DNA of 64,000 nt from positions 36,642,001 through 36,706,000 of the forward strand of contig JBITNC010000002.1 in the NCBI GenBank assembly GCA_050084985.1, given 5' to 3'. How positions within the stretch are numbered: position 1 is the stretch's first letter; each line of letters starts with the position of its first letter. The position numbers and the translations under genes were made by a program. The stretch comes from Nageia nagi. Its lineage: Eukaryota; Plantae; Pinophyta. Under the pieces are notes generated by a model that had not been told where the DNA came from, searched no databases, and worked only from the letters and a program-made list of their open reading frames with translations. Of this stretch, positions 1 through 64,000 are shown in pieces.

Positions 1-930
1 ACTCATCATTACTAATCCCTTAGAGATAAAAGCCATGTTCTTAACAATTCTAACTTTCATATTCCAAAGGAATTCAATGACAATTCATTTGAACACTAAC
101 ATAACATTTCTCAATTGAGGACATTATTTTCTCTATATGTCATTGGAAAAAATATAGATGTGGCCTTCTAGGTATAAGTCATGACACATTCAAAGTTCTT
201 CATAATAATACATTAATGGTCCCTTTATGCATTTGCTTTTGCATCTTTTTTTTTTTTTACTTTTCAAGTTACACTAGCATTAAATCATTCTACATAACAA
301 TGAAACTCAAAGTATGATAAAATATAAGTACTTGCACATGTATGCTTATTGTATTTTATTTTCATGCATGTTTAACTAACAAACCTACTCTTTGACCTAC
401 CATCTACATTGTCATCAACCTTGATATTTTACCCTCATTTTGTATAATAAGAGAGTGGTTGCTACGATAACACATGTTGAGGCAAAAAGGAACTTCTACT
501 TCCCTTAAATAATACAAATAAGGGTTTGATCAAGCTTATATTGATGTTACTGATTCAATTATCAATGTTTCCACCAATTCACCTACCCCAATGCCTATGC
601 CCTCTAGCATTCTTTTTCATCATATCATGACTTACGATAGATCTACATGAATGAACTCATCCTTACATCCAAAATTGACCTTTTATACTCATTAAGCCTT
701 TCGACATTTAAATTCATTATAACTTGTTGATTGATATCAACTAAATATGCTTAAAATCAAATTGAAATAATTTTATGTATGAATATACTCTTAAGAGTAC
801 CATTTTATCTCATGATTATCTTTAATTATCTTTTTATTTAAAATTAAAATTATTTAGATATTCTTGCTTCATCATTAATCAAGATCTTTTACAATAGGAA
901 ATTATGTTATGGAGAGGAGGATTCTTTTGC

Positions 931-1440
931 ATCAACTTGTGAGACTTAAAGTCCTAAGAAATGTCGACACATTCATAAACTCATATCTTTTGACTTAAGT
1001 GCCTTAACACAACTTACATTAGAACTACTTTAGCAATTGTTGTCATAATTCATGGTCTACAGTCATTATCGTAGTTCTCGATCTTCAATCTAGTAAGATA
1101 AATCATTGAAATCTTTCTCAAAACCTTGATCCTTTGGCATTATATGATTCATTTATTAAAAAATGTCCATTCTTTACATTTAAATTTTGTTAAGGTTAAA
1201 TCATAAGTATGTTGCACACTCCAACCTCAACTTGTGAGATTTGAAATTCTAACAATAGAACTACTTTAACACTTTTTGTCACAAGTATTTATCCATTGTC
1301 ATAGTTCTCAATCTTCAATCTTGTAAGATAAATCATTAAAATCTTTCTCAAAACCTTGATTATCTAGCATTATATGATTCATTTATTAAAAAAAAAATTA
1401 CATTTAAATTTTGTTTAAGGTTAAATCATAAGTATGTTGA
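931..1440. repeat. Diverged tandem duplication (about 931-1215 and 1227-1440)
   Basis: Shared blocks tcaacttgtgaga, gtaagataaatcatt.aaatctttctcaaaaccttgat, gcattatatgattcatttattaaaaaa and aaggttaaatcataagtatgttg. Confidence 0.8.
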
Positions 1441-4400
1441 AACCTTTGACCTTATTTTGCATGCTCGTCAACATATCTACAATCGTAACACATCCATATT
1501 AATAAGTAACTTTGATTATAGATCAATACAAACAAAGTTCCCTTCTAATACCAAACTATATGAATAACTACATACACCATTATATTTTAGTGCATCATAC
1601 ATTTAGTATTTAAACAAGTAATAATTAAACACAAAGCAATATACCAAGATCGAAAAAAATAAATAAAATATAATAAAATTATAGCAAATCATTTATGCTC
1701 TTAGTATTAACTTTTTACTTCACTTAGTCACTTAGATCTAATATTTGGTTTACTCGATTAAATTGGGGTTTGGTGCTACATAATGACACTTAAGATGTAT
1801 TTGTTTATCTTGAGTGTACATGATTTTAACCAAACTCATCTATATAAATAAATTTTATTTCTAAATATCCAATCCACAATTTGTGAAATCCATAGAATTT
1901 GTTTCGATGAATAGATATTATATGATTAAATGCAAGGTTGGAGTTGAATTCATTCAATAACTATCTTTATGTAATGATTATTTCTTTTACTAATTTTTTA
2001 TATGAACTTATCATGGATTTGTTTTGATTACCTTATTCATCTAATTTAAAGGTAATTAATTTTGATATCAAACTAGGCCTCAAAAATTAAACTAATTATT
2101 CATTTTTAGAATATATTTTTTTACATTATTAGGATACATCAATTAGAAAACATATACATCAATTGAATTGAATGGTTAAGAAGAGATATTGGCTAAAATG
2201 AAATCAATGCTAATCAAAGTTGAAACTTTTCTGTTCAAACCAAATTTCTTTTTATTGATACTTAGTATGAAAATGTAAGAATTTGTATTTCTTTACTAAA
2301 ATTGATAAACTTTTGATTTACTATAGAACAGAATCCCATAAAACTATTTATAAGATATAATCTAACGTGTAGTACACATTCAATATCAAGCTTCTATTAT
2401 AAAATATATAAAATTATAAATAATTTAAATTTTGTAAAAATAATGATGTCCATTGATCTAAATAGTACTACCAGTTAAATACATGATAATTTTAACAAAT
2501 AATCTTTTTATTTTATTTCAATGAATAAATAAATTTAAGATATCCAAATAACTTACATGTAAAAGAATATATTCACAATTACAATATGGTCCAAGATGTT
2601 TATGATCAAGAAAGAACGCTTGATTCATTAATTGAAATCATATTAATATCTATTGTTCCATTCTTTTAGATGAATAGAACAGAGAAAGATAAGATTGACC
2701 CAAGCATTGCCTTCCCATGGATGAATAATGTATAAAGCTTTTTTTAAACTTTAATTTCTCTATAGTTATTTATTACTTACATACATAACTAAATATGTTT
2801 TATTATCCTACTTTGAAGGGATGTGTATCCAACCAAGTCCAAGGTAAATATCTTGATTTGCATGATCACAAATATAATGTTGTAATCATGGAAAATCTCT
2901 TTTGATATTGATAAATATTTTAAATCAGCAAATTTTAATGACCATAGTTTCTCATAATATAGTTTTATTCATTTAGAATTTGCTATTGTTTTGTAAAAAC
3001 AAATTAATCTATTAACTAACAACCCAAGTGATGATTGAAACATAATGGAACCCACACAATCCAAACAATAACAATTTCACTTTAACAACATTAGTAATTG
3101 ATCGACACTCGATTGAAAACGTTTAGTGACACATAAACACAATTTACAATTCAAATCCCATTGGTAACTTCAATTCAAGCCTCAATACTAACTTCCATGG
3201 TTAAAATAAAGACTAAGATTCACAAAATCTTTTCAATTTTATGATGAAAAGAAATGTAATTAATAATGTAATTTATAACAAATTTTAAGATAAATTCTAC
3301 ATACATAAAGTTCAAGATGGTATTAATATTGATTTTCTTTATGATATTCTTTCCAAGGAATTTATGATTTAATAAATTACATAGTAAATTCAAACAAATG
3401 TTCCCCACAATTGGATCAATTAAATTTTCTTATTATTCATTCTGCAATTGAATCTACATTGATAATAAATTTCAAAATCCACGTCCATTACATCTAAGCA
3501 TTAAATCATTAGCATGCTTGCATAATCCATTATATTTTTATAAGTTTTAAATATTCTATATTAAATATAAACCATTACAAATAATTAATCTTCTAATAAC
3601 AAAAGCTAACCATAATTTGTTAAACTATTAATCAAATTGTGGGCTTTTCCCAAACATCCAATTATAATTACTCCAATGTTTTATTGAATTCCTTTTGCTA
3701 CCAATACTCAAAAGTTAAAAAACTCTTAAAAACTATTTTTCAAAATAATCCTAAGATCAAAGTGAGGGCATATCAAGAGTGATTCAACTTCTAGGATATT
3801 TTTCATAAGTGCTCTTGTTGACTCCCAAGATATTACCTTCTGTTATGCTACAAGCGTTCTAAATAAAATAATAACATTTCTCTTCTTGATTAATTGCTTG
3901 TATAACTAAATGAGTTACAAAAAAATTTCAACATGTCTTTTCAAACAATTTCAAATGCAATTCAATACTTCAATCCTAATACTCATATCATATTCGTCTT
4001 AATGAAGAGTCTTACATAGCTATTACTCTATCAAAATTATGAAATAGCTCCAATCTCATCATCTACATATTATTAGCCTTCAATAATAATAATAAAAAGA
4101 TCAACATCTAACATATTTTAAACCTATTGATTTGTAGGACCTATCAAGAGTTTTTAAATATCACAAATGTAGGAGAAGAGAGTAGAACCTAAGATGTTCA
4201 ATGTAGATTCCTTCACACCCACTTGTCTCCCAACTTCCCTAACAAAAGGTGCTAGTAAAATATTTTAAATTTAGCATATGATAATATTACTTACAAAGCA
4301 AAACAATCAACATTAAGACTCAAAAAGAATGTCTAAAATGTGGCCAATTAATGACCTTTGTACTAGATCTTTAATGTCTTTCTTATCTCAAGGATGAACT

Positions 4401-4470
4401 TTTGTCAACACAACTTATTCTCAACAATAGAGCTCCTTACTAAGTCCTTCGCATGAGAGCTCCACTAGTA

Positions 4471-7400
4471 TTTTTTTTAATAGATTGAAGGTGGAATTTT
4501 GAAGATCCCAAACATTTTAGAAAATGTTTAAAGATAGTTCACGTAGTGATATTGAAATACCAAAACATGTCTTTCCTACTAAATCATTGATATACCTACT
4601 CGATATATATACATTATACTAGAACATAGGAATTGTGTTTATCCAAAACTTGCCATTATTTCGGATTCTTGGTCAACTCCTCCGTGAGCGTTGCAATTGC
4701 TTGGATTTGCATTTTTACCTCTATCATTGTTTGCATCTTCAACTTTTCAAATTATTCTACCGAGTCCAAGAGCTCCAAGCTAGTACCAAATGCTTTGTCG
4801 AAAGAACTTTGTCCCTTGACTTCACCCACCCAAATGGTTGCTTTCTTATCCCCTCTTCTTGGTTCTTGACCGTTTCATCTCTAACTTTGAACTTTGTGAC
4901 TTCATCTCCTCTTGTTGTGCCCCATCATCCACATCTTCTGATATCAACATAAGACTTTGTGGTCTTCTTCCTCAATTTGTATCTTCTTGTCACCTTGTGA
5001 TCTTGGTCTCCTTTTGGCTCATGCTTCTCTTCCTAAACCGATTCATCCTGAAAATCTGCATCCATCACACTATTGTCCTCTTCCTAAATCGGTTCATCCT
5101 AGCGGTTTGCATCCATGGTAAAAGTATCCTTTGCCTCCGAAAGAGGATGGTTGAGACTCTCTTCTCTTCTTCCTTCGCCCCTTTTTCCTAGTTCTTAATG
5201 CAATTGTTCCCTCTTGGGTCCAACTTTTGTCGCTCCTCTACTCTAACACATGCTTGAAGATGACCAAGACCAAACCATGGTGTATTGCGTACACTATATT
5301 TCCTTTACTAACCAACTCCATTGCTCTATCCAATTCATGCATCAGGAAATTAGGGACATTCACCTTCTTCCCCTAGTGTATATCATTGAGGATTACAAAG
5401 TGCTAACCATAAACTCATGACCAGTTCATGTTTGGAGTGAAGTAATTCATCATAGTGGTTGCACTTTTCAACCAAGTATGAAACAAGAATTCTCTCACAA
5501 TCCCTTTATTTTCCCACCTAGGTTCTCCCCTCGTTGGAAGAAGATTTTGATTTCCACCACCAACAAATGTTTCTCTCATTTAATCTTCTCTTGAGTTCGA
5601 CATGCTGGTAATCTACTGAAGTAGCTTCATGTCAACGTCAAATTCAATGCCACAAACTTTGACCCTTCCCCCTCCTAATAAGAACTATAATGGAAGACTT
5701 GCAGGTAAGGGCGTGGAATCAACTACTCCCTCCGAATTTGGCTATATTCACAACTCTTTTGTTCACTTCTTGGAGGATCTACTCCATTCTCAACATGGCA
5801 ATATGTTTGGCAAGCTTAAAGGTGTCTAAATATTGACTTGGGGACCCCATGTGTCCCATCACTATGCACCAACTCTGAATCTACTGCAAATTTGACATCC
5901 CAAATGAGACTGGTGTTGAAATCATTCCTTCCTCATGTGCATGTTGCTCCATCTTGTTCTTTGTCTCGTGACACACCTAAGCCATCACAATTCCTCTTAC
6001 GTGATATGATTTGGTGAAGTGCCTCATACCAAGCTCTTTCCCCATGAAACTTTGTGCCATTGCTCATAATCATTCCCAATGTGATAGGTTGATTTATCCC
6101 AACTCTCCCCTTTTGAAATGCCAATAAAACCTATCAACCAGGAATTTCTTATCCCCTCATTATTGTCTCTCTAAAGTCTTGATATTGTCATCATGGGTAA
6201 TGCTCTGGATGCTTTGAGGACAATCCTCCTCCCACATGGTAAGATCTCTACTTAGAACTCCTTTGTTAGCCATACCATTAGTTACCCTATATTTGTGTTG
6301 TACCACAATAGTTTCTAATCCATTCAACACGGTTTGTCTACTCCATTAATGTCTCAATACTCTAGCCAGCCAATCGTTCCCCCTTTAGAATATTAATTAT
6401 GTTCTTAAGAAGTCCCCTTCACTCATTATATTCTCCCAATTCTTCTACATAATGAGAGAAATCCCTCTATATGTTGTCCTTGCCCCAATAAAGTGACTAG
6501 TCTTCTCCCCCAACAACTCTACGAAGGCTAGTACTATATTACCAAGGTGACCTTTGACCAATCCCTAGCACCAACCTGCTTTGAATTTCCTTAAGGCTTC
6601 ATCAAAATTGAGCTTGAGCCAACCTACTAGAGGTGATTCCCACTACACTTGGTTCCTAGAATGTTTTCTAAACCATGTGAGAGAATGAACTACACCCCTC
6701 TCTCCATCACCCTCCTTTCTTAGTTTGACTCCCATCCTCCTTTGAATTTTATTACGTTAAAGTTTTTCATGAGGTTGCTCACTCTCTCCCATACTATGGT
6801 TCAAACTCCAATTTGTTGTTTCTAAAAATACAATGGTTTCTTTCCTTCCATATTCCCTGTAGAACATGTGGGAAACTCATTTTCCAAAGTTTTGTTAACC
6901 TTTTGCTTTTGAGAGGGGCTTCCCATTGGAGACTCAGGTCAAGCATTGTTCTAGGAAGGGTCAATGAGACTTGAAATTTTTGTAATACCTGGAACGAAAT
7001 ATTCTTGGCAAAGGAGCATTTTAGAAACATATGGTTTACACTTTCTTCTTGACTTTCACACAAGGCACACCTATTGGGAACGTTAAACCCTCGTTTCTTG
7101 AGGTTGGCAAGAGTAAAATTTTTATTTTGGACAACCAATGAATGGAAGATAGAGATCTTTGCTAAGATGTCTTTCTCCTAGATTTTGTTTGCTTGAGGCC
7201 ATCTTCTTCCCTCCCCTTAAATTACTTCGTAACTAAAAATGACTGCATAGCCCCCATTCTTACTCTAAAAACCAGATGAACGAGTCCTCTGGGCTCAATG
7301 GGCTTAGAAAACATGCTTTCAAATTTCTATTAAGATTGTCCAGGTGGTTTCTAACCTTGCAGTTCAAACCTTCTACTTGCAAAGATTTACATACTCTTCT

Positions 7401-8242
7401 ATTGTTGACCTTTGTTAAGTAGTGTTGGATAAGCTCACCATACAAAGGTTCTAGCAAATATCTCAGAACGTAGGAATTTCACAAAGAGGCTTGTCAAAGA
7501 GCCATTTATTTGACCAAAATCTTACCTTTGATCCATCTCCAATCTGCCATCTTGTTCCATTCTCAAGAGTGTTCTTCACTACTTGGAGGTTGTTCCAGAA
7601 ATAAGAACCCCTAGAGGGGTTATTGATTTCCGTGAAGGATGAGTCTCTTTAAGTATTTAGGTTTAAAAATATGCAACCAAGGGAGGTCTTCTTCCTTAAC
7701 CAGTTTCCATCCAAAATTCCCCCTTAAAACAAAATTCATTCTTCTAAGTTTTTGGAAACCAAGCCCCCCAACTTCTTTCCTAGAGCAACATTTGTCCCAA
7801 GCCACCAGGGCAATCTTCCGTTTCTCCTTTATCCCTGCCCAAAGAAAAGATCTCTGAATCTGTTCAATTTTCCTGCACACTGCCGTTGGTGCCGTTGGCA
7901 TTTTGAAAACGGACATAAAATAGATGGGTATGCTTTAAAGAAAGAATTCTAGCAATTGCACCTTCCCAGCTAGACCGAGAAGTGCTCCTTTCTAAGAAGA
8001 AAATTTTTTAGCAATTCCCTCTATCGCTGAATTCCAGAACTCTTTTTTTTATTCTAACTCTGAAAGGAAGCATACTCACGTAAAATGCCGAGAAATCCCC
8101 TATTCCACAATTGAAGATTCATGCTAGCTGGACTTGGAGAGTTAAGGGAGTATTCAATAAGTACAATATACTCTTATTAAAATTAATCCTTCTGCCCTGC
8201 CGCTTTCTCATACAAGTCCAGAATCTCTTTGATATGTTTAAC
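4471..8242 (-). mobile_element. 5'-truncated, degraded L1-clade LINE (end of RT, zf-RVT, RNase H) with an extra 3' ORF
   Basis: Minus-strand fragments: KEILDLYEKAAGQ.INFNKS; RSFLWAG...VAWDKCC..KEVGGLG; NRCALCESQEESVNHMFLKC..IWKERN; WESPLVGWLKLNFD (RNase H, about 6600). T8 run at 4471-4478 is the likely poly(A) tail. No TSD found. Confidence 0.85.
4656..5859 (-). pseudogene. Degraded extra ORF ('ORF3') of the first LINE
   Basis: Manual translation: GRVKVCGIEFDVD...KGIVREFLFHTW...MMNYFT...HFVILN...KVNVPNFL...HHGLVLVIF, an acidic tract, TRRYKLRKK, and a coiled-coil-like end at TAA 4658-4656. Collinear with the ORF at 33981-32228. Confidence 0.7.
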
Positions 8243-8966
8243 CTGCAAAAAAAAAAGCAAATGGAACTTTACGTCTATTAGAGATAAATGACAAGACCCC
8301 GCTGTTTTTTTTTCTCTTGCAATGGATCAAAAATGTTTCAGTATTCATAGAGAATCAACACAACCGCAATTTTCTGAAAATATGGACCCCATTCAACTGT
8401 TATAGTGTGAAGCCAATGTTTGAATTAATGGTTGGCATTTCTTCTCAAAGTCCAAAAGAAAATTGAACACCAATTTCGTTTCTTTTTCTTGCTTCAGATG
8501 GATTTTAGGTTCCTTAAAATCACTTTATCCTTTTTTTCAAAGTCATATTCCGATGAAGTTCCTCACTTTCATTTGTCATGCATGTATAACATGAATCACA
8601 CTTCCATTTAACAGAAACAACAAAATTCAAATTGACAAGACTGCTGGTATTGACAATATTCTCTGTTCTTGATATTTACATGTATATAAACATTGCAAAA
8701 CGTGCAAGTTAAGATCTTGTTACAAAAAAATCGTTCACATTTTATAACATTCGACTTGGATAAACTTTAAACTGATAATAGTAAAGCACAAATAAATACA
8801 TGCTGGAGAAAATGCCAAGGATCTAAGTTCTTCTCAGGATACATTACCTAGATGTTAGATTGCACCCATAGATATTCATTATAAACGCTATCAAATTTCA
8901 CTCAACACATGGTGTACTTGTAGTTAAAATAACTATAGATTACAAAAGAGTTACAATATGAGAGGC

Positions 8967-9322
8967 CTAATTCCTTGAATAATTTTTGGAAACTTCTGCT
9001 TCAGCTTCATCAAGTTCATCTTCATCCATTACTATAGTATCATCAGAATCTGCATCACTCTTAGAAGCATCAACCTCCTTGCTCCTATGTAGTGCTCCTG
9101 AAGATTGGTTATCAGAACCTGTTTGATCCTTTTTTTGTTTTGCTGGAGCACTTTTCTCAAGTTTTCAAATTCAATTTCATAGAGTTTTCGAAAAGCATGG
9201 GCCCTCTTACACAGCTCGTCTCTTGATATTGTTTGTGAACCCTTTCTGGAATCTTCTAGTGCCGCGATTTCTGTAACTACTCGAGGAATGAATTCCCAAT
9301 TATCAAGCACAGTATGAACAGA
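8967..9322 (-). CDS. XRCC1: XRCC1 last coding exon, with an apparent 1-nt frameshift
   Basis: ctgcag|TCT gives SVHTVLDNWEFIPRVV. The conserved acidic tail DSDDTIVMDEDELDEA...TAG (8969-8967) is in the -1 frame; the unshifted frame stops at 9032. Confidence 0.85.
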
Positions 9323-9462
9323 CTGCAGTATATCACAAGTATGAGTATTATGAAAAAAAATTACAACATTGAATTTGATACAAATGTATATTCTCAAAGC
9401 CCCAAAAGCATAAACAAAGACTTAGATCTGCATATTATTCTCCAGTAGAAATAAGAGCCCAC

Positions 9463-9549
9463 CTTATTCTCCTCCAAACATTTTGTTGTGTCCTCCAAAC
9501 AAGCTTCGATACCCTGAATAGCTATTTCCTTCAGTTCACTTGGCTCAGG
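9463..9549 (-). CDS. XRCC1: XRCC1 exon following the 41.7-kb intron
   Basis: tttcag|CCT...AAG|gtgggc, 87 nt. PEPSELKEIAIQGIEACLEDTTKCLEENK continues the plant XRCC1 pattern PEPxEIKxIAAEGILTCLQDAI. Confidence 0.9.
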
Positions 9550-11007
9550 CTGAAATCATTGCAAAGGCAATGTATTACTTATTGAATGGTATCTCATTTT
9601 TATTCTTATCTCTATATCCTCAATTATTGTTTCGACTCTCTTATCCATAACAAAATCTTTGCCTCGTGGTTTGAAGAATTCAAGCAAGAAATGTCATTGA
9701 ATTCTAATAATAATATAGCCAGTCCAATGATTATACATGTATCAGCGCATTTGCGACAATTAGATACTCTATATCACAAATCAAACAGCAAGCAAAACAC
9801 TTCTGATGGAATTAATAAGAAGGTGCATCTTAAATAGTCACATCAAAAACAAAATCCAAAGCAAAAAGACTAAAACATTTCAAATGTCACCAATATCAAG
9901 CAACAAAGCCAACATGTAATCAATATCAAGCAACAAAATAAAACCAGAAGCACAAAACAAGATCTAAAAAAAAACTACAAAAGCAGCATAAAAAGGAAAA
10001 CATATCTCAACTAGCATCACAGGCAAGACGTGTGCCTGATATGTAACCCCCCAGTGGCTATCAGTATTTAGACTCTTTTTAAGTACAAGAGATCTATTGT
10101 AAAGCATAATGCTCAATGTTAATGCAGTGACAAACGTTGAAGGCGCCAACATTGAATGCTAGCTAATGTGGTCCACCTCACTGTATGTGCTTAAATAATT
10201 AAGCCTATAAACATAAAATCTATTCATGTAATGGGAGGAGGATCTCAGAAAATAAAAGTTAGAAAGTTACTGATGAACAATGGGTTGCCAACAATAATTG
10301 CATCATTTACCTTTCAATGATAAATCACTTTGTGGCAGCTTTCATTTACGCTTAAATTTATGAACATTTTCAAATAAATTATAAAACAATAAATATATCA
10401 TTCACCTTTCCTATGTTCAAAGACCAATATTCCACCTATCTCCACCAGTCTTCGATTCAAGAATCACCTAGCCACTTGTGCCTAACATGTTTATGCGACA
10501 ACTTGACCACATCATCCTAAATTTAAGGATGTTGAAAGTTTGAAACAACTTCCAATTTTCTCTCATAAATATATCTTCCACCATATGCCATACACCTAAG
10601 ATGCTGCATCTAGTTATTTATCAGCTACAACCAAGTCAAATCACATTAACGTATAGTCATAATGGTACTAGCAAATGAGATGATTATAATCATTCTTAAT
10701 TGCAAGAGTCGCTGTGTTTCTACAACGAGTCACTTTATTACTAAACGACAAGTGTTTGCTTAAAACGCCTCTCCTACAGAATTTTTCTTTTAGATTATAG
10801 ATCAGCAACAATATCACAAGGAAACTCTCTCCCTACACATGCAAGGGAAGAAAGAAACTAGGCTAGAGCATCAAAGGTTGATGATTCAAAATCTTTTCAC
10901 AATCACACAAACTTAGGTTTTACATATAGAGGCAAGTTGGTTTAAAATACCTCAGATACACAAAGCTAAATGGTGAACTATTTCTATCTATAAAAAGGGG
11001 GAAGAGA

Positions 11008-11225
11008 AAGAAATGCCTCCATCTATATTTAGGCTGGCATCTATATCTAGGGTGGGTGAGCTTAAATAATAAGAACTTGCATTTATGCTCTCTACCTATT
11101 TGTTGAGGGAATCGTTGCTCGATTCCTCACTTGTGAGAAGAAAAAGAAATGCCTCTATCTATATTTAGGGTGGCCTTATTATTTCCTAAGCTTAAATAAT
11201 AAGAACTTGCATTTATGCTCTCTAC
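11008..11225. repeat. Short direct duplication inside an old degraded repeat
   Basis: aagaaatgcct..atctatatttagg and gcttaaataataagaacttgcatttatgctctctac each occur twice, about 130 bp apart. Confidence 0.7.
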
Positions 11226-11451
11226 AATATGTTGATCTCCATAGGACCTATCTTCCTTTTTAAGCGAGTCTCATTAATTAACAAGGTCAAGTGCCTCTCA
11301 CTTTCATTTCTTTTCATAATAGGTCGTCCGACGGAAAACAGTTTTTTAATGGAAAAACAAACTATTCATAAGCAAGGTTATATTTAGTATTAACAACCAA
11401 TCCCATAGGGGAAAGCTATTTTTGGTTGATACACTAATAATAATAGAGGCA

Positions 11452-12886
11452 TGTAATATTCTAAACCATAGAATAAAAAAACGCCGTTTAAACGCAAAAA
11501 ACGCCATTTTTGAAAAAATCTGTATTTTCCTTCAAAAAATGCAAAAAATGCTGTTTTTTACTAGCAAAAAATGTCATTTTTAAATAGGCAAAAAATGTTG
11601 ACCGTAGGTTGAAAACATGGCTGTTTTTACCATTTTTTCCGTATTTTCCGTTTAAATGTCCAAAAAATATAAAAGGAGAATATACCCCTTGCCGTTTTTT
11701 TGGCCGTACCCGCCGTTTTTTCCTCAAATTTGGCAATTTTTTTTTGTTGCGAATTTTGGCATTTTTTGTCCGTTTTTTCACCCTTTTTTCCGTATTTACA
11801 AATTTAAAACCCACGAATTTTTGCTGTATTCAACGTATTTTGACCGTTTATTGGCCGTTTTTAAATCTTTAGACCGGAGCCGTATTTTCAAAAAACCGTT
11901 TTTTCATTCTATGTTCCAAACTAGGAAAATTAGAAATTATCACAAATTATATCAAGAAAAATGCAAACAAGTCAAATATGGATGCCAAGAACTCAGATCT
12001 GATATTATTGATGCTCAAATGGACAAATACAATGCTCAAAATGTAGCTACAAAGGCCCAAAGGGCTCAACATCTAGCTTACTGGCCAGATCTAGTGCCCC
12101 AACTCCTCCAAAAGGCTGATGTCACACTCTTGGGCTGATGATCTCACTAAACTCAATGTTGAAGGGCTTCTCACAAGGTGTCCGGAGCCTAATGAGGCTT
12201 CAAGAATGGTAGGAGCTTGATGAGGCTCCACTGAGGGCACGAAAACTTAATGAGGCTTCCGAACCTAAAAGTCAAAGGTGATGTTGGCCAAATTGGCAAA
12301 TAGATGATTGAGTAAACAAAGATGTATTCTTTCCATGCATCCATCCCTCTTATAGCTAAACACCTCATTGTGGGATCTAGATCCCACCTAGGAATCATGC
12401 AAGGCTAATACAATCTCCTAAATCTATTCCAAATACTCCTACACACCCCTAGAAGAGGGATGTCTCACTCTAAGGGTGGGACCCCATGGAGGGGGGCTTC
12501 CTAAAAATCTAAGAGGGTGCTGCTGAGATTTTTTAGGAATATTTTAAAGGTAGTGGTTTCATAAATTAAGTGTGTTCGATGACTTCAAAATTTCAGCTCC
12601 AAAATTTAAGGAATATTTTCTCTTCATGTTTTTTCCTTCCATTTTATTTAGGCCAAAATATACCAAATGTTTGACAAATGGCATAAGGCTTTCTTAAAAA
12701 TTTCCTAAATTTTCTAAGCGGGTGGGACAATTTCCAATTAATCTTGTAGCCTAAATTATTTTGCTTCATGGCAACTCCTGCTCCATAAAAATAGATCCTG
12801 TAACCCCCCATGGGATCCCACCCTAAGTGGCCCAATGGTACCATTACAATATATAAATTATATATCCCAAGAAGATAGGCGTCACA
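11452..12886. mobile_element. Degraded solo-LTR-like segment interrupted by the MITE
   Basis: Begins TGTAAT and contains a gagggatgtc.cact motif like other LTRs in the window. Right end and TSD are uncertain. Confidence 0.35.
11467..11913. mobile_element. hAT-type MITE (447 bp)
   Basis: TIRs CATAGAATAAAAAAACG / CGTTTTTTCATTCTATG; 8-bp TSD TTCTAAAC/TTCCAAAC; many internal CCGTTT/CCGTA motifs. Confidence 0.85.
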
Positions 12887-13540
12887 CCAAGATATCCTCT
12901 ATAACGGAAGATAATTGTGAATTTCCACCCGCGCAACTATAGAATATTGGGCCATGGCATGAACTTCAAAGTGCAATATCGCCTTCGTCTCTTGATGGAA
13001 CCCCATTGTGTAACCTATCAAAACATTTGGTGTGAGATGCTCTATCCATTTTAGAAGATGAATTATCAATTCATGGCTTATGGCGCAAGTTATGTAATAA
13101 AATATGTTTTTCTGTAATTTCCCATTTTGGAATATTACAAGGCAAGTGTTTAAGAGTAGCATCCTAAGAACCAGCAACCTGAAAGAAAAAGCTCACTCTT
13201 AAGATTGCCCTATTATTAACAATTATTTAGGATTTTTCTTAAATGTTGTAGCAAATCCTTATTTAATAAAGAAGGCAGCATGGCTCAATTGAACAAAGTG
13301 TTTACCTTATTATAATTTACAATAACCTTCGAGCGCTTAAATAATAATATACAGGTAGGGCAATTGATAATAGTGAGGCATTGCTTCATATCCTTGTTCT
13401 CTTTCCTATTTTTAGGACTGGATCTTTACTGGCATTATACATGGGGGGCCCAAGACAAAGCGCCAATGTAACTTCACTAAACAACCACTAGTTTTAAAAA
13501 GCTCCAATAGTTCCTACCCACACCTAGTAGGCTTATTCAT

Positions 13541-14587
13541 TGTAATGTCCCACATCCTTTTTGCAATGTAAATAAATAAATTTTAATGCTTTTAGTATTA
13601 TGAGTCATCTTTAGCAGTTAATGGTATTTTGGGGAAGATAATTTTATGCTAGCAAAGCCACCTTGACAGTCAAAGTAAGTGTTAGAGGTGTTCCAAGTGG
13701 CAAGTTGGTGTCTTAGCTACCTTTAATGGAAAAGTCAGCCTAGTGGGCAGTTACAAATGAGCTATAATGCATGCTGGGCAGTTACAAATCAGAAATAATG
13801 CATGCTGGGCAGTTACAAATCAGAAATAATGCATGCTGGGCAGTTACAAATCAGACATAATGTCTTCTGGGCAGTTACAAGTCAGAAATAGGGGTTTTTG
13901 TGTTAAATATGTTTAATCTATTATTAGCACTCTAAGTTGATCTCAGCCATTAGATCTTGCAGAGATCAATGGTCAAGATTAGCTGTCTTTTGGGAACCTA
14001 AGCATAAAATAGAGAGGTTTTTTCAATGAGGGGGGGGTTGGCTAATTCGGGGGAATTTGGGGAATTTGGGAGAGCTTTGCTCTTTGGACTCTTGCATTCT
14101 GCTAGAGTTTTCTGGGATTCCCATTGGAAACCAATCCAATGGAGGCTTAAGGGATTAGATCCTAAGGGCTTTCTACCCATTTGAGGACAGGTCTATCCAA
14201 GATCTGTATTTGAGCCTGCATGTTTGAAGTTTCAAGAGTTGAGATAACAGTTTTGGCATCACATCAGTTTGCTGGGGATTTTGAGGAGTTCATTTGGGGC
14301 TGCATGTACCAGAACAGCAGTAGTGATTACATCAGTGCTAAATCACTAGTCCTGTACAGGTTCATTATCATTTTGAAGGTGTTACAACTGTTCTTCCAGT
14401 TTGTTGAGGTGTGTTCAGTGATCTGTAGGAACTTTCATTACATATAAGTGTAATACATTGTCTACATTGTCTCTAATATGTTGTAGTTGCAATTTGTGTT
14501 ACTTGAAAAGAGAATAAAAATATAAAATCAGATTTGGTTCTGCTGTGTTATTGTGGATTTGCATACATTTGTATTTGGTTTGTTTCA
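13541..14587 (+). repeat. 5' LTR of the intact gypsy element
   Basis: TGTAATGTCC...TGTTTCA, repeated at +5910 bp. Confidence 0.97.
13744..13890 (+). promoter_or_regulatory. About five 31-bp tandem units in the LTR (also 19654-19800) carrying MYB-like and RY-like motifs
   Basis: Unit TGGGCAGTTACAAATCAGAAATAATGCATGC contains CAGTTA and TGCATG. The repeat is certain; its function is inferred. Confidence 0.6.
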
Positions 14588-14589
14588 AG

Positions 14590-14602
14590 TGGTATCAGAG
14601 CC
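14590..14602 (+). promoter_or_regulatory. Primer-binding site (tRNA-iMet)
   Basis: TGGTATCAGAGCC, 2 nt after the 5' LTR. Confidence 0.95.
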
Positions 14603-14631
14603 AAAAATCCTGTCATCCTGAGGGTTTGTTG

Positions 14632-17600
14632 ATGGTCCACCCTTATCAAACTAGAAGCAAGGGTAAAGCAGGGTTAGGTCAGCCAATGGAGAGAGAAGAA
14701 GAGAGGATTAAGCTAGATGATGAGGCAGAAATCTTTAGAAGAACACAAAATACTATGTTGCAAGTATTGCAGAGAATGGAGAGATCACTTCAAGATTTGT
14801 GTTCTAGAAACCAACCACAATTAGAAACTCAGATTAGTGAGGGAAATGCTCCCTTACTACAACAAAATAATGAGGGTGAAAGTTCAACCCCTGGAGTAGC
14901 TAAAATTATACCTAAACCAAATAATCCAATAGGAGAGACATCCAGGACACCCAGGATTTGGAAACCCTCTACTCCCATGTTTGTACAGCCACAAACTACT
15001 GAAGGAAGTGTAGAGATTCCAGATACAGAGTTGGCAGAACGTTGGGCAGCGTATGAAGCCATGCCTCAAGGGTTTAAAACAGCAGTAGATTTTGAGAAAT
15101 ACTTGGAGTTGAAGGGACATAAACCGGGAAGAAAAGCTCAAGGAGCAGGAGGAGAATTGCAGTACAAGTTGGGTAAGTTACCACTTCCATTTTTCGATGG
15201 TAGTGATAAGATTTCTGCAAGAGCTTGGTTACAAAAATTGCAGACATACTTTGCTCTTAAACCCACCATGACAGAAAAGGAGGCAGTTCAATATGCAGCC
15301 CTTCATCTTGAGGGTGTTGCATATCAATGGTGGCACCATGGATTGTTCACTCAAGGCCATGGAACCATTGATTCTTTTGAGGTGTTTGCAACTAAGCTGT
15401 TGGACAGGTTTGAGAGGCAAGATGAAAATGAGTTTTTCTGTGAGTTGGCCACTATCACACAAAAAGGTACAGTTGCTAGCTATATAGAGGAGTTTCAACA
15501 GATTTCAGTTATGGTCACTGATATAGCTGAAGATAGGATCATTCACCTCTTCTTGAAGGGTCTAAGTGAACCATTAAGAGGTTTAGCAAAGGCTTTCAAG
15601 CCTAAGACACTAGATGAGGCTGTTTCAACAACTTTGGACCTTGAAACTTCCACACACAGCAGTAAACCAAAATGGGGACAGCCCTCTAAGTTTGGACAGC
15701 CATCTAAATTTGGGCAAACATCCACATTTGGGACTTCTAGACCTTCCCAAACAGTTGGACAGCCAATAAACAAAACTAGTCAGATGCATAATAAGGGCTT
15801 CCAATCACATAAAAATCCAAATCAGCAAAGACCCAAGCTAGATGAGGCAACTAGGAGGGAGTTACAGCGAAAGGGTTTATGCTTTTCTTGCAAAAAACAG
15901 TGGGGGCCAGGCCACCAATGTCAAGGTAAAGGGCAAAATTACTTGGTAGAGTTTTATGTGCCAAATGAGGATGAAAAGGAACCAGAAATAGAAAAATCAG
16001 ATTCTGAAAGTGAGTATGAAGATGCAGATTTTGCAGAATTAGAACAACATGGACAACACTCTCCTAGAATAGACGAAGAAGAGGGAGTTTTGGCATCTAT
16101 CACAGGTGAGTCAAAGTTCATAACCATAAAGGTGCCAGGAAAATTAAACGATCATTCTGCTGTGATTTTAATTGATGGAGGAGCTACTCATAATTTCATA
16201 GATGAGGGTTTTGTGGCTGAAAAGAAATTGAAAACGGAAGGTTTTTCTGGTTTTGGTGTTAAGAATGGAAATGGGGAAATTACTAAGTGTGACCAAGTGG
16301 TTAAACAGGTAAAATTATGTTTTGGTAACTATTCAGTGGTGGAGGATTTTTATGTATATCCTATGATGGGAGGTATCCCTCATGCCATTTTAGGGGTACA
16401 ATGGTTATATTCATTGGGAGGCATCTATACCAACTACAAAACGTTGGAAATGAAATTTAGATGCAATGGGAAGGTGGTCACTTTGAGGGGCATAAAAGAT
16501 CGATTCCCACAACAAATTTCAGCCAACAGATTGGAAAAAATTCTGAAGAAGAAGGACATCATTTGGGGAGCCACATTTTACATGGTGAAAGGTATGCCTA
16601 CACCCCCCAAGATTGGGGTAAAATTCCATCCTGATATACAATGCATTCTAGATAGCCATAGCCCAGTTTTTGGTGATCTACCTAGTGGTCTTCCACCTAA
16701 TAGAGGTTTTGAGCATATCATTGAATTAGAACCTGATTCTAAACCGATCATGATCACACCATATAGACACCCTAAAGCTTACAAAGATGAGATTGAAAAA
16801 ACTATTCAAGAGTTACTTGCCATGGGTTATATAAGGCCTAGTTCTAGCCCTTTTGCCTCTTCTGTAGTACTAGTGAAGAAAAAAGATGGAACCTTACGCA
16901 TGTGCATAGATTATAGGGCCTTAAACAAGAAAACCATTAAAAATCGGTATCCCATTCCTAGAGTTGATGAATTGATAGATGAGTTGCATGGGGCTACCTA
17001 TTTTTCCAAGGTGGATTTAAGATCTGGATACCATCAGATTAAAATGAGGGATGAGGATGTGCACAAGACAGCCTTTAGGTGTCATTTTGGACACTTTGAG
17101 TTTTTGGTCATGCCCTTTGGTCTTACCAATGCACCTGCCACTTTCCAATCAGCCATGAATCACATTTTTAGAGATCATCTTAGAAAATTTGTGCTTGTTT
17201 TCTTTGATGATATTCTAATTTACAGCAGAGATTGGGAAAGTCATTTACAACATCTAGACACGGTTTTGATCATTTTGGAACAACAGAAATTTTTTGCAAA
17301 TATGTCCAAATGTGAATTTGGACTTTCAGAAATTTTGTATCTTGGACATATAATTAGTGCCAAGGGTGTGCATGTAGATGAGCAGAAGATTTCTGCTATA
17401 AAAAATTGGCCTACACCCACCTCTTTGTCTGAATTAAGAGGCTTTTTGGGGTTGTGCAGCTATTACAGAAGGTTTATCAAGGGGTTTTCTCAATTAGCAG
17501 CTCCTTTGACCGATTTGACCAAGAAAGGGGCATTTCAATGGGATGGAACAACAGAAAATGCATTCCAAAAATTAAAGACAGTTATGATGACATGTCCTAT

Positions 17601-19455
17601 TTTGGCCACTCCTGATTTTTCCCAACCATTTGTAGTTGAATGTGATGCTTCAGGGTTAGGAATTGGTGCAGTATTGATGCAAAAGGGTAGACCTATAGCA
17701 TTTGAGAGTAGAAAACTCAGTCCAATTGAGAAAACATTTAATATTTATGAACAGGAGATGCTTGCAGTGATGCATGCATTGTCAAAATTCCGGCAATATT
17801 TAGTGTGCAGCCAATTCATAGTTAAGACTGATCATAACAGTCTTAAACACTTTCTAGGACAGCGTGAATTAAGTGACAGACAACAGAAATGGGTGACAAA
17901 ATTACAAGCATATGATTTTGAGATCCAATATGTGAAAGGGAAATCTAATACAGCAGCTGATACACTTTCGAGGAATCCTTCTTTTCATGCTATTACTGCT
18001 GTCCAAGCTGATTGGAAGGCCAAAATTATGGCAGAATACACTAAGGACGAATTTGCTTCAAATATTCTTAATGGGGATGTTATAGATGAGAGATACAAAA
18101 TCAAGGATGGATTGATTTTGTACAAAAACAGAATTTATTTAATGCCAGAATCAAAAATGAAGGAGAAACTATTAGATGCCTTGCATGATGCACCTTTAGC
18201 AGGCCATCCAGGATTCTACAAATCATACAAAATGGTAAAAGAAAGATTTTATTGGAAGGGGTTGAAAGAAGATGTGCTAAGACATGTTAGAGAATGTCCT
18301 ACATGCCAACAAAATAAGCATGAGAACACACACCCCGCTGGTCTACTTCAGCCTTTGCCTATTCCCCATCAAAAATGGGAAGGCATTTCCATAGATTTCA
18401 TCACAGGTTTGCCCAAAACTCAAGGTAAGGATAGCATCTTTGTGGTAGTTGATAGATTGACAAAATTCGCTCATTTCTTTGCCATTACAGTAACTATTAC
18501 AGCCCCACAACTTGCGGATCTATTTTTCAAGGAGGTTTTCAAATTACATGGTTTGCCAAAAACCATAGTTCATGATAGGGACAGCAAGTTTATGAGTAAC
18601 TTTTGGCAGGAATTCTTCAAATTGTGCGGCACACAACTTACTCCTAGCACTAGCTACCATCCACAAACTGATGGGCAGACAGAGATAGTTAATAAATGGA
18701 TTGAAGGGTATCTCAGGAACTATGTTACAGGGCAGCAACAGTCTTGGGTTAAGTGGCTAAATCTTGGAGAGTATTGTTATAATAGTTCTTATCACATGTC
18801 CATTAAAATGTCACCTTTCATGGCATTGTATGGTTATGAGCCTCCTAAGTTTTCCGACTTGCTTTTGGAGGATAGTAGGGTACCCACAGCTGCTGATTTT
18901 GTACAACAGCATCAAGACATTCTAAAATCAGTGAGAGAGAACTTACAACAAGCCCAAAATCAGCAGAAAAAGTATGCTGATCAAAACAGGACAGAACGTA
19001 GTTTCAATGTGGATGATATGGTCTACTTGAGATTACAACCTTACCGGCAAACCACATTGAAGAAGAGTGGTGCAGAAAAGTTGCAACCACGTTTTTATGG
19101 ACCTTACAGGGTGGTGAGGAGAGTTGGTGAAGTTGCATATGAATTGGCATTGCCTTCAAGCAGTAGGATCCACAATGTATTTCATGTGTCTTGCTTAAAG
19201 AAAGCCTTGGGACAACATGTCACACCTTCACAAACCTTGCCTCCTATTAATGATGAAGGTAAATTAGAGTTAATTCCTGAAAGGTTATTGAATGTGAGGG
19301 AGAAGAGATTGAGGAATAAAGTCCTTTCTGAATATTTGGTGAAGTGGAAAGATTTGCCAGAAGATGATGCTACTTGGGAGGGGCCAGAAATTTTGAAGCA
19401 CCCAGCTTTGATGAATTGCTTGAGGACAAGCAATTCTAGAGGGGGAGACTTGTAA
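14632..19455 (+). CDS. Gag-Pol polyprotein: Gag, aspartic protease, RT, RNase H, integrase, chromodomain
   Basis: Motifs [29 protein letters not shown] zinc finger, DDE core, GPY and YLVKW...ATWE. First ATG after the PBS; the stop lies inside the 3' LTR. Confidence 0.96.
19438..19450 (+). promoter_or_regulatory. Polypurine tract
   Basis: AGAGGGGGAGACT immediately before the 3' LTR. Confidence 0.9.
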
Positions 19456-20497
19456 TGTCCCACATCCTTTTTGCAATGTAAATAAATAAATTTTAATGCT
19501 TTTAGTATTATGAGTCATCTTTAGCAGTTAATGGTATTTTGGGGAAGATAATTTTATGCTAGCAAAGCCACCTTGACAGTCAAAGTAAGTGTTAGAGGTG
19601 TTCCAAGTGGCAAGTTGGTGTCTTAGCTACCTTTAATGGAAAAGTCAGCCTAGTGGGCAGTTACAAATGAGCTATAATGCATGCTGGGCAGTTACAAATC
19701 AGAAATAATGCATGCTGGGCAGTTACAAATCAGAAATAATGCATGCTGGGCAGTTACAAATCAGACATAATGTCTTCTGGGCAGTTACAAGTCAGAAATA
19801 GGGGTTTTTGTGTTAAATATGTTTAATCTATTATTAGCACTCTAAGTTGATCTCAGCCATTAGATCTTGCAGAGATCAATGGTCAAGATTAGCTGTCTTT
19901 TGGGAACCTAAGCATAAAATAGAGAGGTTTTTTCAATGAGGGGGGGGTTGGCTAATTCGGGGGAATTTGGGGAATTTGGGAGAGCTTTGCTCTTTGGACT
20001 CTTGCATTCTGCTAGAGTTTTCTGGGATTCCCATTGGAAACCAATCCAATGGAGGCTTAAGGGATTAGATCCTAAGGGCTTTCTACCCATTTGAGGACAG
20101 GTCTATCCAAGATCTGTATTTGAGCCTGCATGTTTGAAGTTTCAAGAGTTGAGATAACAGTTTTGGCATCACATCAGTTTGCTGGGGATTTTGAGGAGTT
20201 CATTTGGGGCTGCATGTACCAGAACAGCAGTAGTGATTACATCAGTGCTAAATCACTAGTCCTGTACAGGTTCATTATCATTTTGAAGGTGTTACAACTG
20301 TTCTTCCAGTTTGTTGAGGTGTGTTCAGTGATCTGTAGGAACTTTCATTACATATAAGTGTAATACATTGTCTACATTGTCTCTAATATGTTGTAGTTGC
20401 AATTTGTGTTACTTGAAAAGAGAATAAAAATATAAAATCAGATTTGGTTCTGCTGTGTTATTGTGGATTTGCATACATTTGTATTTGGTTTGTTTCA
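19451..20497 (+). repeat. 3' LTR of the intact gypsy element
   Basis: Copy of the 5' LTR, followed by the TSD TTCAT. Confidence 0.97.
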
Positions 20498-21268
20498 TTC
20501 ATTCTCTCTTTAGTCAACGCCTGGCTATTATTATAGGCTCGACATTCAAGTGATTGTTTGAATTCGTCTACCTTTCTTATTAGAAATTAGGGGTGGGGAT
20601 TACGAATTGAGAGATGAAATAAATGTTGACTTTTATCTTTGAAAATGATTTCTAGTGAATCCAACAACTACTTAGCATGCCTTCTTATGCAACCCCTATT
20701 ATTAAGTCCTTGAACACTATGTATATTATTAGTTAAAGCCCCCATTTCTATATAATAATTATCATTGGGTTTGTGTGCAAGCTTATAAAGGGAAATAAAC
20801 AAACTCACATCAACACATGAATTCTATCTTAAACAACTCCCTAAGAAACTCCTCTTTTTCTAAGTACTAGAGTGGCAAGGAATAGCCATGATTTGGCTTT
20901 ATAACCTCTTGTTGATCTTTTGGTTCATAATTCTCTCAAAAAATCCTTTGCTATTAAATGTATCTTCGACCCTATTTCATCATTACTGAACTCATTTTCA
21001 TACATTTCTAGCCTACCATAAATGGCTTTGATGGACTAGAAATGTTTCGTGCAAGCAAAAACTTAAAAAATCAAGAGGGGTCCACCTTAAATAATAATAA
21101 TAAGGGCCTACCTCACCTCACCCTTAAATATTAATAGGGCGAGACCTCTAAAGTGTATAGTTGAGCATATTAAGTGTTCCCCTATAGACAAACGTGCACA
21201 CACCTAAGAATTTGTGAGATTCTATGGATTGTTTCTATAGCTACAAGAATAGTTTCCAAGGTTCAACC

Positions 21269-23751
21269 TCATTTACCAACTAGAGAAAGCAAGTTCCTCC
21301 TCAATTTTGAAAGATACAAAACATCATGACAAACAAAATCTAGAAACTCTTGCAATTTGAGTCTTATAATTCCAATCCCTGAAGGTTTAATGCTAGATCT
21401 ATCAAGAACGTATACTACTCCATCAAGATTATCATTCAACTCCTCCAAGAAGTCTCTCCTAAAGCTCATGCGACATGTAGCACCAGTATCAAGCAACCAC
21501 ATGAGAAAATCATCAAAACCAACATTGCATTCAATAACAATAAAATGAACGGAATCAGAGTTCTTACTCTTATCATCTTTATGATCTCAATTCTCATGCT
21601 TGTCTTTGATTTTGTCCCATGGTGTCCAATAGGTTTTTGCATCATTTCCTTTCCTATTACATCAAATACTATGAAGATCAAATGTCTCTCCTTTGTCACC
21701 TTGATTAGATCTACCCCCTTTCCTTTGTTATTCCTACCTCGACCATGCTTGCTACCCTCTCCTCTAGATAGGCTTGATTCTTTCCTTTTTGGGCAACACA
21801 TAATGTATCTCCAGCAAGTCGTATAATCTTTTTGCCAAAAGCTTTCTCACGCTATGCAATCTTATTTGTTGTATCAAATGTGAGTCTTCATCTATCCACT
21901 AACCTGAAGTCACTCAAGATAATGGGAATATGTTGGGTAGAGGGCCTTAATCAACACAACAAGAGTTATGTCTATCTTCACACTTGTAGAATTATGTAGT
22001 GCGTAATGGCTCAAATTTTTGAATTTAACACCATGGGATTATTATCTTTCAAATATAGGTTGAAATGCTTCAATTGCAACTGCATTAATTTTAATTTGGA
22101 ATAAGAGTGATACAAATCTTTCAATTTTCTCAATGTGTGCCATGCATCAATAATGAAGTTGATATGTCTATTAACCTCTTCACTAATCGAAGCAACAATT
22201 AAGGTATATGCTTTATTATTATTTTTATGATTGTAAACCACACGCTCCCTAGCATCAATTGGTTTGGTATATGGATTATCTCCATCACAAATAACATCTC
22301 AAAATTCATTGAAAATGAAATTATGTTTAACCTTTCTAGACCACTCCGACCAATTTTCTTTACTACTTAAAACAACTCCAACAATGGACAAATGAGAATG
22401 CATTTTGAACAAAACTTCCTTGCCCCAAAAATTTTACAAAACTTTAAAAATACATTCGTCAAATCTCAACACCATCATCCTCAAACTGATCTCAAACTAT
22501 GGTATTCAAAATTTTGAACACAATGAAAAACAATTCACCCAAAACAGAGTATTATTGAAGAAGTTACAACCAAAAACATTTCAAAATTTTCAGAGGCTTA
22601 AAAAATGCACCAACAAAACCTCACAAAGCAAACTGGTAAGATGACTAGGTGGCACAACTGACAAGGCAGGTCCTTAAGGCTGATGAAGCAAGTCAATGTT
22701 GACTGGAAGGGTCCACAGGAAGTCCACGAACACTACGCTCCATAAAGTGCGGGCACACCCAAAAAAAAATGAAGGCCCAAGTTTCCAAAAAGAAATACGA
22801 AGTCCATCATGCAACAAGGAAAGAAGGCACTCACATGGGCAGGTGAGGACGTTGAGTCTCCAAAACTAGTGGTTGGTCAGGTCTATTGCAGTTGAGTTGG
22901 CGACAGGTCCACCATGCTACAAAACAATGGTTGGGCAACAACAAACAAGCAAGTGGATATCACAGGTCAGGTCCATGTGAGCAACAATAAGCTGGCAGAG
23001 GTCAGGTCAAGTTGGAGGGCATGAGAGATGGAGGGTCAAGCAGGCACAATTCCACACGAGTAGGATTCATGTCCATGTAGGGTGTTGAACACAGGTTTAT
23101 TGGAGCTGTAGTCACCAAGCTCAGGTTCCAAAAACATGGTGACTAACACAAATATCACGAGTCACAATCCAAGCACAAGGGTTATTCAAAAAACGGGTTC
23201 CGCCAATGGGCCTGACTGCACAAGCAAATATTTCCTACACACCAATCTACAAAACCCTTTCATGAATTGAAAAACTTCAACTGCAAATTTCTACCACTAC
23301 CAAGCCCCAAAATATGACTTCCAATATACGAAAATGATCAAGAGAATAATAGGTATTCAAATATAGACATGAAACTGGATTTGACAAGAAGGATTTTAGG
23401 TAAACAGAGGGTAAATATCTAAAAATGAAAAAGTAAACAAAGGTTTTTCAAAGTTTCATGGAGTTAGGGTAAGAAAATGTACTAAGCTTTGACACCAATG
23501 TCAGGCCCAACAAGTAAATCCAAGCTAAAGTATTGTATTAGATTCAAAATGGAAAGATATACATCAAAATGATACTTTATCAAAATCACCTTGAACAAAA
23601 GGCTTTCAATATTCCTTTAAATGTAACTCCCAAAAAATTCTTGACACATTAGCTATGAATTTAATATCTAAAAATAATAAATTTACTAAAATACAAATAC
23701 CATAATCATAAGGATTATAATCCTAACATTATCCATAAAGGTTGGGTAATT
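21269..23751 (-). mobile_element. Degraded, 3'-truncated Ty1/copia element (partial 5' LTR, PBS, gag, protease)
   Basis: NNKAYTLIVASISEEV...AWHTLRKLKDLY (gag); WLLDTGATCRMS...DVLYLSKLRRNLLS (copia protease); degenerate PBS TGGTGTCAAAGC at 23497-23486. Confidence 0.8.
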
Positions 23752-24602
23752 TGTAATGTCCCGAACTAGGTAAAAGTTAAAACCAAAAATATTCAAAGCA
23801 ATTTCAGATTTATCAATTTGTGCTCTAGTTATCAATTCCAAGGCAAAGAAGATTTCAATTACACACCATTCATGCATCAGTATTTCAGATCTGAAACAAA
23901 TACTGAAAATACATAAAAATATGCCACATAAAAAATCAGATTCAAGTGCCAATCAATTCCATTCACCAAATACGCAAGTATGATGCCTTAGAAGGTGGGT
24001 GACCCTCTTGGAAGCTCGAAGATGGGTGCAAGATGCACTAGAGTGGCTCCTAGGGCTAGACATCCCACTATAGTACTCCCAAATTGTAGATGTGAATGCC
24101 GAAGTATCAACGAAGCTCAAGTGTAAACCCTAGATGGATTCACCAACAAAACATTTAAGGGTTTTCATCTTCAAGCCTTTGAAACCAAGAGAGGTTTTGT
24201 CCTCAAGGTTACTCCTATAGATTTCCGTCCACAGAAGGTGAAAAGAAGTGCGAATGATTTCCAATGATTTCTTCCAACTAGAGCACTCCTTTTACAGGTG
24301 GACATCCATCATGAGGTGACATGGTCGACCTGTCTTGAGATTTCAAATGACATCATCATAGTCGACCAATCTTGCCGTGGAATTACAAATTGTATTTTAA
24401 CATTGAGTGTTCCACCTTGGGATTACAAATTACACATTATTACACCAAAGACATTTGATAATACCTCAGAAATATCAAAATTACTCATAAATACTAAAAA
24501 TTATTCCTATCTATCCTAGAGGAGGGACGTCCCACTCCAAGTGGTCAAACAAAAACATTATAATGCAAAAATGAGTGAGACGCCAAACATGGGGACATTA
24601 CA
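23752..24602. mobile_element. Solo LTR (851 bp)
   Basis: Termini TGTAATGTCCC...GGGACATTACA; perfect TSD TAATT. Confidence 0.9.
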
Positions 24603-24872
24603 TAATTGGAAAGAACCTATCAATCCTTAGATAATAATATATGAGCAATTAATGATATTGGGGGCAACCCCCCTTTTAAAAATAGTAAGCAAGTTGACAA
24701 AGCAATTCAACAACTAACCCCTCAGATATGGGGAGCCCTAGTAGGCACCAAAGCATCCCTTTACTTGTCTCATTAACTATGACATGGATAAGAGGAGTCC
24801 TAAGAATTGTGTAATACCACTTTTTAGATACAATAACTCGCTTCAATTACTTCAACTTATTATATATAAAGG

Positions 24873-26583
24873 TGAAATAAGCCAAACTAGGGCTCACTCG
24901 GATTTTGTGAAAATCCTCAAATTCCATAATTAAAATAGCCAAAAATATCCCTAGGAGAGGGATGTCACACTTTGAGCCTCAAATCTGGGGAAAATTACTC
25001 CCCAAGAGCCAATGTCACACTTCCAATGGCAAGATCACATCAACTAATCACAAAATACTCCACGTCTAGCTAGGGAGTGATTATATGGAATATCAAACTC
25101 ACAATAATGGCAAATATCCAACGTCCAAATATGCGAGCAATAATATCACATAAAGCATTCTATGATCATCCACAATGCCAATGTTTTAAGGTAGTGATGC
25201 GAAACACTCACCAAATTACCAAATTATGCCACAGATCCAACGTCTAAGTAAAGAGAGCCAGATGCAATACAATAGATAGTAGAACACTAATGTAACAAGC
25301 CGACAAATGTAATTGCAATTGATATGGAAATAGAGACATCTCAATTACAAAGCTTATGCAATGAAGACTGATGCTCTAAGGCTCAGATCCGTAGTGTGAC
25401 AAGGCTTGCACCAAGGCTTCCCCCTTCAGCAACTGTGATGAAATCTTAGAGATCCACAAGCAGTGTTCTACTAATCTAAGGGTTATGCCAACACCCTCTG
25501 AATAGCTAGCTAACAACTTGAGGTGTGCCAACCCCCAAATGTGAGCCCACATAAGTCCTGTTTTGCACCTTGCAATAGGTACCTCACTCCGAAGAATGGA
25601 ATCAAGGAAGAGACAAGCCCAAGCCAACAAGAAGAGAGCATAATAATAATCGAATGCTATTGTCTTCCAAGAATCCTCCTTTTATAATGAGAGGTAGCTT
25701 CATCATTAATCTAGCGTTGGGATCAATGTAATCTCATCCAATAGTGTCCAAGGATGATCTGTGTGCTCTCATATCCTACGTCCAAGATGAGGTGCCTTGA
25801 GATGCGTAAAATCACATCCAAGGGCCTAGAATGCCAATGTTGGGTTATGGAAGTCCTCCATGTGCCTAGGTATCCTCGCCATCATGCTAAGAGCCTCCAA
25901 GGGAGACATGGGTGTCTTGGGATGCCCAATTTTATATCTCATGCCCAACATCCAAGTGTGGGAGTTTTCCAATGCCTCATAGTAAGTGTTATTCCATAGG
26001 AATCCTAATGCTCTACCTCGAGTAGCTAAGAGGGGAGCTAAATAATAATTAATACCTATTAAATGCCAATTTACATCCATCAAGGCTTCTCATATGCAAG
26101 GTCCCAAATTTGGTGATTAGTATTGCATTTACAATTAATAATTGCCTTGATATCATTAATACATCGTGATTGGCATTTCTCTAATTAAAATATTAAATTA
26201 CTCCTGATTACACTAAATATGCCCAATGTCCCATAATTGGAGTAATAAATTAATCCTCCAAGTGGAACTTACAAATAAAGGGTCAACATTGAAATTGCTC
26301 TTGAGTCCTAACTAAATATAAATCACACCTAAATTAATTAACTAACAATTGCACATCCTTAGAAGGACGTGACCTTCCCAATGGTTAAATGGAAAGAGAG
26401 TTCTATATTCCCATGCACGTGCGCCATAACTCCTTCGTTTCTTGACAAAACCTAGTCGTGTAACCTGTCAAAATGATTGGCAAGAGGTCCTCTTTCCATT
26501 CTAAGTGATGAAATGTCAATTTTTGGCTTGTAGAAGATGAAATCTCAAAACGAAGCACAACCTTACAATTTGGGGACATTAAA
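24873..26583. mobile_element. Solo LTR A; same family as 46501-48704, in the opposite orientation
   Basis: TSD AAAGG; extensive reverse-complement similarity to 47434-48704 and 46700-46750. Confidence 0.8.
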
Positions 26584-29164
26584 AAAGGGGCCTTAAATAA
26601 TTATATATAGGGAAAGTAGTTAAGGATTTCGGTGTTGCTAAGCCCCCCCCAACTAACCAACTATTAGATTAATATTGTCAGTTATTCAAACTGCTTACTT
26701 GCTCGATCCAATCATAAGAAGAACCATCTCGTACTAGCAATCTTCCTTTCCAAATAGCTAAAGAAACCTCTTGACTATCGTAACATTGCCTTATTGTAAT
26801 AGTTACTCAAACATATTAGAACTAGAGTGGAACTTTATAATGTTTTGATTCTATACTCCTATTAATTCATTAATTTATAATTAGGCTAGCCACTAGCCCT
26901 TTTGGAATAGTAGGCCTTAAATATTAATCGAAATGTGATGCCCTTTAATAATCGAGAGGGAAAAGAATGTTGAGTGTGAGCCTTACTATTTATATAGGCA
27001 TTTGGGTGGGTTTTTCTCCTGCAACAAACCATAATAAATGAATGTGTTCCATATGAATCAAGAATCTCATCCTTAAATAATAATAGTCATCAATTATATA
27101 TAACAGGATCTTATTTAAGAATAGGGAAAGGGATAAATCCTACTATATTTAAAGGGGGCAAAGTGGCAAGAAGGCAATGACAAAAAACCCACAATTATTA
27201 TATAGAAAGGGAAGTCAACCCTACTATATTTAAAGGAGATTTGAAAGCAACACCTTTTTTTTTTTAGTAAGGTAATAGCTACAAAAAATTCTAAATCACA
27301 AATGGTAAGATAGGTGCTTGCTTACCATAGTGCGAATGTTTCGGCCTCCTATATATTATTAATTAACCCCTACTATTACAACACCCCATTTTCTATATAA
27401 TCTTAGATGCTTGAGGGTTTCCCCTTACTATAACAATCATATTTGGTAGGAAAGTAGGTAGTCAATAAGGAGAGTAGAGTGTATCTACTTTTAAGGAGCT
27501 TGAACATCCCAAAAAAAACAACTATGTTAAATATTAAATAGAGATGGCTTGGTCATTTAATAGGTAGCATTGTTGTATTGGAGTGAGACCTTTCAAAGAA
27601 TATGAGAAATTTCCTTTATATAAATATACATGGCTTAAGTAACAATAGGGCTAAAAACATATATTAATTAAATCCCAATTAAGATGCTCAACTACCCTTT
27701 TCTATATAATGTCCCCCTGTATATTAATTAAAGGCTTGAGATACATCAAAGGTCTATTGACCATATCTTCACACTCCGAGCTACCATTAAGAAGGCATGC
27801 GAAGGTCTTCTAGAGTACTTTGTGGAATTTAGGAGAGCCTTTGACACTATTCAACGACACTTCTCTAGAAGCTACATACCATTAGTTTTGGGATACCTAC
27901 ATTAGAGTGATCATGAGCATAGTTATAAGGTTCGACCAAACTGTAATATGACAAACTATTCTTCATTCCAAAATTATTAGCCAATTAAGCAACAATTATG
28001 AAAATGGACAAGATTAATCATTCACACCACAAAAATACCCAATGCACAAGACAAATTGAGAGAATAATGCCACTGTCTCAATATAATGCAATGATGGAGC
28101 AAAATACAACTAATATGGTCCAAGAGGGCTAATGTCTGGCTCAAGGGACCAAATCTAGGGCACCAACACTCTCCAACTGACTCTGGATGCTAACATCTCA
28201 TTGCTAGGGCCTTCAACCCCTAGATTTGACTACAAGTTTGGATTGATCTAAGGGTTTACGTCCTCGGCCAATAGCCTAGTGAGGGCTACGCCCCTCTATG
28301 CCCTCTTCCCACTGGATTTTTGTCCGAGAGGCCCAAGAGATGGCACTGCCACTTCGAAAATAGAAGATATCAAATAATGCTTAAGATCCCTCCACAATGT
28401 TGCACCAACCAATATAAGTAGGAATCCTCCAAGGTTGGGCACTCACATGCCCCTCAAGGTGACATCATGCTTGGGCGTCTGAATTGTGCCTTGGAATCAC
28501 TCCAAACCATGCACCAAGCTTCTAATCATGTGTTGTGCCCTGGGACCCTCAATATAACGCTTAAATGCTCCTAAACTACTCTTAGGAGGGAGACGTCCCA
28601 CTAGAGGCTCACAATTGGTCCATGGGACCCATGTGTCTCCTATCCTAAGTTACATTGATATCTAATTACATATGCAATAAATAAATAAACACTCCTAATT
28701 ACAAATTCACTCCTAAAGGGGAATGTCCCATCAAGGGGATATTACATTCCTCCCCTCTCAAATTGCTTGACCCCAAGCAATACAAGACAATAGCTCAACA
28801 TTAAATCTGCAAAAACGTCTCCAATTCTTCATTGGCAACATAAAGCATCATACATGTTGTAACTAAATTCTAAAGTACCATCTTTGTCATGTTGTCTTCA
28901 TTCATCATGTCCATGTGAGCGTATATGAAATCTACTAACTCATGTATTCCCTACGTAGCTCTCATGGCTGAAGGATCAAAAACTAAAAATGCAAATGGAG
29001 TAAGGACTCCTCTCCCTTGTTGTCCAAGGAACTAGCAAATGTCCAACATATGCCAATGTTTGGCAGAAACATAGCCAATGTCAGATCTTCACTCACGCCA
29101 CTATCTTCGAACTGAACTACCATTGAATCATCCTTATCATCATTCTTGGTTGCCCATGCCATGC

Positions 29165-29923
29165 TCATCCCTTGCGCAACCCATGAAGGATGGTAAAGAG
29201 GCTATCATAACTTGGCCAAAATATGGCAGCCAACCCGTCATAAGTCAAGGAACCAGAAGTAATGAATTTGAATACTTTGCAACACCAATCACCATCAATT
29301 TCAGCCATGGTAAAGTCCCACAAATCTAACATTTCTACCATATCCTTGATGTCTCCAACCTTGTCATAGGTAATCTTAGATAAAATCATTAATGCCCTTC
29401 TTGCAAAAGCGTAGTCAACCCCCCACATCCTCCATGTAGGCCTCCGCGTAATCAATCCATGGTCTATGCTATCGTCCAGGGATACAAGTGCTGAAAGGGA
29501 ACTAGCAATGATCCTCAAAGTCTCCATGAGTGTGTCGTCCAAGCATGTACTCCGCAACCTTCCCCATGTGGACATTGAGGATGCTTCAATCCTCTCACTA
29601 TTTCTACTCCTTTCTTGAGCTCTATCATGAACAATACTCATAATATAGTTAGGAAACAAAACAAATACACTATGTAAATCATACCTCCTGCTAAGGCCCT
29701 CAAGAACAACCCATGCAACATCCAAGTGAGCCAAGGGGTGGACGAAGTGTATCAAGGTGAAGATTGGTTGCTCCAATCTCATCAATCTATCTTCTTCTAA
29801 GCCTCCCAAGGCTTGACGTCCCTCTTCCAATAGATCCTCGTCATCATGTGACTCCTCCCATATGCACCCTTCCTTGATGAGTGGGTCGTCCTCTTGCTCT
29901 AGCTGTCCAACTCCATATACCAT
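29165..29923 (-). pseudogene. Unidentified 252-codon open frame occupying the place of pol
   Basis: From the ORF track. It follows the protease linker directly and has no RT motifs. Confidence 0.4.
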
Positions 29924-32227
29924 CTCCGAATGGTTGGGGAAAGTAATCCTTAATGGCTTGTAGTGTATGCCTCTTCCCTTTTACCTCAAACTTCAACATT
30001 AACTTTTGATAATTTGAGCGAATGTCACCCAAATTATATAGCCATTGTACTCCCAAAATCAAGTGTGGAATGCCATCCAATGCGTAGACGTAGAAGTCCT
30101 CTCTCGCCACAATCTTGTATCTTCACGCCAAACTTCTCCACAATTTGATCTACCAATGTAAGCTTCCCATTGGCATTCGTCACGCGAAAGCCCTCAAACT
30201 CCTTAGTCTTAAGGAGCTACTTCTTCGCAAACTCCTCATCAATGAAATTGTGTGTGGCTCATGGGTTTATCAAAACCATTACCTCTTGGCCAACGACTAA
30301 CCCTTTCACCTTTAGCATGAAATATTTGGGTACTCCATAGAGTGACGCAATCATCCCTTCAACTATGCTCTTGTTGTCTGGAATAGGGTGTTCTAGCTGC
30401 AAACTTAATCCTCTCAAATCCAACTCCAACTCTAAATCATCATCCACCAAGATTACTTCGATGTAATGGACTTATCCCTTGCACAAACATTTGTGACCAC
30501 GCTCCCAAGTTTGCTTGCAGCTAAAGCACAAATTCTTCTTCCTTAGCTCATTCCTGGTCTCCAAACTTGCCTTGTTGTCACCTAACGTTTGGCTTCTTTC
30601 GGTAGGTGAAGGCCCCATCTCCAACATCCCCCTTCCAAATGTCCCATCTTTGGTGACAATGCGACTTTGGCTCTCATCATGCCAGGTTCTAGGTCCAACG
30701 CCCTTTTGATGGCATCCTATAGCTGTGTAGGGGAGAAGGCTTTGACTAAACCCCTCAACAGTTCTGCCAAACCTTTCGTGAAAAGGAAAGTGACCCTCTT
30801 CTCTGAAATGTTGGGATCCCTTATTGCAATCCTTTGGAATTCCGCCACATTCTCCTCCACAAACCCTTTTTTCCTCATTTTAGTCAAGTCCTTGAAGTAA
30901 TCATCTTCATCCTTTCTATCAAATCAATCCATCATCCTCCTATTGAAGACATCAAAGGAGGTGATTGCTCCATGACTCTGCGTGATCATACCATATTGCC
31001 ACCATTTCGTCTAAGGGCAAGATAGCAGACCGTATGACATCCTCCTATATCATGGGGCTAAGCGTGAAATAAGTTTGCAGTTTTTGCAACCATCCCCTAG
31101 CAGTCATCTTGTCACTTCCATCGAACAAGGGCACTTGCATCCTACTCGACCATTGTTGAAGATACCTTCTATCGTACCTGGATCCACCATGCGCTTGACT
31201 ACCACTAACTCTCTTGCCCAAAAACTCTAGATACAAAGAAAAGGTCACATCATCCTTGAACTCTTATGTGTTCAAGCCTTCAAGGCATATTCTCGGTACA
31301 ACTAATTGAGCTCCCGTGGTGAGATCATGCTCATGTTGCTCTTCATCCTTGAAAAGAACATAGGTTTGTTGGGACGTGGTAGAGGGGGAGGTGAGGCATC
31401 CATTTTCTATTTTCTTTTTTTGATTAATGGGCTAATTTTGTATTAATCAAAAAACGTGAAGTTTATAACAAAAAGGTCTATTATAGCCTTGTTACACTAC
31501 TGCTACAATCTTCTCAGATTACAAAAAGGATCTAGAAATATTGAGAACATCACCTTCTATTTAACATCCCTAAGGTACATAAAGTAGAATAGATTTAACA
31601 AAACAGACTGTTTCCATTATGTCTTCTGGAAAAAGTTCCTAAGATAACTACACACCGTCATTTTAACTGTGGTCAAAAAAGCATCATACTAAAGAGACAG
31701 GGTAACTTTTTGCTTCATCTAGCAACAAACTAACAACAGCCAAAGACTAAATCCCCTTCTACTCCATAGAAATGAACTATAGATTGTCAAAGTTGAATTT
31801 GTAGAGGTTGACATGTTTTCCTAAGCATAATTTCCTTGAAGCCCAGACTCTCCCCTACATCCTCATATTTGGCGCTTCTTGTCCCCTTCCTCGATTTTTC
31901 CTCTTCTAGCATTTCATTATGGATTTTGGAGCTAAAAGCTCTCTAAAAGAAACTAGACGTTGTTGGTTATCTCTCTTTGGGTCAGCAAACACTGCTCCTA
32001 GATTATGTTCTCCCTCTAGCAATTCGTTGGTTTGCTTGAGCTTATCCATAACCTTAGCATTCCCCTTTGTCTTTGGCAGATTTGCATACCTCTTTTGAGT
32101 TGTTTACCTATTTCCCTAATTTTGAATTGCTCAAGTGAAACCTATTCCTCCAAGTTAATGAATTGAACACGTCCACTTACTGTTGCATTCTCCTCAATAG
32201 CTTTATCATTGGTTGTTCTTCCCGAAT

Positions 32228-33981
32228 CTAATTGTGAAGACATCTCCCCCTGAGGCATTTTGATCTTCTCTTCATTTTGTCAATGCTATCTTCCAAATTT
32301 GTGCTCAACGAGATCTCCACCTGCGTGTTACTCTCCACAGGCCCCTTTCCTCTAGAGCTCCAAAGTTTGGCCTCACTCCTAGTTCTCACATGACTAGGCA
32401 TGACAGACACATTCCCTAGCTCGACTACACTCAGTTGACTAAGCTTACTCAAATTCTTTGAATGCTCTAAGGAATCCTCTGAAGAAGACTTATACCTATA
32501 GAAGCATAAAAATGTGCTATCTCCTCAAAATAATCTATAGGATTCTTTAGAGAACCCTTACCTGATAAGACCGGTTTCCTTATCTCCTCCTTAGAGATCT
32601 CCAATTGCTCGTCTTCCCCTTCCATGGGTCCATGTAAGTTTTGTACTTGTTCAACAAGGTTTTGCTCTGGGATCAAAATATCTTCCTCATCTAGAAACTC
32701 AGTCTCTACATGAGAAATCTTTGCAATTCCCCTATGGTCCTTTCCACTCTCCTCAAGTCCTTCCCTTGAATTCTTTGATTGCAACATTAACTTCCTTTTG
32801 AGTCTATTGCTTCTTCTTGGCCTGGTTATCATCTCCCTCTCATCCACAAGCGCTAGCTCTCCCATTTCTTTGTTAAGAGTACATTTGACTCAAACCATTT
32901 GTTGGCCCTTCTTATATAATACTTCTTTTGTTTTGTTGCAATCTCCCTACTCCTCTTACCTTTAAGGCTACTTCTTTCGCCTTTTGCTTCCTACTTTGTG
33001 TTCATTCTCAATAGGGTGTCTACTGCCTCTGCTTCTTGAGATTCACGTAAAGAAAGATCATCATCCTTGGATTGGCTCAACAAGTTGTGGTTTGTGCTTT
33101 CAAATTCAGCTCTCTCTAGCTCCAATTCCAAGCCGTTAAAAGGAGCTCAATCAACTTTACATTTTTGTCTTGTGAGATAAACTCTACCCCTCTCCAATTT
33201 ACCCCCTGATTGTGGATCATCAGGAGCTGGATTAGACAACTTCTTGATCGACCCAGCTCTCCTCTTATTGCTTGTTGATGGTTCCCCCTCTTCCGTCTTT
33301 TTACCTGGCTCAAAGACCTGACCACCAACTAGAACTTTCACCTTAGGAAATTTCTTAGGTGAAAGAGCAATTACCCTCTCATAGAGGAGTTTGATTATAG
33401 CGCCATGCAAGGGCACCAAAGCCCTATTCTTTTTCACTTTGTCAACCAAGAGAGACAAGGAATTAAAGATGAAAAATGGGAAATTCACCTTGTTTGTTTC
33501 TAGGAAAATGAAGTGATTGAGCATGAAAAAGTGGGATGCCAACAAAATTTTGTATCTTCCCTCCAGAGTCACGTACCTGATTAGAACAAAGGTGACACCA
33601 TCCCATGGCTTGGCGATAGATTCCCTACCCACTCCCGTTTGATACTTCTCCAAGTCCTTTGTCTTTAACACTTTTTTCTAGATATTTATTCCTGGCATTC
33701 AATTTGTTGAGCTTCCCTTCTCTTCAAACTTGAATGCCCTTGTTTGGCATAAGAATTACATGTGCAGTTGTCTAAAGGCTAAAAATTAGGCTCCTGCCAT
33801 TTACTTTGCATCAACCATTCACCCACGAGCTTGCCACCTCCATAGATAGCTGATCATCATGGCCCTTGCATGCCTACATGAAATTATCTAAATCCCCCTA
33901 ACAAATGATATTCCACACCACCTTGTTGCTAATTGTTTCATCAGGAGAGGACGATTCCACTCTCACTAAATCCCCTCCCAT
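32228..33981 (-). pseudogene. Degraded extra ORF ('ORF3') of the second LINE
   Basis: Starts ATG GGA GGG (MGGDLVRVE...), continues GVGRESIAKPWDGV...RYVTLEGRY...HFFMLNHF..KVNFPFFIFNSL...LHGAIIKLLY, then a charged tail with PRRSNRLKRK and RTRS. The 3' end is approximate. Confidence 0.75.
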
Positions 33982-34514
33982 GTTCTCGGTCACCTCCAAC
34001 ACCTACAAAACACAACACTCTGAAGCTCTCGACCACCTTCAGCTCCATTGTAGCTTTTAATGAGCAAAAAATTGTTTTAATAAACCACAAATCTGGGCTT
34101 CCCAATTCCAACGCACCATCTTTCCTACCTCAATAAGTCATCATTACACCTCAAATGACTATCTCAATGCCCTGGCCACCTCAACTTCCTCCTCCGCAAG
34201 ACCGGACACTGCAATCATGCGGACTCATGACAAGAAATATTAAATTAAATATGGGACTAATTAGCCTGTAATTGAAAACAATAAAGAAATAGTGATAAGA
34301 CTTTTCCCTTTCTATTAATAAGGCAAGGGATATTAATTCTGAAGCAATCCACGCGACAAGGCGGTGCCTAAAATGGCCCACCTTCACCTTTGAGTCAACC
34401 AAAACACCACACAATCGAAGAGCCTAGTCAAACCAACCTGGTAACTAAGCCGCCACAAAAACCTTAATGGAGACAATTAATCAAAAATTAAATTTGCTAC
34501 CAATCCAAAGAGGC

Positions 34515-37473
34515 TTATAAGCAAAGATTCGAATTTTTTGAGGGCACCTCCATATCTTCCCCATCCTCTACCTTGTTCTGCCTTTTCTTAGTTTTACTCT
34601 TTTCTCTTACACAAGTCACATAATTTTCCTTAGCTCTTACAGAAGCTATTTTGTAGACCTCAATGGGTTTTTTAGCTTTCCCATTGAAGGTTCTCTCATT
34701 TCTTTCTTTCCAAATTTGCCAAAGGGTGTGAGTTAGCATAAAGTACCAAGCTTTCCCCACATACTGATTGCCTTTTATTGATTGCCATTGCACAATCCAA
34801 AATAAAATCCCTTCTGGAAGGGCTCCACTAATATTGAATTTTCTTTTGATTTCATACCATATTTCTGTAGCAAAGGTCCAATGTAAAAAAATATGGTTTT
34901 CAGATTCTTCCTGTTTTTGGCACAAACAGCATCTATTTGGGATTGTCATCCCTCTCATCTTCAAATTGTCAATTGTGGCAAGCTTATTATGGGCCAAAAT
35001 CCACATAAAGAAAGCAATCTTTGGCATGAGGCCATTAGTCCAAATCTCCTTCTCTTCGTTCTTTTGACCATTTTTGAGCAGATTTATAGCATCTTCGATA
35101 TTGAAATCCCCTTTTTTTGATACAATCCAAACAGGCTTGTCTCTTTCCTCTCCAGCTATAATTCCACTTACCTCAATTTCTTCTAAGAGATTGGAAACTT
35201 CGTTTTTCGCTTCCACTTGAGGATGTTCCAGAAAGTGCCACTTGTCCTCTTGTTTAGAGTAGTAATCTCTTAGCATTTCTGCTTGTCTAGTTTTAAACCA
35301 CGAAACTCCTTTTCATAGACTTCTAAAGGATATCAACGGCTTGCCTTCGATCCAGTGATCCTCCCAGAAGTATATATTACTCCCATTCCCAATTTCCCAT
35401 TTCACTTGCTTTCCAATCCAGTTCCTGAGTTTAATGATACTATTCCAAAAGGGCAAGCCATAAGGAGGATTTGCTACCCTCAAGAAGTGGTTTCTATTGT
35501 TAAGATATTTGGCTTTACAGACCTTAATTCGCTCTCTATCCTCCTTTACAGCCATTTTCCAGGCCATCTTAGCTCTTAGAGCTACATTCAAGTGCTTCAT
35601 TCTTCTCAAAACAAGACCTCCCCGAGTCTTTTCTCTTCTCTACATAGCTTATTCCAGGCCACAAGTGAGGACTTTTTTCTTTCTCCATCATTGTCCCAAA
35701 GGAACTTTCTGCATACTTTATCAATTTTACTTGCAATAGAGTTTGGCATATTAAAGACAAGCATGTTGTAAATGGGAATACTTTGAAGCATCTGTTTTAT
35801 AAGATGGGTTCTTGCTACATAAGTTAAGGTTTTCCCTTTCCATCCTGGTAGTTTAGAGTTAATACTACGCAGAACCCTTTCCCATTGGTCTATGGTAACC
35901 CTTCCTGAGAAAAGAGACATGCCCAGGTATCTAGTAGGGAGTTGATCAATCATATAGCCAAAGATGCCTGCAATGTTTCTTTGTTTGCTTCTAGGAGTAT
36001 TCAAGAAGAAGATTCTAGTTTTTTCGATGCTGATAAATTGATGGGAAGCTCTTTCATAGTCTCTTAGGATCCTTTCAAGGTTTTAGCCTCCCTTTACTGA
36101 GCAATCCCAACTAAGATTGTATCGTCAACAAACTGATGGTGGGAGATGGCCGAAGTCTGTTTTGCTTGTTTAATTCCTTTGATCCTACCATTCGTTTGTT
36201 TTTTCTTGATTGCTTTGCCCAAAGCTACCGCTATTAAAATAAAAAGATAGGGTGAAATCGGGTCCCCCTATCTGAGACCTCTTTCTACACCCAAATAACC
36301 CCCTAGCTCACCATTAATAATCATTGAATATCTAGGAGTAGAGCTTCATTCTCTAATCCAATTCCTCCATAGCTGTCCAAAACCAAATCTACTTAGAATC
36401 GCCTCCAAGAAATCCCAATTAACCCTATCATAGGCCTTCTTCATATCCAGTTTGAGAAGCATTGTTTCTTCTTTCCTCTCCTTCATTAAGTGAAGCATTT
36501 CAGGCTTCAAAATGATACCATCTATAATGAGCTTTCCGCTCACAAAACCATCTTGTTCTTTTGAGATCATTGTTGGTAAAAGTTGCTTCATTCTTTTTGA
36601 TAAGATTTTGGTGATTATTTTGTAAGTCACATTACACAAACTGATAGGTCTAAAATCCTTCAGGTCCTTTAGCACTCCTTTTCGAGGCCAAAACCAAAAA
36701 AGTAGCATTCCAGGTTTTCAGAAGCTTTCCTTTCTTAAAAAAATCTACTCTGCTTCCACTACATTCGGGCCTACAATCTCCCAATTGGCTTCGAAGAAGC
36801 CTTCCTGAAAACCATCCGGTCCTAGTGCTTTGTCTTTTTGCATAGAGAATAAAGCTTTTTTGACTTCTTCTTTATAAGTTCTTTTAGTTAAATCTTCATT
36901 CATTTCCTATGTGATAACCTCTGGTATGTTTTGCTACATGCGTTCAGTGGTTGATTTATTTATTCGTTGATCAATTTCCAAGATCTTGTAGTAGGTCTCT
37001 GCTTCTTCCTTTATCTCATCTTCCTCTTGGGTAACAGTTCCATCCCCTTTCCTAATTTTTGATATTTCTATCAACACTCCTGCTTTGGAAAGTGGACATT
37101 TTAAAAAATGTGGTATTTCTGTCACCATCTTTCAACCATGTAATTCTAGATTTCTGTTGCCAATGTTTTTCTTCCTGAGATAAAGTATTATAATATTCAG
37201 CAAGGACTTCTCTATCTTTCTTGTCTAGATCTTTTGTTCTACCTTTTCTTAACATTTCAAGCTCTATCATTTCCAGCTCCCCTTCCATCTCTAGCTTCCT
37301 CTACTCAACATTCCTAAAAATTTCCTTGTTCCATTTCTTGACTCTCCTCTTGACTTTGCCCATTTTTTGTGAGAGCCTATACATTGTTGTTCCTTTGACC
37401 TCATATTTCCACCAATCTAGATTCTCTTTAAAACTTGGATGATCCACCCACATAAATTCAAACTTAAAAGGTG
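34515..37473 (-). pseudogene. LINE ORF2 (post-endonuclease linker, RT, zf-RVT), frameshifted
   Basis: PFKFEFMW; WQQKSRITWLKDGDRNTTFF; DFRPISLCNVTYKIITKIL; LKLDMKKAYDRVNW; SHHQFVDDT; RCCLCQKQEESENHIF..IWKERN. Confidence 0.92.
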
Positions 37474-39779
37474 TCCATTTTTTGTGTCTCTCCATGAATT
37501 TCTCCCACATTGGCTCTCTGAACCTAGTGGATTCAGTTCTAAACAAGGAATGTCCTTCGTCCATCATTCTAGCTGACAAGGACCTCTGAAATACAAGCTC
37601 TCTCCACTCAAATCCTTGACTTTCTTGGTTCTACCCTAACCCTCTGGATCTATGCAAAAACTCCTACTCTCCATGATCTCTCTCACAGGATCTATGCAAA
37701 GGTGCATCACCTCATGGCTCCCTTTCACAAACAAAGGCAAATCTCTGAGTATGGGGCATTCTAGGGCTTCCTCCAGGCCCTACGTTCCTCTCCTACGCCT
37801 CTCTTCTGGCCACACACTCATTCAATTGCTGCATTTGATCCACAATAGTTTTCATCATGGCCAACAACTCATCAAACTACTTCTCTGCTAGATCCTTGGG
37901 CGAAATTTCCTTTTCCTCATGCACATCTTCCTCATCTCCAAGCACATGCCTTGGCTCATTCATCCGGCTTTGTCGGACTAGATCTCCATGCTACCTCCCT
38001 GTGTCCTCCTTGGATTTGGTCTGAGGGGCCATGGGAGACTTCTTTCCCTTATGCCTCTGGTAAACCCTCTTTGCTGACTGCATCCAACAATATTCCCACA
38101 AGATGGCAAGATGATAGCTCTAATACTACTGTAATATAACAAACTACTTTTCGTTCCGAAGTATTAACCAATTAAGCGACAATTATAAAAATGGACAAGA
38201 TTAATCATTCACACCACAAAAATACCCAACGCACAAGCCAAATTGAGAGAATAATGCCAACATCTCAATATAATGCAATGATGGAGCAAAATACAACCAA
38301 TATGGCCTAAGAGGGCTGATGTTTGGCTCAAGGGACCAGATCTAAGGCACCAACACTCTCCAACTGACTTTGGATGTTGATGTCTCACTACTAGGGCCTT
38401 CAACTCCCGAATCTTTGGTTTGAGGGTTTGCATCCTCAGCCAATAGCCTAGTGAGGGTATGTCCCACTATGCTCTTCCCATGCTGGGTTTTCGTCCAACA
38501 AGAGGCCAAAGAGATGGCACTGCCACTTCAAAGATAGAAAATATCAAATAATGCTCAAGATCCCTCCACAATGTTGCACCATCCATGTAAGTAGGAATCC
38601 TCCAAGGTTGGGCGCTCACATGCCCCTCAAGGTGACGTCATGCTTGGGTGTCTAAATTGTGCCTCGAAATCACTCCAAACCATGCGCCATGCTTTTAATC
38701 ATGTGTTGTGCCTTGGGATCCTCAATATGACACTTAAATGCTCCTAAACTACTCTTAGGAGGGAGACGTCCCACTAGGGGCTCACAATTGGTCCATGGGA
38801 CCCACATGTCTCCTATCCTAAGTTACAATGATGTCTAATTACATATGGAATAAATAAATAAACACTCCTAATTACAAATTCACTCCTAAAGGGGAACCTC
38901 CCATAAAGGGAACATTACAATGAACCTAACCTAGGTTTGGCCAAACTGAATTTCCTCGACAAAACAAACTTGTAGGGTTCAATTCGGTCAGATTTGCAAC
39001 AGAAAATGTGGGAAAATTTGTATGGAATGTACAAGGGCCACAAAAACTAAAATCCCTCCAAAAACACGATGTGAAACCCTAAAAACATGAAATGGTTAAT
39101 AGTGAAGACGAGATGTGAAATAGCCAAACCATGACATGAAATAGCCAATATGCAACATGAAGTTGTGAATGACTAAATGCGACATGAATGCTTGCAAGTC
39201 TATGGTCACATATTCTCTTGGCTCTTGTAGCCTTGTTATAAACTCATAGAAAACATGATAGGTCACATGTTTTGTGCAGGCGTCATGCAGAGAACTCACC
39301 GTTGCCCATCTCCTGTCACCCATCCCAGTTTATGCGTGCAGTGCATCCCGTCTCCTGTTCGCTACATATATATAAGGTTCTAAAGTTTAATGTTTTTATT
39401 AAATTTTTATTTATAGCTTAATTTTTAAAATATAAATGTTTTTTGTTTATATTTAAAATATAATGTTTCTATTTATAGTTTAATCATTAATGTTTATTTA
39501 TAGTTTTTTATTTATAATTTAATATTTTATTTAATGTGTATATTTTCAAAGTTTAATTTTTAAAGTTTATATTTAAAACTTTATGTTTTTATTTAATGTT
39601 TATTTAACATTTTCATTATGTTTAAATTATAAATCTTTGATGTATTGAATTATATGTAGTTATTTATATGTTTTGTATATTTTCCAAACCCTTTTCAAAA
39701 TTCCAAACTTCCAAACTTTTTTTGTCTTTTGATCGAACTGAATCTGGTAACTATTGAGGCTCTATGGAACAATTATTGG

Positions 39780-41256
39780 TTAATTTAGGGACTACCCATG
39801 ATAAATAGGGATGTCCTCACTCACCAACCCTTTTCAGTACTTAAATATACAAACTTGAGGACTTTCTTTGACTAGACACTCACATTGATGATGGTTGCAT
39901 GTTGCATCATGTCATGATCGTTAGACTACTTTTTGTAGATGATGTGACCCTATTCTCTCACATCCTTTAAGGCCTTCAAAGATAGATGCACTTGCTCACT
40001 TCTATGAGATTAGATGATTAGAAGTTAACCTTAGCAAGACTAAGGTCAATTATACTTCTCAATATTCTCTCTCCAAGTTTCAGTTCTCCTATAAAGGGGA
40101 GTGGGTCGATTTCACAACTATTTATACTTATTCAAGGGTCCAATTTTCTAGTCCATCCCTCAATTTGAAATTAGCCTCACAATCATGTCTTTGCAAGGGA
40201 TATACTTCACTCTTCATCCTTTAAAATCAATGTTCTTAGATACACTTCCATAATGTGTCTTCAATGAAATCATTTAACCCACAATTCTTTATAAATCGAA
40301 GTTCTTAAACCCCAATTCAAGGTATGTCAAGTGGGCATGTATTGAGGGGTGCAAACTATTATGCTTCACTGCATGATCCGCTACAAATGAACAATTCCTC
40401 AATGCATTGTTTAGAGATAATTTGCTTCTATGCCACTTTGCCTTGAGAGTATATTTAGGCTCACCTTCTTTCTTCATAGACTCAAATCGCTAGGCAACTT
40501 TGCTTCAAGTCGTGAGAGGTACCCATATCTACCATTGTGATCTTTAGAGAGGATTGCTTCTTTAGGTCTCATTGGGCATAGATGATCACTTCTAAGCATT
40601 TCCTACAAATTATTGATTGCATCATCATTGAGTGAGACTATCTTCAGCACCATTGGTCACATGGTTTGAGGGTTCCCCTCGATCAACTAAGAATCTACTC
40701 CCACCAATGGGTTGAGATCAACCACTATATCCCTCACAGTGATACGACTTATCTTTTCTCTCTCTAGGAAGTGGAGAATGAAGAGCACTTCATTTTTAGA
40801 TGTCCTATCTATTATGAGATTCAAGGGACGCCACTAATTTTACGAAGAACCTAGATGTTCCTTATCCACATTCTTTCACCCTCATCATCCAAGAGACTAT
40901 TATCTTCAAACATAAATATCTACAGAAGTCCCCTATGTATAACTTGCAACCACCAAGTTGATTAGCTCCTTTTTCCAGTCCATCCCTGACATTGGAGGCA
41001 TTAACATCCCTTAAATAGCACCAGTACACATGCTAGCAAGGACAAGTCAATGTGACAACACCTACCTTCACGCATCGTTATTAGTGAACCTCAATACTCT
41101 CATCTCCACTCTAGATGTCGTCAAATCTGCCTCTGCTTGATGTCATGGACCATCTAGTTCCTCTTGCTCGACACCCCAGTTAGGGAGACAAATGCACATC
41201 ATCAACTTCCTTTCTACTATAGGTGATCCATTTGGCTTGGATGTTAGGAGGGACTC
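39780..41256 (-). mobile_element. Highly degraded retroelement (gag-like) remnant, partly duplicated at about 49590-50540
   Basis: Shared blocks gagactattatcttcaaa, acatgctagcaaggacaagt, catctccactctagat and cttggatgttaggaggg; weak gag-like translation. Confidence 0.4.
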
Positions 41257-41771
41257 TAAAGTTTATCACCCAAAACTAGAAGTACCAAAGTGCAACGCTT
41301 TGTGATGTTAACAAAGCTCTATAGTGTTTGCGGAGCACTTTTGAAGAGCACCAAAGATTTTGTAGACCAATGTTTGGAGAATGTTTTTGAGGGGCCAAAC
41401 ATACTGAGAAATTCACAAATTTTATATTTGTTGGGAAGCTTATTTTTGAGATCTTTCCAACAGTATGAAGAATGCCGAAGACGGAGCTATAAATCAAAAG
41501 TTATAGGCTTTGCAAGATGACTATTTTTAATTCAAAACAAACTCAGAACTTTTACAAGGCTTTCTCAACATTCTTCTCTCATACTCTTACAACTATGATA
41601 AAAAATTATACACTTATAACAATTAAATAAGTTATACAACTCTTCAAATCACTTTCTTGGAAGTTTAACAATCATGCTAACTATTCAATGGCCGCATAAA
41701 CTTTTGGTCTTCTTCAAACCCATGGGATAACTCTTGATTTTCCCTTTATTGGTCAGCATCAATCATCAACA
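41257..41771. mobile_element. Probable solo LTR (515 bp)
   Basis: Absent from the paralogous segment at about 50370; ends ...CAACA; TSD GACTC/GGCTC. Confidence 0.55.
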
Positions 41772-41800
41772 GGCTCTAGGGAGGCCCAGCCTAATCTTCA

Positions 41801-44251
41801 TGTTGTGCCTGCACAACACACCCAAAAATTTCAAAATTTTGGGGACCCAATTTTTGCCAAAAACAATGGAAAAAATCGTTTTGAGAGTGACAAGCAGGGA
41901 GTTTTAAGGGTCTTAAAGGAAATTGGAGACTTTAGAAGAGGCATGAAAAGTCCAAATTCAAATAAAATCCCCTTTAAAAATCCAAGTTTTCCCAAAGTCC
42001 CATGTTTTTTAAGCTTGAAATTTCAAAAATTTTTAAAAAAGGTGCAATTAGAGGAAGAGTCACATGATTTTTGAGTTTTAAAGTCGCATGATTTTTGGGT
42101 TTGAAAGTTGTATGATTTGAGTATGAAAAGTCACATGATTTTTGAGTTTAAAAATGCCAAAATCCAAAAAGATGTGAACAAAAGGGAAGATTTCACATGT
42201 TTTTCAAGTTTAGAAACTCCAAAGTAGAAAATGATGTAACCCAGAAGGGAAGATTTCGCAGGTTTTTCAAGATTAGAAACTCCAAAGTCAAAAATGATGT
42301 GACCCGGAAGGAAGATTTTACATTTTTTCAAGTTTTGGAACTCCAAAATAAAAAAAGATGTGACCCAGAGGGAAGATTTCGCATGTTTTCAGTTTAGAAA
42401 CTCCAAAATCTCAAAAGGTGTGAACTTGTCAAGCCCTTCCTTTCTGTCACACATTTTCCAAGATCAAGTTTTCCATATTCCTTAAACATGCAAATTTTGC
42501 CTACTTTTGTTCTTTTCCAGTCACACCTTTTCCAAGGTCAGCATCCCCATATTTCATGAAAGTGTGAATTCTGTTAAGTTTGTCTTCCTTAGTCGCACTG
42601 TTAAGGTTGTCTTCCTTAGTCACATGTTTTTCAAGTTCAGGATCTCTATATTTGTTGAGGATGCAAATTTGCCAAGTTTATTCCCTTTTAATCTCCCAAT
42701 CCCTGAAAGTCATTCAAAATTCTAGAGCAATCTTCCTCCTTGCCTGAAATTAGCCAAACTCTTTCAAGCTAACCTTTTTATTTACTGAAACAGGTAAACT
42801 TGCTGATCTAAAATGAGTCTTCCAAAGCCAATCAGATAAAACAATTGGCAAGGTTGATGAAAGAGAACAGAATACGAGCAAGAAAAGCAAGGACGAATTC
42901 CTCCAAAATGAAGGTTCTCAAAAGTATGAAAACAAGACAAAAATATGATCATAGGGAAAGTTTGAAAATTTGATAGATGGATTTGTCAATATTCCAGGCC
43001 GGAGACTCACAAGAAGCTATCAAGTGAAGGAAATATCCAATGCTAGGGAGGACTCCTTAATAGTTCTCCATTGTGACTAAAAGGGCTCAACATTGGGTTA
43101 AACAAGGTTGTGCTTTGGTGAAAGGAGATTCAAAGGAAAGATTATTATTCTTAGCAAGGTGCAAAGATCGAATGAAATAGATTCTAGAATCTGTTTCAAA
43201 AACTATTTTTTTATAAGACTTTGATATTTACTTAGCTTATTGACTTGTGAAGATGAGTTTTTGCTCCCACAAGGTCAAATGACATTTCGTTTTAATTTCC
43301 GTTTCATTTCACATACATTAGGGCAACACTAAGAGTTAGGTGGGCATTTATTGTTGACTAAATAGTAACTTTTATGCTATAAATACCCCAAGAGGGATCA
43401 TTTTGAAGGAGGATGAATTAATTTTTCTCAAGAGCAAACTTTTGCACATTGAGAACTCTTTTTCTTGTTGAATTGACCAACTTTAAGAATCAAATAGACA
43501 CTTCATTTTATGGAATTGTGGATCTGAATTCTTGAATTTGATATCTCCTTGCAGTGATTCTTATGCTTGAGTGCATTTTCTTTTAAAATCTAGAGTTTTA
43601 AGAAAAATGGGTTGTATATTTTTCGAAGCATTGGAATTGTTTCTTGATCGATATCTTCCATACTTCACATGTTAGGTAAATATAATCTGAATGTAACTTT
43701 CTTCTATGACATTTGGTTAGAAACATCTATTCAAACTGCATATTGCTTCCATCTTTCCTATTCTTATCCATATTTGATCGAATTGCTCTGTGCTCCTGTT
43801 TGCTTATAATTTGGTCAATATCATTTATGGCAAACTAGATGAATGGATAGTGTTTCTTAATAAATTTGGAAGATAAGTGAATTAGACACTGAATTACTTG
43901 TGAAGTGTGATCTATTGTGAGCATAGCATGCCTACCTTAATTCATCCTCTACTCTCTTTTCTTTCAAGCTTTTCTTATTTTCTTTTTATCTTTTTCAAGA
44001 ACCAATTGCAACTTTGACCATTGTGAAAACACTCTAGAGGCCGTATTATGTGGGTGATTGCTATCATCCCTCCTTGACTGACCTATTCCACGATTTTATC
44101 CATTAGCTAGGCACGTTTGAAGATACAAACCTTGGGGTATCAATCTTTTCAAGTGGAGACAAGTAACGTTGTCTCACCCAAATGTTGTGATGCTTTCCCA
44201 ATCCGCCATCTTCCAATGACTCCCGTAAAAGGAAAGATTTCCATCCCAACT
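41801..44251 (+). mobile_element. Large solo-LTR-like element with internal minisatellites
   Basis: Starts TGTTGTGCC and ends GAAAGATTTCCATCCCAAC, like elements 44504-49588 and about 56833-60089. The paralogous segment at about 50400 is an empty site. Confidence 0.6.
42056..42425. repeat. Tandem arrays: about 21 bp x4, then about 61 bp x4
   Basis: aaagtc.catgattttt units, then aaactccaaa...gatgtgaccc..a.ggaagattt...tttttcaag units. Confidence 0.85.
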
Positions 44252-46750
44252 CTGATCAATCTTGTGTGGATGTGATCATATCTATCATTGGCCCTTTAAT
44301 AGTTATGGATGATGACATTGTCAATTCCACCATCCCAAGCATGCAACAGCACTACACAAGCCAAATTACAAGAAATGGAAAGCACTTCATTTTCTAGTGC
44401 CCCATCTATTACAAGATTCGGAGGAGGTACCACTTCTTTTATAGGGAATTTGAAGGTTTGTTATCCACATTTTTTCGCTATCCCAATCAAATATGCTTGG
44501 CCCTGTTGTGCCACACCCCAAAATACAAGATTTTGGGGACCCTATTTTTGCAAAGACAATGAGATGCATTGCCTAGAGATTGGCTTTGGGCGATGGATAG
44601 TGGATTCTAAGCAATGTAAAGATGATATTAGGGAGTGATGCATGGAGATTATCTATCGAAGACCTTGAAATAATTCAAAGCATCCAATCACCAATTTTGG
44701 AGCCAATGAGATAGGATTAGAACAACTTCACAAGAGAATAGAATTTTGGGGTTTTAAATAGAACCAATGGAGATGGGATCGTTTTTTTAGAGTTTGAAAG
44801 AGTTGGAATCAGAAGACATAGGCCACTAAAGGACCCCATTTTAGACAAGTTTAGGCTTGGAAATTTTGGATTTCGACCAAGTCTGCTCACTCTCCCGATT
44901 AAGCACAAGTTCCCAAGGTTTGATGTCATCAAAGGCTAGAAATTAGCACCTAAGGAAAAGAGGGTGCATTTTGGATCGAATTTTGAGGATGCCAAGCTAT
45001 GAAGGGTCAAATTCCAAGCAAGATAGGTCTTGGAACTTTTCGAAATGGATCAAAATTGCACCAAGGAGAGTTAGGCACATATTTTTGGGCTTTGAGGCCA
45101 CCAAAGAGGAAACAATGGCGCCTAGGCTCAAAGTGATCATTTTTGACAAAAATTTAGACTCAATTCCGATGACATGGCAAGGTAAAGGAGGCAAAATGAG
45201 GCAAGTTTGCACATGGAATTTTTGAAAAAGTTCAAATTTTTTATGCCTAGACCCAATTGCACTAAAAAATGATGAAATTTTGACTTATCGAAATTTGAAG
45301 AGATGGGTATTGTGGGGAATGCAAAATTGAACAAGTTTGCTCTTGGAGGTTTCTAAAATGGAACAAAAACACTCCTCCCAAAGTTAGGAGCAGGTTTTTA
45401 AGGTTTGGTGTCATCAAACCTCAATTTTTAGCGCCTATCATGAGAATACCTCCATTTCATCAAAATTTTGGAAGATTTTTTGAGAGCATGATGAGGTGGA
45501 AGGTGCAAAAATACACAAGATTGCCTTTTACACTTACCAAAAGGACCAAAATTGCATCCCCAAATCCTAGGTGAATGATTTCAAGGTTTGATGCCACCAA
45601 AAGGCAAAAATATGCACCTAGGGGTGAAATCCACTTGTTTTGGTCAAAATTTCACAATATTTCATGAGGGTATACCCATTTGGATTTTGCACCAGTTGGT
45701 CCAAGAAACATCAAAAAAGACAAAAAATGCATAATCTAGAGCTAGGCGCAGATTTTTGGGCTTTGATGCCATCAAACATGAAAAATTGGCACCTAGGATG
45801 GAGAAAAACCAATCTAGCATGCAAAATGCACCTTTGGAGTGGTCAATTGAGGCTACAAAACATGCAAAATGCCATTTCAGCACCAAACTTGAGCACTTGA
45901 GCACCAAAACTTGAGCATTTGAGCACCAAACATGAGCTTTTTGACAAAACTTGTGCACCACACTTGGTCATTAAAGCCAATTTTTCTTCAAAGTGTTCAA
46001 AATCCCAAATTTTGATCCCATGCTCCAAAATTGCTCAAATCAATCCCAAATACCTTCAAGATCCATCACCAATCCATCCATGGCCATATAAGATCCATCT
46101 GGGCACTTTTCAAAAAATTTATAAAATCCGCCCCCCATCATTTTCCAAATTTTAGACCAAAAAATTAAAATCCATTTTTTTAAGAAATCCTTGTTAAATC
46201 ACTCAAAAGTTTGCCAAGATCACTCAAACCAAGATGGAATCTACATTTCAACAAAAAGGGTACTCAAAGATGATGAAGGAGATCTAGAAAAGGCTCAAGA
46301 TCTGCAAGATCCTTTGTAAAAGGATCAATTTTCAATGTAAATGGACCAAATTGGTTAAAAGGATAAATGTATTCTCCTGCCACTTCAAATGTAATTTTGT
46401 TTGCATTTCAATTTTATTAGGTTAGAATTAGGGCAATGTCCAAAAGTTGGCCTCAAAAAGTCTAGAAATAGACCATAGGGGGTCTCCTTTTGAGCTAGAA
46501 TGTATTGTTCCCATTTTTATGGCATTTTACCCATTTGCCACTGGAAAATGGGAACACTTAGTTTAGGAGTATTTTATTTTATTTTGGCATTTTTATGGTA
46601 ATTTAGCCCTTTAATTGTAAGTTCCACTTGGAGATTAATTAATTACTCGAATTATGGGTCGTTGGACCTATTTTAGTGATATAGACGTGATTTTATATTT
46701 TTAATATGCCAATAATTGTGTAATTAGAATACCAAGGCAATTATTAATTG

Positions 46751-47433
46751 TGTAATGTCCCAAAATTCTTTGTATTTCATTTTCATTGCAATTTCTAGAT
46801 CTAGGAGTACTTTACACTTTTGGCATTTATCAAAAGAAAAAAAAAAAATGTAAAGAATTGTATTTGGAATCATTATCCATGTTCAAGTCGGCAAAACCAC
46901 TTGGAAATCTAGTTTTCTCTTCCAAGGCTGGTCGGCTGGCTTTTATGGAGACATTTAGTGGCTATTTAAGCAAAAACATTTCTCATTTTCAAGAGATCAT
47001 CCAATCAAATTCTGATATCTGCTTTTCTTGAGTTAGGGATGTGCCCTTCTCATCCTTCTTTGGCCTAGGGATGCGCCCAACAGCCTTAGAAGTGGCATTT
47101 TGAAGAATTCGTGAGGAGACTCATATTTTGGATGCCCTAAATATTGTTACAGGAATGTTACAGAATTGTTACAGAAATAACAGTCTTATTACTTGCGTAT
47201 TGAAGATTTGATCTCATATACTCATTGTTCTTGTTATCAACTCTTGAATGAATGATTCTATGGTCTCTTTCATGCGATTTAATTCCTATATTACTGCTGT
47301 TATAAGATCAGAATTCTGTCATCATTATTAAGTAATAAAAGTGCTGTTACAGTTGGAGTTTAAAGTCAAAGATAGCATGTAACAGATCTAGTTTTTATGC
47401 CCAAAAATCTTGAGTAATAATTGGGATATTTCA
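46751..47433. mobile_element. Solo LTR C (683 bp) nested in solo LTR B
   Basis: TGTAATGTCCC...GGGATATTTCA; perfect TSD AATTG; the empty site is visible in copy A at about 26130. Confidence 0.88.
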
Positions 47434-47926
47434 AATTGTAAATGCAATATTAGTCACCTAATTTGGGATGTTGCATATGTAAAGCCTTGATGATTGTAAT
47501 ATTGGCAGTTAATGGACCTCTTTAGTAATATTGCTCCCCTTCTAAGGTAGAGCATGATACCAAGGTAATTTCATCCACTACGAAGCATTGGAAGACTCCA
47601 CACTTGGACGTTGGGTTTGAGGAGAGGATTGAACCATTAAGATATGAAATTGGGCATCTTAAGACACCCACGTCTCCCTTGGAGGCTCTTAGCTCGATGA
47701 TAATGATACTTAGGCACATGGAGGACTCCCATAACCCAACGTTGGCATTCCTGGCCCTTGGATGTGATTGCTCCCATCTTGAGGCACCTCAATCTCGGAC
47801 GTGGGATATGAGAGCACACAGATCACCCCTAGACACCGTTGGATGAGATTACATCAATCCCAACGCATGATTGAAGAAGCTATCTCTCACTATATAAGGA
47901 GGATTCCTAGAAGATAATATCATTCA

Positions 47927-47964
<38 letters not shown>

Positions 47965-47965
47965 T
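47927..47965. repeat. (ATC/ATT)n microsatellite
   Basis: atcattatcattatcattattattattattattattatt. Confidence 0.9.
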
Positions 47966-49817
47966 CCTTGGTTTGAGCATTGCTCTTCCTGGATTCCATT
48001 CTTCGGAGTGAAGTACTTGTAGCAGGGCACAATACAAGACTTACGTGGGGGCACATTTGGGGGTTGGCGCAAACCAAGTTGTCAACTAGCTATTCAGGGG
48101 GGTATTGGTATTACCCTGTAGAACACTACTAGTGGATCTCTGAGATTCCACCACAGCTATTGAAGGAGGAAGCCCTGGTGCAAACCTTGTCACAATGCGG
48201 ATCTGAGCCCTAGAGCATCAGTCTTCGTTGCATTATCTTTGTAATTGAGGTTCACTACATTACTATTTGAATACAATTGCATTTGGCCTTTATTTTGTTA
48301 TATTCTTGTCATTTGTCTCATCTTTCTTGGACGTTGGATCTAGAGTGAATTATTGTGTTAATTGTATGTGATTTGGCTTTCCTTGTTCCTACATTGGGTT
48401 TGTATGAGCATTTACTTGTTTCTTGAGATCTAGCCTTCATAGCCAAACGTTGGGGTTGTTGGAGTTGTTTGACCCCTCTAGAGTGTGACGTTGGCATTCT
48501 TGCATGATTTCTTGTTTGTTGGCTTAGCTCGTGGAATATTTCTTGGTGTGATGTTGGCTCCTAGGGAGCACTTTGCCCCAAATTTGAAGCTCATAGTGTA
48601 ACGTCCCTCTCCTAAGGACAATTTGGTAATTCTGATTATTATTTTATTGCTGGAAATTAAGGATCTGCACAGGATCCGAGTGAGCCCAATTTAGGCTTAT
48701 CACATAGAATGTTCAAGTGTAAGAAAAGGCCAAATTTTGTGAAAATCGAATTTTTTTTGTAATTGAAAAGCAAATTGATATACATATGCATAACTCTTTT
48801 ATGAACCTAATACAAGTGGCTAAAAATTGATTCAAAGTTGTTTTGTCCTCAATCGGAGTTGTGGGTTGACCCTTAAGAGCTTTTTGTCGAGATTCGAATA
48901 GTTTTGTGCCTTCTCTTTGAAAACTCACAAATTTTAAGAGAATTTATTAGAAATATTTCTAAAGTGTTTGAATCCTCCCAATAATCCATTGCTTTCATGT
49001 TAAATGTTTTGTATTCTAAATTGCCTTTCTTTTATGATATCTGATTAGACTTCTTGTTCAAAACCAATCCGTCTGTGTGACCCACGATAAGTTCTTTATA
49101 GTCAGCTCTACTTTCTGTTCTTCTTTGGAACAATTTGGACAATAGTCATTCGTTTCAAAGTTTGATGAATTGAACAAGACTTCTTGACTAATCTGGAAGA
49201 AAGAAAATTTAGATAATGTTGCATTGTGATAATCGTCTTTGAAATCTAGCCAAGTATCACCTCATTCTCACCCTTTTTTCTTTTCTTTATTTTTCATTTT
49301 TCTATAAAATCCATAGCAACTTTCGAACGTTGCGTGATAAACACCTCATTCTCTATAAAAACATGAGTTAACAATTACCACCTCTATTAAACCACTCAGT
49401 TGATTCCCATAACAAGAGCTACACAATCCAAGCTTGTATTAACAAAACAAGCTTCCGTAAGAAACTTTGGGATATCAATCCTTACAAGAGGAGATAAGTT
49501 ACGCTATCTCACCTAAAGTTGGGTTGCTTTTTCGGTTGATAGCCTCATGGCTAGTCTCACATACGAGGAAAGATTTCCATCCCAAGCAGCTCTCTTCATC
49601 AGAGAGACTATTATCTTCAAATGTATAGCTATGCCAAAGTCCCCTAGAGAGAACCATAGGGCCACCAAGTTGAGCAGCTCCTGTTTCCAAACCATCCTTG
49701 ACGTTGGAAGCACAAAAATGCCCCTATATAGCGCCACTCTACATGCTAGCAAGGACAAGTTGGTCTGACAACGCCTACCTTCACATGTTGTTATCGGTGT
49801 TCCTCAATACTTTCATC

Positions 49818-50276
49818 CCTGCTTTGAAAATCCGCAAGTAATCGGCGAGTACTTGTGAGTAATCGCGATTCTAAGCAAAACGAGTAATCAGAGGTCATTA
49901 CTCAGCCCTGCTGGTTTTTGGAGGTTACTAAAGATTACTCGGCGGTTACTCAGCAGTTACTCGGCAATTACTCAGCTACTATCAAGATAGAGCTAAATAA
50001 CATGAAAAAAAAAATAGTAAACATCAAAATATGCCTTTTAACTATCTAATTGTGTCTCATTCTTCTCATTCCATTGTGTTAGCTCAGTTTTTCACTCTAT
50101 AGATCAGTTTGTGAAAGATTTGAAGTTTGAGTATCAATTTGAAGAGCTTCACCGTTGATTTGTAATTTTTTTCATATTTTAAAATGTTCGAGATTTTTTT
50201 TGCTGAGTTTTGGTGTTGAGTACTATCTAAATTTTTCCTGGCCGAGTAGTTCTCGAGTCCGAGTTTTCCAAGCTTG
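49818..50276. mobile_element. hAT-type MITE (459 bp)
   Basis: Perfect 8-bp TSD CTTTCATC; imperfect TIRs CCTGCTTTGAAAA / TTTTCCAAGCTTG; subterminal GAGTA/TACTC repeats; empty site at about 41095. Confidence 0.85.
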
Positions 50277-51239
50277 CTTTCATCTCCACTCTAGATCGGT
50301 TAGGGAGACATGTGCACAACATCAGCTTCATTTCTACTACAGGTGATCTATCGGTCTTGGATGTTAGGAGGGGCTCTAGGGAGGCCCAGCCTAATCTTCC
50401 CAAGTCGTATATATGTGATCATGTCAGTTCCATTGCCCTGTGCATGTGACAGCACTGCACAAGCCCCTATTGATGTTATCAAATTTATCACTGACCCTTC
50501 TCTAATGATAGATTCTGGTTTTTGTAGTGTCAGTCCCTAGTGTTCTTAACCCTAGACCTTTTCTTTATAGCTGAATGTACTTTTTGAGTCCCATTAATCT
50601 ATTTTGGTCACCCGTGGATATTAATATATTTTCTTTCTTTCTTTCTACCAGAGCTTTACTGTGTTTATACTATCAGGATGAAAGCAGATTGTGCGACATT
50701 TTTACTGCCCACTTCTCAGATTTTATGCTATTCTTGTTAGTATCCTTGAGCTTTATGCAGTAATATAATATATGTCCTACTCATCTTTAGTTCACGGATC
50801 TGAATTTATGATATTGAGAATTTTAGATTTCTTTGACGTTGTTAGTATGAGAAGTAATGTTACTATATGCAATAAACCACTTGGTGTTTGGACAAGTGCT
50901 CCAACCATTGTCAAACAAATCTTAACGTATATTTCTAGATAAGAAAAAAGAAAGTAATAATCTTTTTGTCATTTTAGTTAGTGTTGATATTTGTATAAAT
51001 TTTAGCTACCTTGAAGCTAATTACATGGTCTTAATTTGAGATATGAGAATTCACATATTAAATGCCCCCATGAAAAGGATAAACTTTCAACGTTTCTCCA
51101 GTGTATATAGAGGAAGAATTGACACTCAATTAAACACTAAATAATGTAAACCCCAGCAGACTTGATAAAGACAATTAACATAATATACCAACTCGGATGC
51201 AAACGATGTAGAGTAGAATAAGAATCCAGAAACACCTAC

Positions 51240-51362
51240 CTTCTCTGGTTGTTCTTTTAACCAGGACACTGTGGCATTTATGTCTTCAACAACCCATTTT
51301 CGCACCTCTGAGGTATTAAAGTGCAGTTTCTCACTGCTCTTTGCATCCATATTTTTTGTGTT
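51240..51362 (-). CDS. XRCC1: XRCC1 exon, plant C-terminal region
   Basis: ttcag|AAC...AAG|gtaggt. FNTSEVRKWVVEDINATVSWLKEQPEK matches the plant XRCC1 pattern VKKWAxDDLxxTISWLExQxEK. Confidence 0.9.
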
Positions 51363-52723
51363 CTGAACAAGACAGAAATTCAAATATCATAAAACATTAA
51401 TTCAGTTGATATATGATGTATGAAACTCAAATAAACTAGGACAAAATGATGACAAGCATCATTAGGTTATTCAAAATAGCAGTTTGATAAGGATTATTTT
51501 AAATACAGTATCTAAATAAAGTAAATTTAACTTCACGTATAAAAGCTCCATCCATTGTAGATGCAACTAAAGAAGTTAATGGATATGAAAGAGCTATTGG
51601 ACATGTAATTATATCTTTCATATAATGGCTTTAATATGGTCACAATCCACATTGGACATGTAGCGTACCCTGCATCATATGTGTATAAATACAAGAATAA
51701 CAAAGCCTATATTTAGGGCGATATGGAAAAAGCAGATTATAAAGAAAGAATTTTGCTTTTTTGACAACACAATTTATCTTAGCTGAAATATCTAAAATAC
51801 ACAAATCTTAAAAGCACCATGATATATCAAACTCAAGTCATTTATCTTGAATTTCTCATGTATCACTCAAAGATACTAGATAGACATATACCTAATACTT
51901 GAAGCCTCAGCATTTTTGAGATATGTAAATCTAGGATAGGAAGACTACCAATATTGATCACACTAGCGGATCTAACATTTTCACTCCAAATCAGCCAACA
52001 AATAATAACATATGTCATGTACTGATACTACTCTAATTATACGCTTGTAGAACACTAGGCAATCGATTTATAGACCCTACTCTGCGTTGATTTTTGTATG
52101 TGACTTTTGCCTGTCAGCTAAAATATTGACAGACCCCATTCTTGTACTAAGTTTTTCTTCAAAAGAGAAAAAAAAAAAACTAACTTCTACTCTATGGGAT
52201 CATATTGCATAACTAGAGAAAGAAGAAAATATAGTAATTATTTTGATATCAAAAGGAGTACATCTGCATTAAACACAATGCTCACTTGATTAACATCCTA
52301 AAAACAGTAATGAAAATTCATCTCTAATATAAGCAACATTTAACAAACTACTAGCATATAATTCTATGATTTGTATAAAAGAGTATGACCATTTCACTAT
52401 TTAAGATAAGCAAAAGGCCAATCAGAACATGGGATTGGCTTGAAGAAACTTGAAACTTGGGAACTTCCAACAAAAAAAACATAGCATTTTATGTAGAAAA
52501 ACACTAAGAAATCTAGGATATACTGAAAAGGTACCAGCAAATCCTCGATTATAAGTAGCTTTGACATTGAAGAACAAATAATAGGTGATAATCATTGTGA
52601 TAAAAAATGTAACATATATCATTATCCTATATTATTGATCCAATCATAAAAATAAGTTATCTTGCCAATATCATGTCCTAAATTTCTGGTCCAACAGTTC
52701 AACAAACATGGAGAGGTACTCAC

Positions 52724-52854
52724 ATTGTTTCTAACACTGACAGTTCTTCCACCCAAATGCATTTTTTTTTTCGGCTGCTCCAATTCTCTTTCTGCTTGTT
52801 CCAATTCTCTTTGTGTTTGCTCCAATTCTTTTCCTCTTTGATTTGATTGTTTTC
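52724..52854 (-). CDS. XRCC1: XRCC1 exon, linker with ELEQ heptad repeats
   Basis: taccag|GA...AAT|gtgagt, 131 nt; its phases join the two flanking exons in frame. Confidence 0.75.
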
Positions 52855-53113
52855 CTGGTATTAGATCATGAATAACAAATAAAAGTAAACTGTAAAATTT
52901 GCAAAAATTGATTGGAGGAACAGAATTTGGACTGCAAGTATAACTAACAGGAACATTTTTTGAGATAAATGAAACATTAGGAAAGAATACTCCATCCGCA
53001 AATCAATTACACTATTCAAACTCAATTTCTTTTAATAGTACAAACAGATGTTTTAAGAACCATACATGTATCTTTCTCAATAAAAAAATGTGTTTATGAG
53101 ATGGTATTATTAC

Positions 53114-53228
53114 CACTCACAGGACTGATATTTGAGGTTTGCAACTTCCTCCATGGCTTCCCCGCATGCATAAGATAATGATCAATATCCACAAGCTTCT
53201 TTTGCTTATAACATTCAGTGATCCAGTC
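53114..53228 (-). CDS. XRCC1: XRCC1 exon, end of BRCT domain
   Basis: Not in the ORF track; read manually as ttttag|GACTGG, giving DWITECYKQKKLVDIDHYLMHAGKPWRK..., which matches plant XRCC1. The donor at 53113 gives phase 1, fitting the next exon. Confidence 0.9.
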
Positions 53229-53726
53229 CTAAAATACATAGACATTAAAAAATAAAATAAAGATTCATTTTCAATGTTCTGTTTCAGGCTTTCAGCTGTT
53301 AGTGTAGCCCAATTTAAACATGTAGAAATAACTTAAACAGGCATTGCCATGTAGCACTCACAATGCCTTGAAGTACAAGTTCATCTACTGAAATTTCATT
53401 TACCAATTATATCCTAACAATTTATTTTGATTGCAGCCAGCTAGAACCTAAAGATTGAGGAAAGTCATCCACGTCATGATTAACTTCACGTAAGGTACTA
53501 AAAGGAAAAGATAGTCTCAATCAACTGAAAATAGAGTAGCAGAAAACTTCTCTAGAATAAACAGACTTAACAAGAATTTAAGGCTTCAGCTTCATGCAAC
53601 ACAAAGGAAAATGCACTGCCAATATATAAAGGAAAAACATAGAGATATCACCAAAATCCAAATTAAGAAGCTAGAAGAGAAATTTTAGAAAGACAAGAAG
53701 CTGACCATGTAGAGAAAAAGGAAAAA

Positions 53727-54871
53727 TGTAATGACCCACTTATATAAAATAGAGATTATTCTATACAAAAATCAGATTTACACCACTAAATACCTTAAAT
53801 CTCAGATCTGAATATAAATATCAGTTTAGGGCATCATAAACATCTCAGAAAAATTATCTATTGGCATCAAAATTCATGAAAATCAATCACCAATGAGATC
53901 CAAGCAACAAATGAAGGAAATATGGCCTCTAGGGCATCAACGTTGCATTATAAATGGTGAATACAAGTAACAAATATAATCAGTAAGAACCAGACCACTT
54001 CACAAGTCTGACGCCCCTCTCACAAGGGCAGATTCAAACAAGAAACTCCACCAAACTGATAATCAAGGCAGGGCAGACCTCAATCCAATGCAAATATGTC
54101 ACCAACAAGCATTATACAAGTCTGATCTGGGCTGATCCCAGACAATACAATCAGATCTAGACAGATCTGGGCAGATCAAGTTTCCAAACTGCTGAATATC
54201 CTTCCTGGAATGCAACATCTCATGCTGGTAGTGTGAAACTGATGAAAATGGCCTGAAAAATATACAATATTGATCTTGAGACTGCAACGTCCCACTCAAG
54301 AACAGAAAATGGTAAATGATAACTCAAAACAAGTCAAAGAACCCTCCAATTTGATTAGAATAATCTCCAAATTGTCCAGAAGTGATAGGGTATGCCTCAA
54401 CAATAAAAAAAAACCCTCTCCTCAGGCAGATCTGTGATGAAAAGCAATCAAAAACTTCAGGGTTTTTGTTCCAAAGCTCCTCAAACAATGAGGATTTTCA
54501 TCCCCAAGGTCTATCCTCAAGTAGATTTTCATCCACTAAAGAGGTTTTTGGAGAAACTCCAAGAAATAACTAAAACTCAATATTCAGGAATGCCCAAATA
54601 AGTTCCTCTTCTCTCCTTTTATACACATCCTTCCAATTTATCGTTGAGGTGGCATTTTATTTTATTAAATAATACTTTAGGAAATAATAATGACATGATA
54701 TTATATTACCCTAATGGAACATACACTCTTATTCTCCATTTTATTATTTATTTTTATTTTTTATTGCTTTTAACCAATTAAGACTACACTTAACCCAAAA
54801 ATCACCAAATTCACACCACACACCACTCCACACTATGTACAGATAAATATATGAAAAATGGGGACATTACA
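53727..54871. mobile_element. Solo LTR (1145 bp)
   Basis: TGTAATGACCC...GGGACATTACA; TSD AAAAA/AATAA. Confidence 0.8.
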
Positions 54872-55299
54872 AATAAGCTTGAGAAGGAATATAGATGAAG
54901 CAATACAAAGTCATTTAATCTCAGTGATACCATGGAATCAGCATCTATAAAGGAAATACAGTTAAAACACCTGTCCACCGCCATCAACCCTTGCAGATTA
55001 GTTAAGAATTGTGAGGAAACCAACAATGTGATATATGATAGACAAGAATTAAACTATTCGCTGAAATGCTGGAAGGAAACACAACCACATGGTTTCATGG
55101 ACAAAATACACACAAGCAAACCAATTGATAGTAATATACAAAAGTTTTATTGTTGTCCATGAGCGACCAAAGAAGGCAAATGGGATGCCCCAAAAACAAT
55201 CTGTTATAATGTTTTATCACAATCATAGAAAGGGGTGACTTCAAAAACAAAAGTACACCAAATCAAACTAGAGTAAACTAAGATGAAGTGAAAAGTAAA

Positions 55300-56830
55300 G
55301 ATATTTTATAACACAAGATCTGAGCGGGTGGGGAGTGAGTCCAAGGCGTAAGGTTCAGCCCCCAAAAACTCCCTCACCATCCATGAAGCCAAGAAACAAA
55401 TAAAGTCTTTCTGCACCTCTTGGACAAGTGAGGAGTGGTTGAATATCCGATTTCAAAGAGTAATAGGCTAATAGCCCATCTTGCTGCATATGAACAGAGA
55501 GGGGCACAGAAGCACTAGTAGCCACTCTCATCAATTGATAAGGTCACATAGATCCGTTATTATTGTTCTTAAAAATTGTGGTCTGTGATGAGCATTTTTC
55601 AGTTCTGATTGCAGGTATCTGGTGAAATAATGAATTAATCAAGTGGTTGTTGATCTCTCCTATAGCGCACAACATCTAAGAGTGATAGCTCCCAAAAGGA
55701 ATAGAGCCAAGCATTTCTCATCAATACAGCAGATGTGGTGAGGATCTGTCCGAATATCTATCCAAGTAATAATATCCAGTGAATATCATAACAGATAGGA
55801 TATCAGAAGATGAGCGTTCTTTGGATTACACCTCCTTAAGAGAGCGAAAGCAACTTACACTATCCTCTCTAGGAATGCGGTTGTTTGTCTCCACCAGAAC
55901 TGATAAGATCAAATTCTGAGCCAACCGAGGAGAATCCTAAGGTTGTGGGTCTACTGTTGCTAGAGATAATCTAGAGAGGTCAAAGTGCAAACATCCAAAT
56001 GACTGGAATATGTTGTCAATACATGTCATCTTCAACTATTTGGTTAACCACCTTAGTACTAGCAAGAAGGCATAGAGAAGCGTTCAAAAGAGTAGTTGTA
56101 TGGAGGCAGTTGATCTATGAAGAATGATAGAAGAAGTGATCTAGTCTCCAAGTGCTAACCCCACTGTTGTTTACAAATGCTTCAGGAGGCAATCAATTCT
56201 GAACAGCAAAAAGCTAAGCACAAGTATCTCTGCTGGGAAGATCCATGATTATCCATGGATCTAAGCTGATGGAGAGTAAAAATGACAATGAAGATGCTCT
56301 CAAGAAAATAGGATGGGCACCAAACTCAGCCTGGATATTACATTTCCGAACTGTTCTCTTACATATGATCATCTATTGCAACAAAATAATATGGATGCCC
56401 TCAATACAATCTTAAGCAGCACACACTGTAAACTTGGTCTCTAAATTTGGTGTCTGTCAGACCCATAAAGGACTGTGGGTTTGATAATGCAGTAGAAGAG
56501 GTGCATCTTTGTAGGTATATCCTAAAAATGTACCTGAAAATATTGGTGTTCCAGAATCAAGAGAGGAATATCCCTTGCGCATTAGAATCAAGAAAGGCAT
56601 ATCCCTTCAATGCACAACTATGAAGTTGGTTTGAGATTAAAGTAAGGGCCATTAAACCAAACTGCCAAGTAGGTGTAAGCCATGGTTGACTTTCTCTTAT
56701 AGAAGAATTGAGACCTCAAAAGGGCACTTTTTGAGACATTTCAGAATATCATCTTACTTTCTAAGAATGACTGTCAATTAAATTAAACAGTAGATGGCAT
56801 CAAGCACATCCAAAAGTCTTTGCAAACCCT
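55300..56830 (-). mobile_element. Possible very old LINE 3' remnant
   Basis: Weak RNase H-like trace (LLGWLRI near 55920). Boundaries unclear. Confidence 0.3.
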
Positions 56831-56832
56831 TA

Positions 56833-59800
56833 TGAGTTGTGCAAAGGGATACTTGATTCTGAGCAGTGCAAAAGATAATACCAGGGAGCAATACATGGAG
56901 ATTACCCGCTGAAATCCCTGAAATGATTCAGAGCATTCGATCACCCGTTTTGGAGCCAAAAATCCAAGAATTAAGCGATATCACAGAATACATGATTTGT
57001 AGGTCATGAAAGGGCCTATGGAAATGGGGTTATTTTTCAAAGTCTACCAAAGTGGAAATTTGAAGATGCCAAGCTGTGAAGGACAAAAAATCAAGCACAT
57101 TCAGACTTGGAACTTTTCAGAAACAGTCGAAATTGCAAAATCTACATGGGGGATTTTTAGAGCTTTGATGATATCAAAGCGCTACAAAATTTGCACCCAA
57201 GGGAGATTTCATCAAGTTCGAAGTTTGCCAGAGCTGGATTCAGAGGAAACGAATCAATGAGGGACCCCGTTTCATGCAAGTTTAGGCTTGGAAGTTTTAG
57301 AATTCGACCAAGTTTTCTTCCCTTCCCACCTAGGCACAGTTTTTTGAGGGCTTGACATCATCAAAGGCTAAAAAAAGCATGCATTTTGGGTCAAAATTTG
57401 ACCAAATTTTCGAATGCACCAAGGGTTAAGGATCAAATTCTAAGCATGTTTGGTCTTGGAAGTGTGCAATTTGGATCAAAATTGCTCCAGGGAGAGATAG
57501 TCACACATTTTTGGGCTTTGATGGCTTCAAACATGAAAAAATGATGCCTAAGGTGAAATGACATGGAATTGGTCAAATTTTGGGAACATTTTTGAAGACT
57601 CCAAGTCATAAAGGACCCAAAATTGGACACATTGGCACTTGAAATTTTTCAAAAAGAGTCAAAATTGCAACATCTATAGGGAGGCGCACATTTTCAAGGT
57701 TTGTCATCATCAAAGGTTGAAAAATGGCCCTAGAGCAAATTTGGGCATTTTTTTACCTTTTCAAAATCGAAATTTGAAGAAATGGCAAGGTGAAGGACCA
57801 AAATCTAAGCAAGTTTAACCTTGGAGGATCTCAAATTGCACCAAAATCACTCCTCTCAAACCTAGGTGCATATTCCCAAGCTTTGACATCATCAAAAGAA
57901 AAAAATGGTGCCTAGCATGAGAATAGGTGTTTTTTGACAAAAAAATTGAAAAATAATTTAAGACTTGATGAGGTGAAGGATAAAGAATTACACAAGTTTG
58001 CCTTTGAAACTTTCCAAAATGGGCAAAAATTGTTCATTCATACCCTAGATGCATATTTTCAAGGTTTTTCTTTATCAAAAAGATAAAACATGCGCTTAGT
58101 CTCCATGCACATGAAAATTTCTCAAATTTTTACTTGGGCAACTCAAAAATTGGGCACATAGGTATCGTAGAGGGTACCAAATTAGACAAATTTAGACTTG
58201 GAAGCTTTGGAATTGCACTAAAATTGAGGCATCCCTACCTAGGTGTTGATTTGGAAACTTTGAAGGCATCAAAGGAAGAAAACTAGCACCTACCTCAAAG
58301 GCACACCAACATGATAAATTTTGATCTTGTGAAAATTGAATTTTGACCACATGGGCTCATGAAGGAAGGAATTCTAAGCAACTTTAGGCTTTGAAATTGT
58401 TGATTTTGACCCAAAATGAGCACTCTTAAGGCTAGGTGCTGATTTTTCAAGTTTGATATCATCAAACCCCAAAATCTTGCACCTAAGGATGAATTGGGTC
58501 AAATTTTGAAGTTGCCAAATCAGATTTTTGAGTATGCACAAGGGTGAAGGGTCCAAATCCAAATAACATTAAGCTTGGAAGATTGAAATTTGACAAAATT
58601 TTGCTCTCCCCAAGCTAGGTGTTAATTTTCAAGCTTTGATGGCATCAAGGCCAAAAACATGTGCCTAGCATGAGAATGGTTATTTTTGAACAAAATTTTG
58701 AGAAAACTTTTTAAGACATGGTCATGTGTGGGATGAATACCCAAATGCGTTCCCTATGAAATTTTAAAAAAAGTGAAAAAATGAAGATTTTGTGACTAGG
58801 CGGCCATTTTGGAGAAAATTTGTTTGGAAAAGCTCAAACCACTTCCACTCACCAGTGTGAATGGGGATATTTCACCAAAAATCTAAAAATCAATATCAAA
58901 AACTTGGGTATTTTCAAGCACCTTTAAACAAGCATCTTGAACCTTGGAAGAATTGTCAAAGAAGCTAACGTCCGCATTTGCAAGTGAGGTCATTGCCATT
59001 CTTCTCCAAAATACAAGCAAACGAACTCCAAAATTGCCAAAAGAACTCCCATATTTGTGCAAACGATCCGAATTCTAGTGTATATAGCCTAAATCATTGA
59101 TAGGATGAATATGTTGCTCTTACAACTCAAATAATTTTATTTAGTTTTGAACTCAAAAAAATATATTTTTTAGTTTTTTTTGGAAAATCCAAAAAAAAAT
59201 CTATAAATAGACCATAGGAGGTCTCATTTTGGACAAAATGTTTTTAGAGCAAAATTTGTGGAAAAATAGCAAATTGATGTATCCTTGTAATTTTTTGCAC
59301 AAAATAATACAAAGTGGTGAACTACTTGAAACAAAGTGATTTTTCATTTGTGGGATTGTGGATACGACCTTTCTGAGCTTTCTAGAGTGATTTAAGTTCC
59401 TTTGTGCCTTTTCTTTGAAAATTTTCGAATTTTCGGAGAACTTTTTGAAAAAATTTATAAGTTTCTGAATCATTCTAAAAATCATTGTCAATACATAATT
59501 TGCACGTTTAAGTGAACATATTCCGAGATTTTCTTTCATTCTATGCTATCTAGTTAAATTTTCATTCAAAACAAAGTTTGTGTGCGCTTGTTGTGTCGCA
59601 TCTTTCTTTTGATTGATTATCGGTCATACTTAGGTGTCCCTTGCTCCTCTTGAGAATAAATTGGACTTCGGTCATTTTATTTTCAAGTTAGAAGACTTTG
59701 AATGAGACTTCTTGACTGATTCGGAAGTAAGAAATCTTAACACTGCTTCACTGTGACCTTTTCTTTGTCATCTCACCAAATATTGAATCATTCTCGTCCT

Positions 59801-60089
59801 TTACTTTTTTATTTTTCATTTTCTTCAAAATCCAAAACAGCTTTCAAACATTGCTTGTAAACACCTCAATCCCTATAAAAAACATGAGTTAATAGTTTTT
59901 ACCTCTATTACACCACTCAGATGATTCCCAAAGCAAGGCTTACACAATTCAAATGCGCCTTAGCAATGCAAACTTTCTCAATCCTTACAAGAGGAGATAA
60001 GTTACGCTATCTCACCTAATGATGGGTTGCTTTCCCATTTAGTCACCTTGCGGTGATTCTTTGTTAGAAGAAAGATTTCCTTCCCAACA
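56833..60089 (+). mobile_element. Large solo-LTR-like element with degenerate internal tandem units
   Basis: Similar along its length to 44580-46500 plus 48705-49588; ends ...TTCCCAACA. Left end approximate. Confidence 0.7.
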
Positions 60090-62525
60090 AAAAATACCTA
60101 ACAAAATTAGAAAAATTAACAACTTACAAGCACCAAAACATGGGCCTTAAGTCAGCATATATTGAAATCCATATCATATTGCCCAAGGGCAAACAAGCAT
60201 GACAATGCAACAGGTAAGGCAATATCATGCACAAAATTGCAGCATGGAAAAAAAAATTAGGTAGAGAAGCTACCACAACCTTTGTCAACATACGAATGAG
60301 ACCACTGCCATGTTTATCCCATGAGAATCAACGTTAGATCAAAACAGAGTGATTGCAACGGACTTTCTAGCATCCCAATTTACAGGCAGCAATTGAGAAT
60401 CAGCATGGAAATGTAGCCAGCTTACAAGCAAAACTAAACTAACAAAATATGCTTGATGAAAACAAGTGATGACACAAGAACAGATAAGATAAAAAAAAAA
60501 CGAATTGGCATGATAATAAATTAGAAAGGATCAGTTGCACAAGAAATGATAGTCGTAAAATATATTAGTAGAATAAAAAAGAACGATTCAAATTTGAAAT
60601 TTTTTCAGGCAAGACATTAGAAAATCATAACACACTTGAGAATATGATAATACAGTTAGCCAACTTAGGCTGTACCCAAGACCCACAAATTTTAAACATA
60701 AGAAACATTAAGGATATATCATGCAAGTAACACATTGGCATCCAGGCTATGGGAAAACAATGTTATGAATTTGTTGTAACAATAATCCAAGATGCCAAGT
60801 TCAAAATGAATATCTTATTGGAGGTCAGCATAAAGCCTGAACAACGTTCTTTTTATGGATAAGATGCCTTGCAATAACAAGAAGATGGGTGTCACACAAG
60901 CACATACATGTCTAGCTGATACCATCTTCCAAGGATTGAATGAAATCCCACATCAGAGTTCTTAGCCAACAGACATCTGAACAGAACATCCCAAAAGGAG
61001 TAAATGACAGAAGCATGCCACCATATCCATGTTAAGGCATGGCACAAGACATAGTTACACAGTATCGAAAGTTCAGTCTAAACAAACAGGGAAACGTTCA
61101 AAGGTTTCAAGATTTTGAAAAAGTGCAGTTGCAATTTGTTATATATATGTATAATAATAGAAAATATAAATAAATATCAATGTCAAAAGATTCTTTTTAT
61201 TCTTTATTTAAGTCAATCTGATTCAGAATAATTATAAATAGTTTTTTTTTAATTTATTTATTTAAAGCTGATCATAATCATTATCTGAATCTTAAATCAT
61301 AACAAAACAGAGAGTATGATATTATAATTTGTTTTAAATCTACGATATAATAAAAGTTTTATGAGGGAACAGGACAGTGCTGAGGTATTTTACAATAAAA
61401 AGCGGCCACATTAGAAAGACAACTATTTATATTTAATACAGATTTTCAATATTGACGTGCTTTCCATTTTTCCTTTCTTTCACCAAGTTATAGATACGAT
61501 TATAAATTTATACCTCTACAAAATATAAACTAAAAAAGAAAAAATCAGAAAGCATGTTCACTCAGAATCAAAAGTTCAGTTCAAACTGAAACCTAACCAG
61601 TTTCATCCAATCTTAATAATTATGGTACAACATATGCTTGAGAAAAATATAGCAACCCAAAACACGATAGCATAAATAGAAAAACTAGATGTAAGAATAA
61701 TCATTGTTCAGTTGATGAATTGGTACAAGTATCATCGTCTCCAATCACCCAAAATACAAGATTTGATGATGCTCATGGGATAGTAACCCTAGAAAGGCAA
61801 TATTTGAAGGCCTGGACCACATTATCTTGAAAATCACCTATCATCAAACGACTGTCAACCTGTAGAACATGACAGGAATCTGATGATGTGTGTCTGTCAA
61901 GATTATATGGCTCATGAACAAGGAGGGGAAGACTAAAGTTGGCCCATGACACCAGAGAGCAACCAATCTCAGCAGCCCCGTGCAAGAGTGAGAAGTCAGA
62001 AACCTTTATAACAGCTCATTATGGATGACATGGTCTCACTAGCCAGTCCTCACTAGCAAAAATGTCAAATTTGAGAAAATCAAGAAAACATATTTTCAAT
62101 CCATAGAAGTGAATGTTGTAGTTGTAAAAAATGCATAACGTGTTTTACATAGAGAGATATGGCTATTAAAGCGTACAAAATATTCACTGAAGCCGAATAA
62201 TGTTGCAGACTATGAAGAAATATGGCAGGATACACATGATGAAATGTTGGCTACCGATGAAAAAGAAATTGTTGATCTACAGGCAGTTTTTGGAACTGTT
62301 TTCACAATACATTTAAATGTTTGCAAAGAGATATGTTCTGCTTGTGAAGTATGGTGTCTTAATAATAAGAAACCTATGTAGTTTAGAAGGAACAATCTTA
62401 ATGTGCCATAGTTTATAGTCAAGTTCACATCAGGGAGTCTTGTTTAGTCCTAACTTTGCTTATCAATAGGCATTTATAATTATCAATAACAAAACATAGA
62501 AGTTATGCAGGCAGAGAAAAACAAC

Positions 62526-62714
62526 CTTGGAAACAATGGTTCCACCATCGTCCTTAACTTGCTTATACTTGGGAGTATTTGGGAAGGCACAAATGAGAAG
62601 AGTACAATGAGCATTCCAATCAGGTTCATATTCTGCACCCATCTCTAGTGCTTGTGATCGTAAGTTCCCTCGTTCAGGATTCACCAAACCAGATATGGCA
62701 AAGACCACTCCATC
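62526..62714 (-). CDS. XRCC1: XRCC1 exon, BRCT domain (first part)
   Basis: DGVVFAISGLVNPERGNLRSQALEMGAEYEPDWNAHCTLLICAFPNTPKYKQVKDDGGTIVSK is the classic XRCC1 BRCT1 sequence. AG/GT boundaries, 189 nt, phase 0 at both ends. Confidence 0.95.
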
Positions 62715-62890
62715 CTGTCATGATGATTGCATTTATTCCAAACCTTCAGAACTAGTCAAGACAAAAAGGAAGGAAAGCCATATAAATGTGCAAAAGTGAA
62801 CCAAATGACATGGTGGAACAGTGAGGATGCAAAATTTAGAATATGCTCGTCACTAATCAAAAGACTCAAGCTTTCTCAATGCTACCTTAC

Positions 62891-63536
62891 CAAAAGAGTT
62901 CCAAATGATCCGATATTTGGTTTGCTTTTACTTGTTCCTTCACCCTCTGCACTAGAACTAGACAAATTGAATGTATTAGAAGGACTAGCAACAGCCACAT
63001 TGCTTGCAGGGTCTTTCCCATTGATTGCTGTCTTTCGCTTTTTCTGTTGTACCATGGACTTGGGAGAACTCAATGAATTCATTTTGCTATCATCACTCGA
63101 CAAAATACCACCTTTAGAATCAATATTTACAGCCTTCCCAGTATGTTCACTTGTAGCAACTTTTCCATTGTCTTCTGAACCTTCTGATATTTGTTTTTGC
63201 TGCTTCTCTTCACTTGGACCCTTGTCACCAACAGTATTCTTTGGAGAATAATCTGCAGAATTACATGTCTTCACATCCCAAGCGGGAAGCTTTCGCTTTT
63301 TGATATCACCTTTGCTATCTTTATCATTCATTAACAGGGTCTTTGCATTGCATTTAGTTGACTTATCAGTAGAGCATGCTTTTTTTTCCTCTTCCGGCAT
63401 GAAAGTTTTAATACTAGATTCTGAAGTTCTGGCCTCGGTGTTGCATGAGATCACATTAATTCTTGAAAGCCCAATGCAGGCTCTATGTTCTGAGGTACCA
63501 AATGGCTGACGGCATACAATCCGTAGTTGTTTCCAC
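62891..63536 (-). CDS. XRCC1: XRCC1 coding exon (most 5' exon seen in window): end of XRCC1 N-terminal domain, Ku-binding-like motif, low-complexity linker
   Basis: Acceptor AG at 63538-63537 and donor GTAAGG from 62890. Encodes WKQLRIVCRQPF...IGLSRINV (cf. human XRCC1 NTD WDRVKIVCSQPY...FGLSFVRF), KKRKLPAW, and FGTLL just before the BRCT domain. Starts mid-codon, so upstream exons lie outside the window. Confidence 0.85.
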
Positions 63537-64000
63537 CTGATAATTGTAAATGAACTGCAATTCTTTAGAAAATATCTCACTGATGCCTAGGAGATACATC
63601 TGGTCTCAAATTCTCAATAGAGACCACCTTTAACCTTTTTGAATTCAGATTTGATATCATAGTCAAAGCTTTTACACAAATTTATAAAACAGTATGAAAC
63701 TGTCCATGAGAACTCATTTAACCTTAAATATGAGTATATAAGAAGTCTTCAAAAGAAGAAATCTGTACTAAATCTTCTGTATGTATAATAATTATCAATA
63801 AAAATGAAATAGCTTAAGGATACTAGTGAGAGCAGTGATATGTCTCATAAGTGAACTTTACACTGGCCAGGACTAAAAGATAAGGACATGGCCAATTCCA
63901 TCCTAAGATTGCTGAATGTGATATAAGCAAATAATCTCTAGCAATGAAAACTGGAATCATTGTGTGAACTATCAATGTGGAACATATTTTCCGTATTCTA

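Follow-up and report, generated by a model that had tools for sequence, protein, structure and literature searches.

Two L1-type LINEs of the gymnosperm Nageia nagi with a third, LTR-retrotransposon-related gene of predicted VANC-like fold

LINEs are usually described as elements of one or two ORFs, and the question raised by this locus is whether the additional ORF (ORF3) that lies behind ORF2 in two decayed LINEs, A and B, is a gene belonging to these elements or sequence that came to lie there by accident. The stretch of Nageia nagi DNA analysed here (64,000 nucleotides, referred to as the window) is retroelement-rich with a GC content of 36%. It also includes a Ty3/Gypsy element of chromovirus type on the plus strand (13540–20497), which appears to be intact and very young, with two identical 1048-bp LTRs and one stop-free frame of 1645 codons covering gag, protease, RT, RNase H, integrase and a chromodomain, as well as dispersed old repeats which are 65–86% identical (24877–26136 and 47434–48700; 44100–45800, 49100–50400 and 56800–60100), with one pair inverted and several having short internal repeats.

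The first-pass annotation regarded the two LINEs as independent and without obvious nucleotide similarity, and this was borne out by our comparison, in which the ORF2 pieces were 35–44% identical and the best DNA match was limited to 56 bp at 75%. Both have the non-LTR RT and C-terminal zf-RVT/CCHC region of the L1 clade, with RVT_1 (E 1e-19) and zf-RVT (E 2e-21) recognised by Pfam in LINE B, where PFKFEFMW is found at 37471, and zf-RVT (6797–7177, E 3e-14) plus a thumb homologous to that of LINE B in LINE A, where CHLSLIDV (8293) resembles HQFVDD of LINE B by eye. On the basis of the zf-RVT and of characteristic motifs we take both to be L1 elements; both are 5'-truncated, on the side where the AP endonuclease and ORF1 of this clade would lie. 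An RNase H domain had been placed at about 6200–6640 in LINE A, and we found what are presumably RNase H motifs there (WLKLNFD at 6621, EGDFL at 6420 and HKYRVTNGMAN at 6297, pattern H.YR..N), but the segment gave no significant match to Pfam, PDB sequences or the Tat-type RNase H (aRH). As no RNase H is recognisable in LINE B ORF2, the layout common to both elements is better given as ORF3 directly behind ORF2 than as ORF3 behind RNase H.

Table 1. Coordinates of LINE A, LINE B and the element into which LINE B is inserted.
Feature	Position	Strand	Remarks
LINE A, whole (site A)	about 8293–4471	minus	
LINE A ORF2	6160–8293	minus	decayed, 5'-truncated; RT end, thumb, zf-RVT, RNase H-like tail
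LINE A RNase H-like segment of ORF2	6163–6642	minus	several stops; from motifs
LINE A ORF2–ORF3 spacer	5860–6159	minus	about 300 nt; no LTR or integrase remnant
LINE A ORF3 remnant	4656–5859	minus	stops and frameshifts; core about 5230–5672, then basic/acidic tail
LINE A A8 run	4471–4478	minus	candidate poly(A) tail
LINE B, whole (site B)	37468–31411	minus	
LINE B ORF2	34515–37468	minus	RT and zf-RVT; 5'-truncated just after the endonuclease region
LINE B ORF3 remnant	31906–33981	minus	starts at ATG 33981; core reaches about 33330, with a long tail behind it; approximate 3' end
LINE B A-rich tail	31411–31421	minus	A7-G-A3
Candidate target-site duplication, 5' copy	37469–37485	minus	17 bp, directly 5' of the first LINE B codons
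Candidate target-site duplication, 3' copy	31394–31410	minus	17 bp, directly behind the A-tail
Old Ty3/Gypsy host of LINE B	27940–38919	minus	LTRs 38128–38919 and 27940–28746, 88% identical

The ORF3s of LINE A and LINE B were confirmed to be homologous. All 14 motifs quoted earlier for the two ORFs were located on the minus strand in the order given (six of the seven in LINE A in a single frame at 5669–5256, with TRRYKLRKK in another), and a frameshift-aware alignment scored 92, compared to 43±6 for 40 base shuffles (maximum 72). When limited to the ORF3 cores, which are 21% identical over 135 columns, the score was 86 against 35±5, with none of 60 codon shuffles as high and a maximum of 59 over 174 real tiles of the window. 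The pairing of TRRYKLRKK with PRRSNRLKRK is not supported as homology, since the alignment of the two ORF3 tails did not reach significance (score 40, shuffles 43±5); we note that the tail in LINE A contains a 51-nt tandem duplication (5027–5128, 71% alike). The longest open piece of LINE B ORF3 (33150–33677) has 184 protein relatives at E≤0.001, and site A was matched by 63 of the 150 listed relatives (tblastn, E<0.01, best 5e-13). A profile of 130 relatives excluding any row from the window matched site A at 5672–5172 with 88 bits (E 8e-27), and gave 73 + 148 bits on LINE B, partly by construction as the relatives were seeded from B, with nothing below E 0.88 in the rest of the window. HHalign gave 98.9% over 155 columns for the site A ORF3. 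The LINE B ORF3 had been given as 33981–32228, of which the start is retained, and the end probably lies at about 31900 judging from the reading frames. A candidate splice acceptor 24 nt before the LINE B ATG was rejected, as 20% of random pieces scored as high and there was no enrichment in 28 relatives.

Both ORF3 copies, which are now dead, begin 0.3–0.5 kb behind ORF2 on the same strand, and these are the only two LINE ORF2 3' ends found in the window; the rough chance of finding an ORF3 behind each under random placement is 9e-5. An LTR retrotransposon as the carrier of ORF3, which should show flanking LTRs and an upstream integrase, was indicated at neither site, with no long direct repeats inside LINE A or LINE B and no Tat-type pol matches nearby.

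In the case of LINE B, ORF2, ORF3 and tail are likely to have been inserted together, as indicated by the candidate duplication and by the nesting of the LINE in the gag of an older Ty3/Gypsy element. The two 17-mers are identical at 13 of 17 positions and all four differences are transitions, which appear paired as the decay of methylated CG/CHG sites would give; an all-transition match of at least 13 to the 17-mer is unique in the window on both strands, and 3 of 300 random zones scored as high. LINE B has the A-tail of L1-clade elements and a candidate (17 bp) for their variable-length target-site duplication. The host gag frame runs on across the insertion site for 16 further codons, and gag–protease resumes at 31260–29934. 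This host looks non-autonomous because RT and integrase were not detected there, and between its protease region and 3' LTR is a 271-codon open frame on the minus strand (29165–29980) with no Pfam match.

The boundaries of LINE A are less clear. The T8 run at 4471 taken earlier as its tail was located (it is the A8 run of Table 1), and no convincing target-site duplication was found around the element, with the best candidate (8297–8315 versus 4460–4478) not significant. Just upstream on the minus strand is a decayed coding-like remnant with an acidic stretch (8967–9700), the longest piece of which has no Pfam match. The lack of a convincing duplication, the weakness of an A8 run as a signal in AT-rich DNA and the long branch of A in the phylogenetic analysis described below would all suit an explanation in which 4471–6100 is a separate decayed LTR-element fragment found behind LINE A by accident. 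We consider this very improbable, as neither LTR-like repeats, terminal inverted repeats nor remnants of pol are present at site A, which has the same strand and a short spacer as in LINE B where insertion as a unit is supported, and prefers the profile of its own (non-LTR-context) clade, with 83 bits compared to 66 bits.

The origin of ORF3, which was missed in the first-pass annotation, lies in a family that includes the 3' extra ORFs of Ty3/Gypsy elements. Named relatives are gene models from Ginkgo biloba and Taxus chinensis, and a metagenome scan using a degenerate pattern for the conserved motif found 65 loci in 16 of 64 parts (approximately 500 are estimated). The motif reads TC[ED]G in 65/65 of these loci and TLEG in LINE B and the Ginkgo proteins. 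Amongst the 25 loci with at least 2 kb upstream, nine have Gypsy RT, RNase H or integrase upstream on the same strand (one in mixed orientation and one 7 kb away), one has a gag, one a self-hit only, and in 14 nothing was recognised. The integrase typically ends 1.3–2.8 kb ahead of the motif in the LTR-context loci, and a LINE ORF2 is found directly upstream in none of the 65. Two loci (L017 and L038) are Tat-type elements with an additional RNase H ahead of the RT, as is also seen in L001, and have a sense 3' extra ORF of the ORF3 family behind the pol. This RNase H position is the TatII layout in the accessible text of PMC6317226; according to that of PMC4408406, lineages I and II appeared without extra ORFs, from which L017 and L038 differ. 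A further locus, L031, was rejected as a LINE–ORF3 element: a fragment resembling a LINE lies about 4.4 kb upstream, but in the tree its ORF falls with the LTR type, and by eye (Pfam is silent) there seem to be decayed pol-like motifs in between, and it was left out of the LINE–ORF3 count for these reasons. No ORF3 relative was found in searches of viral and genome contigs. The ORF is joined to a PPR-DYW protein or a dioxygenase N-terminal piece in two Ginkgo gene models (P0059 and P0093), perhaps through faulty gene prediction or because an element was inserted into a gene. No fused ORF2–ORF3 gene model was found among the longer models, itself weak evidence, and the ORF2 and tail frames from the window had no match in the 160 proteins compared.

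An un-rooted ORF3 tree was produced from the 135 of 227 sequences with sufficient coverage, thinned at 62% identity to 82 rows. This placed A, B, Ginkgo and Taxus in a clade of 40 rows apart from all LTR-context rows with 100/98 support, the LINE context having been seen for A and B; the metagenome scan provided members of the LTR-type clade only. Placing LINE B with the LTR-type clade was rejected (p 8e-9), and for LINE A this was not rejected in the AU test (p 0.27). As A is also a long branch, some probability is kept for LINE A and B having acquired LTR-derived ORFs separately, through two captures or 3' transductions, with a convergent layout. This is consistent with the abundance of the family in such genomes, with A and B not being sisters within their clade and having such divergent cores, and with the differences between the two LINEs in RNase H and ORF3 length. 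It nonetheless seems improbable to us, as A and B share one clade apart from all LTR-context rows, and both ORF3s follow ORF2 at a shorter distance than that separating the Gypsy-borne ORFs from the integrase, and remnants of an integrase or LTR are lacking. The suggestion that ORF3 is an old, inherited gene and not a chance transduction is favoured by its position behind ORF2 in both LINEs, the insertion of LINE B as one unit and the common clade, and is weakened by the uncertain clade placement of A. We regard it as probable that ORF3 is integral to the LINE and inherited with it. It would likely have been acquired in a single old capture, with the 3' extra ORF of a Ty3/Gypsy element of the Tat/Athila type as the source. 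The tree being un-rooted, we infer this direction, from LTR element to LINE, from how widely ORFs of this kind occur among Gypsy elements.

Known protein families gave little guidance to the function of ORF3. There was no DUF1985 or PMD Pfam match among 92 relatives and the scanned locus ORFs, and for Transposase_32 (PF20167) and ATHILA (PF03078) the best score overall was 22.5 bits (P0054), compared to a Pfam gathering cut-off of 45, with 17.5 bits for L049 and no match from the ORF3 pieces in the window; both families are weak leads only (Atlas 0.89 and 0.86). An env-like transmembrane helix was not indicated, with 19-residue hydropathy maxima of 0.67–1.47 in eight of nine relatives, and the 1.89 of the ninth falling within an extension predicted to precede the start shared by the family. 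A sequence search of PDB found no ORF3 relative, including no match to VANC21, and a comparison with viral folds found no match. The fold predicted for ORF3 is a helical core of some 200 residues followed by a low-confidence basic tail, and this predicted core gives a tentative match to VANC21 residues 300–533 across 193 of 205 residues with 5–10% identity.

Kinship with the extra genes of LTR elements and the predicted VANC fold suggest that ORF3 may well have aided the escape of the LINE from silencing. ORF3 would be carried inside the LINE RNA, and target-primed reverse transcription from the A-tail would copy it first, so that it would survive 5' truncation. It might be expressed from its own sub-genomic RNA or through re-initiation, and by analogy with VANC and PMD-C the protein would enter the nucleus, likely bind the DNA or chromatin of its own LINE by recognising motifs there, and keep repressive marks off. 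The chief alternative is that an integral ORF3 serves in integration targeting, or contributes to the LINE particle as a scaffold or a chaperone of nucleic acids. We consider this possible but doubtful, as a single structural relative with a solved structure was found, an anti-silencing protein bound to DNA, and the PMD-C relatives are also described, in the text available, as silencing antagonists. Taken as a whole, the reading of an integral ORF3 in an old gymnosperm L1-type lineage, captured once from Gypsy and having a VANC21-like anti-silencing role, seems to us about evenly balanced. A more speculative extension, which we would not expect to hold in full, is that a widespread ancient gymnosperm LINE lineage took an LTR accessory gene as a VANC-like sequence-specific anti-silencing protein, and that one PMD/VANC superfamily includes the "env-like" Athila/Transposase_32 ORFs.

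Several known systems resemble these elements in part. Plant L1-clade LINEs share the RVT_1 and zf-RVT domains, the A-tail, the truncated 5' end and a duplication such as the 17-bp candidate, and often have an RNase H (RVT_3) in ORF2, but here there is a third sense ORF of 1.2–2.1 kb between ORF2 and the tail. RT plus RNase H is known in plant L1 (PMC5203782), and the term "ORF3" is absent from the accessible text of this paper and PMC11288735. The 3' extra ORFs of Ty3/Gypsy OTA elements (Athila ORF-1 PF03078, Transposase_32 PF20167 and the PMD PF10536 of Tat/Ogre) have the same sense position, and the ORFs that follow a Gypsy pol at metagenome loci, in some cases with the TatII layout, belong to the same protein family; in contrast, the carrier here is a non-LTR element and the proteins form a separate clade (TLEG rather than TCEG). 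For VANC21 (DUF1985) of VANDAL21, considered along with MAIN/MAIL1 of the PMD-C group, the likeness lies in the predicted fold, as matched to VANC21, and in being a transposon-borne accessory gene, but sequence identity is very low, the carriers here are retroelements of a gymnosperm, whereas VANC is described as dicot-specific in the text available, and the DNA-binding and anti-silencing role is a predicted one. L1 3' transduction would also leave additional DNA within the duplication, behind ORF2 and ahead of the A-tail, but here one gene family is found at the same position in two LINEs with such dissimilar ORF2s, and we noted no internal A-tail between ORF2 and ORF3. We came across no plant LINE reported to carry an ORF3 of this kind in the literature covered, which lies outside Repbase, most subscription journals and supplements.

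An L1-type LINE with a third, LTR-related gene of predicted VANC fold is a real feature of this genome, and a conserved third gene obtained from another retroelement class would be an unusual case of capture between classes. With the predicted VANC fold, a testable function is provided for ORF3 and also for the 3' extra ORFs of Gypsy elements, which have long lacked an explanation. The finding also has a bearing on how retroelements persist in the heavily methylated genomes of gymnosperms. If the anti-silencing role is true, no earlier factor of this type would be known from a non-LTR retrotransposon, and a PMD/VANC anti-silencing superfamily would be common to DNA transposons, LTR elements and LINEs.
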